Position numbers and translations under genes: made by a program
The notes under the pieces: generated by a model
Seen by the model: the letters and a program-made list of their open reading frames with translations, nothing else
What the model was told of the DNA's origin: nothing
Database searches by the model: none
Source of the DNA: Natronospirales bacterium
GTDB lineage: Bacteria > Pseudomonadota > Gammaproteobacteria > Natronospirales > REEB76
Direction: 5' to 3'
Assembly: GCA_021792635.1 (NCBI GenBank)
Contig: JAJYUH010000013.1
Span: forward strand, 2,862 to 66,861
Length of the DNA: 64,000 nt
Part shown: positions 1-64,000 of the stretch, one piece after another
Position numbering within the stretch: position 1 is the first letter of the stretch
Layout of the letters: every line of letters begins with the position of its first letter

Positions 1-2455
1 CACCCGCCGCAAATGTGGTGGTACCCTGGAAATCGTTGGCCTGATTGCCCAGCAAGATGTCCTGATTGCCGGAAACGGTGGAGTTCTGGGTGAAAGTCGC
101 CGCCCCCGTGACAGTGAGCGCGCCGCTCTCGCTGAGGGTGCCGCTGGAGGTCACGCTCAGACTGCCGCCCACGGCGCTCGTCCCCAGCTGCGTGGCCACC
201 GTATTGGTCAGGCTCACGGCGTTGGCGCCGCTGTTATTGAGCGACACCGCACCGGTCAGCGTATTAGCGTTGCCCAGGCTGATCGGTCCCGCGCCGCCGT
301 TGAAGGTCGCGGCCCCGCCGCCCGCCGCCTGGGTGATGGTAGTCACGCCCGATTGGGTGATGCCCGCTCCGCTTACCGTGAGCGCGCCGGTACCCAGGGT
401 CACATTGCCCAGTTGCGTCGCGGTGGCGTTGCTCAGCGTTGTTGTACCGCCGACGCTGTTGCTGATAGTGATAGTTCCCGAGAGACTGGTGCCGGAGTTG
501 GTCAGCGAAATCGGTGCGCCAGCGGAAACCAGACTCACCGCGCCGCCGCCGGCTGATTGCACCAGAGACCCGATACCGCCACTGTCGTTGATGCCGTTGC
601 CCTGAAGCGTGACCGCTCCTGTGCCCGTATTGACTGCCGCACCCACTACCACTGCCCCGGCATTGGCACCGGTGGCCTGGGCGGTGAAATTGCCGTTGCC
701 CGTAGTGATCGGCGCGCTGACAGTGATACCACAAGCAGTGGAACCACAGCTCAAACCGCTGGCATTGGTAATCAATGATACATTCAGCCTACCGGCGGTA
801 GGAGCAATACCCGTCCCTGACTGAATATTGATGCTGCCGCTGGCCTGCAGCGTCAGGTTTGCCGTGCCGGTACCGCCGACCGTAAAGCCGGAGATCGGCG
901 TCATCACAGTAATATTGCCGTTACCACCGCAAGCGCCGCAGGTGGTGGTAACGGTGACATTGGTGCCGCCTGACAGTGCTGCGGTGATATCTCCCACATA
1001 CACGTTGCCGGGGTTGCCGCTCGAGGGGGTATAGGTGCCGGTAGTGAACGTGCCGCCGCTGGTCGGGCTTACACTGGTGATGTTCACGTCCTGTGGATCC
1101 AGCAGCCAGGTTCCCGATGGCCCCGCTGGCGCGGTAGCATTTACCGTACCGGCCACCTGCAAATTTCCGCGGCTTGAGGTTTCCACAAACCCGCCGTTGC
1201 CGCCCTGCATGCCCCCTTGTACATCGATATGTCCATAAAAACCGGTGTAATTCCTGGACCAGAGGATCACCTCACCACCGTTGCCACTGGTCGTTGCATT
1301 AGCGGTCAGCGAGGCATTCTGCCCAAGCACGGTGGCGGAAGCGGCTTGAACTCCTGGCGCTCCATGCTCGTCGCCGCCTACCAGAATCGTGCCACCGCCG
1401 TGGGTGCCGGAGGCATTCACGCTGGCTTGATCCAGCACCCCGACCTGATTGCCCAGAATCTGTATGCTGCCGCCGGTACCAGCAGTGGATGCGACGTTCA
1501 CCGAAGCGTTGCCGCGTAATTCCGTGGTGCCAGTGGACTGCAGCGTGATACTGCCGCCGTTGCCGCTGGCGCTGCTGGCGTTCAGAGTGCCGCTGTTGAT
1601 TACAGCGCCGCCGTTGCCGGTAAGATAAATGTGGCCACTGTTATCTTGAATACCGGTTGCCTGCACGATGCCGCTGTTATTCACGGCTTGCATCAGTACC
1701 TGTTCGGCCACTGCCGCGGTCATCACTACCGTGCCGCCATTCGCTTCAATCTTGCCCGCATTAGTAATCACCGCCCCAGTCCGGGCATTCACCATTTTAT
1801 GCAGCACAGAACCGGTAACCTGGAATTGCATGAGGCCATCACCGTTGAAATCCACCGTGACGGCGGAACCGGCTGCCAGGTTTACCTGGCCGAGATTGGC
1901 AATGATGATGCCGTCATTGAGAACGCTGCTGCCGATGAGATTAATGGAACCGCCATCGGCCGCCTGCAGCACGCCATGATTGATAATGTAACCACCATCC
2001 TGACCATCGGGTGCGGCAAACTTGAGATTGCCACTCATGAAATCACTGTTGCTGATATTGAGACCGGTGGCGAACAATCCGCCCACATTTACCATGGCGG
2101 TTTTGCCAAAGATGATGCCATTGGGATTGAGGAGGTAAACCTGACCGTTGGCAATTAGGTTGCCGAATATCTGGCTGGGGTTCTGGCCGAGTATGCGATT
2201 CAGTGCTGCGGCGGAAACGGATGGCTGATTGAACTGCACCGTTTCATCGGAGGCAATATTGAAACTTGTCCAATCAATCACCAGGCGATTCGACTGTTGA
2301 TTGATGAGGGTGGTGGTGGTGGTGGGATTGGAAATATCACCCTGACCCGCAACCACTTGTCCGCCTTGGGGGCCGGCCACTGCGGAATTGGCGGCCACGG
2401 CGAGACACGCCAGCAACAGACCGATGGCCCTGCGGTTCAGTCGGGGGCGAAGCAT
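1..2455 (-). CDS. Two-partner-secretion exoprotein (TpsA / filamentous-haemagglutinin-like), N-terminal ~818 codons; 3-prime end lies beyond the window edge
   Basis: Not in the supplied ORF track (no stop codon inside the window). My own minus-strand translation from ATG 2455 (in-frame alternative ATG 2497) reads MLRPRLNRRAIGLLLACLAVAANSAVAGPQGGQVVAGQGDISN... TPS secretion-domain motifs LGQNPSQIFGNL and YLLNPNGIIFG are present. These are followed by continuous Gly/Thr/Ser/Asn/Ala-rich beta-helix-type repeats (GGGTILVGGDEHG, GNGGFVETSSRGNL, WLLDPQDVNITS), with the frame open to nt 1. Lies directly downstream of the TpsB gene on the same strand. Confidence 0.85.
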   Translation of the reverse strand, partial: MLRPRLNRRAIGLLLACLAVAANSAVAGPQGGQVVAGQGDISNPTTTTTLINQQSNRLVIDWTSFNIASDETVQFNQPSVSAAALNRILGQNPSQIFGNLIANGQVYLLNPNGIIFGKTAMVNVGGLFATGLNISNSDFMSGNLKFAAPDGQDGGYIINHGVLQAADGGSINLIGSSVLNDGIIIANLGQVNLAAGSAVTVDFNGDGLMQFQVTGSVLHKMVNARTGAVITNAGKIEANGGTVVMTAAVAEQVLMQAVNNSGIVQATGIQDNSGHIYLTGNGGAVINSGTLNASSASGNGGSITLQSTGTTELRGNASVNVASTAGTGGSIQILGNQVGVLDQASVNASGTHGGGTILVGGDEHGAPGVQAASATVLGQNASLTANATTSGNGGEVILWSRNYTGFYGHIDVQGGMQGGNGGFVETSSRGNLQVAGTVNATAPAGPSGTWLLDPQDVNITSVSPTSGGTFTTGTYTPSSGNPGNVYVGDITAALSGGTNVTVTTTCGACGGNGNITVMTPISGFTVGGTGTANLTLQASGSINIQSGTGIAPTAGRLNVSLITNASGLSCGSTACGITVSAPITTGNGNFTAQATGANAGAVVVGAAVNTGTGAVTLQGNGINDSGGIGSLVQSAGGGAVSLVSAGAPISLTNSGTSLSGTITISNSVGGTTTLSNATATQLGNVTLGTGALTVSGAGITQSGVTTITQAAGGGAATFNGGAGPISLGNANTLTGAVSLNNSGANAVSLTNTVATQLGTSAVGGSLSVTSSGTLSESGALTVTGAATFTQNSTVSGNQDILLGNQANDFQGTTTFAAG

Positions 2456-2561
2456 TTGCTGTACCTGCCCCGTTGCGGGTTCTGCTGCTCGCTGCATGCT
2501 ATCCCCTGTCATTCCATGTATAGGCTGCCCGGGCCCGATATATCGTTAAATAAAGTGTAGC

Positions 2562-4598
2562 TCAAAAACTGAAGGTCGCGTCAGCCCATAGCTGCGAGGC
2601 GCTACGGATCGCCGTAGGGTCATAAATCGTCGCGCCCGGCCGCGCTCCACCGTTCAGGTGCGCCCATTGCAGGTTGGCCGTGAACCGGCCGGGCCAGGTG
2701 AATTCAATGCCGATGCCATTGCCCTCCACCGCGATACGCTTGGTATTGGGATTCACGGGGTTATTCAAAATACCGACGGCGGCATCGCTGAAAATACTGA
2801 AGCGCAACACTTGCCCCCAAGTAAATCCCCCGAAGGCGGCTTTGTCCGCAAAACCCGGAGCCCGGACGCTGTACGACAATGAGCCGAATACTCCCTTGTC
2901 AGTCAGGAATTGCGAGGTGGGTACGGCACGCACACTGTCAGGTCCGCCGATCACAAATTGCTCCAGCGATGTCAGCATGTCAGGTGAATACTGGCCATCC
3001 AGGCGGAATAGCATTGATTGGTTATAGGGCAGGCTCTTGAACAGTTGATAATTGACTGTCAGGCGCGTAAAGCTCGGCAGCGCCGGCTGGCCATTTCCTC
3101 CAAACCGACTGGGCGGCGGAGAGACCTGCTTGTTCTCAATCGCCGAATCACTCGGCACACCCAGCACGCCCGGAAGTCCGCGTTCCAGACGGATGGAGCT
3201 GGTAGTAATGATTCCCAGATATGGATTGATGGAATCATAATTCAATTGAAATCCCAGTACCGCAAGATTGTCACGTCCGATGACATTGCCAAGAAATTGG
3301 GTATCAGCCTGCTTGCGGCTCAAATCAATCGTACCGATGATGTTTTGCTCACGTGAGCGTAAAAATGCACGCTGCAGCGATAATGTTGCTATTTTAGATA
3401 TGCCGCCGATAGTACCTGGGGTTATTCCGGAGCCAGTGACATTGAATGAGTTCCGGCTTACATCCACAGCTATTGTATTTTCAGGATTGTAGAATGGATG
3501 CTCGTAACGGATATCGCCGAAAATGGAATTTTCAGGCGAAAATGTCTTCAGTGCCGTAACTCTGAGAAGATCCGCATCGCCGGTTGGGTTGTTCCAGTCA
3601 AAGGTACCGATGAGACGACGCCGTCCGGTAAATGCCGTTCCTTCATTATCCGCACGCACGCTTGCGTCATAAGGGCGCTCCTGCTGCACGTTGATAACCA
3701 TATCAGTAGTACCAACATAATCACCGGGTCGGAATACCCCGAATGCACTCAACCCCGGATATTGCGCCAGAGTAAGCAATGCATTCTCGCTCTGCTTCAC
3801 TGTTACCAAGTCGCCGATCATGGATTTAAATGGCCTTGCTAACAGCGCGCTTGAATAACGCTTGTTACCGACGGTTACGATCTTATGCAGACGACCCTCA
3901 AGCACGCGGATATGCACAATGCCATCAGTGACTTCCTGCGCCGGAATTACCGCGCGCGCGAGGAAATAGCCGCGCCGGTGGTAATACTCTGTTATCACAT
4001 TTGCAATCTGTTGCAGTTCACCAACCGTCAATCCACGAAACTGAGCCAGATGTTTAAGCTGTAGCTGCCGAATAAACTGCTGATACGCTTTTTTCTGCAC
4101 TTCAGGTGATTCTGTTTTGATCCTGCCCTGCATGAACCGGGCTATTTGCTCGCGCTCTTTCGATGTAAGTTCCCGGGGCGCCCGGGTCGGGCGATGTTCC
4201 ACCCGCTGAAGTTGCTTTTCAACCAGCGCTTCGATTTGCGAGAAACGCCTATCCACTGCCTTCTGTACTTGCTCCGGGATAATGCCGCTGCTGCGATCTC
4301 CGATTACCCCGGTGATGATGAATTTCCTGACAAATATTCTTGCGCCCTCGCTGCTTTTCAGCGGCCGTTCTGCGACAGGAGGAATATTAATTTGCAGATT
4401 GGTTTCCGGAAGCGGCAGGATCGGCGGTGGCACGATAGGTTGTGCGCCGCCGGGCTGCGCACCACCCGGTAGCGGTGGTGGTGGCGGCTGCAATACCGCA
4501 GGAGGAGCGGCCAATGCCATACTTGGCAGCAATATGCCAAGCAGTATCCTTGACAGCCAGTTACGGAATGCAGAAATACGAAATGGGCTCGCCGTCAT
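2562..4598 (-). CDS. ShlB/FhaC/HecB-family outer-membrane transporter (TpsB) of two-partner secretion
   Basis: ORF 2562..4835. Likely start is ATG 4598 (MTASPFRISAFRNWLSRILLGILLPSMALAAP signal peptide; GAAGG about 7 nt upstream). Pro-rich linker, POTRA-like segment (RGYFLARAVIPAQEVTDGIVHIRVLEGRLHKI), and a C-terminal beta-barrel ending in aromatic ...WADATFSF. Confidence 0.85.
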   Translation of the reverse strand: MTASPFRISAFRNWLSRILLGILLPSMALAAPPAVLQPPPPPLPGGAQPGGAQPIVPPPILPLPETNLQINIPPVAERPLKSSEGARIFVRKFIITGVIGDRSSGIIPEQVQKAVDRRFSQIEALVEKQLQRVEHRPTRAPRELTSKEREQIARFMQGRIKTESPEVQKKAYQQFIRQLQLKHLAQFRGLTVGELQQIANVITEYYHRRGYFLARAVIPAQEVTDGIVHIRVLEGRLHKIVTVGNKRYSSALLARPFKSMIGDLVTVKQSENALLTLAQYPGLSAFGVFRPGDYVGTTDMVINVQQERPYDASVRADNEGTAFTGRRRLIGTFDWNNPTGDADLLRVTALKTFSPENSIFGDIRYEHPFYNPENTIAVDVSRNSFNVTGSGITPGTIGGISKIATLSLQRAFLRSREQNIIGTIDLSRKQADTQFLGNVIGRDNLAVLGFQLNYDSINPYLGIITTSSIRLERGLPGVLGVPSDSAIENKQVSPPPSRFGGNGQPALPSFTRLTVNYQLFKSLPYNQSMLFRLDGQYSPDMLTSLEQFVIGGPDSVRAVPTSQFLTDKGVFGSLSYSVRAPGFADKAAFGGFTWGQVLRFSIFSDAAVGILNNPVNPNTKRIAVEGNGIGIEFTWPGRFTANLQWAHLNGGARPGATIYDPTAIRSASQLWADATFSF

Positions 4599-4955
4599 CA
4601 GGGGCCTTCTGGAGTTGTTCCCGAAATCACCGCGCGCCGGTAACGCCTTAGGAGGTACGGGCTGCCACCGCATCGAGTCCAGCCGCGGCTGGTGTGGTGT
4701 AAACGACGTGGGGGACGGGGCTAAGATAGCGTGACTACCCACGGGTTGGCAACAATTATGTAAGATAGGTCCAAGGCCAGCCTGTATGGTGCACATATAT
4801 AAGTGAGGCGATCGGGGCGATAGCCCGCGATACATGAGCCTGTTCGCCGCGGGCTACAAGCAGAGTTTACGGTTATGTAACATGTGCCGCCGAGGTGCGG
4901 TACCCGGACACCCTCCCTGCACACCCATGGCACGCATAATTCAAGGTATCACGGC

Positions 4956-5684
4956 ATGAAAGAATCCACGCCCGCATTGCACTGGAACTCCTTCGGTATC
5001 ACCAACGTCGGTGCAGTGCGCAAGGCCAACGAGGATGCCTTCCTAAACCGCCCAGATCTGGGAGTCTGGGCGGTGGCGGACGGCATGGGCGGTCATGCTG
5101 CCGGTGATGTCGCAAGCCAGATTGTAGTAGACCGGCTTGCGCAGCTGCCCGCAAACAGCAGTCTCAGCGCGCTGATTGATGCAGCCGAGGATCGCCTGTT
5201 GGAAGCAAACCGCAAACTTCTGACTTTGGCAATGCGTCAGAAGGAACGCACCATCGGCAGCACGGTGCTAGCTCTGGTTGCACGCGGCCGTCACGCGGCT
5301 TGTCTGTGGGCGGGTGACAGCCGTTTGTATCGTATCCGTGGCCGACGCATCGAACAAATGATGCAGGATCATGCCATGGTGGAAGACCTGGTGGCGAGCG
5401 GTCTCATCACACGCGAAGAGGCGGCAGATCACCCCCAGGCAAACCGTATTACCCGTGCAATCGGTGCCATGCCAAGTTTATTCATGGATATTGAGCTCTT
5501 TGCAGTACGGCCAGGCGATATCTACCTGCTTTGCAGTGACGGGCTTTACAAGGAACTCAGCAACGACGAAATCGTAAAAACACTCAACAATAACGAACAA
5601 GCTGTTGACAAACTGATCATGTTTGCCCTGGAACGCGGTGCGCGAGACAACGTCACGGTAGTAACCGTACGCTTCACATCATAG
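4956..5684 (+). CDS. PP2C-family (PPM) serine/threonine protein phosphatase
   Basis: ORF 4884..5684; start moved to ATG 4956 (MKESTPALHWNSFGITNVG). PPM motifs RKANEDAF, ADGMGGHAAGDVAS, DSRLYR, LLCSDGL, RGARDNVTVV. Confidence 0.85.
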   Translation: MKESTPALHWNSFGITNVGAVRKANEDAFLNRPDLGVWAVADGMGGHAAGDVASQIVVDRLAQLPANSSLSALIDAAEDRLLEANRKLLTLAMRQKERTIGSTVLALVARGRHAACLWAGDSRLYRIRGRRIEQMMQDHAMVEDLVASGLITREEAADHPQANRITRAIGAMPSLFMDIELFAVRPGDIYLLCSDGLYKELSNDEIVKTLNNNEQAVDKLIMFALERGARDNVTVVTVRFTS

Positions 5685-5720
5685 ATGTTTATTTCTTGAA
5701 ATAAATCCGGGAGGCCATAC

Positions 5721-8700
5721 GTGACTGATTTCGAGAAATTACTTGATGATGTTGTGCAAGGAAAAATTTCGCTTGCCCCGCTACGGGATTGGTTAGAACA
5801 AGCCTTGCGGCAACCGGGATGTGATCTCGGTGCATTAAGCGCTTCCATAGAAAATGCGCAGCGAGCCGGACTCTCGCAGCCCGTAGCCATGGTATTGCGC
5901 AAACAAATTGAAACATTACAGAACCCGTCAAATATGGCGCCGCATGATAAAGAGCAGGATCAGATCACCGCGACCATAACCACCACAAGAACCGAAACGC
6001 AGCCGGATAACATGGAGCGTACCAGTACCGCCGAATTGCCGGCTGAATCTACGCACACTGATACGGATCGCACGGTGACGGCTCCCGGCACAAGTACAAC
6101 ATCCCCTTCTGATGAAACCTCTGCTGCGTCCGGAACGGATACTGAGCGGACAGTAATGCTCAATACGACCGGAAACAGTACAAATGATCGGACTGTAACC
6201 GGGATATCAGAAAGCTCGTTGCGAAATGCAGATGAATACGATCCATTTTCCCCTGATGTCACTTTGTCCTCCGGATCCGGTGAGTTAACCAGCACAGACT
6301 GGAATGCGGGTGCCGAGAAAAAAACCACTCATGTGGCTGATAAAGTTGGTCCTGGCACAATTCTGAAAGAACGCTTTGAACTGGTAAGTGTTCTTGGGGA
6401 AGGCGGCATGGGCAAGGTTTACCGGGCACGGGATCTGCTCAAGGTGGAAGCCAAGGACAAAAACCCGTTCATTGCCGTGAAGACGCTCTCTGGAGACTTC
6501 AGGCAGCACCCGGAAGCATTCATGGCCCTGCAGCGCGAGGCTAGCAAGGCACAACGGCTTGCACACCCGAATATCGCCACCGTATTTGACTTTGATCGCG
6601 ACAGCACCACTATTTATCTCACCATGGAACTGATGGAGGGAGAAGAACTGTCTTCCTTCATAAAACGGCTGCCTGCCGGCGGTTTGCCGGTCCCAGAGGC
6701 CATGAATTTCATCAAGCAATTATGCGATGGGCTCGGTTATGCTCACTCGAAAGGCCTGGTGCATTCTGATTTCAAGCCTGGCAATGTATTCATCACCAAA
6801 GAAGGTACAGTCAAGCTTCTGGATTTCGGTATTGCACGTGCTTCTACTACCCGCAAGGATGTGTCAGGAGAAACCACGATTTTTGATCCCAGCGAGCTCG
6901 GTGCGCTCACCCCAGCCTATGCATCGCTTGAGATGTTTGATGGCGATGATCCTGATCCGCGCGATGATATCTATGCACTCGCCTGCGTCTCATATGAGCT
7001 GCTTACCGGCAAGCATCCGTTCAATAAGCTCTCCGCTCCAAAAGTACTGGAAAAGGGTTTGCGTCCAGCACCTATTGCCAAGCTTAGCAAACGGCAGAAC
7101 AGGGCTTTGATGAACGCACTTGCGATACACCGGGAGGATCGGACTCCCACTGTAGAAAGATTCTGGGAAGGGCTCAGGTCGAAAAAAAGCCCCGTCATAC
7201 AGTACGGCCCCATCGCCGTAGCCGTCATAATCATACTGCTACTGCTGGGCTACAAGCCGATTCAAGGCTACCTGCATGCGCGGCGTAATAACGAGCTTGT
7301 GGCCCGCATTCAATCCGGTAACACAGATATTCCTTCCGTCCTCAAGCTTATCAGTGGCTACAGCCCGGACTCACAACGCTACATTCTTGAAAATGGCAAA
7401 GAAAAGATCATCAAATATTTTGAGGCTCAGGCAGAAGCGTTCGTGGATGAAAGCCATGGCCAGTACAATTATCCCGCCGCACTCGACGAGATAGCCAGGG
7501 CATCACGATACTTTTCTGATTCCGCCGAGTTATTACAGGAGCAATCTAGCCTGCAAAATCGCAGGGCAACCCTGCTTGCAAAATTGACAAAAGAATTCAA
7601 TTCGCTGCTTGCTGCGAATGAAATCCTGCCGGGTAAGGGACAGAATATCGTCAAGATCATCAAGATACTTCGTATAGCGGATCCCGCCAACAGTCTTTTG
7701 CACGATGAGCGCCTCTCAAATCAGTATGCGCAACTGGTGCAAAAAGATATGGACAATGAAGACTATACTGCCGCCAACCAAGCTCTGGTGGTAGGACGAG
7801 ATTACGCGCCAAATGACCCGGTGCTGCTCAATCTGCAGGATCAGGTGCGGCATGCGCTGACGCAGCAGCGGGATAGCTTACGCATCGCTCAACTCGATAA
7901 CGTGCTGCAAGCAGCTGCACCAAAACTGCGCTCTCTGGCTGATTTTTCCCGCCTAAAAGACGATATGCTGGAACTGACACGGCTTAATCCTGACGATCCG
8001 GTGCTTGAGAAGCTTGATCTTGTCCTCAAGAACACGCTGCAAGCTGCTTTGCATACGGATACCGCCACCAAGAACTGGAGGAATGCCGAAAAGATTCTAT
8101 TTGAATATTCTCATCTTCTCAGCATTGAGGAAATACTTGCGGACCGAATGGTGCTGTCACAGTCAGAAACCAGAAATAACTATGTCCCTGCGGACATGCA
8201 GGTGCGTCTGCGGGAGATTCATCAGCACCGCTTGGGTATCACAAGGCTGCTCGCCGCACCGGATTACAGCAGCGGCTGGGACAGCAAAATAATGCAACTA
8301 ATGCAGGAAACCGCATCTCTGCTGTTACCCAATGATTTTGACTGGTATAAGCGCATGCGTGAAAAGGTAACTGGAACTTACCTGAACCTCGCACAGCAGA
8401 TGATCAAGCAGAATCGTTTTGATGCTGCCACCACCTTGCTTGCCACAGGCAGAAGATATACCCCGCAGTTTCCGGGTTTCGTGCAAGCCAGTGAGGCCTT
8501 GGCGACCGCGCAGCAGAATTTCGCACAGATACAGGCCCGGCGTCTGCGCATGGCGCAAATCACTGCCCTCGAAAACCAGTTTCAGACGCAACTGAATGCC
8601 GGCCAGGTCAATGACGCGAAACAGACCTATGCAAAATTGCAGCACCGGCTGTCAGCCGATGATAAGTTTCTCACTACTGATGCACCGCGAGCCTATGCCA

Positions 8701-10055
8701 TGGCTTACCTCAACCTGGCCAACGCGCGTGCCAGTAGCGGAGATTATCGTGGCGCGATCACCCTGGTAAACGGCGGACTGCACTACGCTCCCCTTGCCGG
8801 CCTGGAAAAGGCACTGCGTAACTACACAGCCCAGGCTGAACGCAATGACCTATTCGCCATGGTGAATGCACTGCAGCCGGCCGACGTGATTTCTCTGAAA
8901 AGAAAACTTACGGATGTGCAACGGCTGTTTCCCGGGGAACAGATACAGATTGCCGATAATCTCTTCAGAAAATTGGCGCAACACATTAATACGCTGAAAA
9001 CTGTCAATCTTGGACTAGCCGACCAATTACTGAGCGCGTCAAAAGCCGCGTTTTTGCAAAGCGCCCTCATCCAGAATATGAACCTGCCGCCTGCACCGCA
9101 GCTGTCACGCTATGCGCAGCTTGGACGCGAAGCCATGGCTAAAAATGACCTCTCGAAAGCTGAAGGCTACTTCGAACAAGGTCAACAGGCGCAGCCGCGC
9201 AATCAGGATCTTGTGCAGTTTGGCACACAACTACAGGCAGCCCAATCCAGTGCCAATCGCTATTTTCTTGCTTATCAGGAATACATGCGCGCGGGTCAGC
9301 CACGGCAAGCGAAGGTGTACCTTGACGAAGCTATCCGCTTATGGGCAGACAATCCGGTTTTTGTGGCTGAATACCAACGTAATTTTGGTTCCAGCCAGGA
9401 ACCTGTACGCAGCCCTAATGGTGGTCAGCCCTGCACGGCAGAGCTGGCCGGGTACGGTCGGCAAGGCCGTGCCGAATGCTACGACCTCTTGGGCAATGGC
9501 CTGCAGGGACCCGCAATGGTGGTGGTACCTGCTGGTGGCGGCTTCAAACAGCCTTTTGCCATCGGCAAGTACGCCGTATCCGTGGGACAGATCAATGCCT
9601 TCTGTGCTGCCACAAAAAAATGCGGGCTGTTGCCTGGTGACGGTAATTTGCCTGCGACAAATATCCCCTTTGGCGAAGTGAAGTCCTATATTGCATGGCT
9701 TTCCGCCAGAAGCGATGAGCATTATTTCATTCCCTCTTATGCTCAGTACCGTTATGCAGCCAGCGTGGGCGGCACCGATACCAATCGTGATTTCAATTGC
9801 CAGGTGACCCTGGCTGGCCAGGTTATCAAGGGATTAACTCCAGTGAATATTGAAACCGGCCAAGCCAACGGCTGGGGACTGGTCAATTATGTGGGAAACG
9901 TGCAGGAATGGGTTCTGGGGTCAGATGGTCTTGAGGCGGTGGGCGGCAGTTACCGGGATCCATTGTCGCTGTGCAGCGTAGATCTGGTGCGCCCCAGTAA
10001 TGGTGCTGCGGATCCGCTCACGGGTTTCCGTGTTGGCCGGAACCTGGATAAATAA
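5721..10055 (+). CDS. Hanks-type Ser/Thr protein kinase, membrane-spanning, with long helical-repeat region and C-terminal FGE-sulfatase (SUMF1)-like domain
   Basis: GTG 5721 with GGGAGG 6 nt upstream. Kinase motifs GEGGMGKVY, IAVKTL, HSDFKPGNVF, DFGIAR (about nt 6360-7140). Single TM VIQYGPIAVAVIIILLLLGY (about nt 7195-7260), then ~700 aa of helical/TPR-like sequence. C-terminal FGE-sulfatase-like signature PAMVVVPAGGGFKQPFAIGKYAVSVGQINAF ... NGWGLVNYVGNVQEWV ... GGSYRDP ... GFRVGR (about nt 9500-10040). Confidence 0.85.
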   Translation: MTDFEKLLDDVVQGKISLAPLRDWLEQALRQPGCDLGALSASIENAQRAGLSQPVAMVLRKQIETLQNPSNMAPHDKEQDQITATITTTRTETQPDNMERTSTAELPAESTHTDTDRTVTAPGTSTTSPSDETSAASGTDTERTVMLNTTGNSTNDRTVTGISESSLRNADEYDPFSPDVTLSSGSGELTSTDWNAGAEKKTTHVADKVGPGTILKERFELVSVLGEGGMGKVYRARDLLKVEAKDKNPFIAVKTLSGDFRQHPEAFMALQREASKAQRLAHPNIATVFDFDRDSTTIYLTMELMEGEELSSFIKRLPAGGLPVPEAMNFIKQLCDGLGYAHSKGLVHSDFKPGNVFITKEGTVKLLDFGIARASTTRKDVSGETTIFDPSELGALTPAYASLEMFDGDDPDPRDDIYALACVSYELLTGKHPFNKLSAPKVLEKGLRPAPIAKLSKRQNRALMNALAIHREDRTPTVERFWEGLRSKKSPVIQYGPIAVAVIIILLLLGYKPIQGYLHARRNNELVARIQSGNTDIPSVLKLISGYSPDSQRYILENGKEKIIKYFEAQAEAFVDESHGQYNYPAALDEIARASRYFSDSAELLQEQSSLQNRRATLLAKLTKEFNSLLAANEILPGKGQNIVKIIKILRIADPANSLLHDERLSNQYAQLVQKDMDNEDYTAANQALVVGRDYAPNDPVLLNLQDQVRHALTQQRDSLRIAQLDNVLQAAAPKLRSLADFSRLKDDMLELTRLNPDDPVLEKLDLVLKNTLQAALHTDTATKNWRNAEKILFEYSHLLSIEEILADRMVLSQSETRNNYVPADMQVRLREIHQHRLGITRLLAAPDYSSGWDSKIMQLMQETASLLLPNDFDWYKRMREKVTGTYLNLAQQMIKQNRFDAATTLLATGRRYTPQFPGFVQASEALATAQQNFAQIQARRLRMAQITALENQFQTQLNAGQVNDAKQTYAKLQHRLSADDKFLTTDAPRAYAMAYLNLANARASSGDYRGAITLVNGGLHYAPLAGLEKALRNYTAQAERNDLFAMVNALQPADVISLKRKLTDVQRLFPGEQIQIADNLFRKLAQHINTLKTVNLGLADQLLSASKAAFLQSALIQNMNLPPAPQLSRYAQLGREAMAKNDLSKAEGYFEQGQQAQPRNQDLVQFGTQLQAAQSSANRYFLAYQEYMRAGQPRQAKVYLDEAIRLWADNPVFVAEYQRNFGSSQEPVRSPNGGQPCTAELAGYGRQGRAECYDLLGNGLQGPAMVVVPAGGGFKQPFAIGKYAVSVGQINAFCAATKKCGLLPGDGNLPATNIPFGEVKSYIAWLSARSDEHYFIPSYAQYRYAASVGGTDTNRDFNCQVTLAGQVIKGLTPVNIETGQANGWGLVNYVGNVQEWVLGSDGLEAVGGSYRDPLSLCSVDLVRPSNGAADPLTGFRVGRNLDK

Positions 10056-10610
10056 ATGAAATCTTCGCTCATCCGCGATCTCGCCCGGCGTTATGCAGCC
10101 GGCGAGCTGAGCCTCGATGAGTATCGCACGCAACGCCGGGACTTGGTTGATGCCATCACCACCGGTAACCACCGGCTTGAATACGGCGAACCTGCGCTGA
10201 AGCCCATCCTGCGGATACGGCTTCTGTGGCTAATCACCGTCCTGCTGGTGTTGGCCGTTACAGCCGGCTTTGTTACTTCTCGATGGCTTGGAAATTCCCA
10301 TAAGCCGCAACAGCGGGTGCATGCCCCCTCTGTGACCGGGCCAATGCTGGTACGCGCGTTCCTCGAGGCAAATGACTGGAGTGACACCAGCCTGGATCAT
10401 TTCATGCGCCGCTGGAAAGCATTACCTGTCAGCGAGCAGCAGGCGGCGCGTCACAGCTATCTGTTCCCCCGCTTGGCAGCGCAACTGCAAGAGCAGATTA
10501 TTTCCCAGGAAGCCATGGTAAGTCTGACTCCGAAAACCGGCAAAGCCACAGCTCACCTTGCCCGTCTGCAACGGGTGGCAATCAAACTTGGAGTGAGCCT
10601 GGGAAATTGA
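10056..10610 (+). CDS. Small single-pass membrane protein, uncharacterised, translationally coupled to the kinase
   Basis: ATG 10056 directly abuts the kinase stop (TAAATG). N-terminal helix ELSLDEYRTQRRDLVDAI, one TM (LLWLITVLLVLAVTAGFV), and a ~100-aa C-terminal domain with no family I can name. Confidence 0.6.
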   Translation: MKSSLIRDLARRYAAGELSLDEYRTQRRDLVDAITTGNHRLEYGEPALKPILRIRLLWLITVLLVLAVTAGFVTSRWLGNSHKPQQRVHAPSVTGPMLVRAFLEANDWSDTSLDHFMRRWKALPVSEQQAARHSYLFPRLAAQLQEQIISQEAMVSLTPKTGKATAHLARLQRVAIKLGVSLGN

Positions 10611-10642
10611 TCTCGACAGGTCGCCCGCCAGCGAGTCCGTGC

Positions 10643-11485
10643 TCAAGTTTGAGCCATGATATAGGCAATCCAGGCCGGGTCGGCCTTACCCCGTGCCGTA
10701 GGCTGGAATACACCGTTGCCTTCGCCGGTTTTCGCATCAGTACCTTCAAAATACACCGTGATTTTTTCAAAACCCGCTTCGGCCAGCAGTTCGCGAAGCT
10801 CCGGAAGGGTCCAGAGCCGCCAGTGGTAGCTGAAAGCCTGCCTGAGGCGCGAACCGTCAGGAAAGGAGAAATGGATATGGCAGGTGGTTTGACCGGACAC
10901 CGGTTCGTATGCCGCCTGCTCCCATACATAAGTGAAGCGGCCGAAATCTTCCCGCTCGCGCATTTCCCGGAAAGCGTCATAGCCCCCATAGGCATCCAAC
11001 ATAAAAATCCCGTCGGCTGAGAGGCCCTGACGCACTTGGCGAAAATACTCCCGTAGCAACGCGCGTTCCTTGAAAATCCAATAACTGAAATTAAATGCTA
11101 AAATGATATCCACCGTCGGAACTTGTACCGTGAGCACATCCGCCTGTAATAGCCGGAGGCGGCGGGCAATACGCGGGGCAAGCCTCGACACATTGTGCTG
11201 CCGGCCCCAGGCAAGCACTGCGGGATCAATGTCCACGCCGATAGCCTGATGGCGGCGGTTACGCTTCACCCACTCGCAAGCGGCCAGCGCCGTACCGCAA
11301 AAATCCTCCCGCAGCTGCTGAGGAGCACGCTTGCGCAAAGCCCGAAAGGTCTGCTCTACAAAGTGCATTTCCCAAGCCACATCCTGTACTGACCTTTGGT
11401 ACAAGGCATAGCGATCAGCACGTTCGGCAAGTGTGAGCGACCTGCTGCTGTGGCTCGACTGGGTAGTTTCGCGTGTAGGATTCAT
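10643..11485 (-). CDS. Class I SAM-dependent methyltransferase
   Basis: ORF 10643..11623; probable start ATG 11485 (MNPTRETTQ...). SAM-binding region LREDFCGTALAACEWVKRNRRHQAIGVDIDP, followed by a typical Rossmann-like MTase fold sequence. Confidence 0.75.
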   Translation of the reverse strand: MNPTRETTQSSHSSRSLTLAERADRYALYQRSVQDVAWEMHFVEQTFRALRKRAPQQLREDFCGTALAACEWVKRNRRHQAIGVDIDPAVLAWGRQHNVSRLAPRIARRLRLLQADVLTVQVPTVDIILAFNFSYWIFKERALLREYFRQVRQGLSADGIFMLDAYGGYDAFREMREREDFGRFTYVWEQAAYEPVSGQTTCHIHFSFPDGSRLRQAFSYHWRLWTLPELRELLAEAGFEKITVYFEGTDAKTGEGNGVFQPTARGKADPAWIAYIMAQT

Positions 11486-11734
11486 TCGATAAGATTCCTG
11501 GGAAAGATTGTTCGCGGGCCATGCTGCAAGGGCCGGCATTGTAGCCAAGATAATCAGGAAATTGAGAGTAATTTGTGTCGGGTTACTGAATATGCGGTCC
11601 GCCACGGCCGGATCTGTGATCACCGAAAAAAACCATAACCCTGAATATGTTGAAAATTACCCCCAGGATCGCGATTTTTTAACCGGAAATTGTGCATTTA
11701 CCTTCAAGCCGTCATTCGGCACGCTGCCACATGA

Positions 11735-12733
11735 TCAGGCTGCGGCGGGTAACAGCCGCATGGCGTCTTGTAACACTTCAATGCCTGTCCTCGGACGTAC
11801 CGTCCCCTCGCTCAGATGGCGTCGCCACTTGCGTGCGCCGCGACATCCCTGAAAAAGACCCAGGAGGGGACGGATCAAACGTTGCAAGGGCACATCTTCC
11901 TGCAGCTGCACCAACATGTACGGAATAAAGGTTTCCAGTACCTGGGCACGTGTAGACACGGGCTCCTCGATGCCAAAGAAATGCCGGTCCACGGTGGCGA
12001 ACAGGTACGGATTGGCGCAGGCTTCCCGGCCAATCATCACCCCATCAAATGCCGACAAATGAGAACCCATGGCCTGCAGCGTCCGGATGCCGCCGTTCAC
12101 CACAATGCCGAGATGCGGGAAATCGCGTTTGAGCTGCTCTGCGATTTCGTAGCGTAACGGCGGTATTTCGCGGTTTTCCTTCGGACTGAGCCCCTTCAGT
12201 AAGGCCTTGCGCGCATGGATGACGAATACCTGGCAACCGGCCTGGGCAACCGTATATACAAATGTCTTCAAGTGTTCGTAACTGTCATTGTCATCCACAC
12301 CGATGCGTGTTTTCACCGTGACCGGTACAACTGACGCCGCCCGCATGGCAGCCACGCAGTCAGCCACCAATGCCGGTTCAGTCATGAGACAGGCACCGAA
12401 ACGACCCGATTGCACACGATCACTGGGACAACCCGCATTGAGATTGATTTCATCATAGCCATAGTCCGCGGCAATACGCGCGCACTCAGCGAGTGCCGTG
12501 GGTTCGCAGCCTCCCAATTGCAAAGCAAGCGGGTGCTCTACCTGGTGAAAACCGAGGAAACGCCGCTGTTCACCGCGTAATATGGCACCCGTGGTCACCA
12601 TCTCGGTATACAGGCGGGTGTATCGGCTCATGAGCCGGATAAAATAACGGAAATGCCGATCCGTGTAGTCCATCATGGGTGCTACACATATCCGGTGCGT
12701 GGATCCGCAAGAAATCGCCTTACTGTCACTCAT
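11735..12733 (-). CDS. dusA: tRNA-dihydrouridine(20/20a) synthase DusA
   Basis: N-terminus ...HRICVAPMMDYTDRHFRYFIRLMSRYTRLYTEMVTTGAI matches the DusA signature. Full-length FMN TIM-barrel protein of 332 aa. Confidence 0.9.
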   Translation of the reverse strand: MSDSKAISCGSTHRICVAPMMDYTDRHFRYFIRLMSRYTRLYTEMVTTGAILRGEQRRFLGFHQVEHPLALQLGGCEPTALAECARIAADYGYDEINLNAGCPSDRVQSGRFGACLMTEPALVADCVAAMRAASVVPVTVKTRIGVDDNDSYEHLKTFVYTVAQAGCQVFVIHARKALLKGLSPKENREIPPLRYEIAEQLKRDFPHLGIVVNGGIRTLQAMGSHLSAFDGVMIGREACANPYLFATVDRHFFGIEEPVSTRAQVLETFIPYMLVQLQEDVPLQRLIRPLLGLFQGCRGARKWRRHLSEGTVRPRTGIEVLQDAMRLLPAAA

Positions 12734-13611
12734 TGCATGCCCGCATCACGCGCGGCCAATTCGCTCAAAACCGCCCAGTCCTTGCCGCCCGCACCACCAG
12801 CCACCATGGCAAGCATGCGATCCCGCACCAGGCTCGCTATGGGCAGCGGCACTTCCACAGCTTCTGCCGCCGCCAACGCCAGACGCACGTCCTTCAAGCC
12901 CAAGCGCAACCTGAAGCCGGCGGGCTCGAATTGCCTGCCGGCAATGAGGTTGCCGTAACTCTCATACACCGGCGATTTATACAGCGCGGTGTTGAGGATA
13001 TTGAGGAATTCCACCTCGGGTATTCCCAGCTTGCGCACCAGGGCACAGGTTTCGGCCAAGGTCTCCAGCATGGCCGCCAAGGTAAAATTTCCGGCCAGTT
13101 TTACCGCGTTTGCCAGGGCAGGCCGGCTGCCTACGGTAAAGGTCCCCTGTGAAAAAGCGGCAAAAACCGCTTGCGCGCGCTGCAGATGTTCCTGCATACC
13201 GGCGGCCACCACCCAGAGTTTGCCCGCCTCGGCAGCGACGGGACGGCCGAATACCGGTGCGGATACATACGCATGACCTGCGGCGTCGTGCTCTGCTGTG
13301 AGGTGCTCGGAAAACGCCACGCTCAAGGTGCTCATGGAGACATGCATGGCGCCCCGTGACAGTCCATTGAAGGCACCCTGCTTACCAAACAGCACCGCGT
13401 CCACAGCGGCATCCTCCGCCAGCATGGTGATGAAGACTTCTGCATCCCGCGCCGCCTCCACGGGCGAGTTTGCCACCCGGACAATACCCTTAGCGAGCCG
13501 CATGGTACGTGCCGGTGTGCGGTTGTAGGCAGCAACGCTGTGTCCTGCCTGAATCAGATGATTGACCATGGGCAGTCCCATGTTGCCCAAACCCGCAAAT
13601 GCGATTTTCAT
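12730..13611 (-). CDS. NAD(P)-dependent beta-hydroxyacid dehydrogenase (3-hydroxyisobutyrate dehydrogenase family)
   Basis: ORF 12730..13728. ATG 13611 gives the canonical Rossmann N-terminus MKIAFAGLGNMGLPMVNHLIQAGH. Stop overlaps the dusA start (ATGA). Confidence 0.8.
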   Translation of the reverse strand: MKIAFAGLGNMGLPMVNHLIQAGHSVAAYNRTPARTMRLAKGIVRVANSPVEAARDAEVFITMLAEDAAVDAVLFGKQGAFNGLSRGAMHVSMSTLSVAFSEHLTAEHDAAGHAYVSAPVFGRPVAAEAGKLWVVAAGMQEHLQRAQAVFAAFSQGTFTVGSRPALANAVKLAGNFTLAAMLETLAETCALVRKLGIPEVEFLNILNTALYKSPVYESYGNLIAGRQFEPAGFRLRLGLKDVRLALAAAEAVEVPLPIASLVRDRMLAMVAGGAGGKDWAVLSELAARDAGMQ

Positions 13612-13633
13612 GATGATGATTCCAGCCGAAGGT

Positions 13634-14224
13634 TCACGGATAAACCAATGTATGCTTCCAGGCGTCTCCGTGGCGCGAATAACGCTCGCGCTCATGCAAT
13701 CGCCCCGGCCGGGAACACCAGAATTCAATCATGTCGGGCCTCAGCCGGAAGCCAGACCAATGTGACGGACGCGGCACCGGTTGACCGGCAAATTTCTTTT
13801 CAAACTCTACGAATCTTTTCTCCAGTTCCGCACGCGCACTCAGCGGTTCCGACTGTAATGAGGCCCAGGCACCTATCTGGCTGACGCGCGCACGTGTTGC
13901 CCAGTAGGTATCCGCCTCTGCCCCACTGACATCCTCCACTCGACCCTCCACCAGCACCTGCTCCATGAGCGGCTGCCAGAAAAAACATAACGCGGCATGG
14001 GGATTGTGCCGCAACTGTGTGCCCTTGCTGCTTTGCTTGTTGGTATAGAACACAAAGCCGCCCGCATCCACCGTCTTGAGCAATACGGTACGCACGCAAG
14101 GCCCTCCCGCGTCGCTAACAGTTGCCAGACTCATGGCCGCGGGTTCAGGGATATTCAATGACTGCGCGCGGGCAAACAATGCCTGGAAACGCTGCATGGC
14201 CTGGGCGTAAAGATCAGGGTTCAT
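13634..14224 (-). CDS. pdxH: Pyridoxamine 5-prime-phosphate oxidase
   Basis: 196 aa; ...PEPAAMSLATVSDAGGPCVRTVLLK... and C-terminal IEFWCSRPGRLHERERY, typical of PdxH. Confidence 0.9.
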   Translation of the reverse strand: MNPDLYAQAMQRFQALFARAQSLNIPEPAAMSLATVSDAGGPCVRTVLLKTVDAGGFVFYTNKQSSKGTQLRHNPHAALCFFWQPLMEQVLVEGRVEDVSGAEADTYWATRARVSQIGAWASLQSEPLSARAELEKRFVEFEKKFAGQPVPRPSHWSGFRLRPDMIEFWCSRPGRLHERERYSRHGDAWKHTLVYP

Positions 14225-14295
14225 GATGTCATCGTCCGCATACCGGCAGAAGATGGATTATTTTATCACCCGTGACCCCCAGCAGCAGACGGATT

Positions 14296-16134
14296 TCAGG
14301 CAGCGGTCCCCATGCCGCGCGTCGCTTTCCTGCGTTCGTGCTCCTTCAGATAGCGCTTCCGCAGACGGATGTGGTGGGGTGTGATTTCCACCAGTTCGTC
14401 TTCTTCGATGAACTCCATGGCTTGTTCCAGCGTCAGCCGCAGCGGCGGCGTCAACAGAATGTTTTCATCCCGGCCTGCGGCACGAATGTTGGTAAGTTGC
14501 TTGGCTTTTAGCGGATTAACCGTAAGATCACTATCGCGGGCATGGATGCCGACGATCTGCCCTTCATACACCGGATCACCGGGTGCGATAAACAGCCGGC
14601 CACGTTCCTGTAAATTGAAAAGCCCATAGGCCACCGCCTTGCCGGCAGCATTGGCAATCATGACACCGTTAGCACGCTGGTTCACAGCGGTATTTTTGAC
14701 TGGCCCATAATGGTCGAACACATGATGCAGCAGACCGGTACCTGAAGTAAGGGTGCGAAACTCGGTCTGGAATCCGATAAGGCCACGGGCGGGGATCATG
14801 TAGTCGAGGCGCACACGGCCGCGTCCGTCGGAACGCATGTCCGCAAGATCGCTGCCGCGCCCGCCCAGCGCTTCCATGACACCGCCCTGATGGCGTTCTT
14901 CGATATCCACAGTAAGCATTTCAAAGGGTTCTTGCCGCCCGCCGCCGACCTCGCGATAAATCACCTGCGGGCGTGATACGGCGATCTCGTAGCCCTCACG
15001 GCGCATGGTTTCGAGCAGTATGGACAGATGCAACTCACCGCGGCCGGAGATGCGGAATTTTTCCGCATCCTGGGTATCCTCCACACGCAGCGCCACATTA
15101 TGCAGGGCTTCACGATACAGGCGCTCACGCACCTGACGGCTGGTGAGAAACCTGCCATCCTGTCCGGCAAAGGGCGAGCTGTTGGTCTCAAAGGTCATAC
15201 TGATGGTGGGTTCATCCACCGACAGGGTCGGCAGCGCTTCCACGTGTTCCGGGTCGCATAGCGTGTCGGAAATTCGCGGTGCCGGGATGCCGGTGAAAGC
15301 CACGATATCCCCCGCCTGGGCTTCCGGCACCTCGACGCGGTTCAGGCCCAGGAACCCGAAAACCTGCAACACCCGCTCGCGACGCACACGCCCTTCATGG
15401 TCAATCACGGCCACTGCGCTGTTGCGCGTAATGCGGCCGCGGGCAATCCGCCCGATGCCAATGGCACCCACGTAACTGGAATAATCGAGCGAGCTCACTT
15501 GCAACTGGAACGGCCCGTTGAGATCCACCGGCGGCGGCGGGCAGTTTTTAACAACGGTCTCAAACAAGGCGCTCATGTCCTTGCCCGGCTGGTCAAGGTT
15601 CAGGGTGGCGTGCCCCTGCAGTGCCGACGCATACACCACTGGGAAATCCAGTTGTGCATCGGAAGCGCCCAGCCTGTCGAACAAATCGAAAGTCTGATCC
15701 AGCACCCAATGGGGACGGGCCCCATCGCGGTCAATTTTATTAATGACCACAATGGGCTTGAGCCCGTGGATGAAGGCCTTTTGCGTGACAAAACGCGTCT
15801 GTGGCATGGGGCCATCCACCGCGTCCACCAGCAGCAGCACCGAATCCACCATGGACAGTACCCGTTCCACCTCGCCGCCGAAGTCGGCGTGCCCCGGTGT
15901 GTCCACGATATTGATACGATATTCCTGCCCGCCCTGACGCCAGCGGATGGCAGTATTCTTGGCAAGGATGGTGATACCGCGTTCCCGTTCCAGGTCGTTG
16001 GAATCCATGACCCGCTCCGGCACCACCATGCGGGCATCCAGGGTACCGGATTGCTTCAGGAGCTGATCCACGAGGGTGGTTTTGCCATGATCCACATGGG
16101 CGATGATGGCAATATTGCGCAGGTTCTCGATCAC
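14296..16134 (-). CDS. typA: Translational GTPase TypA/BipA
   Basis: G-domain motifs [33 protein letters not shown]-like domains follow. The ORF in the track starts at TTG 16173. GTG 16134 gives [19 protein letters not shown], which aligns with the usual BipA N-terminus, so the start is uncertain by 13 codons. Confidence 0.9.
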
Positions 16135-16500
16135 GGAGGAAACCGGGGAAAAAGGCGGACGATTATACGTCAAATACCGGCCCTGTCCCGGAGGAGAAGA
16201 CGATGTTTAACAACGGAATTTCAGCCTATTCCCGGCATTGGACAGACCTCCATAACTGGCGTAAGCTCTGCCCCCCGTTCGGGACCTGTCAATTTGCCTG
16301 CCGACGTTCTTTGGGGTATTCGCCCGGCTCGCCGCGTCAAAATGACCATGTAACGAACAACAAGGCGGATATCCAAAGCAGAGGCTTGTGCGCGTGGAAC
16401 GCCCAGGAAACCGCTTGGTTATACCGCCGATTAGTACCACGGCAGCGGGCCCAATACCCGTCGCTGTGGGTTTTTCAGATCTAGCAGAGTGAATACAGGT

Positions 16501-16788
16501 ATGACGTCAATCTATGTAGGCAATTTGCCTTTTACTGCTTCCGAAGAGGAAGTTCGTTCGAAGTTCGAGTCGTTCGGCACCGTGCATTCGGTGAAACTCA
16601 TCGCCGACCGCGAAACCGGCCGCCCCCGCGGCTTTGCTTTCGTGGAAATGGATCAGGGTGCGGCTCAAAAGGCCATCCAGGAACTGAACGGCAAGGATAT
16701 GGGCGGTCGCCCGCTGCGCGTGAATGAAGCGCAGGAACGGCAACCGCGCCAGCAAGGCGGTGGCGGCGGCCGCGGCGGCCGCTGGTAA
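16501..16788 (+). CDS. RRM-type RNA-binding protein with Gly/Arg-rich tail
   Basis: RNP-2 IYVGNL and RNP-1 RGFAFVEM; C-terminal QQGGGGGRGGRW. ATG 16501 is preferred over GTG 16489. Confidence 0.85.
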   Translation: MTSIYVGNLPFTASEEEVRSKFESFGTVHSVKLIADRETGRPRGFAFVEMDQGAAQKAIQELNGKDMGGRPLRVNEAQERQPRQQGGGGGRGGRW

Positions 16789-16807
16789 GTTCCCTAGCCT
16801 TCTCCAC

Positions 16808-16851
16808 GACCTTGCGCCCCTGACCCTCCAGGCCAGGGGCGCAAGGTCTTT
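16808..16851 (+). terminator. Rho-independent-type terminator hairpin after the RRM gene
   Basis: Perfect 15-bp stem GACCTTGCGCCCCTG / CAGGGGCGCAAGGTC (16808-16822 / 16834-16848), 11-nt loop, followed by TTT. Confidence 0.7.
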
Positions 16852-17063
16852 AGCGCTTCTCCCCTCCCTGCCGTAGTGCCAAACGGCGGGTACGTTTGAC
16901 ATTCGTCACTTTCGGGCGGTTTTCCCCGCCGCTATCATGCATTTTTTGGGTAACCCCCCACGGATTTTCCTGGCCGGCCTGGGTTTGTTTCTCAGCCGAG
17001 CACCGGAAAGCGCGTGGCGCGTTCCGGCGATAATAGGGCTTTCTTACGCGAGGGTCTCAAGTA

Positions 17064-17762
17064 ATGGAATCGTCCGTATTTGCCTGCCTGGGCAATATCT
17101 TCGTCGAGCCGAAGAAAGCCTTGGGTGATTTTCGCGAGCATAACCACTGGTTATGGTATCCACTGCTCATCACCATGGCCGTGGCTACCGCCGTCCTGCT
17201 CTGGTATTACGCCACCGCCGATCTGGGCGTTTTGCAGCAGCAAGTCATGGAGGTGATAAGTTCAAGATACAGTGCCGGCGATCTGGAAACGATCCGTGCC
17301 ACCCTGACTCGCGGCCGTTTCCTCTTCCAGGCGGCTATGGGCGGCACCCTGGGGGTGGTTCTGGTATGCCTTATCCAGGCACTGTATTTTTTCCTGGTAA
17401 GCAAGCTCGCCGGTTACGAGGTGCAGGACTACGGCCGCTGGTTCAGCTTCTCCGTATGGACGTATTTCCCCAATGTGCTGGCCTACCTTACTGCCGGAGT
17501 TGCCTACCTGCTCAGCAGCCGTCAGACGGATTTCTTCGCCATTGACGTGACCAATCTGAACACCCTGCTGTTTCGTGTGTCGCCGGACAGCCGCTGGTTC
17601 AGCCTTGCCGCCAGTATCCACCTCACCACCTTCTGGTGGCTGGCATTGATGATCATGGGTTTTTCCCTGTGGACCAAGAAAAGCCCGGGTAAATCAGCCT
17701 TTATCGTACTGGCCCCGTGGCTAACGATCTACGCCGTATTTGCTTTGGTGAAGCTCATCTGA
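17064..17762 (+). CDS. Yip1-family polytopic membrane protein
   Basis: 232 aa with 5 predicted TM helices. The N-terminal pattern ...IFVEPKKALGDFREHNHWLWYPLLI... resembles Yip1-domain proteins. Family call is from memory only. Confidence 0.55.
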   Translation: MESSVFACLGNIFVEPKKALGDFREHNHWLWYPLLITMAVATAVLLWYYATADLGVLQQQVMEVISSRYSAGDLETIRATLTRGRFLFQAAMGGTLGVVLVCLIQALYFFLVSKLAGYEVQDYGRWFSFSVWTYFPNVLAYLTAGVAYLLSSRQTDFFAIDVTNLNTLLFRVSPDSRWFSLAASIHLTTFWWLALMIMGFSLWTKKSPGKSAFIVLAPWLTIYAVFALVKLI

Positions 17763-17792
17763 CGGGGTGATCCATATGCAATGGGACCGGAT

Positions 17793-17820
17793 TTGCAAAT
17801 CAGAACATTAGTGTTATACT
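17793..17820 (+). promoter_or_regulatory. Sigma-70-type promoter of the efflux operon
   Basis: TTGCAA (17793-17798), 16-nt spacer, TATACT (17815-17820). Lies 33 nt upstream of the RBS-supported ATG 17853. Confidence 0.6.
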
Positions 17821-17836
17821 AAGATATAACACTAAT
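17807..17836 (+). promoter_or_regulatory. Perfect 12-bp inverted repeat (candidate repressor operator) overlapping the -10 box
   Basis: ATTAGTGTTATA-ctaaga-TATAACACTAAT; arms at 17807-17818 and 17825-17836 are exact reverse complements. Confidence 0.65.
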
Positions 17837-17852
17837 ACATATGGAGACTGGT

Positions 17853-19088
17853 ATGCGGCAGAAACGCAAACTCTGGATCGCGCTGGCCATCGTGGTCGGC
17901 ATCATCATCCTGGTGCTGATCGGCCGCCTGGTGGGACGCCAAGATACGCAGAAAGTGGATGTGGCCAAGGTGACGGCCCGCACCATCCGCAGCTCCATCC
18001 TCGCCTCGGGTCAGCTCGTCTACCTGAACCCGGTAGAACTGAAGCCGGAAGTTATCGGCAAGATTACCGAGATTCCCGTGGTAGAGGGTCAGTTGGTCAA
18101 AAAAAACCAGGTGGTGCTGCGGCTCGATCCGCAATTGTACGCGGCGGCGGTAGCGCAGGCTCAAGCCGGGGTGGAACAGGCTCAGATAGCCATCGAAAGC
18201 CAGCAACTCAGCATCGCCAACCTGCAACTGCAATACCATCGTCAACAGGCTCTCTACAAGCAGGGCTTGGTGGACGCCAACACTTTCGACCAGCTTGGCA
18301 ACCAACTGGCCATCGCCAGGGTACAGCTTGATTCCCTGAAGGAGGCACTGCGCATCGCCCATGCGCAATTGAACCAGGCGCAGCAGAATCTGAGCAAGAC
18401 CGTGATCCGCTCCCCCATTGACGGCATGGTCACCAGCCTGCCGGTAAAGGTGGGGGAGACCGTAATCACCGGCGCCAATATTCCCGGCTCCACGCTGATG
18501 GAAATCGCCGATCCCGCCGAGGTGCTCGCGGACGTGCAGGTGGACGAGGCGGATATCGCCAATGTGAAACTGGGAGAGGAAGCCAGTATCAACGCAGTCT
18601 CCTATCCCAACAACACCTTCCACGGCAAAGTGCAGTTTGTAGCGGCCTCGGTCACCGACAACAGCACAACCGCCTTGACTGCAACGGCGGTGCAGCAGGG
18701 TGTCACCTTCGAGGTGAAGATCGGGCTAACGGACCTGCACCTGCCGCGCATCCGCCCCGGCATGAGCTGCCGTGCAGAAATATTCACCCAGAGCACGCCT
18801 AACGCCATCGCGGTACCCCTGCAGGCTGTGCTCTACGAAAACAATCCCAACTCCAGGAGCCTGGAGCCCACTTCCGGTGCCTACGTGTTTGTCATGCGCA
18901 ACGGCAAGGCCCGCAAGGTGCCGGTAACCACCGGCGTCTCCAGCGACACTTATCAGGAAATCATTTCAGGTCTCAAGGCAGGCGAAACAGTCATCACCGG
19001 ACCCTATCTGACGCTGCATCATCTGACCGACGGCATGGATGTTTTGCCGCTGCCGCCGGACAACGGCAAGGCCCGGACAACCTCATGA
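17853..19088 (+). CDS. Efflux periplasmic adaptor (HlyD/MFP family, MacA-like)
   Basis: N-terminal membrane anchor, coiled-coil hairpin (AQAGVEQAQIAIESQQLSIANLQLQYHRQQ...), beta-barrel/MP domains. ATG 17853 has GGAG 6 nt upstream; ATG 17841 has none. Confidence 0.85.
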   Translation: MRQKRKLWIALAIVVGIIILVLIGRLVGRQDTQKVDVAKVTARTIRSSILASGQLVYLNPVELKPEVIGKITEIPVVEGQLVKKNQVVLRLDPQLYAAAVAQAQAGVEQAQIAIESQQLSIANLQLQYHRQQALYKQGLVDANTFDQLGNQLAIARVQLDSLKEALRIAHAQLNQAQQNLSKTVIRSPIDGMVTSLPVKVGETVITGANIPGSTLMEIADPAEVLADVQVDEADIANVKLGEEASINAVSYPNNTFHGKVQFVAASVTDNSTTALTATAVQQGVTFEVKIGLTDLHLPRIRPGMSCRAEIFTQSTPNAIAVPLQAVLYENNPNSRSLEPTSGAYVFVMRNGKARKVPVTTGVSSDTYQEIISGLKAGETVITGPYLTLHHLTDGMDVLPLPPDNGKARTTS

Positions 19089-19813
19089 CCGGCGAAGCTG
19101 TCCTGGAACTGCGTCAGGTCACCAAGCAGTATGTGATGGGCGACGTGACCCTGAATGCGCTCAAGAATGTGAATCTGGTCCTGTACCGCAACGAGTATGC
19201 CGCCTTCATCGGGCCATCCGGCTCGGGCAAGACCACGCTCATGAATATCGTGGGCTGCCTGGACAAGCCCACCAGTGGCGAGTACATCCTGAATGGCACG
19301 CCCGTGGCAGAGCAGGACGACAATGCCCTGGCCCGCATCCGCAACCGCGAGATCGGCTTTGTCTTCCAAAACTTCAACCTGCTGGGCCGTGCCAATGCCC
19401 TGCATAACGTCATGCAGCCGCTTATCTATCGCGGCATCCCGTTGGGGGAGCGCAAGCGCATGGCCACGGAAGCACTGCAAAACGTCGGCTTGGGCGACCG
19501 CCTGCACCATCTGCCCAACCAGCTTTCCGGCGGCCAGCGGCAGCGCGTGGCCATCGCGCGCGCGCTGGTGGGCAAACCTTCCATCTTGCTGGCGGACGAA
19601 CCCACGGGCAATCTGGATTCCAGTACCAGCCGCGACGTAATGACGATGTTCGACACGCTGCACCGTGCCGGCCACACCATTATCATCGTGACCCACGACC
19701 AGAATATTGCCAACCACTGCCGGCGCGTCATCCGCATGATGGACGGCCAGATACTGAGTGATACGGCAACCGCGGGAAAAGAAGAGAATCTGGAGGTGCT
19801 GCGCCGTGTATAA
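19085..19813 (+). CDS. ABC transporter ATP-binding protein (MacB/LolD type)
   Basis: Walker A GPSGSGKTT, signature LSGGQRQRVAIARAL, Walker B ILLADEPTGNLD, H-loop VTHD. Start overlaps the adaptor stop (ATGA). Confidence 0.9.
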   Translation: MTGEAVLELRQVTKQYVMGDVTLNALKNVNLVLYRNEYAAFIGPSGSGKTTLMNIVGCLDKPTSGEYILNGTPVAEQDDNALARIRNREIGFVFQNFNLLGRANALHNVMQPLIYRGIPLGERKRMATEALQNVGLGDRLHHLPNQLSGGQRQRVAIARALVGKPSILLADEPTGNLDSSTSRDVMTMFDTLHRAGHTIIIVTHDQNIANHCRRVIRMMDGQILSDTATAGKEENLEVLRRV

Positions 19814-21035
19814 CCTGGTCGAGAGCCTGCGCTCGGCCCTGCAGGCGATCCGCGCCCACGCGCTCCGCAGTTTCCTCACTACCCTGGGCGTCATCATCGC
19901 AGTAACGGCGGTGATTGCGGTGGTATCCCTGATTCAGGGATTCCGCCATTCCGTGACAACAACGTTCGCCAACATGGGCACCAATAGCCTTACCATCCAA
20001 TCGGATGAGACACAAGAAGATTACCTGACTGGAAAAGTGGTAAAAGTCACGCCCGATGATATGCGAGCCATCCAGCATGATGTCTCCGGCATCAGCAATA
20101 TCACACCGGTGCTTACACTCGCGGACTTCGGTTCCGGCGCAATCCAGTATGGTGACCAGATCGCCTACGCCGGCATATACGGCACCACCTCCTCCCACGC
20201 GGAAAACACCAGCTTTTACCCGGTAAGGGGGCGTTATATCACGCCCAGTGATGATTTGGACCACCGCCGCGTGGCGGTCATCGGCCAGACTCTGCTAACG
20301 GACCTCAATCTACCGAAGAATCCACTGGGCCAATACATCGAGATGTACGGCCAGTGGTTTAAGATCATCGGTGTGTTGAAGAAATTAGGCTCCATCGGGG
20401 GTCAGGATCAGGACGACCGCATCTACATCCCATACGGCACCGCTCACAGCCTGCTGGGGGCAGCCACGGTACCGGATGTCGCTATCAATCTAACTATCAA
20501 CAATCTGCAGAATCTGGACAGCGTGGTGGGACGTATCACTGAAGTGCTGCGGCGGCAGCACCATCTCAAACCGGGCCAGCACAACGACTTTCTGGTTCAG
20601 ACACCCGAACAAACGCTTGGAACCTTCAACAAGGTTCTAAATTCCATTACCCTGATCTTGGGTGGCATCGTTGGTATTTCACTCTTGGTGGGCGGCATCG
20701 GCATCATGAATATCATGCTGGTTTCGGTCACGGAACGTACCCGCGAAATCGGCATCTGCAAGAGTCTGGGGGCGCGCCGCCGCGACATTCTCCTGCAGTT
20801 CCTCATCGAAGCGGTAATCCTGTCTCTCATCGGAGGGATCATCGGTTTGCTGCTCGGTTACGGTATCGGTGTGCTGGTGGCGCACCTGGTCCCGCAATTT
20901 CTGGGCGCACACGTACCCTGGTGGGCGGTGGTGCTGGCCTTCGGGTTTGCCGCCGGGGTCGGTGTGCTGTTCGGCATCGCCCCCGCAGCCAAAGCCGCCT
21001 CCCTCAGCCCGATTGACGCTCTACGTTACGAATAG
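19806..21035 (+). CDS. ABC transporter permease, FtsX/MacB-type (copy 1)
   Basis: ORF 19758..21035. GTG 19806 gives (M)YNLVESLRSALQAIRAHALRSFLT, collinear with the N-terminus of the next gene. TM1, large periplasmic domain, three C-terminal TMs, GGIGIMNIMLVSVTERTREIG motif. Confidence 0.85.
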   Translation: MYNLVESLRSALQAIRAHALRSFLTTLGVIIAVTAVIAVVSLIQGFRHSVTTTFANMGTNSLTIQSDETQEDYLTGKVVKVTPDDMRAIQHDVSGISNITPVLTLADFGSGAIQYGDQIAYAGIYGTTSSHAENTSFYPVRGRYITPSDDLDHRRVAVIGQTLLTDLNLPKNPLGQYIEMYGQWFKIIGVLKKLGSIGGQDQDDRIYIPYGTAHSLLGAATVPDVAINLTINNLQNLDSVVGRITEVLRRQHHLKPGQHNDFLVQTPEQTLGTFNKVLNSITLILGGIVGISLLVGGIGIMNIMLVSVTERTREIGICKSLGARRRDILLQFLIEAVILSLIGGIIGLLLGYGIGVLVAHLVPQFLGAHVPWWAVVLAFGFAAGVGVLFGIAPAAKAASLSPIDALRYE

Positions 21036-21047
21036 ACGGCCGCGCAT

Positions 21048-22274
21048 ATGCACACCCTCATGGAAAGTCTGCGCTCTGCCTTCCAAGCCATCCGCGCCCA
21101 TGCTCTACGCAGCTTCCTGACCATGCTGGGCATCGTCATCGGAGTGATGGCGGTGATTGCAGTGGTATCCTTGATCCAGGGGTTCAGCAATTCCGTCACC
21201 AGTGAATTCAAGGGGCTGGGCGCCAACAGCCTCACCATACAATCCTACCTGCCCCGCAAGGATCGCCTCGCCGGCAAGGTCGCGAAAGTAACGCCGGATG
21301 ACCTGCTGGCGATCCAGCGCGGCGTCAGCGGTATCAGTGGCTTGAGCCCCATCCTGCCCGTGGGCCGATTCTACGGTACGGTGAAATATCGCAATCGGTC
21401 CACCCACAGCCGCATTCTCGGCACCACACCGGGTTTTGCGCTCAGCAACGGACAATATCCCGACCGTGGGCGTTTCATCACGCCGGACGATGATCTGCAT
21501 CACCATCACGTGGCAGTGATCGGTGTTACGCTGGTGAAAAAACTGCATCTGCCCGCGGACCCATTGGGACATTACATCCAAATGTCAGGGCAATGGTTCA
21601 GGGTGGTGGGTGTGCTCCATCCTCTGGGGCAGATCCTGGGTTTTGACCAGGATAACCGCGTGCTCATCCCCTACGGTACCGCACTCAGCCTGCAAGACGC
21701 CGCCGTCGTGCCGGACATCGCCATACAATTGAACGTGAACCATACCAAACAGATGGACGCGGTGGTGGCGCGCATCACGGAAATCCTGCGCCGCAATCAT
21801 CATCTGAAGCCCGGCCAGAACAATGACTTCAAAATCCAGACTCCGGCCCAATTGCTGGGAACCTTCACCAAGGTGCTCAATTCCATCACCCTGATTCTGG
21901 GCGGGATCGTGGCCATCTCGCTCCTGGTGGGCGGCATCGGCATCATGAACATCATGCTGGTATCGGTCACGGAGCGCACCCGCGAAATCGGCATCATGAA
22001 GAGCCTGGGAGCACGGCATCGCGACATCCTGATCCAGTTCCTTATCGAAGCGGTGACGCTGGCGCTCATCGGCGGCACCATCGGCCTGTTCTTGGGCTAT
22101 GGCACAGGCCTGCTGGTAGCCCATGCCGTACCCGAGTTCCGCGGTGCCCATGTACCCCTGTGGGCGGTAGTCTTGGCCTTCGGCTTCTCCGGCGGCGTGG
22201 GCATTCTCTTCGGTATCGTACCCGCCGCCAAGGCGGCGGCTCTCGACCCCATCGAGGCTTTGCGGTACGAATAG
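21048..22274 (+). CDS. ABC transporter permease, FtsX/MacB-type (copy 2, tandem paralogue)
   Basis: MHTLMESLRSAFQAIRAHALRSFLT...; same architecture and the same GGIGIMNIMLVSVTERTREIG motif. By eye it is roughly 60 percent identical to copy 1. Confidence 0.85.
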   Translation: MHTLMESLRSAFQAIRAHALRSFLTMLGIVIGVMAVIAVVSLIQGFSNSVTSEFKGLGANSLTIQSYLPRKDRLAGKVAKVTPDDLLAIQRGVSGISGLSPILPVGRFYGTVKYRNRSTHSRILGTTPGFALSNGQYPDRGRFITPDDDLHHHHVAVIGVTLVKKLHLPADPLGHYIQMSGQWFRVVGVLHPLGQILGFDQDNRVLIPYGTALSLQDAAVVPDIAIQLNVNHTKQMDAVVARITEILRRNHHLKPGQNNDFKIQTPAQLLGTFTKVLNSITLILGGIVAISLLVGGIGIMNIMLVSVTERTREIGIMKSLGARHRDILIQFLIEAVTLALIGGTIGLFLGYGTGLLVAHAVPEFRGAHVPLWAVVLAFGFSGGVGILFGIVPAAKAAALDPIEALRYE

Positions 22275-22302
22275 ACACGCCTGTTCAACCCCAGGAATCG
22301 CC

Positions 22303-23052
22303 ATGTCCCCGCCCCGGCTTCCGATACTCGTCGCCCACCGCGGCTGGCCGGCACGCTATCCCGAAAACACTCTGGAAAGCCTCCAGGCCGCTGTTCTTGC
22401 TGGTGCGCGTTTTATCGAGTTCGACATCCAACTCAGCCGCGACCGGGTACCGGTCCTCTGTCACGATGCTTCGCTTAAACGCACTACCGGCCTGGATCGC
22501 CTGGTGATGGATCTGGATATCCAGGAACTCATCACGCTGAACGCGGGTGAGCGCCAACGTTTCGGTGAGCGCTATGCCGCAGTGCGTCTGCCGCAACTTG
22601 CGGAAGTGGCAGCGTGGCTCAAGCGCATACCACAGGTCCGGGCCTTCGTGGAAATCAAACGCCAAAGTCTGCGTCATTTTGGCCGGGAAATCGTGGTACG
22701 ACAAATCATGTCGGTGCTACAGCCCGCCCTGGATCAATGTATCGTCATCTCCTTCGATCACGCCTGCCTCAGCATGGCGCGAAGGTTGGGCGCCCATGCC
22801 ATCGGCTGGGCGCCGGGAAATACTGACCAAGAGATGCGTGAGACAGCGGGCAGTCTGCAGCCGGATTATCTGTTCGCCGAAGAAAAACGGTTCGCGGAAA
22901 TTTACGCCGCTCTTCCGGGTGACTGGCAGTGGATTGTGTATGCCGTCCAGGACCCGCAGCGCGCCTTGCAACTCGCCGCTCAGGGTGCAGAGTTTGTGGA
23001 AACGAATGCCATTGGTGAAATGCTGATGGCACCGGAATTCGCGCAATCATGA
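22303..23052 (+). CDS. Glycerophosphodiester phosphodiesterase
   Basis: GDPD signature ILVAHRGWPARYPENTLESL ... EFDIQLSRDRVPVLCHD. Confidence 0.85.
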   Translation: MSPPRLPILVAHRGWPARYPENTLESLQAAVLAGARFIEFDIQLSRDRVPVLCHDASLKRTTGLDRLVMDLDIQELITLNAGERQRFGERYAAVRLPQLAEVAAWLKRIPQVRAFVEIKRQSLRHFGREIVVRQIMSVLQPALDQCIVISFDHACLSMARRLGAHAIGWAPGNTDQEMRETAGSLQPDYLFAEEKRFAEIYAALPGDWQWIVYAVQDPQRALQLAAQGAEFVETNAIGEMLMAPEFAQS

Positions 23053-24224
23053 ATAAAGATTACGACTTGGTCGTGATAGGCGCCGGTATCCACGGCGCCG
23101 GCATCGCCCAGGCCGCCGCAGCCCGCGGTCATGCGGTTCTGGTGCTGGAACAACGGGGCATCGCCGCCGGCACCTCCAGCCGTTCCAGCAAGCTGATCCA
23201 TGGCGGTTTGCGCTACCTGGAACAATTCGATCTGCGTCTGGTGCGCGAGTGTCTGCGGGAGCGGGAATTATTGCTGCGCATCGCGCCGCGCCTGGTGCAT
23301 CTCACGCCATTCTATATTCCCGTTTACGCGCACACGCGCCGGCGCCCCTGGCAGGTACGCGCGGGTCTCAGTCTGTACGCATTGCTGGGCGGTCTCAAAG
23401 CCCATGCCTGTTTTCAGATGCTGCCGCGCCGCCGGTGGGACAAGTTGCAGGGTTTGCGCAGTGAGGGCCTGCAAGCCGTGTTCCGGTACTGGGATGCGCA
23501 GACCGATGATGCGGCACTCACCCGCGCGGTCATGGCTTCGGCGCAGACCCTGGGCGCAGAACTGTGCATGCCGGCGATGTTCGATCATGCGGTACCCGGT
23601 GCAACCGGCTGTGATATCGTCTTCACACACGCGGGCGTTGCTCGTTCCGTGTGGGCTCGCGTGCTGGTGAATGCAGCCGGTCCCTGGGTAGCCCGGGTGG
23701 CGGCGCGCATCAAATCTCTTCCGCCGCAGCCTCCCGCAGAGCTGGTGCAGGGCACGCACATCGTGCTGGATCGGAGGATAGTCACCAGCATCTTCTACGT
23801 GGAAGCCCCCCGGGACGGCCGTGCCATATTCATTATGCCCTGGCATAACGGTACGACGCTGGTAGGCACTACGGAAACCCCCTATGGCGGCGACGATCCC
23901 GCAAGGGTCAAGCCGCTGCCTGAAGAACAGCAGTATCTGCTGGAAGTGGTGCGGCGTTACTTCCCGCAGGCACAGGCAAACATCAGCGCCAGCTTCGCCG
24001 GATTACGCGTGTTGCCCGGCGGCGAAAGCCGCGTATTCAGGCGCTCGCGGGAGATCATTTTTACCGCCGATCGGCCGCAGCAAGCGCGCGTGCTGAGCGT
24101 GTACGGCGGCAAGCTCACATCATATCGCGCGGATGCGCAGCAGGCCCTGCGGCGCCTGACTGATGCCTTGCCCGTACGCTGGCCGATCGCCGACACGCGC
24201 AAGCTGCCACTGAACCCGATCTGA
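23049..24224 (+). CDS. FAD-dependent glycerol-3-phosphate dehydrogenase/oxidase (short GlpD-like)
   Basis: YDLVVIGAGIHGAGIA (FAD GxGxxG) and TSSRSSKLIHGGLRYLEQ, typical of GlpD. Only 391 aa. Start overlaps the upstream stop (ATGA). Confidence 0.8.
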   Translation: MNKDYDLVVIGAGIHGAGIAQAAAARGHAVLVLEQRGIAAGTSSRSSKLIHGGLRYLEQFDLRLVRECLRERELLLRIAPRLVHLTPFYIPVYAHTRRRPWQVRAGLSLYALLGGLKAHACFQMLPRRRWDKLQGLRSEGLQAVFRYWDAQTDDAALTRAVMASAQTLGAELCMPAMFDHAVPGATGCDIVFTHAGVARSVWARVLVNAAGPWVARVAARIKSLPPQPPAELVQGTHIVLDRRIVTSIFYVEAPRDGRAIFIMPWHNGTTLVGTTETPYGGDDPARVKPLPEEQQYLLEVVRRYFPQAQANISASFAGLRVLPGGESRVFRRSREIIFTADRPQQARVLSVYGGKLTSYRADAQQALRRLTDALPVRWPIADTRKLPLNPI

Positions 24225-24238
24225 TACCGGATCCGCTC

Positions 24239-25687
24239 ATGTCACGTGGACTTCCGTTATTTCTTGCGCTCGACCAGGGCGGTCATGCAAGCCGCGCCCT
24301 GGTATTCGATGCAACCGGCAAACTGATAGCATCAGCACAAAAGAATATCGCCACTCTGCATCCGGGCCGCGGCCGCGTGGAACATGACCCCGGCGCGTTG
24401 CTCACCTCCGTTACCCGGGTTTGCAATGCGGTCGTGCGGCAACTGGGGGCGCGCCACGCACACATTCAGACGGCCGGCCTCGCCACACAGCGCTCCACCC
24501 TGGTGTGCTGGGAACGGGAAACCGGCCAAGCCCTGTCTCCGGTCCTCTCCTGGCAGGATCGCCGTGGGGCCCGCCAAACCGTATCGCTCGCATCCCATGC
24601 AGCGCGGATACGCGAGGTAACCGGCCTGGTACTCTCACCCCATTACGGTGCAAGCAAGCTGGCTTGGTGCCTCGGCAACCTGCAACCTGCCAAGCAGGCA
24701 CTTCGCTTGAACCGGCTGGCCGCCGGACCACTCGCGAGCTTCATTCTCGCCAATCTGCTGACTGAAAAACCGTTGCTGGTGGATCCGGTGAATGCCGCGC
24801 GCACCCTGCTCTGGGATTACCGCCGATACGACTGGTCGCCGGAGTTGCTTGAACTGTTCCGCATACCGGCACAGATACTGCCCCGCAGTGTACCTAACCA
24901 CCACCTCTATGGGCATCTGCGATTGGGCACCCGGGATATTCCCCTGACGGTGGTCACCGGCGACCAGCCGGCCGCTTTGTACGCCGGCGGCGATCCGGCT
25001 GAGGACAGTATTTATGTGAATATCGGCACCGGCGCCTTCCTGCAACGCCTGCACGGCGAAACGCCACCGCAGGCTCCCGGGCTGCTTGCAAGCGTAGTGT
25101 GGCAGGAACAGCACCACGTCCTGTATGCGCTGGAAGGTACGGTGAATGGCGCCGGCAGCGCGCTGCTCTGGCTGCGCCTGCGTTCGGGGATGTCCGAAAA
25201 AGCAATGCTTGCAAAAATGCCGGCATGGCTGGCCTCAGAAATGGAGGTGCCGCTGTTTTTGAACGGGATATCCGGATTGGGCTCGCCTTACTGGACACCC
25301 GGTTTGTACTCACGCTTCATCGGCCGGGGTGATACCAGGCAGAAAATGTCGGCCGTGGTGGAAAGCATCGTGTTCCTTTTATGTGTGAACCTGGAACGCA
25401 TGTACAGCAGCGCGGCTCCGCTCAAGCGGATTGTCGCAAGCGGCGGGCTCACTCAGTGGGACGGCCTCTGTCAGCGGCTCGCTGATCTGAGTGAGCTGCC
25501 TGTGCACCGGTCAATCTTGCATGAAGCCACCGCCACCGGCCTCGCACGGTTGCTGGGCGTACGCGCCTGCACGCCGCTGGTCACACGAGTTTTTGTGCCG
25601 GTGGAGAATATACCGCTGAAACGCCGTTATGCGGACTGGCGCGTGGCCCTGGAAGCGGCGCTGGCAAAGATGAAATCAGATACCTGA
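24239..25687 (+). CDS. FGGY-family carbohydrate kinase (glycerol-kinase-like)
   Basis: N-terminal LALDQGGHASRALVFDATGKLIA (actin-fold phosphate-1 motif), 482 aa, and C-terminal FGGY domain (GGLTQWDGLCQRLADL). Confidence 0.75.
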   Translation: MSRGLPLFLALDQGGHASRALVFDATGKLIASAQKNIATLHPGRGRVEHDPGALLTSVTRVCNAVVRQLGARHAHIQTAGLATQRSTLVCWERETGQALSPVLSWQDRRGARQTVSLASHAARIREVTGLVLSPHYGASKLAWCLGNLQPAKQALRLNRLAAGPLASFILANLLTEKPLLVDPVNAARTLLWDYRRYDWSPELLELFRIPAQILPRSVPNHHLYGHLRLGTRDIPLTVVTGDQPAALYAGGDPAEDSIYVNIGTGAFLQRLHGETPPQAPGLLASVVWQEQHHVLYALEGTVNGAGSALLWLRLRSGMSEKAMLAKMPAWLASEMEVPLFLNGISGLGSPYWTPGLYSRFIGRGDTRQKMSAVVESIVFLLCVNLERMYSSAAPLKRIVASGGLTQWDGLCQRLADLSELPVHRSILHEATATGLARLLGVRACTPLVTRVFVPVENIPLKRRYADWRVALEAALAKMKSDT

Positions 25688-25688
25688 A

Positions 25689-26231
25689 TTATTGGCGCTG
25701 TTTGCGGCGCAACTGCATCCGTTCCCGCTTGATGGCACGCTGCATACGGTGCAGCAATGCATAATCGTGCTCGTCGCGATAGGGCTTGATATCCAGATTC
25801 ACCGGCAGGCGTTGCAGGGATTCCTCCGCCGCTTCCTTGATGTACTTCTGCATGAAGCGGTCGTACTCGTGCCAGGCGATACCGTAGGCGCGTACGGCCG
25901 CTTCTTCGGTACGCAGGGCAATCTGATGGGCGTGCTGATATTTCAGCCCCACCTGATCAATCATGGCTTTTTCCACTGTTTCGTGCAGAATCAGAAAGCG
26001 GTCGGTATGGATGCGCTTGCGGTGTGAAACGAAGTAGCGCGGCAACTCGCGATCAATGTAGATGGTCTTGCCATCGCGGCTGTAGCCCGCCAAATACGGG
26101 ACATCATGCTTGCGATCAAGCCTGACCTGCTTGAGCAGCGCCCGCAGCATCTGCTCCAGGATAAACCCTGATACCGCCGTGTCCGGTCCGTGCAAACGCT
26201 GGTAATGACCGACCTTGTGATTCTTCACCAT
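25689..26231 (-). CDS. Hypothetical protein (no family assignable)
   Basis: 180-aa ORF with ATG start and non-repetitive composition. Contains LILHETVEKAM and QHAHQ. Strongly basic C-terminus (KRERMQLRRKQRQ). Confidence 0.5.
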   Translation of the reverse strand: MVKNHKVGHYQRLHGPDTAVSGFILEQMLRALLKQVRLDRKHDVPYLAGYSRDGKTIYIDRELPRYFVSHRKRIHTDRFLILHETVEKAMIDQVGLKYQHAHQIALRTEEAAVRAYGIAWHEYDRFMQKYIKEAAEESLQRLPVNLDIKPYRDEHDYALLHRMQRAIKRERMQLRRKQRQ

Positions 26232-26291
26232 CAGGAATACCCGCCCGGCAAAAAGCGGCGGCCCGCCTGCGAAACTGCCGTTGCTGAAGAG

Positions 26292-27128
26292 TTAATCGGA
26301 TGAGTAGGAAACCGCCACCCACTGTGGCGGCAAGCTCGGCGTCCAGGTATCGAAGCCGTGGGAATCCCAGATATTCCCGGAAATACTCTCGCCTTCCGAG
26401 CTCAACAGAACATTGTAGTTGCCTCCGCCCGTGAGATTCACGGATTTTGACGGGTTGAACAACAGCGTAAGGTCGCCTTTCTGGTTGGCGATCACGGTGC
26501 ACTTGAGATGCAGCGGCTTGTAGCTGGTCTTGTAGGTTACATCCAGGATGCCCATACTGCCATGGATGGTGAGAACCGCGCTGGTCACCAGAAAACCCCT
26601 GTTCTGGCCTTGCAGCTTTACATGCCCCGGGTAGGGAGACAAGTTCCATTGCTCCGGGAAGCCGGGAGCGGCGACTTGGGCGACCGGCGCACTGGTCGCA
26701 GTGGGTGCCTGGGTAGCGGTTGCAGCCTTGGCCTTGACAGCCGCCGCGCCCGTTGCCGCAGACGCCGCGCTGCTCAAGGGAGCGGGAAGCGTCGGCAAGG
26801 TGCTGCTCAGCACCTTAAAGCCGTTGCCCACCGCACCGAAATCCACTTTCTGGCCGCCGATGCTGAAGCTCTTGTAGGTGGGCTGGTCCTTTTGCACCAG
26901 ACAGACAGGCGCCCAGGCTCTGGCCGCATCCAGCGTCACTATCCGCACGCTACAGACGGGGCCCCGTACATCAATGGTGGCGGCCACGATACGCGCCTGT
27001 TGTGACAGCGGCGGTAACTGTGCCACCAGCGCATAGGGCTTGGGAGAGGAGGAACACCCGAAGAGGATCAGTACGGCACTTGCGGCACACCCGCGGGCCA
27101 TCCAACGGAAAGCGGCACGGCTCAGCAT
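26292..27128 (-). CDS. Putative lipoprotein, uncharacterised
   Basis: Signal peptide plus lipobox (AVLILFGC-SSS), central Ala/Thr/Pro-rich linker, two globular halves. Confidence 0.6.
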   Translation of the reverse strand: MLSRAAFRWMARGCAASAVLILFGCSSSPKPYALVAQLPPLSQQARIVAATIDVRGPVCSVRIVTLDAARAWAPVCLVQKDQPTYKSFSIGGQKVDFGAVGNGFKVLSSTLPTLPAPLSSAASAATGAAAVKAKAATATQAPTATSAPVAQVAAPGFPEQWNLSPYPGHVKLQGQNRGFLVTSAVLTIHGSMGILDVTYKTSYKPLHLKCTVIANQKGDLTLLFNPSKSVNLTGGGNYNVLLSSEGESISGNIWDSHGFDTWTPSLPPQWVAVSYSSD

Positions 27129-27272
27129 GGCATTGACTCCACGTTCGGCGTTGGGAAAGAAACCCGGACCTGCGCCGGACCAGCAAAATCATAGACTGTC
27201 ACGGCTGAAGAATCTACGCTAAACCGCATAAAAACCGTCCCGGGCAACAAGTTTATGTCCCATTATGGGCCA

Positions 27273-29450
<2,178 letters not shown>

Positions 29451-29473
29451 TCAGGAAACCACGGCAAACCTTA

Positions 29474-30121
29474 TCACATGGACGTATCCACGGCCCGCCA
29501 GAGATACCAGCTCGCCACGGAACAATAGGGCGCCCATCGCCGGCCTGCACGTTGCAGCGTACGCACAGCCGGCAGGTGCTGCATGCCGTAAGCGAGCTGG
29601 AAACCCTTGCGGATGCCCAGATCATCCAGCGGCAGCACGTCCGGCCGGCCGAGGGTAAAGATGAGCAGCATCTCCACAGTCCAGCGGCCCACACCGCGAA
29701 CCCGGGTAAGACGCGCGATGATCTCAGCGTCCGTCATGTGATCCAGTAGCGGGAAGTCCGGCACGCTGCCGTCCAGTACTTTCGCGGCGAGGTCGCGTAC
29801 TGCCAGGGGCTTATTGCGTGACAGGCCTGCGCTGCGCACCGCCGCTTCCGGCAAGGCCAGTAACCGTTCCGGCGTCGGGCCCTCGGCGATGGGAAACAGG
29901 CCGAGTACGCGGCTGTATATGCTGGCAGCCGCCTTTCCAGACAGTTGCTGATAGGTGACAGCTCGCAATAGCGCCTCAAAGGGAGTGGGGGCGGGGCGTA
30001 ACCTGAGCCGGCATGGGCCCACCCGGGATATGAGCTCCGCCAGACGGACGTCCGCATGCTTGAGGTGGCGCACGGCACGGCGTGTATCAAAGAGCAATGG
30101 CCTGTTCATCGGCGCCCGCAT
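29474..30121 (-). CDS. DNA-3-methyladenine glycosylase II family (HhH-GPD, AlkA-like)
   Basis: HhH-GPD region LTRVRGVGRWTVEMLLIFTLGRPDVLPLDDLGIRKG. Start uncertain (ATG 30121 or 30109, TTG 30142). Confidence 0.75.
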   Translation of the reverse strand: MRAPMNRPLLFDTRRAVRHLKHADVRLAELISRVGPCRLRLRPAPTPFEALLRAVTYQQLSGKAAASIYSRVLGLFPIAEGPTPERLLALPEAAVRSAGLSRNKPLAVRDLAAKVLDGSVPDFPLLDHMTDAEIIARLTRVRGVGRWTVEMLLIFTLGRPDVLPLDDLGIRKGFQLAYGMQHLPAVRTLQRAGRRWAPYCSVASWYLWRAVDTSM

Positions 30122-30221
30122 CGGTCGCTGCTCTCGGCGCAAGCGCCCGATTGCAAGGCCACTTGAAAACCGACCGTCTTTGGCATCACCCTAGACATGA
30201 ACTGCGCCCCTGACATAAGGC

Positions 30222-30926
30222 ATGGATATGCAAACGCAAAAAGAACTGGTCACCGCCCTGCTCGCAGCACTGGCGCAGGACGGCGATATCAATCTGCATG
30301 AATATCCCATCCATGTTACCTATCAGACCACCTTGCGACTCGAAGGTGAGGTGGCCAACATCGTCGCGAAGCGCAAGGCCAGGCGCATCGCCGTGCATCT
30401 GTCCGCACTGACAACCATCGAGGATTGTCTGCGCCTGCGACCGGGGGAACGCCGCATCGGCAAGGCGCTGCTGGATGCCGCCGTGGATGCGTTGTCCCAG
30501 GAACCTGCTTTCCGTGATCTCCACGTGCGCACTGCCCATACCGCCACTGCTCCGGCCGATCAGTGGATCGGTGTGGATGTAAGTGGCTGCATGATACGTC
30601 TCGACGGCCAGGTAGGCAGCCTCTCTCACCGTCGCCTGGCCGAAGTCATTGCCTGGTGGGTACCCGGTTGCTGCGATGTGCACAATCATCTGCGCGTGCA
30701 ACCTGCGGAGCAGGACAATGATGATGAAATCTCGGATGCCATACGCCTGGTGCTGGAAAAGGACCCCTTGTTGCACGCGGAAAATATCCGCATATCCACC
30801 CGGGAACGTCGCGTGACCCTGGACGGATCGGTACATAGCCCGGAACAAGAACGCATGGCGGTATATGACTGCTGGTATGTTCCGGGGGTACATGATGTTC
30901 GCGACCGCCTGCGGGTACTCCAGTAG
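30222..30926 (+). CDS. BON-domain protein (three BON repeats)
   Basis: Three repeats of the pattern ...V.V..G.V.L.G.V.S...K..A...A..V.GV..V.N.L.V (for example RISTRERRVTLDGSVHSPEQERMAVYDCWYVPGVHDVRDRLRV). Confidence 0.65.
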   Translation: MDMQTQKELVTALLAALAQDGDINLHEYPIHVTYQTTLRLEGEVANIVAKRKARRIAVHLSALTTIEDCLRLRPGERRIGKALLDAAVDALSQEPAFRDLHVRTAHTATAPADQWIGVDVSGCMIRLDGQVGSLSHRRLAEVIAWWVPGCCDVHNHLRVQPAEQDNDDEISDAIRLVLEKDPLLHAENIRISTRERRVTLDGSVHSPEQERMAVYDCWYVPGVHDVRDRLRVLQ

Positions 30927-30985
30927 CACCCACAACGCCCTAATCCTGATTTAAACTGAGTGGAGACTCAATAGCCGTCTGCTCC

Positions 30986-32200
30986 ATGAAAATCGTCGTC
31001 GGCGTCCTCTACACCCTGCTGCCGGAAATCATCCTGCTTGTCATCGCCGCATGGCTGACACATTACGCGACTTATTTCCCGAATGCCGGCATCGTGGCAA
31101 CGCAGCTTGTGGCCCTGTTTATTCTGATCGCCGCCCTGGCGCTGAGTATGCAGTTCAACCGCAGCCGCATGTTTTTTGCTCTGCTGGCCCTGCTCATAGG
31201 CTACGCCGCCCTGAGCGAGCTCGCTGCGACCGGTGACACGCTCAGCCGGCAGATTCTCTCTGGCAGCCTGTGTCTGTTTCTGCCGTTCGACCTGGTGTGC
31301 ATGCCGCCCCTGGCGGAACGAGGCATATTCACGCGTTACGGTGCCTGGCCCTTCGTTCTGCTGCTGCTGGAGATCCTGTTTGTCATATTACTCATGGTTA
31401 CCCGCGCACGAGGCGTGGCCGATGCCCTGTTCGTCGAGTTTGTAAAATGGCCGTGGTTTTCCCTCACCGCCATCAGTCAACCTGGTTTGCTGCTGCTTGC
31501 CATTGGCCTCTTATGGCTCAATGACCGCTTGATCCTCAGACACAGCGCCGAACTGGCCGCCTTTTTCTTTTCCCTGATTGCGGTGGCGGTGATGCTGCAT
31601 TCCCGACAGCCGGCCACCGTGGCGGTATTCGCGGGCGCGGCCGCCCTGGCCTTCGGTATCGCCATCATCCAGGAGTCCTGGAGCATGGCTTATCTGGATG
31701 AGCTCACCGGCCTGCCGGGACGGCGCGCGCTGGAAGAACAAATGCGCCGGTTAGGTAACCGTTATGTCATCGCCATGCTGGACGTGGATCATTTCAAGCA
31801 TTTCAACGACCTCTACGGTCACGATGTAGGCGATCAGGTATTGCGGCTGGTAGCGTCGCGACTGCAGAAATATGCCGGCACCGGCAAGGCCTTCCGCTAC
31901 GGCGGCGAGGAATTCAGCCTGTTGTATGCGGGCAGGAGTCTGGAGGATGCGGCGCCTGCGCTGGAAATGTTGCGCGTTGAAATCGAAACTTCCGGATTCA
32001 ATCCACGCCGCGGGGAGCGACGCAGTGGTTCCGAAGCCCAACAGGACGACGACGCTCCCTTGCGGATTACGGTAAGCATCGGCGCAGCCGAAAGCGGCAC
32101 TGCGAGAAAGGACCCATGGAGCGTGCTCAAAAGCGCCGACAGGGCGCTGTATGACGCCAAACGTACCGGCCGCAATCGCGTCCGCCTGAGCGGCACCTGA
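30986..32200 (+). CDS. Membrane-anchored diguanylate cyclase (GGDEF domain)
   Basis: About 6 N-terminal TM helices, then DELTGLPGRRALEE, MLDVDHFKHFNDLYGHDVGD and active-site RYGGEEF. No RxxD I-site immediately upstream of GGEEF. Confidence 0.88.
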   Translation: MKIVVGVLYTLLPEIILLVIAAWLTHYATYFPNAGIVATQLVALFILIAALALSMQFNRSRMFFALLALLIGYAALSELAATGDTLSRQILSGSLCLFLPFDLVCMPPLAERGIFTRYGAWPFVLLLLEILFVILLMVTRARGVADALFVEFVKWPWFSLTAISQPGLLLLAIGLLWLNDRLILRHSAELAAFFFSLIAVAVMLHSRQPATVAVFAGAAALAFGIAIIQESWSMAYLDELTGLPGRRALEEQMRRLGNRYVIAMLDVDHFKHFNDLYGHDVGDQVLRLVASRLQKYAGTGKAFRYGGEEFSLLYAGRSLEDAAPALEMLRVEIETSGFNPRRGERRSGSEAQQDDDAPLRITVSIGAAESGTARKDPWSVLKSADRALYDAKRTGRNRVRLSGT

Positions 32201-32202
32201 AC

Positions 32203-32616
32203 ATGTACCTGAACCTGAGCACGCTACTGGCCATCCTTGGACTCATTCTCATCGCCGCAGTTGCATGGTTCTGGAATGACAGCCTGCAGGCGCGCGAGCG
32301 CATGACCGCCACCTGCACGCGCATCTGTAATAACATGCATCTGCAATTCTTGGACGAGACCGTGGCGCTGGCCCGCTTGCGACTCACGCGCACCGCCAGC
32401 GGCTGGCTTGCCTGGAAAAGACTGTACGTCTTCGAGTTCAGCGAGTCCGGGACGGACCGCTGGAAGGGTCGTGCGCTGCTCGCGGGACGCCGTGTCGAAT
32501 CCGTGCAACTCGACAATCCGCAGGGGGCCACTATCCTCGACGGCGTCGCGCCCGCCCGCATTACCTCCGGGGACAATCACAACCCCGACAGGCAGCGCGA
32601 CCAGTACCTGCATTGA
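32203..32616 (+). CDS. DUF3301-like small membrane protein
   Basis: ATG lies 2 nt after the GGDEF stop. N-terminal TM (LLAILGLILIAAVAWFW) followed by ...LQFLDETVALARLRL...YVFEFSESG..., which resembles DUF3301 proteins (from memory). Confidence 0.55.
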   Translation: MYLNLSTLLAILGLILIAAVAWFWNDSLQARERMTATCTRICNNMHLQFLDETVALARLRLTRTASGWLAWKRLYVFEFSESGTDRWKGRALLAGRRVESVQLDNPQGATILDGVAPARITSGDNHNPDRQRDQYLH

Positions 32617-32891
32617 AAGCGCCATATTGTTCTAAAGAGCAAGCTCGTCTAATATCCGCCGGTCCCATGGGTGGGGCCGGTGGCCCCGAACCATGGCCAT
32701 GGCGGAGACCACGCTTCATTTTCATAGCAGAGTGCGGCTGGGCAATGCGGGTAGCCAGGTCCCCCCAAAAAAGGCGATAACGTCGCGTATCTTTGCTGTA
32801 TCAGGCCGGAAACGCCGTTGCCTTTTACACAACGACACGGCCAGTGTTGCGAACAGGAACTACCAATCAGCTTTAACTACTGGAGTTAACT

Positions 32892-34535
32892 ATGGCGGGA
32901 CCCACCAAGCTCAGGCGCGATGCCGGTGTCATCGGGCTTTTATATGCCAGCCTAGGTGCCATGATCGGCTCGGGCTGGTTGTTTGGACCGCTGCATGCCG
33001 CATTGGAGGCCGGCCCTTGGAGCGTCTTCTCCTGGATTATCGGCGCTATTGCCGTGCTGTTCCTGGCGTTCGTGTTTGCTGAGCTCTCCACCATGTTCCC
33101 AAATTCCGGGGCCCTGGTACACATGACCCATGTGAGTCACGGCGATCTGGTAGGCAAAATCTGGACCTGGATCCTGTTTCTGGCATTCGTTTCGGTGCCA
33201 CCGGTCGAAGTCACATCCGTTGTGACCTATGCCAACGCTTATATACCTGGGTTGATTACCCCCACCAGCGGCATCTTGACCCACCTCGGCACGATTGTCT
33301 CGATTATTCTTCTGGCCTTCGTGGTAGCTCTCAACTTTCTCGCCATACGGCTGGTGGTCGCCATCAACAGCGCGGCGACCTGGTGGAAGATCATTATTCC
33401 TCTTGCCACCATCGGCATTCTGATGGCCTATTCCTTCCACCCCGGAAATATGACTGCACATGCCGCGAGCACACCGATTAGCGGAATATTCACTGCCGTG
33501 GCCACCGCCGGCATCATTTTCAGTTTCCTCGGATTCCAGCAGGCCATCGCCCTGGCCGGCGAAACCCGTAATCCCGGCCGTTATATTCCGATTGCGCTGA
33601 TCGGCTCGGTCATCATTTCCATGCTGATCTACATCGGGCTCCAAGTCTCCTTCATTATCGCGCTCAAACCGACAGACATCGCCCAGGGTTGGGAACATTT
33701 GCAGTTTACCGGCATGTTCGGGCCGCTCGCAGCCATCGCGGTCGCGGTTGGAGCGTTCTGGTGGGCGATCATTCTGTACGTGGATGCTTTTGTATCACCG
33801 ATGGGAACGGCGTTCATCTATGTTACCGCTAGCCCGCGCATCATCATGGCGGCCGGCGAAATGGGCAACGCACCCAAACAGGTAATCAAGCTCAATCAAA
33901 ACGGCGTGCCGTGGATTGGCCTGGTCATCACCTGGATCGTCGGTGCGATCTTTTTCTTTCCATTTCCCTCCTGGAAGCAACTGGTGTCCGCGGTTTCCCT
34001 GATCACGGTGCTGTCCTACATGATCGGGCCGGTTATCCTGCTGCACCTGCGCCGGGTATTGCCTGACGCGCAGCGTCCTTTCCGCCTGCGGGCGGTGCGC
34101 GTAGTTTCAGTTATCGCTTTCATTTTTTCCAATTGGATTATCTACTGGACGGGGTACGATACGGTCAAAGTCCTGTTTACCCTAGTGGCCGTGTATGTCG
34201 TCGTATACCTGGCTTGGTTTTTCATCAATCGCAAACCGTTGTCTCAACTGGGCTGGCAGCAGGCCTGGTGGCTGTTGCCGTATTTCATCGGCATGTGGCT
34301 GATCAGTTGGCTCGGACCCAGTGCACAGCCGATGAATGGCATCGGCGTGTTCGGCTTCTTTACCGGCATGTGGATCCTGGTGGTATTCAGCCTGATTATT
34401 CTCGGCCTCGCGCTATTGTGCGGCCAGAGTAACGAAGCCGCCCAGCGGGTTGCCGACCAAATCAAAGACCTGGGCTCACGTGGCATCGAGACCCACAAAG
34501 GCACAGGTCACGCCGCAGAGGAACCCATCTTCTAA
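32892..34535 (+). CDS. APC-superfamily amino acid/polyamine permease
   Basis: 547 aa, about 12-13 TM helices. N-terminal motif GVIGLLYASLGAMIGSGWLFG. GGAG RBS 6 nt upstream of the ATG. Confidence 0.8.
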   Translation: MAGPTKLRRDAGVIGLLYASLGAMIGSGWLFGPLHAALEAGPWSVFSWIIGAIAVLFLAFVFAELSTMFPNSGALVHMTHVSHGDLVGKIWTWILFLAFVSVPPVEVTSVVTYANAYIPGLITPTSGILTHLGTIVSIILLAFVVALNFLAIRLVVAINSAATWWKIIIPLATIGILMAYSFHPGNMTAHAASTPISGIFTAVATAGIIFSFLGFQQAIALAGETRNPGRYIPIALIGSVIISMLIYIGLQVSFIIALKPTDIAQGWEHLQFTGMFGPLAAIAVAVGAFWWAIILYVDAFVSPMGTAFIYVTASPRIIMAAGEMGNAPKQVIKLNQNGVPWIGLVITWIVGAIFFFPFPSWKQLVSAVSLITVLSYMIGPVILLHLRRVLPDAQRPFRLRAVRVVSVIAFIFSNWIIYWTGYDTVKVLFTLVAVYVVVYLAWFFINRKPLSQLGWQQAWWLLPYFIGMWLISWLGPSAQPMNGIGVFGFFTGMWILVVFSLIILGLALLCGQSNEAAQRVADQIKDLGSRGIETHKGTGHAAEEPIF

Positions 34536-34625
34536 ATCCCGGGGCGGCGGGATTGCGGCCGGAATCGGCCGTGCTCTGCACCTACCAGGTAAAAACACCG
34601 GCAGGCAGCTATCTTTTGGGCAGTT

Positions 34626-35045
34626 TCAATCATCGCAGGATGAACGGCGTAATCGTTTCTTGTGGGCCTGTCGGCGCTTGCCTTCGAGGCGCCGCAGTCT
34701 GGAAGCACGGGTGGGCCTGCTAGCTTTACGTGACTTGGGAATCTCGGCAGCACGGCGGATAAGCGTTACCAGCCGCTCAACCGCATCTGCGCGGTTGCGT
34801 TCCTGAGTACGGAAGCGCTGCGCAAAAATCAACAGCTGACCTTGTGAATTAATCTTATTGGCGGCAAGCCTGGAGAGGCGCTCACGCACGGCATCCGGCA
34901 GCGAAACATTGCACATCACATCAAAGCGCAGTTCCGCTGCCGTCGCGACCTTGTTTACATTCTGGCCGCCCGGTCCCGAAGCGCGCACAAAATGGAACAC
35001 CAGCTCGTTCTCATGGAGTCGGATGTGTGGTGTTACCTCAATCAT
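34626..35045 (-). CDS. arfB: Alternative ribosome-rescue factor ArfB (peptidyl-tRNA hydrolase, YaeJ)
   Basis: 139 aa, GGQ motif (ASGPGGQNVNKVATA), Lys/Arg-rich C-terminal tail. Confidence 0.88.
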   Translation of the reverse strand: MIEVTPHIRLHENELVFHFVRASGPGGQNVNKVATAAELRFDVMCNVSLPDAVRERLSRLAANKINSQGQLLIFAQRFRTQERNRADAVERLVTLIRRAAEIPKSRKASRPTRASRLRRLEGKRRQAHKKRLRRSSCDD

Positions 35046-35060
35046 TCAATGGAGTATCGC

Positions 35061-36308
35061 TCAAACGCCGGCTTCCATTTCAGCGATGCGCCCCAGGTCA
35101 ATGCCATATTGCTTCGGATCCACAACGCGTTTGATGGACCATTTCGGTTCGCCGCCGCGAGTAGCGGGTGTCGCCAGATTAATCAGCGGGCGGCGGTCAT
35201 AAGGCTTGCCCTCGACGTCGCGAATCAGCATTACAATGGGTCGCAGACGGCTGGCGGGATTGGTGGACATGACAATACCCAGCGCGCCGCTGTTCAGTTC
35301 CACCAGGCTGCCGATGGGATAAATACCGATACAACGGATAAATTCCTGCATCATATCCTCGCCGAAATCCCGCGGCGCCCAGTGGAACATCATATTCAGG
35401 CCTGTGTGCGCAGGAATACCCTCGTGGTACACACGGTTGCTGGTAATATCATCATAGACATCCGCAATGGCCACGATGCGCACATGCACGGGGATCTCAT
35501 CCCCTTTCAGTCCGAATGGGTATCCATGGCCATTGATCCGCTCATGATGCAACTGGACAATCTCAAGCGATTTTTCTGAAATATCCTTGTGCTTGCGCAA
35601 AATATTAAAACCATCCACGGGGTGTTTTTTCATAATGTCGAACTCATCCTCGGTAAGCAATCCGGGCTTATCTAGAATGGAAACCGGTGTACGCATCTTG
35701 CCGATATCATGCAGCAACGCTCCCAATGCCAATTCTTCGATGGATTCCTTCGATAACCCGAGGTGCAAACCGAATACAACCGCGAGAATGCAAACATTGA
35801 GGCAATGGGATGCAGTGTACTCATGCTTGGTTTCGAGATTAGTCAGCCACAGGGCGGCGGCAGGATTTGTTACTGCCACATCCACCAGTTCCCGCACCAG
35901 TATGCGTACCTCACGCGTATCCACACTGCGTCCGAAACGCGCATCCGCCAGCATGTGCTGCACATGCCGGTGCAGCTTTCCTCTGCTTGACAGCACCTTG
36001 CGCATGTCATGGCGAAAACTTTCCCGGCCCCGCCAACCAAGGCCGGTAAGATCGGTGCGCTCCATCGTCAGCGTGACAGGCCGATTGGAGTCCCGGCTGG
36101 GGGTTTTGCGCCCGGAGCCGGGTCCACCCCCCCCGGCGGTCCTGTCTTCGTCAATGTAAACGTACTGACAGGTGGTTCGCAGTATCGTCAATTGCTCGCG
36201 CGACTCGATCAGGAAACCCTGGAATGGAAAGGGGCTTTCCAACCAGGGGCGGTCCAGCTTCGAAACGTACATGCCCGGCTGGAGATCGGAGACAGGAATC
36301 TTTCTCAT
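35061..36308 (-). CDS. HD-GYP domain c-di-GMP phosphodiesterase
   Basis: HCLNVCILAVVFG..., LLHDIGK, HHERINGHGYPFGL (HD and GYP signatures). N-terminal MRKIPVSDLQPGMYVSKLDRPWLESPF regulatory domain. Confidence 0.88.
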   Translation of the reverse strand: MRKIPVSDLQPGMYVSKLDRPWLESPFPFQGFLIESREQLTILRTTCQYVYIDEDRTAGGGGPGSGRKTPSRDSNRPVTLTMERTDLTGLGWRGRESFRHDMRKVLSSRGKLHRHVQHMLADARFGRSVDTREVRILVRELVDVAVTNPAAALWLTNLETKHEYTASHCLNVCILAVVFGLHLGLSKESIEELALGALLHDIGKMRTPVSILDKPGLLTEDEFDIMKKHPVDGFNILRKHKDISEKSLEIVQLHHERINGHGYPFGLKGDEIPVHVRIVAIADVYDDITSNRVYHEGIPAHTGLNMMFHWAPRDFGEDMMQEFIRCIGIYPIGSLVELNSGALGIVMSTNPASRLRPIVMLIRDVEGKPYDRRPLINLATPATRGGEPKWSIKRVVDPKQYGIDLGRIAEMEAGV

Positions 36309-36650
36309 GGCCTCATTATGCCAGCGGCAAAAGCTTCATAGTGGCGTTTCTGGCAGCTAAAGCATCAGTGGGGGGCAAGCCGGCACCGACGGCTGCGACT
36401 GGCCCTACCCCTACCAGCCGGAAAACAGGCGGGCTATACTGTGACACTCGGCAGACCTGCCGGGGGAGTGGTGAGGAACCTTCCCGAGGGACCGCAGAAT
36501 TACCGAAAGGAATATCAACACACCAGGGGGCTGGTGAATAAAGACGCAAAATCTGCTCTTTTGAACACCGACAGACGGGCTTGGCTCGCTGTCGGGGTTC
36601 AGAGAGGGCAGCGGCTTTGAAGAACTTAACTTAATCACGGAGTACCTCAG

Positions 36651-36971
36651 ATGAAACGTCAGTTGCTGATTAGTCTTGTTACCGGCATGCTGTTTGCATT
36701 TGCCGGTTTGGCACTTGCGCAGGGCACTCAGGCTCAGCCCGGCGCCCAGGCTCCCGCCTCCCGGGCGGCTGCCTTGAAAAAGAAAGAAGCCGCCATGCGC
36801 GAAGAGAAGCATGAAATGATGCTGCGCCATGAGAAAATGGAACATGAAAAGATGATGGAACATAAAAGAATGATGGCGCATAAGAAAATGATGGCACATA
36901 AGAAGAAAATGATGCAGCATAAGAAAGTGATGAAGAAAGAGAAGAAATCGCCGCCGCCAGCACACAAGTAA
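36651..36971 (+). CDS. Small secreted His/Met/Lys-rich repeat protein
   Basis: Signal peptide MKRQLLISLVTGMLFAFAGLALAQG, then KHEMMLRHEKMEHEKMMEHKRMMAHKKMMAHKKKMMQHKKVMKKEKK. GGAG RBS 8 nt upstream. DNA shows tandem CATAAGAAAATGATG-like units. Confidence 0.75.
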   Translation: MKRQLLISLVTGMLFAFAGLALAQGTQAQPGAQAPASRAAALKKKEAAMREEKHEMMLRHEKMEHEKMMEHKRMMAHKKMMAHKKKMMQHKKVMKKEKKSPPPAHK

Positions 36972-36986
36972 TCGAGAAAAGGAACG

Positions 36987-37067
36987 CAGGCAACGGCGGT
37001 CACAAATCATTTCCGCCGTTTCCTGTAAATAAAATAAGGCGCGGATTCGTCTGCGCCTTATTTCTTT
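36987..37067. terminator. Two consecutive hairpins; the second is a bidirectional rho-independent-type terminator
   Basis: Hairpin 1: CAGGCAACGGCGG / CCGCCGTTTCCTG (36987-36999 / 37013-37025, one mismatch). Hairpin 2: AAATAAGGCGC / GCGCCTTATTT (37032-37042 / 37053-37063), flanked by an A-run upstream and TTTCTTT downstream. Confidence 0.7.
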
Positions 37068-38056
37068 GGGCTAATCAGAAAATGCCGTCGCTTATCCGGG
37101 TCTTTCCCCTGCGACAGGCAACACGCCATACATGCCCCGTGCTCCCGCACCGGCACGGGGTTGCTGCAGATCAGGCTAAATGGACAGGAAATCCGCACTT
37201 ACGGGCATCCGGATGACAGATGCACAGAAGCGCGCACCGGCGAGATGTACATCGGGCAAGAATTCAAGACTGCCCGCCGCTACCCGGCCGACTACCAGGA
37301 AACCGGGAGGATCGGTAATACGGATATCCCGGGTAGCGCCGGGCAGTGGTCCAATCATACCCTTTCAGGTCGGAGTGCGCAGGTAGTCTCCACTGCATTT
37401 GCAGATTTGAAGTCCAGCCGGATGGGTAGTTCCCGTGCGGGAACGGCAATCTAAAATAATCAGTAACCCATTGAATTGAATAAATATATACTGCGGCTCG
37501 CACACAGATTTGACTCCGGGTACTGCTTGAGTCTGTATTTCACATAAGGGATATCCACCGAGCTCCAGTCCTGCCAACGCTTCGAGGTAGGGCTGTCATC
37601 CCGTGTGGCCGGACCCGATTACCTGTAAGCGCAGAGCCAGCCTGTGCGCTCTATCTCACCTCGCCTACCATAATCTCGCCCCGGGCGCGGGTACCTGTAT
37701 GGGCATGTGGGGGGTTCGGTGAGCCCTGTTTCAGCCACCCCCTCCCCGGGCACCTATACAGCCCACGTCCTCAACCCGACCGTGAAACCAACTCCCCTGT
37801 ACGGCCTGTGGTGGCAGTGAAAATATGCCCTCACGGAGTTCGGAGATCTCCACCGGGAGGGCCTACACTGCACGGGCGCAACGGATTATGGGCCGGGTAC
37901 TGATTCCACATACTGTGGCAGTACGCACTTGCCTCTTCAACCGCCATATTTCCCGTGCAAGCGGTCTTCTGGTATTCCGCCTACGGGAGCGGGTGCCGCC
38001 TTCCGGTTCCGGGCCCTCCGGATTGCCCCGTCAGCCGAAAGCGGCGGTAAGGCATC

Positions 38057-38719
38057 CTACGCGCCAACTTCGCTGGTCGGGATGACCTCCTTTTCTTCTT
38101 TGGCAGCCGCAATCCATTCCTGCACGGCCGGGTAAGCCTGGACCGTATCCACATAGGCCTGTTCAATCCTGCCGAGGTTGTTCACGCCATAGGTCACAAA
38201 ACGCAGTGCCACCGGAATATACATGGCATCAGCGATGGAAAACCGGCCGAATAGCCAAGATCCCGTCTGGCCGTATTGCTGACGGCAATTGCGCCAGATT
38301 TCCGCCACGCGGGTGATCTCGGCTTCCAGCTCCGGCGGGATAGGCGCATGCCTGCCAGTGGCACGGCAGTTGAATGGCATGCTCTTGCGAATTGCCGGAA
38401 AGCCGGCGTGCATCTCGGCGCTTACGCACCTTGCCACGGAACGGGCTGCCGTATCGTCCGGCCAAAGCCGCGCGGCCGGGAACCTTTCTGCCAAGTATTC
38501 ACAAATGGCGATAGAATCCCATATGGTGAGATCACCGTGTTTGAGTAATGGCACTTTGCCGGTGGGCGAATACTTGCGCACCCTGCTCTTGAATTCCGGA
38601 GTATCCATGGCCAGACGGATCTCCGTAAATGGCACGCTTATATGTCTGAGCGCCAACCAGACGCGCAAAGACCAGGATGAATAAGCTTTGTTGCCAATAA
38701 CCAGTTCAAATTTATCCAC
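38057..38719 (-). CDS. Glutathione S-transferase
   Basis: ORF 38057..38815. GTG 38719 (AGGAG 6 nt upstream) gives (M)DKFELVIGNKAYSSWSLRVWLALRH, which avoids overlap with the upstream gene. Thioredoxin-like N-domain ...SPTGKVPLLKHGDLTIWDSIAICEYL. Confidence 0.82.
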   Translation of the reverse strand: MDKFELVIGNKAYSSWSLRVWLALRHISVPFTEIRLAMDTPEFKSRVRKYSPTGKVPLLKHGDLTIWDSIAICEYLAERFPAARLWPDDTAARSVARCVSAEMHAGFPAIRKSMPFNCRATGRHAPIPPELEAEITRVAEIWRNCRQQYGQTGSWLFGRFSIADAMYIPVALRFVTYGVNNLGRIEQAYVDTVQAYPAVQEWIAAAKEEKEVIPTSEVGA

Positions 38720-38735
38720 GCGGTGCTCCTGAATC

Positions 38736-39731
<996 letters not shown>

Positions 39732-39857
39732 GAAACATCTCCTGGTGTAACCCAAGCATGCCTCTCCAACCGGCGGCATGGAAATAGGGCGAATCTCATG
39801 CTATATCGTCACCCGCAAATTCATGTAGGCGTCGCCGAGACAATGGAGCAACAATCG

Positions 39858-42332
39858 CTAAAGCCGGGCATAGCGCAAACGTAAGGCATTGCCGACTACC
39901 GACACTGAACTGAACGACATGGCTGCTGCCGCAATCATCGGCGACAGCAGCAGACCGAAGAACGGATACAGTACGCCTGCCGCCACAGGTATCCCAACAG
40001 AATTGTAAACGAAAGCCCAAAACAGATTCTGGCGGATATTGCGCAGCGTGACCTCTGAAAGCCGCCGCGCGCGTAATATTCCGCGCAGATCACCCTTTAC
40101 CAGGGTCACCGACGCGGTCTCCATGGCGATATCCGTACCGGTACCCATGGCGATGCCGACGTCGGCGGCGGCCAGCGCTGGAGCGTCGTTCACTCCGTCC
40201 CCGGTCATGACGACGCGCCGGCCTTCTGTCTGTATGCGCTTCACCACATCAGCTTTACCCGCAGGTGAAACACCGGCGATGACGTCATCCAGACCGAGGC
40301 GCCCGGCGATGGCGCGCGCGGTGACCGGATTGTCGCCGGTTATCATGACAACCTTCAGTCCTGCTTGTTTCAGGCCCGCAATCGCTTCTACCGTGGTGCG
40401 CTTGATTGGATCCGCCACCGCGATAAAGCCGGCAAGTTCACCTTCCCGTAGGACATACACGATAGTTGCACCCTGTTCACGCAATGTTTGTACTTGTGCC
40501 GCAACCGGATCAAGCGTCACATTGAGCGATGACGCAAGTTTCTCATTGCCGAGCGCGATGTACTTTCCATCCACAATGCCTCTCAAGCCCTCGCCGGTAC
40601 GTGATTCAAACTCCGCCACTTTCTTGATCTCCACCTGCCGTTCCCGAGCCGCAGTGATGATGGCCGATGCCAGGGGATGTTCGCTGCCCCGCTCAAGACT
40701 GGCAGCCAGCGACAGAAGCACATCTCCATTTCCGCCTCCCGCAGGTACCACGGCAATGACTGTTGGCTTGCCTTCGGTGAGAGTACCGGTTTTATCCACC
40801 AGTAGCGTGTCAATGTGCCGCAGGGTCTCCACTGCTTCGGCATTACGAAACAGCACGCCTGCCTGCGCACCCCTGCCCATGGCCACCGTGATGGACATGG
40901 GTGTGGCGAGCCCCAAGGCGCACGGACAGGCAATGATAAGTACCGCCACCGCGTTTACCAGTCCATGGGCGAACTGCGGCGCAGGTCCGACGAAATACCA
41001 AATGAGAAACGTAGCCAGTGCCGCCAGTATCACCGCCGGTACGAACCACGCGGACATGCGGTCCGCCAGCGACTGGATCGGAGCACGGCTTCTCTGGGCC
41101 GCTGCTACCTGCGCCACAATGCGCGCCAGTAGCGTATCGGCACCTACGCGCTCGGCACGCATCACAAAACCGCCATGGCCGTTCAGCGTGCCGCCGATTA
41201 CCCTTTCACCGGGGCTCCTCTCTATCGGCAGCGGTTCACCGGTGAGCATGGATTCATCCACGCTGCTTCTGCCTTCCAGCAGCACACCGTCCACCGGCAG
41301 CTTTTCCCCCGGCCGCACCCGCAGCCGATCGCCTATCTGCACAGCTGCCAGCGATACATCTTGTTCGCTGCCGTCGGCCTGAAGGCGATGCGCCACAGGC
41401 GGTGCCAGATCCAGCAGGGCGCGGATGGCAGCCGAGGTGGAATGACGTGCGCGCAGTTGCAGCACCTCGCCCAGCAGCACCAGCACGGTGATGGCGGCAG
41501 CCGCCTCGAAATACACCGGCAGCAGGCCGTCCGCCGTGCGGAAGGTGGCAGGAAACCATCCCGGGAACAGCAGCGCCGTCAGACTGTATACATAGGCCAC
41601 ACTCACGCCCATACCGATAAGTGTGTACATGTTGAGACTGCGGTTCACAAGCGAATGCCAAGCGCGCACGAAAAACGGCCAGCCGCCCCACAATACCACC
41701 GGCGTCGCCAGCATGAATTCACTCCAATTCCACGCTCCACCGGACAGTACATGCATCCACGGACGCAGAAATATTTCACGCATGGCGACGACCACGAGTG
41801 GGAGCGTGAGCACCACCCCCACCCAGAAGCGCCGGTTCATGGCGTGCAATTCCGGGGCCAGTTGTTCCTCCGCTGCCGGTAACATGGGTTCGAGCGCCAT
41901 GCCGCACTTCGGACAGATACCTGGTGCATCACGCACGATCTCCGGGTGCATGGGACAGGTCCATTTCTGCGCCGCAGGCGCGGCGGGCAACGCCGGTTCG
42001 AGGGCCATGCCGCATTTCGGGCAGGCGCCCGGATGATCTCGGTCCACCTCTGGGTGCATGGGACACGTATAGGACGCTGTATTCCCCCGCTTGTCGCGCA
42101 CAGGGACAGGCTGGGTATCATAACTGCCACAGCACGCCGCCTCACCAGGAGTTGAGGCTTGCAGATATTTCTCCGGTGTCGCCAGGAACCGCTTATGGCA
42201 GTGGTTGCTGCAGAAATGATAGGTCTTGCCGGCGTGCTGCGCTCGGATGTGGCTGTACTCCGGATCCACCTGCATGCCGCAGACGGGATCGAGGACAGCC
42301 GCCCTGCTGCGAACGTGTGGCTGCTCGTCCAC
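39858..42332 (-). CDS. copA: Copper-translocating P1B-type ATPase
   Basis: GTG 42332 (AAGGAG 7 nt upstream; an earlier start would overlap csoR). N-terminal YHS/TRASH-like DPVCGMQVD...[12 protein letters not shown], then two CPMHPE...[10 protein letters not shown] modules. CPC in TM6 ([12 protein letters not shown]), [17 protein letters not shown]. Confidence 0.9.
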
Positions 42333-42373
42333 GGGAATGCTCCTTGACAAATTATCGTGGCGAAGACACTGGA

Positions 42374-42661
42374 CTAGGTACTGAAGCGCTTGAGAATCTG
42401 GTACAGCTCGGCGAGTTTGGCATCGCGCTCGCGCGAGTCGCCGCTCTCGATGGCACCGGCGACACAATGCGCAATATGGCTTTTCAGGATTTCCTGCTCC
42501 ACAGCGCCTAGCGCCGCCTGCACCGCCCGCAGCTGAATCAGAATGTCCGCGCAGTACCGTTCCTCTTCCACCATGCGGCTGAGACCGGCCACCTGACCAT
42601 GGATACGCTTCAGGCGCGCGAGCTGGGATTGATGGCCGGGATGCTTCACCGCATATACCAT
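42374..42661 (-). CDS. csoR: CsoR-family copper-sensing transcriptional repressor
   Basis: 95 aa; [35 protein letters not shown]...HIAHC (Cys-His-Cys Cu(I) ligand pattern). Lies 41 nt upstream of copA. Confidence 0.85.
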
Positions 42662-42680
42662 ACCCCCCTATGGTATATGC
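42651..42680 (-). promoter_or_regulatory. Perfect 10-bp inverted repeat with G/C-tract spacer (candidate CsoR operator) spanning the csoR start codon
   Basis: Plus strand GCATATACCA-TACCCCCCTA-TGGTATATGC. The arms are exact reverse complements. The ATACC...GGTAT pattern with a central C/G tract resembles published CsoR boxes. Confidence 0.6.
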
Positions 42681-42761
42681 GTCAATACAAATCAGGTGGC
42701 TTGATAGATAGCCTTGAATTTCAGGTACTTGGCTGAGGGCTCAACACCGTAGAATAGGACT

Positions 42762-43088
42762 TCAGGGCAACGGCGTTGCAATGCCGCGCACCGCGAATAC
42801 AAACGTGACGCAGGCATGGTTTTTGAGGATTTCCCGCAGATTCTCCACCGCCTCCCGGTTACGGCGCAATCCGGTGAAATAGCATTGCTTGAACTCCGGC
42901 CATTTCTCCGGGTCATGGCCAAACCACTGGCGCAGCTTGGTGCTGGGTGCAATATCCCGCGCCCAATAATCAATCCCCGCCTTTTCCCTGGTCAGCCCCC
43001 GCGGCCAGATCCGATCCACCAGAATGCGAAAACCATCCGTCTTTGCAGGTGCTGCGTATGCATGCTTGAACCTTGTACTGTGCGCCAT
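42762..43088 (-). CDS. DUF488 (YeaO-like) protein, apparently truncated by a 1-nt frameshift near the 3-prime end
   Basis: MAHSTRFKHAYAAPAKTDGFRILVDRIWPRGLTREKAGIDYWARDIAPSTKLRQWF matches the YeaO/DUF488 pattern. The expected conserved tail (..HCNAVALKSYSTVL..) is readable in another frame, which ends at 42721. Confidence 0.7.
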   Translation of the reverse strand: MAHSTRFKHAYAAPAKTDGFRILVDRIWPRGLTREKAGIDYWARDIAPSTKLRQWFGHDPEKWPEFKQCYFTGLRRNREAVENLREILKNHACVTFVFAVRGIATPLP

Positions 43089-43169
43089 GGTAGCCTGTGC
43101 CCCGATCAGCCGCGGCGGATCATCCGGGAGGATCGGGTAAAACCCGCTCCTTCGGGGTCCTGAATATTA

Positions 43170-44537
43170 TCAACACTCGGGAACATTGACCGCCAATCCG
43201 CCGAGTGCAGTCTCCTTGTAGATGCTGCGCATGTCGCGGCCGGTCTGGCGCATGGTGGCGATCACCTGATCCAGCGACACGCGGTGCTGTCCGTCGCCGT
43301 GCTGGGCGAGACGCGCGGCATTGATGGCCTTGACCGCACCCATGGCATTGCGTTCGATGCAGGGAATCTGCACCAGTCCGCCCACCGGGTCGCAGGTGAG
43401 ACCCAGGTTGTGCTCCATACCGATCTCGGCGGCATTCTCGATCTGCTCGTTGCTGCCGCCCATGGCCGACACCAGACCGCCCGCCGCCATGGAACAGGCC
43501 ACGCCCACCTCCCCCTGGCAACCCATTTCTGCGCCGGAAATGGAGGCGTTCTTTTTATACAAGATGCCGATTGCGCCAGCCGTAAGCAGATATCGCAGGA
43601 TGCCTTCGTCATCCGCACTCTCCACGAAGCGGCGGTAATAATGCCCTACCGCCGGGATGATGCCGGCGGCACCGTTGGTGGGCGCGGTCACTACCCGGCC
43701 GCCGGCGGCATTTTCCTCATTCACCGCGAGCGCCCACAGATTCACCCAATCCATGGCATCCAGCGCCGTGGTTTTCTTCTGCTGGGAAAGATCGTGATGC
43801 AGCTTGGGCGCACGGCGTATGACATGCAAGCCACCGGGCAGTTCGCCAGATTCGCGGACGCCCCGTGCTACGCAGGCCTGCATCACCCGCCAGATTTTCA
43901 CCAGCCCGGTGCGGATTTCCGCCTCGCTGCGCCAGGCGCTCTCATTCTCCAGCATGAGCTGATCCACCCGCAGCGCGTGTTTTTCGCATTGCGCCAGCAA
44001 TTCCTCCGCGGAGGTAAAGGCATACGGCAGTTGAACGTCCGCTGCGGCGGCGTCACCTTCCTCGTCAGTGCCGCGGACAATAAAACCGCCGCCGATGGAA
44101 TAGAACTCATCCTGCAGCAGCGTTTTCCCGACCGCATCCAGCGCCGAGAACCGTAAACCGTTGGAATGCTTGGGCAGCATCTGGTCCTTGTGGAACAGCA
44201 GGTTTATGGGCTCATCAAATATAATCTCGCGCTTGCCGAGTAATTTGATTTTGCCGCTGCTGCGGATGTGCCGCAGCCGCCGCGGTACGCTGTCCGGGTC
44301 CACTTCATCCGGGGTCTCGCCCTCCAGCCCCAATAACACAGCGCGGTCGGTGCCGTGGCCCTTGCCGGTAAGGGCCAGGGAGCCGTAGAGCTGAGCCACA
44401 ACCTGGGTGGTACGCTCAAACAGACCCTGGGCCTCCAGATCCAGCAGGAACTGGCGCGCAGCGCGCATGGGGCCGACGGTATGGGAACTGGACGGTCCCA
44501 CGCCGATTTTGAACATATCGAAGACGGATATAGCCAC
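43170..44537 (-). CDS. sdaA: L-serine ammonia-lyase (Fe-S type L-serine dehydratase)
   Basis: [24 protein letters not shown]-terminus; single-chain alpha+beta domains. GTG 44537 (GGAG 6 nt upstream) is preferred over TTG 44558. Confidence 0.9.
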
Positions 44538-44695
44538 GCACGCTCCGAAAATAATCAATCTTGATTTATATTCAACTCAGCAACCAAAAATAGCCGTTCG
44601 TGCTACGTACTGGGTACTGCGTGCGGTAAGAAAAACATGTTGGTTTTTTCGCAGCACGCAGCACCTTGCCTTTCTTGGCACGCAACGCCTTCCAT

Positions 44696-47600
44696 CTATT
44701 CGTCCCCGAGAGACAAAAGTGTGGCATTTCCGCCCATCGCTGCGGTATTGATGCTCACGGTACGTTCAGTGGCAAAACGATGCATATAGTAAGGTCCACC
44801 GGCCTTCGGCCCGGTACCCGACAAGCCCTGGCCGCCGAAAGGTTGCACCCCCACCACTGCGCCGATGATATTACGGTTGATGTACACATTACCCACGCGG
44901 ATATGCCGCTGGATATACTGCGCCTGGCTGTCAATGCGCGAATGTACGCCCAGGGTCAAACCATAACCGGTGTCATTGATGCTTGCGATGACCGCGTCAA
45001 GTTCGCTTGCCTTGAAGCGAATCACATGCAATACCGGGCCGAAGACCTCGCGCTTGAGTATATCCAGTGACGGTAATTCGACGGCCAGGGGCGCGACATA
45101 AGTACCGTGGGAACAATCTGCCGAAAGTTTGAGTTCATACAACACCTTACCCCGGGTCTTGATCCACTGTTTGTGTTCATCAAGATTTTTCCTGGCTTCA
45201 GCATCAATCACCGGGCCCACATCGGTTTTCAGGAATGCCGGATCACCCATGCTCAGCTCAGCCATGCAACCCATGAGCACTTCGATGATGCGCGGCGCGA
45301 TTTCTTCCTGCACAAACAGCACGCGCAATGCCGAGCAACGCTGACCGGCACTGTTGAACGCGCTGGCGATCACATCCGGTACCACCTGCTCCGGTAGCGC
45401 CGAGGAGTCCACCAACATGGCATTCTGGCCGCCGGTCTCGGCGATCAGTACCGGGATAATCCCACCTCGGTTGGCAAGTGTTTGATGAATGGCCTTGGCA
45501 GTCTCGGTGGAACCCGTAAACGCCACGCCGGCAATACGCGCATCCGCGACTGCATGCTGCCCCACCACCGAACCGCGACCGGGGATGAAATGCAGCACCT
45601 CACCGGGCACACCCGCCTGGTGCAGCAGTCGTACCGCCTGGGCACCGATGAGTGAAGTCTGTTCCGCGGGTTTGGCCAGCACCGCGTTGCCGGCGGCCAG
45701 CGCCGCGGTCATCTGTCCGGTGAAGATCGCCAGCGGAAAATTCCATGGGCTGATGCACACGAACACACCGCGTCCCTGCAACCACAATTCATTGGATTCA
45801 CCGGTAGGCCCGGGCAGGCGCAGGGACTTGCCAAAATCCTCTTCTGCCTGCTGGGCATAGTAATGCAGGTAATCCACCGCCTCACGCACTTCGGATACCG
45901 CATCGGGAATGGATTTGCCTGCTTCGCGCACGCACAGCGCCATGAGTTCGGCGGTATGTTCCTCAAACAGAGCGGCAGCACGGCGCAGAATACGCGCGCG
46001 CTCCGCAGCTGGCGTCATATCCCAGCCAGGCTGTGCGGCGGCCGCGATGTCCACCGCCTTGCGGATGGCATCGGCATCCGCTTCATGAATCATGCCAACG
46101 GTATGGCGGTTATCCGCGGGATTGAGGGAGGGTTTGGCTTTACCGGAGAGCACTTTGCCGCCGACAATGGGGGCGGCGACCCACTCACGCCGCATCGCTT
46201 GCTGCATGTCTCCGGCTAGCTTGTCCAGCACCGCCTGGTCCGTGAGATTCAGACCCCGGGAATTGCGCCGTTTGGCGCCGTATATGTCCGCCGGTAGCGG
46301 GATGCGCGGATGTGGTTTTACTTCGAACGCCTCCACTTCCGCCACAGGGTCGGCGACGATGCTTTCCACCGGCACTTCCTCGTCAATGATGCGGTTCACG
46401 AACGAAGTGTTGGCGCCGTTCTCCAGCAGGCGCCGCACCAGATAAGGCAGCAGATCCTCATGGCTGCCCACCGGTGCGTACACGCGGCAGTTGAGGCCGG
46501 GCTTGTCTCTCCCTACCACTTCGGCATACAGCTCCTCGCCCATGCCATGCAGGCGCTGGAACTCGAATTCCAGATCGTCACCCGCCATTTCCAGCACGCT
46601 GGAAAGCGTTTGGGCGTTATGGGTGGCAAACATGGGGTATAGCACATCGCGGTGCGTCAGCATCTTGCGTGCGCAGGCGAGATAGGAAACGTCGGTGCTG
46701 AGTTTGCGCGTGAACACCGGATAGCCGTCAAGGCCGCGTTCCTGGGCGCGTTTCACTTCACTGTCCCAATAGGCGCCCTTCACCAGCCGCACCGGAATGC
46801 GGCGCTTACCCTCTTTGCCCAGCACCAGCAACCAGTCTAATACGCGGATGGCGCGTTTCTGATAAGCCTGCAACGCCAAGCCGAAGCCTTCCCAGCCGCT
46901 CAATGACGGCGAGCGATACACCGCTTCGATGAGGTCCAGCGACAGTTCCAGGCGGTCGGCTTCCTCCGCATCCACCGTCAAACCCATGCCATATTTCCGG
47001 GCATGCTCCGCGAGAGTCAGCAGCTTGGGCGCAAGCTCCATCATCACCCGTTCGTGTTGAGCCATCTCGTAACGCGGATACAGGGCCGAGAGCTTCACCG
47101 AAATGCCGGGTGCCGCAAACACGCTCTGTTTCTCCGAAACCGTCGCACCGATGGCATCAATGGCTTTGCCGTACTCGTCAAAGTAGCGCTGTGCATCCGT
47201 CGCTGTCAGCGCCGCTTCGCCCAGCATATCGTAGGAATGCCGGTATGCGTGATACTCTTCGCTTTTGGCACGTTTCAGTGCCTCTTCAATGCTGCGCCCC
47301 ATGACGAACTGGTGCCCCATGATGCGCATGGCCTGACGGAAGGCAGCGCGGATCACCGGTTCACCGAGGCGGGTTACCAGCTTTGCCATGTAATTCGAAA
47401 CATTTTTCTCCACGCTCTGATCAAGCGAGACAAGTTTGCCTGTGAGCATCAGGCCCCAGGTGGAGGCATTCACAAACAGCGATGGGCTGGCACCCAAATG
47501 ATCCGCCCATTTGCCGTTCACGATCTTGTCGCGAATCAGCTTGTCGGCCGTATCAGCATCTGGAATTCGCAACAAGGCTTCCGCCAGACACATGAGTACC

Positions 47601-47887
47601 ATGCCTTCCTGGGAAGACAGATCGTACTGACGCAGGAATTCTTCCACCCCGCCTTTGGGCTTGCGGTGCGCGCGCACCGCCCGCACCAGATCAGCAGCGC
47701 GCGCCCGGATACGCTGTCGCGCCGCCGCCTCGATCTTCGCCTGACTGAGCAGGGCGTCCACGCAGCGGGTTTCATCGGCGAGATACAGCTCGTTGATGGC
47801 GGCGCGCAGCGGCTTGAGTACGGGGGACGCTCCGTCGAATACGAAACGCGAATGAGAAATCACTTCCGAATCAGCAGGTTGGTACAT
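44696..47887 (-). CDS. putA: Bifunctional proline dehydrogenase / L-glutamate-gamma-semialdehyde dehydrogenase
   Basis: 1063 aa: PRODH TIM barrel followed by an aldehyde dehydrogenase domain with catalytic Cys (FNSAGQRCSALRVL). No N-terminal ribbon-helix-helix domain is evident. Confidence 0.9.
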   Translation of the reverse strand: MYQPADSEVISHSRFVFDGASPVLKPLRAAINELYLADETRCVDALLSQAKIEAAARQRIRARAADLVRAVRAHRKPKGGVEEFLRQYDLSSQEGMVLMCLAEALLRIPDADTADKLIRDKIVNGKWADHLGASPSLFVNASTWGLMLTGKLVSLDQSVEKNVSNYMAKLVTRLGEPVIRAAFRQAMRIMGHQFVMGRSIEEALKRAKSEEYHAYRHSYDMLGEAALTATDAQRYFDEYGKAIDAIGATVSEKQSVFAAPGISVKLSALYPRYEMAQHERVMMELAPKLLTLAEHARKYGMGLTVDAEEADRLELSLDLIEAVYRSPSLSGWEGFGLALQAYQKRAIRVLDWLLVLGKEGKRRIPVRLVKGAYWDSEVKRAQERGLDGYPVFTRKLSTDVSYLACARKMLTHRDVLYPMFATHNAQTLSSVLEMAGDDLEFEFQRLHGMGEELYAEVVGRDKPGLNCRVYAPVGSHEDLLPYLVRRLLENGANTSFVNRIIDEEVPVESIVADPVAEVEAFEVKPHPRIPLPADIYGAKRRNSRGLNLTDQAVLDKLAGDMQQAMRREWVAAPIVGGKVLSGKAKPSLNPADNRHTVGMIHEADADAIRKAVDIAAAAQPGWDMTPAAERARILRRAAALFEEHTAELMALCVREAGKSIPDAVSEVREAVDYLHYYAQQAEEDFGKSLRLPGPTGESNELWLQGRGVFVCISPWNFPLAIFTGQMTAALAAGNAVLAKPAEQTSLIGAQAVRLLHQAGVPGEVLHFIPGRGSVVGQHAVADARIAGVAFTGSTETAKAIHQTLANRGGIIPVLIAETGGQNAMLVDSSALPEQVVPDVIASAFNSAGQRCSALRVLFVQEEIAPRIIEVLMGCMAELSMGDPAFLKTDVGPVIDAEARKNLDEHKQWIKTRGKVLYELKLSADCSHGTYVAPLAVELPSLDILKREVFGPVLHVIRFKASELDAVIASINDTGYGLTLGVHSRIDSQAQYIQRHIRVGNVYINRNIIGAVVGVQPFGGQGLSGTGPKAGGPYYMHRFATERTVSINTAAMGGNATLLSLGDE

Positions 47888-47952
47888 GCAAGCTCCACAG
47901 CGGGGAAATCATGCCGGAACCGTTGTGGCTCCGGATAATCGAGCGCTCTATT

Positions 47953-48705
47953 TTACTGAATTGGCCGGGGAAATGCCGTGATCCGGTGGGCTGCGAGCCG
48001 TTCATAGTGAGGCCGGCACTGCTTTGCAAGCCGCGCCTGGAATGCGGTCAATTTCTCCTGTCGCGGGTGATAGGGCCCAAACCCCGTGGATTGCTCCACG
48101 GTCCGGTACCAGTATTTCGCCCATACGCCGTCGCTGGCACGGGAACCCGCCGGCCAGCGGAGCATGCATCCGCTGAAAGCAATGTTCAGGCACACGCACA
48201 GTGCGCGCAACATGCCGGCGGGATCCTTCAATACGTCAGCCGCATCCAGTACCGCTGGTGCAGCGCCTATCTGTTGGCATACCTGATCGAACAACCGGGC
48301 CTGTTGTTCGAACCCGAGTTCCCATGGGGCAGCGTCCGGGCGATTCTGAGTAAAAGAGGCCACCACCTCCTCCGGAGCACGGATCAGAAAGCAATTATTT
48401 ATCTGCCGCAACCAATCCAGAGGGATCTCCGGCAGCATGTGCTGAGTCATGTGCTTCTGGTACCAGATGGCTTTGCCGCCGGGAACAGGGCCGGTAAGCA
48501 TTCTCACCACGGTTCGCCAGTCGGTGGATTGCGAGGCGATCACCTGCTCACGGCCCGGGTGATTGACACCGGTGTTGAGGAGGTAGTACGCATAGAAAGG
48601 TTCATCCACTACCGCCGTGTCATCACGGTTCTCCCAGGCACGCATCAGGGCCGTGGAGATGTTGCGCGGCCCGGACCACATGGCGATCCGCAGCGGCTCC
48701 TTCAT
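47953..48705 (-). CDS. Uncharacterised sulfotransferase-fold-like protein
   Basis: MKEPLRIAMWSGPRNISTALMRAWENRDDTAVVDEPFYAYYL... I recall this family only as a conserved hypothetical or sulfotransferase-like protein. Start overlaps the upstream stop (ATGA). Confidence 0.5.
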   Translation of the reverse strand: MKEPLRIAMWSGPRNISTALMRAWENRDDTAVVDEPFYAYYLLNTGVNHPGREQVIASQSTDWRTVVRMLTGPVPGGKAIWYQKHMTQHMLPEIPLDWLRQINNCFLIRAPEEVVASFTQNRPDAAPWELGFEQQARLFDQVCQQIGAAPAVLDAADVLKDPAGMLRALCVCLNIAFSGCMLRWPAGSRASDGVWAKYWYRTVEQSTGFGPYHPRQEKLTAFQARLAKQCRPHYERLAAHRITAFPRPIQ

Positions 48706-49628
48706 ATCCGTGGACCCTGCTTGCTCTCCTGTTTCACGAGTTCCATGTAAAGTTGCTGCAAGCGCTCCACCATCGGCCCGCGTTTGCCATCGCCCATCCT
48801 GCGGCCGTCAATTTCCGTGACCGGCACCAGCCCGGCGAATGTGCCGGTCACAAACGCTTCTTCGGCGCCGTAAACATCGGTGAGGCTGAAGTCCTTCTCA
48901 AACGCCGGAATATCATTTTCGCGGCACAGGCGCAGCACGTTTGCGCGGGTGATCCCACCGAGGCAATACTTGCCGGTCGAGGTCCAGACCTCGCGCTTAC
49001 GCACGATGAAGAAATGGGTTGAATTGCAGGTGGCGACAAAGCCGTGAGGGTCGAGCATCAGCGCTTCGTCATACCCGGCTTTGCCGGCCTGAATGCAGGC
49101 AAGGATGCAGTTCAGCTTGGAATGGCTGTTGAGCTTCGGATCCTGAACATCCGGCGGCCCGCGGCGCACGTGCACAGTGAACAATCGGATACCCTGCTCC
49201 ACGGTGGTCGGCAGCGGCTCCTTGTATTCCGGGATGATCACCACGGTGGCCGGCGAAATTACAAAGCGCGGATCCTGATGGGGCGTGGCCTTGATGCCGC
49301 GCGTCACCATCAGACGGATATGCACATGGTCGTGCATGCGGTTGGCGCGCAGCACTTGCAGCAGGCGCTCGGTCAACTGCATGCGCGTCAAACCGATGTC
49401 CATGTCAATGGCCCTGGCGCCCTCATAGAGGCGGTCCAAATGCAGATCGAGAAACGGCAGGCCGCCGTCGTGCAGGCGCAAGCCTTCCCACACGCCGTCG
49501 CCCAGCACGAAGCCGCTGTCGAACACCGAGACTTTGGCTTCCGCGCGCGGCACCAATTCGCCGTTCAGGCTGATCTTGATCTGCGAGTTGCGTGGGTCGT
49601 GTTGATAATCATGCGTGCCCTTGGCCAT
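48702..49628 (-). CDS. Class IV (fold type IV) aminotransferase, branched-chain/D-amino-acid type
   Basis: ORF 48702..49697; ATG 49628 (GGAGAA upstream) gives MAKGTHDYQHD... Contains ISLNGELVPRAEAKVSVFDSGFVLGDGVWEGLR, typical of class IV enzymes. Confidence 0.8.
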   Translation of the reverse strand: MAKGTHDYQHDPRNSQIKISLNGELVPRAEAKVSVFDSGFVLGDGVWEGLRLHDGGLPFLDLHLDRLYEGARAIDMDIGLTRMQLTERLLQVLRANRMHDHVHIRLMVTRGIKATPHQDPRFVISPATVVIIPEYKEPLPTTVEQGIRLFTVHVRRGPPDVQDPKLNSHSKLNCILACIQAGKAGYDEALMLDPHGFVATCNSTHFFIVRKREVWTSTGKYCLGGITRANVLRLCRENDIPAFEKDFSLTDVYGAEEAFVTGTFAGLVPVTEIDGRRMGDGKRGPMVERLQQLYMELVKQESKQGPRI

Positions 49629-49805
49629 GAAGTTCTCCGTAATGCGCGTCGCCCGGATAAAACGCTGGTTTGCTGTAAAAAACACCGACCGCCACACTAT
49701 ATCAAGAGTCTATAATCCGGTCAGTGGCGGATGACGGGCCGAGCCGGTATCTAACATGGCGGGCGCCCGGCAGCTCATCAGGCCGGCCAATCGAGGAGAG
49801 CTCTC

Positions 49806-51536
49806 ATGGGAAGAATCATCGCCGAACAAATGGTGGACATGATAGCGGATGCCGGTATCCGACGGGTGTACGGCGTCACCGGCGACAGCCTGAACCTCCT
49901 CAATGACGCCATCCGCCGCGACGGCCGCATCCAGTGGATTCATGTGCGCCACGAAGAGGCCGGCGCCTACGCCGCTATGGCGGAAGGCATTTTGGGCGGT
50001 TTCGGCTGTTGCGCCGGCAGTTCGGGACCGGGTCACGTACACCTCATCAACGGCTTGTATGACGCGCACCGCTGGGGCGCGCCGGTGCTGGCGCTGCCCT
50101 CCACCATCGAGCGGGACGAATACGGCATGCAATCGTTCCAGGAAACCGATCTGCGCATGTTCGACGGGTGCAGCCATTACAACCAGCTGGCGCAGATCCC
50201 GAAACAACTGCCGCGCATGCTGCAGCAGGCGATGCAGCATGCTCTGTCGCTGAAAGGCGTGGGTGTGTGCGGCTTTGGCGGTGACCTGCTGGATCAGCCG
50301 GTCGCGGAAGATGCCATTGTCTCGCCGGTTTACCGCCCGCAGACGCTGCTGCGCCCGATGGATGAAGAGCTCGACAAGCTTGCCAAATTGCTGAACAGCG
50401 CGGACAAGGTGGTGATCTACGGCGGCATCGGCTGTCGTGGTGCGCATGCCCAGGTCATGGCATTAGCCGGAAAACTCAAAGCGCCGGTTGGTTACACACT
50501 CAAAGGCAAGATGGATCTGGAATACGATAATGCTTTTGACACCGGCATGACCGGTTTCCTCGGCGGTGCCGCGGCCACCGACGCCATCCACGAATGCGAC
50601 GTGCTGCTGATGCTGGGTACCGATTTCCCCTGGAAGGATTTTCTGGTGACCAGGGCCAAGGTTGCGCAAATACTCGACCGCCCTGAACGCCTGGGACGCC
50701 GCGCACGCGTGGAACTGGGCCTATGCGGTGATATTGCACCGACACTCGATGCGCTGCTGCCAATGATCGAGCTGAAACGCGATGATAGTTTCCTAAAGGA
50801 TCGTCTGGCGGCACGCGCCAGGGACAAGGAACGCCTGCAAAAGCACGCCGCCGATCCGGGCAAGCACGGCTCTATCAGTCCCGAATATCTCGCCAGGCTG
50901 CTCGATAAGTACGCCGACAAGGATGCGATCTTTACCTCAGACACCGGCATGAGCACGGTATGGGCGGCGCGCTACCTGTGCGCCACCGGCCAGCGCACGC
51001 TGTTTGGATCGTATTCACACGGCTCCATGGCCAACGCCATGCCCCAGGCCATCGGTGCGGCCTTGGCCGGCGATGGTCGCCAGGTGATCGCCTGCTGCGG
51101 CGACGGCGGCATCTCCATGCTGCTTGGCGACATGATGACCGTGGCGCAATACCAGCTGCCGGTGAAATTGATTGTGTTCAACAATGGCTCGCTCGGCATG
51201 GTCGAGATCGAAATGCAGCTCGCGGGCATACCCGACAATCAGACTGATCTGCCGGACCCGAAATTTGCGCAGGTGGCTGAAGCCTGCGGCATCCGCGGTC
51301 TGCGCGTTGAGGACCCCGCCAAGCTGGATACCGCCATCCAGGACGCGCTCGCCTGCGCCGGCCCGGTGCTGGTGGACGTCACCACCAGTCACAATGCCGT
51401 GGGCATGCCGCCGCACACCACCCTGAAACAACTGCGCGCCTACACCGTCAGCCAGGCCAAGATGCTGTTCGATGGCCGCAGCCTCGAAGTCTTACGGCAC
51501 TTCAAGGAAAACCTGAAGTATCTTGGCGACCTCTGA
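49806..51536 (+). CDS. poxB: Thiamine-diphosphate-dependent pyruvate dehydrogenase (quinone) / pyruvate oxidase
   Basis: N-terminus ...RRVYGVTGDSLNLLNDAI..., TPP motif GDGGISMLLGDMMTVAQYQLPVKLIVFNNGSLG, 576 aa. GAGGAG RBS. Confidence 0.82.
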   Translation: MGRIIAEQMVDMIADAGIRRVYGVTGDSLNLLNDAIRRDGRIQWIHVRHEEAGAYAAMAEGILGGFGCCAGSSGPGHVHLINGLYDAHRWGAPVLALPSTIERDEYGMQSFQETDLRMFDGCSHYNQLAQIPKQLPRMLQQAMQHALSLKGVGVCGFGGDLLDQPVAEDAIVSPVYRPQTLLRPMDEELDKLAKLLNSADKVVIYGGIGCRGAHAQVMALAGKLKAPVGYTLKGKMDLEYDNAFDTGMTGFLGGAAATDAIHECDVLLMLGTDFPWKDFLVTRAKVAQILDRPERLGRRARVELGLCGDIAPTLDALLPMIELKRDDSFLKDRLAARARDKERLQKHAADPGKHGSISPEYLARLLDKYADKDAIFTSDTGMSTVWAARYLCATGQRTLFGSYSHGSMANAMPQAIGAALAGDGRQVIACCGDGGISMLLGDMMTVAQYQLPVKLIVFNNGSLGMVEIEMQLAGIPDNQTDLPDPKFAQVAEACGIRGLRVEDPAKLDTAIQDALACAGPVLVDVTTSHNAVGMPPHTTLKQLRAYTVSQAKMLFDGRSLEVLRHFKENLKYLGDL

Positions 51537-51543
51537 AATGTAA

Positions 51544-51563
51544 CGGCGGCCTCACGGCCGCCG
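51544..51563. terminator. GC hairpin between convergent poxB and icd
   Basis: CGGCGGCC-tcac-GGCCGCCG; 8-bp perfect stem but no clear U-tract. Confidence 0.4.
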
Positions 51564-51590
51564 CAAACATAACCAGGGTTACCACACCCG

Positions 51591-52832
<1,242 letters not shown>

Positions 52833-52895
52833 GGTTTTCCTCTGGAGCGAAGTTGGAATGTTCATGGATGCGGCCGCAGACGCGGCGCGCCGCGA

Positions 52896-53819
52896 TTATA
52901 CAGTAATGGGTTCGCAGGCCGGCCCCTGAAGAGCCAAGGTGCCGGAGCGGCCGGCCACCTCGCCCATGATCACCGTATGGATGGGCAGGGTCTTGCGGTC
53001 GAGGGTCGCCGCCACGGTCCGAGTGGCTACCAGTTCATATCCCTGGCTGCGCCAGCCCGCCAGCAGCTTCTCGAACACCGGGCTCAAGGCCATGCCCTCG
53101 AGCTCCGCATGCAGGGTGAACACCTGACCGTGGTCCGACGGCCGGTCCTGCGTAAGTTTTAACAGATGCTCCGCCACGTTCTCCACGGTGATGCCGTTGA
53201 TACCCACGAGCTCGTCGAGGGTCGGCAAGGTGGTGGGGAGTTGCGGCACCCGGAATGTCCGCCCGCCCATGGAAGGCAGGAACGGAAAGCTGCCGCGGGT
53301 ATCGCTGGCATAGTCGAAGCCGAACTGTTCTTGCAGTGCCAGCACATACTCATTGATCTGCCAACCGGCGGCACCGAAGGTTTTGGGCGCCGCACCGAAC
53401 ACTTCACCGAAACGCGCCACGGCTTTGCCGAATTCCCGCGCCGTCCAGTCCGCATCGCGCCGAGCCACGAAATCCTGCCAGCGGATGTGATCCCAGGTGT
53501 GAATGCCGACCTCAAATCCCGCGTCCCGCACCGCGCGCATGGCCGAGGCGCCCTTCACGCCGATGTCAGGTCCCGGAATCAGCGTGCCGTACATGAGGGT
53601 TTTCAGGCCGTAATTGCCGGCCACGTTGGTGCGGAAAACTTTCTTGAGGAACCCCGGACGGAATATCCGCCGCAGCGCCCGGCCGGTATTGTCCGGTCCG
53701 AGACTGAACAGGAACGTGGCCTGCGCCGCGTGTTTTTGTAAAACGGAAACCAGAGACGGCACGCCTTCCAGCGTGCCGCGCAGGGTGTCCACATCAATTT
53801 TTAGCGCAAGGAAATTCAT
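52896..53819 (-). CDS. arnD: ArnD-like 4-deoxy-4-formamido-L-arabinose-phosphoundecaprenol deformylase (polysaccharide deacetylase family), intact copy
   Basis: ORF 52896..53882. ATG 53819 gives MNFLALKIDVDTLRGTLEGVPSLVSVLQKHAAQATFLFSLGPDNTGR..., collinear over its whole length with E. coli ArnD as I remember it (GLRIDVDTFRGTREGVP...FFSVGPDNMGR). Confidence 0.78.
   Translation of the reverse strand: MNFLALKIDVDTLRGTLEGVPSLVSVLQKHAAQATFLFSLGPDNTGRALRRIFRPGFLKKVFRTNVAGNYGLKTLMYGTLIPGPDIGVKGASAMRAVRDAGFEVGIHTWDHIRWQDFVARRDADWTAREFGKAVARFGEVFGAAPKTFGAAGWQINEYVLALQEQFGFDYASDTRGSFPFLPSMGGRTFRVPQLPTTLPTLDELVGINGITVENVAEHLLKLTQDRPSDHGQVFTLHAELEGMALSPVFEKLLAGWRSQGYELVATRTVAATLDRKTLPIHTVIMGEVAGRSGTLALQGPACEPITV
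53764..53786. repeat. 23-nt core CCTTCCAGCGTGCCGCGCAGGGT, copy A (inside intact arnD)
   Basis: Exact string read on the plus strand; encodes TLRGTLEG on the minus strand. Confidence 0.9.
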
Positions 53820-53972
53820 AAAGCATCCATGGCCGCTGAAAATCAAGTGGGGTACAGCCGGTCGCTCATCCAGCGAATGCAAGAAGATCCGAAAACCCTT
53901 CCCTGGTTTTTTCAGGCTCGGCGCATTCCTGCACCGTGGATACTCTGAACCAATCAGGGTTTCCCGCGCAGG

Positions 53973-55139
53973 TCAGGTTTCCCGCAACGCCTGGGCCACG
54001 GGCAGGCGCGCGGCACGAAGGGCCGGGAACAGGCCGCCGATGAACCCCATGACGACGGCCAGCACCAGCGCGGTCACGATCAATCCCGGCGTAACCGCGA
54101 AATTGAACGCCACCAGCGCGCCATTGCCGAGCGTGCTGGCCTGATAACCATTGAAAACCAGGTAGGCAACCAGTACGCCGGCGCCTCCGCCGCATAAACC
54201 CAGTGCCACGCCTTCCAGCATCATTGCGCACAGAATGGGCAGGCGCGCAAATCCCAGCGCCCGCAGGGTGGCGATGTCCTGCATGCGGTTGGCGATGTTG
54301 GAATACAGGATGTTGATGGCACCGAATACCGCACCGATGGCCATGAGCAGCGTAATAATGCCGCCGATCAGGGTAATCACGGTACTCAGACCCCGAGCGG
54401 TTTGCCGGAAATTAGTGCTTTCCTGCACGGCGGTGATACTCAACCGGGGATTGTGCTCCAACGCCTGCTTGAAGGCCGGGAATGCTTCAGGCGAGGTGAG
54501 GCGCACATAGGCGTTGGCGTACTGGTTGATGGCGTTATAGGCCGCCTGCAATTGGCCCACATCGGTCCAGATCTCCGATTCGCGTATGCCGCCGCCATCG
54601 GCAAATATACCCACCACTTTCCAGGCATGATGATTCCAGTTGAAGGTGTCGCCCAGAGACAGGCCCTTGAACAGCCGTTCCGCTTTCCGGCCCACGATGA
54701 TCTCATCCAGGCCGGGCTTGAACAGGCGGCCCCGTACGATATGGAACTTGGGCCAAACGCCGGATATTCCCGCGCCCACACCGCGGAAATTCACGCTGCC
54801 GAGCAAGCCGCTGCTGCGCGTGGGAATCTGCGCGGACGCGATAAACGTTCCCATCACCAACGGGCCGTTGGCGCCCTGAGCCACGCCCGGAGCCTGGCCG
54901 ATCGCATGCAGCGCATTGTCGTCCAGAGGGCTGTTATTGCCGCCGACGATGGCCACATCGTTGGAGCCGGTATCCGCCATGACCGCACTGAAGCCCTGCT
55001 GGATGGACAGCACCGCCACAAATACCAGCACCACGCCGAAAAAGCCCGCCACGGCCACGGCGGAAGGCCGCAGCCGGCCGGGAAGTCCGCGAAAATTCCA
55101 TGCGCACACGACCAGGATTTGCTGCATGATGCCCCTCAT
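53973..55139 (-). CDS. ABC transporter permease, FtsX-type (second permease of operon 2)
   Basis: ORF 53973..55217. ATG 55139 lies 1 nt after the upstream stop. TM1, periplasmic domain, three C-terminal TMs. Confidence 0.8.
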   Translation of the reverse strand: MRGIMQQILVVCAWNFRGLPGRLRPSAVAVAGFFGVVLVFVAVLSIQQGFSAVMADTGSNDVAIVGGNNSPLDDNALHAIGQAPGVAQGANGPLVMGTFIASAQIPTRSSGLLGSVNFRGVGAGISGVWPKFHIVRGRLFKPGLDEIIVGRKAERLFKGLSLGDTFNWNHHAWKVVGIFADGGGIRESEIWTDVGQLQAAYNAINQYANAYVRLTSPEAFPAFKQALEHNPRLSITAVQESTNFRQTARGLSTVITLIGGIITLLMAIGAVFGAINILYSNIANRMQDIATLRALGFARLPILCAMMLEGVALGLCGGGAGVLVAYLVFNGYQASTLGNGALVAFNFAVTPGLIVTALVLAVVMGFIGGLFPALRAARLPVAQALRET

Positions 55140-55140
55140 G

Positions 55141-56298
55141 TCACGACTTCCGCAACGCTTCGGCGACGCGCAGACGCGTGATCCGCTGCACCGGCACCAG
55201 CCCCGCCAGTAAGGCAAAAACGATGCTCAGCAGAATCCCCAGGCCCGCGGCACCCCAGGTCAACGCGAAGGTCTGCAGAATATTCCCCACGCTGGGGTAA
55301 AGCAGCCGCGTCACCTCGTAGCCCAGGGCCAGCCCCAGCACTGCACCCGATACGATCAGTAACAGCGATTCCTGCAATACCAGGCGCGCCAGCCAGCCAC
55401 GCTCGAATCCCAACCCCCGGAGAATGGCAAACTCCGCGGTGCGCTCCTGCACGGATTGGGCCAGGGTGTTGCTGATGATCAACAACAGGCTGAAGAACAC
55501 TGCGATGCCCACGTAGATCACCATGGCGCTGACGTCACCGAACTGCCGGATATAGCTGATGGTCTCCGCCGCTTCCGACTGGGTCAGGGTCTGGGGGGAG
55601 GAATTCTTGAATAACCCGTCAATAGCACTCGCTATCGCGGTGGCGTCCCGTGGATCCGTTATGCGCTCGATATACTGAAACACAATGTTCTGGAGCCTCG
55701 GGTTGGCCACACCTTCGTTGAAGTATCGGTAATGGGCCACGAAAAAACTCTGGTAGGCCGCGGGCAGATCGGCGTGGTAAATGCCGTCCAGGTGGAAATA
55801 CCAGGTGGTACTGCCGTCCTTCTGCGGAACCTTGGACTGGATGGGGATGGTTTCACCCACCTTCCAACCCATGCGCCTGACCAGTGCCGGTCCGACGATG
55901 ACGCCCTGCCGGTCGGTGAGCCAAGCGTGCATCTGCGCGGGCGGCAGGGTGGCTTCCCGGTATACCTGAAGAAACGTCGGTGAAAATACCAGAACCTGCA
56001 AACGGTCCCTCGGATCCTTGAAGTAGCCCTGGAAACCGTTGAGATAGGTCACTGCCGTCACGCCAGGCACCGTGACGATCTTGTCGTAGTAGCTCACAGG
56101 CAGCGGGCTGCCCTGGGATATCTTGTTATTGGTCTCCAGCCGTTCCGCCACGGAAAACGTCAACTGTCCCAGCATGCCCTGACGCACCGCCGCCAGCACG
56201 CTGAACAATACGAACGCCACCACCACGGACAGGAAGGTAAACAGCGTGCGCGCCTTGCGGCGGCGCAGCGCACTCCAAACCAGGGTCGGGGTGTTCAT
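55141..56298 (-). CDS. ABC transporter permease, FtsX-type (first permease of operon 2)
   Basis: MNTPTLVWSALRRRKARTLFTFLSVVVAFVLFSVL...; FtsX-type topology. Start overlaps the ATPase stop (ATGA). Confidence 0.8.
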   Translation of the reverse strand: MNTPTLVWSALRRRKARTLFTFLSVVVAFVLFSVLAAVRQGMLGQLTFSVAERLETNNKISQGSPLPVSYYDKIVTVPGVTAVTYLNGFQGYFKDPRDRLQVLVFSPTFLQVYREATLPPAQMHAWLTDRQGVIVGPALVRRMGWKVGETIPIQSKVPQKDGSTTWYFHLDGIYHADLPAAYQSFFVAHYRYFNEGVANPRLQNIVFQYIERITDPRDATAIASAIDGLFKNSSPQTLTQSEAAETISYIRQFGDVSAMVIYVGIAVFFSLLLIISNTLAQSVQERTAEFAILRGLGFERGWLARLVLQESLLLIVSGAVLGLALGYEVTRLLYPSVGNILQTFALTWGAAGLGILLSIVFALLAGLVPVQRITRLRVAEALRKS

Positions 56299-57011
56299 GC
56301 TTCCGGTTTCTCGCCGAGCACGCCCTTGTTCATGTACAGCGTCCGCCGGGCTTTGGCGGCGGCATGCGGATCATGGGTCACCATGAGGATGGTCTTGCCG
56401 TGCTCCCGGTTGAGAAGTTGCAGCAGTTCCAGGATTTCATCCCCGGCGGTGCGGTCCAGGTCACCGGTGGGTTCGTCGCACAGCAACACCGTGGGATCGC
56501 TGACGATGGCGCGGGCAATGCCGACGCGCTGCTCCTGGCCGCCGGAAAGCTCGGTGGGTTTTTGTCCCGCGTGCGCCTCCATGCCGACGAGTGCCAGCGC
56601 CACCTGCGCGCGTTTTCTGCGTTCCGCCGCCTTGAACCGGGTCAACATCAACGGCAACTCCACGTTCTGCGCCGCGGTCAGCAACGGCAACAGATGATAG
56701 GTTTGGAACACAAAGCCGATATGGCGTGCGCGCCAGGCGGACAAGGCGCGTTCGCTCAACCGGTGGATGGGTTGCCCGCCCACCAAGACTTCACCCGCGC
56801 TCGGCCGATCCAGACCGCCCAGAATATTCATGAGCGTGGTCTTGCCGGAGCCCGAGGGTCCCATCAGGGCAAGAAAATCGCCGCGCGGCACCTCCAGATC
56901 GAGGCGCTTCAGCACCTCGACAGTTTCAGACCCGCGCTGGTAGAGCTTGGTAACGCCCCGCAGGCTCACCAACGCCCGGTTCTGAGAATCTGCCGCAATC
57001 ACACTGGCCAT
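56295..57011 (-). CDS. ABC transporter ATP-binding protein
   Basis: Walker A GPSGSGKTT, signature LSGGQEQRVGIARAI, Walker B LLCDEPTGDLD, H-loop VTHD. Confidence 0.9.
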   Translation of the reverse strand: MASVIAADSQNRALVSLRGVTKLYQRGSETVEVLKRLDLEVPRGDFLALMGPSGSGKTTLMNILGGLDRPSAGEVLVGGQPIHRLSERALSAWRARHIGFVFQTYHLLPLLTAAQNVELPLMLTRFKAAERRKRAQVALALVGMEAHAGQKPTELSGGQEQRVGIARAIVSDPTVLLCDEPTGDLDRTAGDEILELLQLLNREHGKTILMVTHDPHAAAKARRTLYMNKGVLGEKPEA

Positions 57012-57062
57012 GGAAACTCCTTCAAAGTACTACATGAGGCATTATCGCGATCCGGATCGCTG

Positions 57063-58295
57063 TCACGACCCCGTTCCCTGCGTGCGCACCGCTTCCCCTG
57101 CCCGCAGCCGTGCGTGCGTGGATAGTATCAATTGCTCGCCGCCGCTCAGGCCGGACAGCACCCTGACCTGGCCTTGGGTCGCCGGCACGGTATGGACGGG
57201 CTGCCGTTGGATATGCCCGGCCACCACCAAGAATACATATTGGCTGCCACGACTACCATACACCGCACTCTCCGGGATCCGGATGCGGGCGATACGCGGT
57301 TCGGAGTGCCCGCCGGGTGTGGCGTAAAACCACGCCTGCACCCCCATCTGCGGCAGGATGCGGGGATCGAGCTTGTCAAAGGCGATGCGCACCTTGACGG
57401 TGGCTTTCTCCTTGTTGGCCGTGGGCACCACACTGATGACATGGGCCGGGATGCGCCAGTCGGGATAGGCGTCCAATACCGCCATCACCGGCTGGCCCGC
57501 ATGCACGCGCTGGATATAGGCCTCGTTCACGTCCACGTCGAGTTCAAGCGAGCGCATGTCCACCAGCATGCAGATGCCGGTTTTGGTGAAGCCGCCCACG
57601 GCGGCGGGCGAGATCATCTCGCCCGGATGGGCGTACTTCTCCGTGACCATCCCCGAGAACGGTGCACGGATCACTGTGTAACCCAGCTCGATGCGGCTGA
57701 GCCGGAGATTATTCTCATCCACGCGCACCCGGCCGCGGGCATGGGCGATATTCGCCGCATCCATGTTCACCGACGCCTCGGCATTGTCGAGATCCGCGCG
57801 GCTGAGCAATCCCTGTTTCACCAGCGTGCGCGTGCGCGCGAGCGTCTTCTCATCCCGGAGCCACTGCGCCTGAAATTGCGCCACGGACGCGCGATCCGCC
57901 TGAACTTGGCTGGCCGCCACCGCCACATCCGCCCGCGCGGCGCTGTCATCCAGCCGCGCCAGCACCTGGCCTTTCCGGACGTGCATGCCTTCCTGCGCAT
58001 ACACCGCGCGAATCATGCCGGTAATTTGCGAGGATACCGTGGCCTGCTGTTCCGCCACCACGTAGCCCGAGGCGTTCAGCACGTTATCGCCCGCCGCCCC
58101 CCCCGCCGGCGCCGTTACTACCAGCGTCCGCACCCGCACCGGCCGGGAGTGATAAATCCACCAGCCAGCGACAACCATGATGGCAACCACAGCGGCGCCA
58201 ATCACTGCCGCGATCCAACCGCGCCTCCCGCGGGCGGGTTGCGGCTCGTCGTCGCGATCAATCTTGAGGGAATTCACCGCGTCATTCTTGTCCAT
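57063..58295 (-). CDS. Efflux periplasmic adaptor (HlyD/MFP family)
   Basis: ORF 57063..58310 (TTG); ATG 58295 gives MDKNDAVNSLKIDRDDE... Membrane anchor, coiled-coil (ADVAVAASQVQADRASVAQFQAQ...), beta-barrel. Confidence 0.82.
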   Translation of the reverse strand: MDKNDAVNSLKIDRDDEPQPARGRRGWIAAVIGAAVVAIMVVAGWWIYHSRPVRVRTLVVTAPAGGAAGDNVLNASGYVVAEQQATVSSQITGMIRAVYAQEGMHVRKGQVLARLDDSAARADVAVAASQVQADRASVAQFQAQWLRDEKTLARTRTLVKQGLLSRADLDNAEASVNMDAANIAHARGRVRVDENNLRLSRIELGYTVIRAPFSGMVTEKYAHPGEMISPAAVGGFTKTGICMLVDMRSLELDVDVNEAYIQRVHAGQPVMAVLDAYPDWRIPAHVISVVPTANKEKATVKVRIAFDKLDPRILPQMGVQAWFYATPGGHSEPRIARIRIPESAVYGSRGSQYVFLVVAGHIQRQPVHTVPATQGQVRVLSGLSGGEQLILSTHARLRAGEAVRTQGTGS

Positions 58296-58486
58296 GACGG
58301 TACCTTGCAATTGAAAATCCTATTGCCGGGGAAAGCATAGTACGCACATTCCTGCTGCCGGGGGCTTGAAATACCGATAAAAGCGCAATTTTCACAAACA
58401 AGCCATGCAGATTTTTGCGATCCGTCCGGCAATCAGCATCTGGGCTGCTCCGTCCCGCCCAGGAGCGGGAGGCAGTCGCCGCATCG

Positions 58487-58644
58487 CCGGTATTGTCCGG
58501 CCTGAGGCTGAACAGGAACGTGGTCTGCACACTGTGCTTTTGCAGCACATCCACAAGCGGCGGTACGCCTTCCAGCGTGCCGCGCAGGGTATCCACGTCA
58601 ACTTTGAGAGCGAGTTGCGGGGGTGCGGAGGGAGCGGCGGTCAT
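58487..58644 (-). pseudogene. Displaced 5-prime fragment of an arnD-like gene (copy B)
   Basis: Reads MTAAPSAPPQLALKVDVDTLRGTLEGVPPLVDVLQKHSVQTTFLFSLRPDNTG, then loses collinearity with ArnD. Weak out-of-frame similarity (QMLIAGRIA vs GTLIPGPDIG) may continue to about 58417. By eye about 80 percent nt identity to 53684-53810. Its ATG overlaps the toxin stop (ATGA). Track ORF 58282..58662 runs on into the adaptor start. Confidence 0.7.
58568..58590. repeat. 23-nt core, copy B
   Basis: Identical 23-mer on the plus strand. Confidence 0.9.
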
Positions 58645-58934
58645 GACCAACGGCCTTTCCAATACTCGGGGCGCCGATGCTGGTGGGCGACGGCCACGAT
58701 CAAAATTTCACCCTTGCGGACCTCGTAAATCAACCCAAAGGGAAAACGTCTCAAGCGGCACACTCGCGTGCGCCGGCTCAATGGGTGCCAGGCATGCGGA
58801 TAACGCTGAATGCGGCTGAGCGCGGCGCGGGTTTCCTGTTCGAAAATTTCACCCAGTCCGGTGAGCTGCTCTTCGTAATAAGCGACCGCTTCCGCCAAAT
58901 CGCTAACTGCCGCTTCGAGAAATCGCAGCTTCAT
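58641..58934 (-). CDS. Type II toxin, RelE/ParE family
   Basis: 97 aa; MKLRFLEAAVSDLAEAVAYYEEQ...RRFPFGLIYEVRKGEILIVAVAHQHRRPEYW, the typical ParE/RelE plasmid-stabilisation pattern. Lies 2 nt downstream of the antitoxin gene. Confidence 0.8.
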   Translation of the reverse strand: MKLRFLEAAVSDLAEAVAYYEEQLTGLGEIFEQETRAALSRIQRYPHAWHPLSRRTRVCRLRRFPFGLIYEVRKGEILIVAVAHQHRRPEYWKGRWS

Positions 58935-58936
58935 CC

Positions 58937-59176
58937 CTAATTCTTGTTCTTGTGTAACTTGGTAAGTGCCTGGTCGGCTTCAATGGCCCGCATCTCTCCC
59001 TGATCAAAGGCCGCCAGCCGCCGCTCGGCTTCCTCGGCCCACTGCGCCTGAATGGCTTCATCCGGCTCGTCAAGACTCGACAACAGTTCATCCACCAACC
59101 TGGCCCGTTCGGCGGGTGGCAGGCGCCTGGCCTGCTCCAATAAAATCCGCGTTTGTTCAGTCATGGCGTTCTCCAT
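58937..59176 (-). CDS. Type II antitoxin (addiction-module component family)
   Basis: 79 aa; ...RLPPAERARLVDELLSSLDEPDEAIQAQWAEEAERRLAAFDQGEM..., the pattern I associate with antitoxins partnered with ParE/RelE toxins. Alternative start ATG 59164. Confidence 0.7.
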   Translation of the reverse strand: MENAMTEQTRILLEQARRLPPAERARLVDELLSSLDEPDEAIQAQWAEEAERRLAAFDQGEMRAIEADQALTKLHKNKN

Positions 59177-59246
59177 TCAACGAATGCCAACACCCATGGC
59201 GCCCAAGCATACCGCAAGAATGACATTGCCCGCTGGTCGCCGGGCC

Positions 59247-59314
59247 AGCGCCAGCACCCCTTCCAGCGTGCCGCGCAGGGTGCCCACATCTATTTTTAGG
59301 GCAAGTTGTTTCAA
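59247..59314 (-). pseudogene. Displaced extreme 5-prime fragment of an arnD-like gene (copy C)
   Basis: TTG AAA CAA CTT GCC CTA AAA ATA GAT GTG GGC ACC CTG CGC GGC ACG CTG GAA GGG GTG = LKQLALKIDVGTLRGTLEGV. It aligns codon-for-codon with the start of intact arnD, and similarity stops right after the shared 23-nt core. TTG overlaps the stop of the upstream GAF-membrane gene (TTGA). The remnant ORF stop abuts the antitoxin ATG (TGAATG). Confidence 0.65.
59259..59281. repeat. 23-nt core, copy C
   Basis: Identical 23-mer on the plus strand. Confidence 0.9.

Positions 59315-64000: not shown

Follow-up and report, generated by a model that had tools for sequence, protein, structure and literature searches.

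A Hanks-type kinase, PP2C phosphatase and FHA-domain protein encoded with a two-partner secretion system in a Natronospirales bacterium: a possible threonine-phosphorylation switch

Five genes in the window, by which is meant the whole 64,000-nucleotide stretch of Natronospirales DNA that was analysed, form two operons lying back to back: a tps operon on the minus strand and a PP2C-kinase-SHOCT operon on the plus strand (Table 1). The initial annotation had described tpsB-tpsA and the genes for a PP2C phosphatase, a kinase and a membrane protein as diverging across 357 bp, and this was borne out by Pfam and NCBIfam matches and by the start positions of the genes.

Table 1. Features of the divergent tps and kinase operons, with positions in the window.
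Feature	Position	Strand	Remarks
tpsA 5' part, 837 aa in window	2..2512	-	signal peptide, TPS domain, beta-helix repeats; partial
tpsB, 678 aa	2562..4598	-	Omp85-type transporter; PF08479 (POTRA_2) 2.7e-12, PF03865 (ShlB) 4.1e-23
Divergent intergenic region	4599..4955	.	conserved block at 4720-4768
Direct repeat TAAGATAG	4722-4729 and 4761-4768		intergenic region
Candidate sigma-70-like promoter for tpsB	4723..4752	-	TTGCCA, 18 nt, TATCTT; inside conserved block
TTATGTAA[G/C]AT, two copies	4756-4766 and 4873-4883		core ATGT-A-ACAT is an inverted repeat
9-nt inverted repeat	4821-4829 / 4848-4856		intergenic region
PP2C-type Ser/Thr phosphatase, 242 aa	4956..5684	+	Pfam PP2C, PP2C_2; NF033484 Stp1/IreP family 1.5e-61
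Hanks-type kinase, bitopic, 1444 aa	5721..10055	+	Pfam Pkinase 1.7e-38 (PF00069), TPR, FGE-sulfatase
SHOCT-type single-pass membrane protein, 184 aa	10056..10610	+	Pfam SHOCT 4.2e-5, below curated cut-off

The TPS domain of TpsA (residues 47-311; PF05860, 1e-33; TIGR01901, 3e-24) is the only one in the genome, its NPNG motif is visible as LNPNGIIFG, and it is followed by Gly/Thr/Ser/Asn-rich beta-helix repeats (DUF5649). The reading frame is open to the start of the contig (C6), 2861 bases beyond the window, which gives 1791 aa in all on C6, and tpsA resumes on a second contig (C12) with a C-terminal piece of 1316 aa. No terminal sequence overlap was found between C12 and C6. The predicted join within tpsA is supported by contiguous relatives. 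The genome has a single TPS domain, the repeats match, the C-terminal piece is 39% identical to the end of an orthologue of 6011 aa that is contiguous, and the flanking synteny is identical in a 481-kb contig. The full-length product would be a giant surface protein, roughly 5,000 aa long.

The end of tpsB is separated from the start of tpsA by 49 bp on the same strand. The tpsB open reading frame spans 2562..4835, with the signal peptide starting at the Met encoded at 4598 (MTASPFRISAFRNWLSRILLGILLPSMALAAPP), followed by a Pro-rich linker, an N-terminal periplasmic region of ~187 aa, a POTRA domain and a ShlB barrel. The N-terminal ~187 aa are specific to this family, with paralogous TpsBs of related genomes aligning only from residue ~188. 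Judged by their domain architecture, TpsB and TpsA constitute a bona fide type Vb pair.

On the other side of the intergenic region, PP2C homology begins at the ATG at 4956, and the phosphatase gene is found directly 5' of the kinase gene in nearly all orthologous loci. The kinase begins with a conserved helical domain (residues 1-65) and an acidic, Thr-rich linker (~66-215) containing three (D/E)RTV motifs; linker motifs of the form (D/E)(R/K)T(V/I/L) recur in orthologues down to 38% identity. The kinase domain (~216-480) has an HSDFKPGN loop and a DFG motif and is followed by a transmembrane segment (~508-528). Seventeen orthologues share K254, D350, K352, N355 and D368-F-G without exception, and the enzyme is of the non-RD type because its catalytic loop reads HSD instead of HRD. 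The protein is a bitopic receptor with a catalytically complete, cytoplasmic non-RD domain.

The periplasmic part of the kinase comprises ~900 aa and was modelled as a long TPR superhelix (~540-1222, ~680 aa) ending in a PvdO/FGE-like head (~1235-1444), which carries six invariant Cys residues and is described as disulfide-rich. The AlphaFold2 model of the ectodomain had a pLDDT of 85.6, and Foldseek matched it to TPR scaffolds and to PvdO (5hha, TMt 0.53). The head also matched PvdO in phmmer (1.9e-6), and the FGE-sulfatase match (PF03781, 2.4e-7) was partial, covering profile positions 35-189 of 255, with PvdO nearer than any FGE; no enzymatic role is implied by the predicted fold. The SHOCT protein has a SHOCT-like helix in the cytoplasm, joined by a transmembrane segment to a periplasmic domain of ~105 aa. 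Its gene is translationally coupled to the kinase gene, whose TAA abuts its ATG (TAAATG). In clades A and B it lies immediately 3' of the kinase, and relatives can still be recognised at more distant loci. The phosphatase, kinase and SHOCT membrane protein genes form one operon.

The conserved block of the intergenic region was defined from an alignment of five close relatives, and the TTATGTAA[G/C]AT motif was found in 14 of the 17 clade A/B intergenic regions. A scan for sigma-70 consensus sites returned two, against 0.5 expected; both hexamers of the candidate tpsB promoter, which was recognised by consensus match, fall in invariant alignment columns. No CRP-like site (TGTGA-N6-TCACA, two mismatches at most) was present in the window's intergenic region or in those of 15/16 clade A/B relatives, and only 5/32 parvulin-cyclase intergenic regions of distant loci contained one, at a position that is not conserved. 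A CRP/cAMP site in the divergent promoter was rejected on these grounds, and there is thus no sign of cAMP feedback on tps transcription in the divergent intergenic regions examined.

It had been stated in the initial annotation that no FHA-domain protein was visible and that a different relay would be needed. This is wrong, as a 305-aa FHA-domain protein (FHA305) is encoded off the window on C12, 4 bp after the 3' end of tpsA, and is missing from the window because the assembly breaks inside tpsA. The order tpsA-FHA-PEPCK was seen in 7/7 clade A/B examples, in two of which tpsB-tpsA-FHA is contiguous with the kinase. The FHA domain is C-terminal, and the FHA fold and its GR...SxxH residues are conserved; FHA305 is, on this evidence, the last gene of the tps operon and its product a predicted cytoplasmic phosphothreonine reader. 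The N-terminal domain gave no fold or family match in Foldseek against the PDB, in a PDB profile search or in Pfam at E<=10. The Foldseek matches in the PDB covered the FHA part alone, the match to EmbR having a TM of 0.18. Elsewhere the genome encodes four further Hanks kinases and two further FHA proteins, and there could be cross-talk between these and the cluster.

In most other lineages the cluster contains an adenylate/guanylate cyclase-FHA fusion. This was not found in the window's own genome or in four congeners (94-99% complete), while the control genome G047 scored 1.7e-191, and its absence maps to a single loss on the kinase tree. From this distribution the fusion is the putative ancestral reader, lost in the source genus. 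A gene for a periplasmic parvulin precedes tpsB in distant members of the cluster and is absent from the cluster at the window locus.

The adjacency of the two operons could, according to the initial annotation, have been coincidental, and a gene-neighbourhood survey of kinase orthologues was proposed there. Orthologous kinases were identified in 80 species, with 59 informative loci and 21 too short to judge. The survey was clearly positive: tpsBA or a giant exoprotein gene adjoins the kinase in 54 of the 59 informative loci (49 with a direct TpsB or TpsA match and five with an adjacent giant exoprotein gene), although related genomes are not independent samples, and in five loci with full flanks the kinase has no adjacent TPS system. 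At least five gene orders show the linkage, which extends down to ~31% kinase identity, with the TPS genes inverted and transposed relative to the kinase among the linked loci. Each gene order is clade-specific on the kinase tree, and linkage spans its deepest split. Coincidence is therefore effectively excluded. Cultured, non-pathogenic carriers of the cluster include Marinospirillum alkaliphilum DSM 21637, M. perlucidum F3212, Saccharospirillum sp. MSK14-1 and HFRX-1, and Povalibacter uvarum DSM 26723.

Gene content was also compared across 66 genomes of the window's order. The kinase, the TpsB orthologue and FHA305 are all absent from two of its families, f3 (0/6) and f9 (0/4). Four congeners lack PP2C-tpsB-tpsA-FHA305 and, through a separate deletion, the SHOCT gene and the kinase ectodomain, the kinase being retained as a stump of ~600 aa. 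In G066 (97% complete) PP2C-tpsB-tpsA-FHA305 is gone and a separate deletion on the other side took the kinase ectodomain and the SHOCT gene; the joint absence of the first four genes is weak evidence alone, because they are contiguous and one deletion could suffice. Within another order, FHA305 was present in 54/55 kinase-positive against 7/26 kinase-negative genomes, the two genes lying 0.1-1 Mb apart; the remaining kinase-positive genome lacked FHA305, two of the seven copies in kinase-negative genomes are pseudogenes, and 19 genomes had neither gene. Mixed results were obtained when FHA305 was compared with TPS adjacency instead of with the kinase, and in Saccharospirillum the cluster is present and FHA305 absent. 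Across many species, the genes of the cluster stay together or vanish together.

These data bear on whether the neighbourhood was simply kept, with the two operons co-inherited in a stable chromosomal region and functionally unconnected. The flanks are indeed also syntenic within the window's order (with BipA, PdxH, Dus and a methyltransferase flanking one end and PEPCK and a transglycosylase the other), and the non-independence of related genomes would fit such an account. It is nevertheless very unlikely, as the flanking genes are not conserved beyond clades A and B whereas TPS-kinase linkage persists through rearrangements, FHA305 co-varies with the kinase even where the two are unlinked, and the lineage that lost the TPS genes lost the ectodomain and SHOCT gene by a second deletion.

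The TpsA proteins include the CdiA toxins, which lends some appeal to a role in contact-dependent inhibition or toxin delivery, or in an anti-phage or other conflict system, with the kinase as the immunity or sensing part. A full-text term search also found the word 'formylglycine' in a 2026 Nature paper, and in its preprint, about pattern-recognition receptors with which bacteria sense phage proteins. Against this, the 1316-aa C-terminal fragment of TpsA has no Pfam match to a CdiBAI-type toxin domain, and no small immunity-like gene lies 3' of tpsA, where FHA305 and then PEPCK are found. The cluster moreover occurs in 28 of the order's 32 high-quality genomes as a chromosomal locus with vertical inheritance, not as a variable island, which leaves this the least probable of the explanations considered.

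A single signalling unit is the most likely explanation, because the pairing recurs in several gene orders and a phospho-reader gene completes the cluster. The comparative evidence leans towards the divergent operons being one functional unit, which would be a threonine-phosphorylation switch dedicated to the two-partner secretion of a giant surface protein. The function of the cluster and the direction of signalling, from kinase to secretion or the reverse, are what we infer from gene content and linkage. In the proposed mechanism, the kinase ectodomain would read a cue from the periplasm or outer membrane that is linked to the secretion system; the likeliest candidates are TpsA in transit as an extended chain or the periplasmic extension that is specific to this TpsB family. 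The kinase may then autophosphorylate the (D/E)RTV threonines of its own juxtamembrane linker, FHA305 would dock on these phosphothreonines and adjust the production or export of TpsA, and the PP2C would reset the switch. In most other lineages the FHA-cyclase, as a second reader, would turn the same signal into a cyclic nucleotide.

A possible though rather doubtful alternative is that the TPS system is the input and not the target of signalling. Surface-exposed TpsA, or TpsB, would pick up contact or surface cues like an antenna, and the ectodomain would monitor the state of that protein; the output (a cyclic nucleotide in most lineages, FHA305 here) would steer general physiology such as motility or biofilm formation. 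Since this model and the dedicated switch both predict linkage, linkage does not separate them. The ancestral cyclase-FHA reader fits the input model, as a diffusible second messenger suits global control, as do the location of FHA305 away from the cluster in most distant genomes, the loss of the kinase ectodomain where the TPS genes were lost, and the lack of a CRP-like site in the divergent intergenic regions examined. A TPS-directed role is favoured instead by the position of FHA305 at the end of the tps operon in this clade, and no target outside the cluster has been identified.

One counterpoint to the dedicated switch is that it is not obvious how a cytoplasmic device could act on an outer-membrane transporter, except through the synthesis or Sec targeting of TpsA. 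A more specific form of the dedicated switch is put forward tentatively: the TPR superhelix of the kinase may thread or clasp unfolded TpsA, or the TpsB extension, during export and so serve as a secretion checkpoint, with traffic or backlog of the ~5,000-aa cargo leading to phosphorylation of the linker threonines, and FHA305, whose transcript would also encode the cargo, throttling or licensing further TpsA synthesis or Sec targeting. If true, this would give type V secretion its first control circuit run by a Hanks kinase, and FHA effectors a new family. The window itself is a natural variant in which the cyclase branch is lost and the stand-alone FHA reader kept, and the congeners add a case in which the secretion genes and the kinase ectodomain were lost together.

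Two-partner secretion is seen as the simplest of the Gram-negative secretion routes, and its known controls are transcriptional. The cluster resembles FhaC/FHA of Bordetella and ShlB/ShlA of Serratia in having a TpsA with an N-terminal TPS domain and a TpsB with POTRA and Omp85 barrel, and differs from classical systems in the extra ~187-aa N-terminal periplasmic region of TpsB. The Bordetella parvulin Par27 has been reported to bind FHA, and the parvulin gene before tpsB in distant cluster members recalls it. The TPS regulators covered in a 2017 review are Fur, two-component systems, c-di-GMP/FleQ, RsmA and cell-surface signalling (PMC5422565); a Hanks kinase, PP2C or FHA module is not among them, and Par27 is absent from the same review. 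The initial annotation knew of no described equivalent for two-partner secretion, and in agreement with this no description of a Hanks kinase/PP2C/FHA module with a TPS system was found in the literature searched, where absence does not amount to proof. Such a module on a TPS system would mean that phosphothreonine control of secretion is not confined to type VI, and would place both a large family of FGE-domain kinases and a new FHA-protein family in a biological context.

In the H1 type VI secretion system (T6SS) of Pseudomonas aeruginosa, the threonine phosphorylation pathway consists of the kinase PpkA, the PP2C phosphatase PppA and Fha1. The analogy to PpkA/PppA drawn in the initial annotation proved apt, with a kinase and a PP2C in the window and FHA305 ending the tps operon. 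TssC/VipB (PF05943) had no match in the window's own genome (94% complete), a control genome being positive, and a T6SS link of the kinase cluster was rejected, as the genome has no TssC sheath gene and the neighbours are tpsBA. Both arrangements place a bitopic Hanks kinase with a periplasmic sensor, a PP2C and an FHA reader beside secretion genes, but the secretion system here is of type Vb (TpsB/TpsA). The predicted ectodomain is a TPR superhelix with a PvdO/FGE-like head, whereas PpkA has a vWA domain; the C-terminal 210 aa of the kinase would share the fold of PvdO (PDB 5hha) and FGE/SUMF1 and be periplasmic like PvdO, from which they differ in being joined to a kinase by a long TPR stalk. 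Unlike in the Fha1 pathway, FHA305 combines an N-terminal domain without known relative with a C-terminal FHA domain, and the cluster adds a SHOCT protein to the kinase, phosphatase and reader, together with a cyclase-FHA and a parvulin in most lineages.

The two-partner (type Vb) secretion genes tpsB and tpsA lie back-to-back with an operon encoding a PP2C phosphatase, a kinase and a membrane protein, and all of these genes were found where the initial annotation had placed them. The 357-bp divergent intergenic region that it described (4599-4955) is likewise borne out by the TpsB Met at 4598 and the PP2C start at 4956. Their genome, G000 (2.71 Mb, 30 contigs, 94% complete; window at G000:C6:2862-66861), has the closest relative of its kinase, at 87% identity, in a Natronospirales-labelled MAG.

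Positions of features in the window and, where a contig is named, in other sequences
Feature	Position	Strand	Description
tpsA, 5' part	2..2512	minus	TPS secretion domain PF05860 1e-33, TIGR01901 3e-24; DUF5649 repeats after
tpsB	ORF end 2562; signal peptide from Met encoded at 4598	minus	POTRA_2 + ShlB
Candidate sigma-70-like site for tpsB	4752 to 4723	minus	TTGCCA, 18 nt, TATCTT; within conserved block 4720-4768
PP2C phosphatase	4956..5684	plus	NF033484 1.5e-61
Kinase, 1444 aa	5721..10055	plus	Pkinase 1.7e-38, TPR, FGE-sulfatase matches
SHOCT-like-helix protein, 184 aa	10056..10610	plus	ATG abuts kinase stop codon
Truncated kinase of G066	L104 (G066:C26:92000-111999), 10142-11917	minus	PEPCK directly flanking
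Separate kinase-PP2C-FHA module	G000:C20:112908-116099 (L085)		Hanks kinase 887-aa ORF, PP2C 275 aa, FHA 240 aa
vWA-TM-FHA protein, 464 aa	G000:C28:60944-64147 (L086)		N-terminal vWA-like region, transmembrane segment, C-terminal FHA domain; third FHA protein of genome

The neighbourhood survey that the initial annotation had proposed was performed with 17 aligned kinase orthologues and 80 fetched loci (flanks of up to 10 kb, one genome per species), which were searched by tblastn with the window proteins. TpsB and/or the TpsA N-terminus was found beside the kinase in 49 of the 80 loci, and a giant exoprotein gene adjoins it in five more; that of Saccharospirillum and Marinospirillum was confirmed to start with a TPS domain. 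Five loci with full flanks carry the kinase with no neighbouring TPS or giant gene, and 21 lie on contigs too short to judge, so that linkage was observed in 54/59 informative loci. Genomes of this size encode one to a few TpsB genes. Each gene order is specific to one clade of the kinase tree (FastTree). In clade A, the window's arrangement, tpsB, tpsA and the gene of a 305-aa FHA-domain protein (FHA305) diverge from PP2C, kinase and SHOCT genes; clade B adds a convergent Guanylate_cyc+FHA fusion (cyclase-FHA) gene after the SHOCT gene. In clade C, tpsA and tpsB, with a periplasmic parvulin gene ahead of tpsB, diverge from cyclase-FHA, PP2C and kinase. The co-directional orders are kinase, tpsB, tpsA in clade D (Steroidobacteraceae, including Povalibacter) and tpsA, small gene, cyclase-FHA, PP2C, kinase in clade E (Saccharospirillum, Marinospirillum); order F is a single locus with a convergent giant gene. 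Clade A branches from within B (100% support), and the linkage spans the deepest split of the tree and was lost at least three times. It is very likely that the two operons are functionally coupled.

In Saccharospirillum and Marinospirillum (clade E), the small gene conserved between tpsA and cyclase-FHA encodes 205-211 aa (L041 7039-7674; L044 3963-4580), and its product has an N-terminus resembling a signal or transmembrane segment.

The initial annotation had seen no FHA-domain protein, and this claim does not stand. The tpsA gene extends 2861 bases past the window to the start of contig C6 (1791 aa, no stop), and the TPS domain occurs once in the whole genome. The end of contig C12 encodes, in an ORF open at its 5' side, the C-terminal 1316 aa of a protein that has GGTGNDxF-type repeats as in tpsA; residues 558-1315 of this piece share 39% identity with residues 5263-6010, the C-terminus, of a relative's contiguous 6011-aa TpsA. 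FHA305 (C-terminal FHA domain PF00498, 1.7e-9) starts four bases after the stop of this piece, and beyond it lie genes for PEPCK (convergent) and a transglycosylase. The whole arrangement is uninterrupted on a 481-kb long-read contig of a relative with a 67% identical kinase, in the order kinase, PP2C / tpsB, tpsA (5336 aa), FHA (301 aa), PEPCK, transglycosylase, and both flanks match those of C6 and C12. In the second relative (G001/G011), the 6011-aa tpsA and then an FHA gene share one contig with the kinase, and four more contigs run from giant ORF to FHA gene to PEPCK. These contiguous relatives confirm the predicted join of C6 and C12 inside tpsA. The apparent lack of an FHA protein is a contig-break artefact, because tpsA resumes on C12 with FHA305 next to it, as in the relatives.

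The cluster genes are also present or missing together. The analysis covered 66 genomes of the order to which the window belongs. Of the 32 that are high-quality, 28 have the kinase ectodomain, and wherever assembly allows, the high-identity TpsB orthologue is a few kb from the kinase on one contig; families f3 (0/6) and f9 (0/4) have neither kinase, TpsB orthologue nor FHA305. Of the 66 genomes, 35 have both kinase and FHA305, 5 the kinase alone, 8 FHA305 alone and 18 neither gene. In 81 genomes of another order, around G004, the two genes are 0.1-1 Mb apart yet co-vary (both 54, kinase-only 1, FHA-only 7, neither 19), and the FHA-only genomes include two pseudogenes and one fragment. These counts are supportive rather than a formal test, because related genomes are not independent. 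In G127 and G144, of the G004 order, no kinase ectodomain was found and the FHA305 orthologue has in-frame stop codons, which is consistent with decay after partner loss.

In four congeners, of which two are 94% and 97% complete, TpsB and FHA305 are missing and the kinase is reduced to an ORF of about 590-695 aa with PEPCK as its direct neighbour. This intact-looking ORF retains the N-domain, kinase domain, transmembrane segment and ~170 periplasmic residues, and may either be decaying or have taken on a new role. In G066 the order is methyltransferase, truncated kinase, PEPCK. On one side PP2C-tpsB-tpsA-FHA305 is gone, which could be a single event, the block being contiguous; on the other, a separate deletion removed the kinase residues beyond ~712 and the SHOCT gene. 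This second, independent deletion ties the ectodomain and SHOCT protein to the secretion genes.

The catalytic residues K254, D350, N355 and DFG are invariant across kinase orthologues. The catalytic loop reads HSDFKPGN instead of HRD (residues 347-354, window 6759-6782), which makes this a non-RD kinase, and as this form is also invariant, activation-loop phosphorylation may be dispensable. An acidic linker (~21% Thr) with three (D/E)RTV motifs joins the kinase domain to a conserved N-terminal domain of ~65 aa; orthologues as distant as 38% identity also have motifs of the form (D/E)(R/K)T(V/I/L), and these are candidate phosphothreonine docking sites. One transmembrane segment precedes a 905-aa periplasmic part, modelled by AlphaFold2 (pLDDT 85.6) as ~34 helices (model residues 1-683) and an alpha/beta head. 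In Foldseek searches the helices match the TPR superhelix scaffolds Ctr9, Ski3 and OGT-TPR, and the head matches PvdO (5hha, TMt 0.53; phmmer 1.9e-6). The head contains six Cys that do not vary among orthologues, in keeping with periplasmic disulfides.

In the AlphaFold2 model of FHA305 (pLDDT 81.8), an N-terminal hairpin-plus-helical-bundle domain (16-151), with no relative found in PDB or Pfam, is joined through a disordered linker to an FHA fold at the C-terminus. This fold matches the FHA domains of mycobacterial GarA, Rv0020c and EmbR, with the GR...SxxH residues conserved. The family numbers 64 clusters; every one comes from uncultured Gammaproteobacteria, and no functional name is attached to any of them.

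As the specific mechanism we lean towards a phosphorylation switch dedicated to the TPS system, in which the ectodomain would read TPS traffic or state, linker phosphothreonines would recruit FHA305 and PP2C would reset the switch. In the leading alternative, the TPS system would act as an antenna, with the output elsewhere.

Block 4720-4768 of the intergenic region is conserved among five close relatives in alignment and also contains the direct repeat TAAGATAG. The motif TTATGTAA[G/C]AT, whose core is the inverted repeat ATGT-A-ACAT, has two copies in the window (4756-4766 and 4873-4883, 117 nt apart), was present in 14/17 intergenic regions of clades A and B, and is a candidate operator. 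No CRP-like site was found in the intergenic region of the window or in those of most relatives scanned. In TpsB, residues 1-187 (window 4038-4598) precede the POTRA domain and comprise a Pro-rich stretch and a charged, helical insertion of ~100 aa. This region is absent from paralogous TpsBs of related genomes and may be where the kinase ectodomain makes contact.

The 300-aa cyclase-FHA fusion is a cluster member in most lineages. No orthologue was detected in G000 or in four congeners (94-99% complete; positive control 1.7e-191), indicating that the window carries a derived form of the cluster that lacks the cyclase; FHA305 is the predicted sole phosphothreonine reader encoded in it. The genome also encodes two other FHA proteins and four other Hanks kinases, so cross-talk is possible, and the C20 module is one possible source.

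By analogy, the cluster would work like the T6SS threonine phosphorylation pathway PpkA/PppA/Fha1, but it is not a member of that pathway. No TssC was found in G000 (94% complete), the ectodomain and FHA protein differ in architecture from those of PpkA/PppA/Fha1, and the secretion system adjoining the kinase is type Vb. The tps regulators in a 2017 TPS review are Fur, two-component systems, c-di-GMP/FleQ, RsmA and cell-surface signalling, and do not include a Hanks kinase (PMC5422565); a bacterial kinome preprint places the FGE-sulfatase architecture in the Proteo1 family, without secretion context (10.1101/2025.01.12.632604). No description of a Hanks kinase/PP2C/FHA module with TPS was found in the literature searched (full text). 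The window adds a variant without the cyclase, the membership of FHA305 in the operon and a lineage of co-loss.

Follow-up and report, generated by a model that had tools for sequence, protein, structure and literature searches.

Why does the beginning of arnD occur three times in the same orientation within a single lipid A modification operon, with a different set of genes behind each truncated copy? Most likely, the three arnD starts are stumps left behind when genes at a variable slot of this operon were swapped repeatedly by recombination, rather than attachment sites of a mobile element, and as such they represent an ordinary, if tidy, example of mosaic genome evolution.

Anatomy of the arnD repeats

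The window, i.e., the whole 64-kb stretch of DNA that was analyzed, carries on its minus strand one intact arnD gene (copy A) and two truncated arnD starts (copies B and C), just as the original prediction had it. The relevant features are:

52450-52832, minus strand: 5' part of icd lying in a divergent tract (identity to relative L010 is 88% before about 52450 and 97-100% after)
52896-53819, minus strand: copy A, intact arnD (4-deoxy-4-formamido-L-arabinose-phosphoundecaprenol deformylase; NF011923 and the arn operon context in relatives)
53756-53779, minus strand: 10-bp GC-rich hairpin in the arnD codons for RGTLEGVP (pair counts on 140 sequences)
53973-58295, minus strand: MacAB/DevCBA-like efflux operon (Pfam and NCBIfam matches)
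53973-55127, minus strand: FtsX permease of the efflux operon
55141-56298, minus strand: FtsX permease of the efflux operon
56295-57011, minus strand: ABC ATPase of the efflux operon
57063-58295, minus strand: periplasmic adaptor (HlyD-type) of the efflux operon
58282-58644, minus strand: 120-codon open reading frame (ORF) that begins in stump B
58473-58644, minus strand: copy B, stump of a toxin-antitoxin (TA)-borne arnD, about nt 1-159, with one 5-nt deletion
58641-58934, minus strand: ParE/RelE-family toxin (Pfam PF05016, 2e-10)
58937-59176, minus strand: antitoxin of the Unstab_antitox/TIGR02574 family (Pfam PF09720, 1e-16; NCBIfam TIGR02574; called start 59164)
59177-59244, minus strand: promoter-like region upstream of the TA pair (aligns with antitoxin-upstream DNA of L186, L191 and L012)
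59245-59315, minus strand: copy C, stump of the resident arnD (nt 1-73), joined to GAF1 by a TTGA overlap
59311-61062, minus strand: GAF1, membrane protein with a C-terminal GAF domain (Pfam GAF), whose stop overlaps the TTG start of copy C
61169-62938 and 63055 to at least 63966: GAF2 and GAF3, paralogues upstream in a tandem array of which GAF1 is the last member

A repeat search of the window recovered the three starts (53750-53810, 58554-58614 and 59245-59305; 84-89% identity) and a longer, 129-nt repeat shared by copies A and B (53682-53810 and 58486-58614; 80% identity). The two stumps were placed with an nhmmer profile built from 27 arnD 5' ends of the clade: copy C corresponds to model positions 3-73 (window positions 59315-59245; E = 3e-17), and copy B to model positions 9-159 (58618-58473; E = 2e-38), the latter also matching residues 3-45 of the NCBIfam ArnD model. 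The similarity of copy C, previously said to stop at the edge of a 23-nt core common to all three copies, runs on for about 14 nt to 59245. Copy A matches NCBIfam model NF011923 over its full length with 251 bits, a score below the equivalog cutoff.

Only the antitoxin and ParE genes lie between copies C and B, and only the genes for the HlyD-type adaptor, the ABC ATPase and the two FtsX proteins lie between copies B and A, as first described. All of the reported overlaps are present as well: TTGA (GAF1 stop and start of copy C), TGAATG (stop of the copy C ORF and the upstream antitoxin ATG) and ATGA (ParE stop and ATG of copy B). The antitoxin start at 59176 was imprecise; gene callers put it at 59164.

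A hypervariable slot upstream of arnD

All genomes used for comparison, whose loci carry L-numbers here, are metagenome assemblies. The arn operon of this uncultured gammaproteobacterial clade has the order arnT-arnEF-arnB-arnC-arnA(FT)-arnA(DH)-slot-arnD-icd, and the slot directly upstream of arnD is a hypervariable hotspot for gene gain. It is nearly empty (17-20 nt) in L115, L116, L118, L120 and L121, and holds a lipoprotein gene of about 180 codons in L110, L114, L117, L119, L124, L125 and L020, a low-GC ORF in L063, L106 and L113, one to five GAF genes in L001, L003-L007, L009, L010, L057, L110 and L127, the TA pair in L012 and L186-L193, and the efflux operon in L099. Empty and intermediate sites had been predicted and were found: sites with one module read GAF-TA-arnD in L012, L191 and L192 and TA-arnD in L193, the upstream part of which is cut off, while the nearest relative, L010, provides an empty site. 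The near-identical L010 locus reads GAF2-GAF1-TTGA-arnD-icd and thereby bears out the ancestral arrangement that had been proposed, in which a GAF membrane gene overlaps with arnD.

L010 is 98-100% identical to the window over GAF2 and 97-100% over the 3' part of icd, while GAF1 is collinear with a mosaic identity of 95/80/97/65%. Copy C is 94% identical to the GAF1/arnD junction of L010, its TTGA overlap being the junction typical of GAF-arnD genomes. Collinearity breaks at 59254, within copy C, and restarts near 52450, within icd; sequence divergence covers the intact arnD (58-88% identical to that of L010) and some 400 nt at the start of icd, between flanks that are 97-100% identical. The right-hand homologous crossover is hence placed near 52450 in icd, and the sister relationship with L010 holds only in the 3' part of this gene.

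The modules between these points have different relatives. The efflux operon is 90% identical at the nucleotide level to that of L099, where it directly follows arnA(DH), and this identity extends from the efflux genes across the spacer and ~280 nt into copy A. By its sequence, copy A appears to be the allele linked to the efflux operon and not the one that originally came after GAF1. A regenerated 5' end on the native gene, as had been envisaged, is not what the locus contains; the last module precedes an entire foreign arnD together with ~400 nt of icd. The TA pair plus copy B is collinear with the TA-arnD segment of L012, the 4-nt ParE-arnD overlap is also the intact junction in L191-L193, and toxin homologues (73-81% identity) adjoin arnD or occupy the same slot in L186-L193. 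For the promoter-like segment at 59177-59244, no further homologue beyond antitoxin-upstream regions was found among the fetched loci.

Independent stumps occur in two other lineages. L186-L190 read arnA(DH)-TA-arnD' (nt 6-86, decayed)-GAF-arnD, and L099 reads efflux-arnD' (nt 3-284, with a scaffold gap inside the stump)-GAF fragment-GAF2, its efflux operon being preceded by a truncated lipoprotein 5' stump.

Probable serial displacement of the resident arnD

The stumps are in our view best explained, with a probability of about 0.65, by serial displacement that is anchored by homology and joined illegitimately at its upstream end. Lineages carry different units in the slot, and each unit has an arnD start of its own fused to it: GAF plus arnD with the TTGA overlap, antitoxin-ParE plus arnD with the ATGA overlap, or the efflux operon plus a 150-nt spacer and arnD. 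The resident arnD would then be replaced through recombination with DNA from relatives bearing another unit, by a homologous crossover in arnD or icd at the downstream end and by an illegitimate join inside the 5' part of the resident arnD at the upstream end. Because the upstream join would fall there, the displaced gene would persist only as a 5' stump on its own upstream module. Displacement at least twice, or once from a donor that was already stacked, would yield GAF1-arnD' (73 nt)/TA-arnD' (159 nt)/efflux-arnD (intact)-icd. We infer in which order these events took place, how the DNA entered and that the left joins were illegitimate; the stumps would be scars rather than recombination sites.

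The stumps end at four different positions in arnD, nt 73 and 159 in the window and nt 86 and about 284 in the two other lineages. Of the serial insertion that had been proposed, the stacking in series stands, but this spread of end points does not support a confinement to the first ~20 codons. None of the left junctions is reused, and the join of copy C to the TA segment shows a candidate 7-nt microhomology (GGCGCTG). The GC content of the cargo (0.57-0.67) matches that of its flanks, consistent with an exchange between relatives. A homologous-recombination patchwork with arnD as its anchor, which the original prediction had named as its alternative, is better supported than its att-like reading.

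Some observations count against serial displacement. The left edge of the efflux homology between the window and L099 lies a few nt from the HlyD start codon in both contexts, which is tidier than random illegitimate joins predict. Two of the four stump ends (nt 73 and 86) fall within 6-19 nt of the conserved hairpin, just 3' of it, and could hint at a non-random break site. Furthermore, arnD is hypervariable clade-wide (68-92% nucleotide identity in its 3' half), so L010 instead of the window could be the recombinant in arnD and the 5' part of icd. No donor with a complete efflux-arnD-icd unit or with TA-B-efflux occurs among the genomes compared, and the left joins can thus not be reconstructed from both parents.

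Sequential displacement arrays formed via homology-facilitated illegitimate recombination, such as those of Vibrio cholerae T6SS effector-immunity genes and the Rhs/CDI orphan arrays, are a close parallel (PMC5361080 and references cited there). There, too, incoming modules are anchored on conserved neighbouring sequence, the displaced resident gene is kept as a truncated remnant, repeated events stack so that the order of the array records its history, and no integrase is involved. The polarity at arnD is mirrored, however, with a downstream anchor (arnD-icd) and remnants that are 5' ends; the cargo consists of a TA pair, an efflux operon and sensor-like membrane genes in an LPS-modification operon instead of a toxin/immunity polymorphism; and the mechanism at arnD, in contrast to that of these arrays, is one that we infer. 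Also known are hotspots of horizontal gene transfer that lack mobile elements and owe their activity to recombination in the core genes on either side (PMC5635113). They share with the arnD slot a single interval in which the same conserved genes flank differing accessory genes across related genomes, the lack of integrases and transposases, and recombination-mosaic flanking genes. The arnD slot differs in lying inside an operon with which all cargo is co-oriented, and in that its stumps need an illegitimate join, because a simple double homologous recombination leaves none.

Alternative explanations

A RecA-dependent traffic of the Campbell type is a possible but rather unlikely alternative to serial displacement. 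Circles consisting of a module and an arnD 5' segment, formed when stacked arnD 5' repeats recombine homologously or when a fragment is end-joined, would re-insert by a single crossover at the arnD 5' end of relatives, and the arnD starts would serve as portable homology handles for integrase-less modules. Direct repeats around each module are the expected product of a single crossover, and the same three module types occur in orders that differ by lineage (GAF-TA-arnD, TA-GAF-arnD, efflux-GAF, GAF-TA-efflux). In sister strains, some variants are shared between copies in a patchy manner, which likewise suggests that the repeats recombine; copy B of L095 bears the C-like AAAATAGA and GGGGTGCC, and copy B of L098 is A-like distally. 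A reused circle, however, predicts a constant stump length and a constant joint between stump and module, whereas every joint is unique: the efflux operon is preceded by copy B plus 177 nt in the window and by the lipoprotein stump in L099, and the TA pair follows copy C in the window and arnA(DH) in L186 but has no stump ahead of it in L012 and L191. Single crossovers also predict a native arnD body downstream, but copy A and the 5' part of icd diverge from L010. RecA, moreover, works poorly on homologous stretches of only 73-159 nt with 80-90% identity.

Far less probable is the att-like accretion first proposed, in which integrase-less cassettes, mobilised in trans, would integrate at the core in arnD codons 12-19, each bringing a new 5' end. 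The three direct repeats do have an exact 23-mer in common (53764, 58568 and 59259), which has no other site in the window even at three mismatches and zero expected matches in shuffles. Every module brings a replacement arnD start, empty and one-module sites exist, and the 23-mer (5' arm plus loop) is part of the stable hairpin just upstream of two stump ends. Yet the stump ends at nt 73, 86, 159 and 284 define no single crossover point and already contradict this reading. The 23-mer is the commonest clade allele of the conserved TLRGTLEG motif (exact in 7 and with at most one mismatch in 13 of the 28 clade arnD genes covering the region), the residues beneath it are nearly invariant in 140 homologues, and it is substituted once in copy C of sister strains and five times in the L186 stump. 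Its role as a crossover core is accordingly not supported; the copies share this sequence because the peptide motif that it encodes is strongly conserved and its codons are GC-rich, and occasional gene conversion between arnD copies may add to this. The TA pair sits between GAF and arnD in L012 and L191 without an upstream stump, and the gene body past the last repeat is foreign, in a tract that extends into icd. No integrase, transposase or tRNA gene is present within the window, in agreement with the earlier report as to integrases; the integrase is also absent from every module, and the modules (0.7 and 4.8 kb) are devoid of any mobility gene.

Islands and prophages that target dusA likewise hit the 5' end of a conserved gene, leave a 5' remnant upstream and supply a new 5' end (PMC4482086). 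They possess a dedicated tyrosine integrase adjoining the target and 21-bp semi-conserved attL/attR sites at a fixed position, and their excision restores dusA (PMC4482086). Integrase, fixed attL/attR and restoring excision were all not found at the arnD locus, the breakpoints of which vary.

An assembly or binning artefact, in which strain mixtures collapsed into a chimeric contig with false repeats, is hardly credible: although all data stem from metagenome assemblies, several contigs stop at the same point in the antitoxin gene and two short contigs fuse AT-rich DNA to copy C or to mid-antitoxin, at least 10 contigs of two studies and several samples show the same arrangement, among them the strain variants L095 (97.8% identical) and L096 (88% identical), some of these independent assemblies span GAF1-C-TA-B-efflux-A, and the repeats have just 23 identical nt in common, far below the assembler k-mer (k141 in the contig names).

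The reading frame across stump B

The 120-codon ORF that starts in stump B continues into unrelated sequence, overlaps the HlyD start by 14 nt and is called as a gene in all assemblies. Its product matches no Pfam family and has no similarity to arnD past about nt 159; it probably has no enzymatic function, and the ORF may serve as a translational bridge.

The Arn Locus and Its Three arnD 5' Ends

The arn locus is found on the minus strand between 52.9 and 61.1 kb and consists, in its direction of reading, of the following elements:

59311-61062, minus strand: GAF1, membrane protein carrying a GAF domain
59245-59315, minus strand: copy C, a 71-nt arnD 5' stump (arnD positions 3-73 by the clade 5'-end profile)
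58937-59176, minus strand: antitoxin
58641-58934, minus strand: ParE toxin
~58473-58644, minus strand: copy B, a second arnD 5' stump (arnD positions 9-159 by the clade 5'-end profile)
53973-58295, minus strand: periplasmic adaptor, ABC ATPase and two FtsX permeases (the efflux operon)
52896-53819, minus strand: copy A, intact arnD, then icd
53756-53779, B ~58560-58583, C ~59251-59274, minus strand: hairpin formed by RGTLEGVP codons

A repeat search of the window recovered a three-copy family and a longer A/B pair, and together with the clade arnD profile it confirms that the three arnD 5' copies on which the original prediction was built are real. The junction overlaps described for them (TTGA, TGAATG and ATGA) are all found in the sequence; the similarity of copy C, which was said to stop at the edge of a common 23-nt core, instead runs ~14 nt beyond this core. 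Copy A matches the ArnD model NF011923 across residues 5-298 (E=1e-74) with a score of 251 bits, which is below the 382-bit equivalog cutoff, and its orthologues in relatives are positioned directly 3' of arnT-arnEF-arnB-arnC-arnA(FT)-arnA(DH), FT and DH denoting the formyltransferase and decarboxylase genes. Judged by the full-length model match and the arn operon location in relatives, copy A is predicted to be the ArnD enzyme (4-deoxy-4-formamido-L-arabinose-phosphoundecaprenol deformylase). An extension of copy B as degraded arnD as far as the HlyD start was considered and rejected: the local alignment score of 39 compares with 34 +/- 5 for shuffles, and the nhmmer envelope stops near nt 159. 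An Rfam scan of 52800-59500 yielded no match, nor did a promoter scan, and terminator-like matches occurred at chance level, the arnD hairpin excepted. The window carries a second adaptor/ABC/FtsX/FtsX operon of the MacAB type (17841-22274, plus strand); since the two adaptors are only 26% identical, the operons are not recent duplicates.

A Variable Slot between arnA and arnD

Relatives were collected through ArnD scans of species-representative genomes and metagenomes and through the context of adaptor and ParE homologues; those compared are metagenome assemblies throughout. Their gene context defines the ancestral operon as arnT-arnEF-arnB-arnC-arnA(formyltransferase)-arnA(decarboxylase)-[slot]-arnD-icd. 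Across ~50 loci, the interval from arnA(DH) to arnD has at least six types of content. Some genomes have only 17-20 nt there, and others a lipoprotein gene of ~180 aa, present once or twice; further contents are a low-GC ORF of 201 aa, GAF membrane genes (one to five), a ParE/antitoxin (TA) pair, and the efflux operon. All cargo has the same orientation as the operon, and its GC content is similar to that of the flanks. The 201-aa ORF (40-44% GC, in genomes otherwise of ~60% GC) is located at positions 2407-3012 of the related locus L063; it is identical in L106 and 67% identical at the nucleotide level in L113. Hotspots of gene gain have been described in numerous bacteria, where mobile elements are often absent and the flanking core genes recombine (PMC5635113); the arn slot has in common with such mobile-element-free hotspots that relatives carry differing accessory genes between the same conserved genes.

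The interval 3' of icd varies as well (window 49806-51589; e.g., L010 12317-18980), and poxB abuts icd in the window, L002, L003, L015 and L019, while it is absent or 3-7 kb away in others. The GAF array (window 59311-63966, with GAF3 cut by the window end) encodes, in tandem, paralogous membrane proteins of ~580 aa with a C-terminal GAF domain, of which relatives possess 1-5 copies. Just upstream of arnT, L186 carries a gene (749-1060) for a TfoX_N-domain protein of a competence-regulator family; its presence is compatible with natural transformation in this clade.

Comparison with the Closest Relative

The closest relative found, L010, is 98-100% identical to the window over GAF2 and 97-100% identical over the 3' two-thirds of icd, and it has the order GAF2-GAF1-TTGA-arnD-icd without TA or efflux genes. 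With GAF1 directly before arnD, it represents the empty site that the original prediction had anticipated; the one-module sites that had also been foreseen exist in L012 and L191, in which the TA pair is located between GAF and arnD without any stump. The window and L010 are collinear from 62940 to 59254, where the similarity ends abruptly 52 nt into arnD. Identity amounts to 58-88% over arnD A, a value whose reading as a foreign gene body is limited by the hypervariability of arnD across the clade, and to ~88% over the first ~400 nt of icd, before it rises to 97-100% from ~52450, inside icd. Because collinearity stops at 59254 and identity resumes at ~52450, a tract of ~6.8 kb differs between otherwise near-identical genomes. 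Its right end lies within icd and at no arnD repeat, and when several taxa are compared, a sister relationship between the window and L010 is limited to the 3' part of icd. The proposal that merely the 5' end of arnD was replaced and the native body retained is at odds with the divergence of arnD A and of the following ~400 nt of icd. GAF1 itself is a mosaic of blocks with 95%, 80%, 97% and 65% identity to L010, a pattern that suggests gene conversion among the GAF paralogues.

The same arrangement recurs in at least 10 contigs from several samples and two studies, including L095, a 97.8%-identical strain whose contig covers GAF1 through arnD A; hence, it is not an assembly artefact. Five independent contigs start at one point, ~59104 in the antitoxin gene, 170 nt upstream of ParE. 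At this point, L088 (1-140) joins AT-rich DNA encoding a P-loop-kinase-like fragment, and in L084 (1-203) other AT-rich DNA is joined straight to the TTG of copy C, replacing GAF1. These joins may be population variants or chimeric assemblies; the AT-rich ends had no match among the sequences of the comparison set.

Each Stump and Its Upstream Module

In GAF-type genomes, arnD starts at a TTG overlapping the GAF stop codon; copy C retains this junction, with 94% identity to the L010 one. In TA-type genomes (L191-L193), arnD starts at an ATG overlapping the ParE stop codon, the junction also present at copy B, and the TA pair plus copy B is collinear with the TA-arnD segment of L012. L099 shares, at 90% identity, the efflux operon, the 150-nt spacer downstream of it and the initial ~280 nt of arnD A; in L099, the operon sits directly after arnA(decarboxylase). 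Going by these junctions, each stump belongs to its upstream module.

Second arnD 5' copies were sought in 80 genome and 80 metagenome loci by blastn-short, low-stringency tblastn and an nhmmer profile, and stumps were found only in the window's own species, in L186-L190 and in L099. The group L186-L190 has the order arnA(DH)-antitoxin-ParE-arnD'(positions 6-86)-GAF-arnD-icd; its arnD' is visibly decayed and has five changes in the 23-mer core. L099 has the order arnA(DH)-lipoprotein 5' stump-efflux-arnD'(positions 3-284)-GAF fragment-GAF2. The lipoprotein stump of L099 comprises ~65 codons and its GAF fragment 146 nt, followed by the GAF2 start (7349-7603; 12083-12610), and its arnD stump contains a run of 10 N. 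The arnD stumps end at nt 73 (C), 86 (L186-L190), 159 (B) and 284 (L099), the first two close to the arnD hairpin, and stump-to-module joints are never reused.

A 7-nt sequence, GGCGCTG, is common to an allele of arnD nt 66-72 and to the left edge of the regions upstream of TA units; it is a possible microhomology at the C/TA join. The left edge of the efflux homology is the HlyD start codon, in the window and L099 alike. When the spacers 59177-59253, 58296-58490 and 53820-53975 were searched among all loci, matches were confined to contigs of the same arrangement and, for the arnD-proximal spacer, L099. No donor possessing an entire efflux-arnD-icd unit was found via HlyD homologues: the one in L099 (89%) occupies the arn slot but is rearranged, and those of 66-69% have a different context, an LPS-core gene region in which they follow a LytTR two-component system. 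The arnD gene of L186 (10232-11152) is called in two pieces (88 + 216 aa), and that of the sister assembly L187 (3559-4479) is intact with 306 aa; the split call reflects a frameshift or an assembly error.

The 23-mer

The 23-mer is present exactly in all three copies (53764, 58568, 59259), as originally reported, and has no further match in the window at up to three mismatches, with zero expected by chance. It encodes TLRGTLE(G), residues that are almost invariant among 140 homologues, and it occurs exactly in 7/28 and with at most one mismatch in 13/28 of the clade arnD genes that include this region. Patchy variants are common to the arnD copies, which suggests occasional gene conversion among them. 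Since the 23-mer is a common clade allele over near-invariant residues with such patchy variants, its identity is explained by codon constraint, perhaps with some conversion. It had been viewed as an att-like core; this core is mutated both in the L186 stump and in copy C of sister strains (GGCTCG, not GGCACG).

The 23-mer makes up the 5' arm and the loop of a GC-rich hairpin of 10-12 bp (dG -13.5 to -24 kcal/mol) that the RGTLEGVP codons generate in 27/27 clade sequences. Most stem pairs are fixed by Gly/Thr/Val/Pro codons; covariation at three synonymous stem pairs is weakly above shuffles (140 sequences), its score being reached by 2/500 shuffles.

Serial Displacement and Its Alternatives

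The data fit a serial displacement at the arn slot. Incoming DNA from relatives would consist of cargo plus arnD (and icd); its downstream end would be resolved by a homologous crossover and its upstream end by an illegitimate join inside the 5' region of the resident arnD, which would survive as a stump on its older module. A model of this type, homology-facilitated illegitimate recombination, was put forward to account for Rhs loci and T6SS effector-immunity arrays (PMC5361080). The homologous crossover on one side in that model has its counterpart near 52450 in icd, and its remnants with independent, variable ends, attached to the older module, correspond to C (GAF-TTGA) and B (ParE-ATGA); the non-homologous join that the model places on the other side, usually at a few nt of microhomology, may have left its trace in the abrupt end at 59254, with GGCGCTG as a candidate microhomology (PMC5361080). 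This reading is tempered by the two stumps that end close to the hairpin and by the efflux-homology edge at the HlyD start codon. We suggest that ordinary recombination at a hotspot produced the arrangement.

Less probable is a variant in which one homologous crossover integrates a circle that bears an arnD handle. Under this variant, joints should be reused and the gene body should be native, but neither was seen.

We regard it as very improbable that the conserved hairpin at arnD codons 14-22 is a targeted site of breakage or capture, used either by a trans-encoded recombinase that recognises hairpins or in structure-induced template switching. If it were, the arn slot would be an integrase-less cassette platform and the stumps ending at nt 73 and 86 direct reaction products.

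The att-like accretion envisioned by analogy to dusA islands is likewise very improbable. Such islands, whose excision as a circle restores the target, have an integrase beside it and att repeats of 21 bp at a fixed position, and they leave the gene body native (PMC4482086); the latter three features were looked for at the arn locus and not encountered. The tyrosine integrase of these islands is encoded at the end adjoining the target gene; at the arn locus, Pfam scans of all module genes, the B-stump ORF and 30 other large window ORFs (small ORFs and seven large ones lying outside these scans: poxB, icd, GAF3, the three genes at 44696-49697, and the ORFs at 66-605 and 1631-2158) found no integrase, recombinase or transposase family, in agreement with the original prediction that no integrase is present. 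In contrast to attL/attR at a fixed crossover, the arn stumps have four differing ends and a core that is mutated in some copies; and unlike the native body downstream of attR, arnD A is divergent, in a tract that extends into icd (PMC4482086). No tRNA gene was found in the window. A Dus-family tRNA-dihydrouridine synthase gene is present at 11735-12733 (minus strand) without an adjoining island or integrase, although dusA supplied the analogy. An integron-type cassette array, with its IntI integrase, attI site and attC hairpins bounding each cassette, can be dismissed, as there is no integrase among the Pfam-scanned ORFs, the sole recurrent hairpin is part of the arnD coding sequence with RGTLEGVP codons accounting for most of it, and the module ends have no other repeat in common.

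Significance of the Slot and Other Genes of the Window

The operon for modification of LPS with L-Ara4N can thus hold a hypervariable slot in which TA pairs, efflux pumps and sensor-like membrane genes would be stacked through ordinary recombination, with stumps recording the order of events. The locus is a fresh example of a known phenomenon and reveals no new mechanism. It also cautions that, where cargo is bracketed by direct repeats of a gene start, these repeats can resemble att sites although no site-specific system is at work. The location of the efflux operon suggests that its genes are expressed together with those for lipid A modification; this may be relevant to how these soil bacteria resist antimicrobial peptides. 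Elsewhere in the window (2562-10055), adjacent genes encode a ShlB/FhaC-type outer-membrane protein that has a POTRA domain, a PP2C phosphatase, and a Ser/Thr kinase of 1444 aa whose C-terminal domain is FGE-sulfatase-like.
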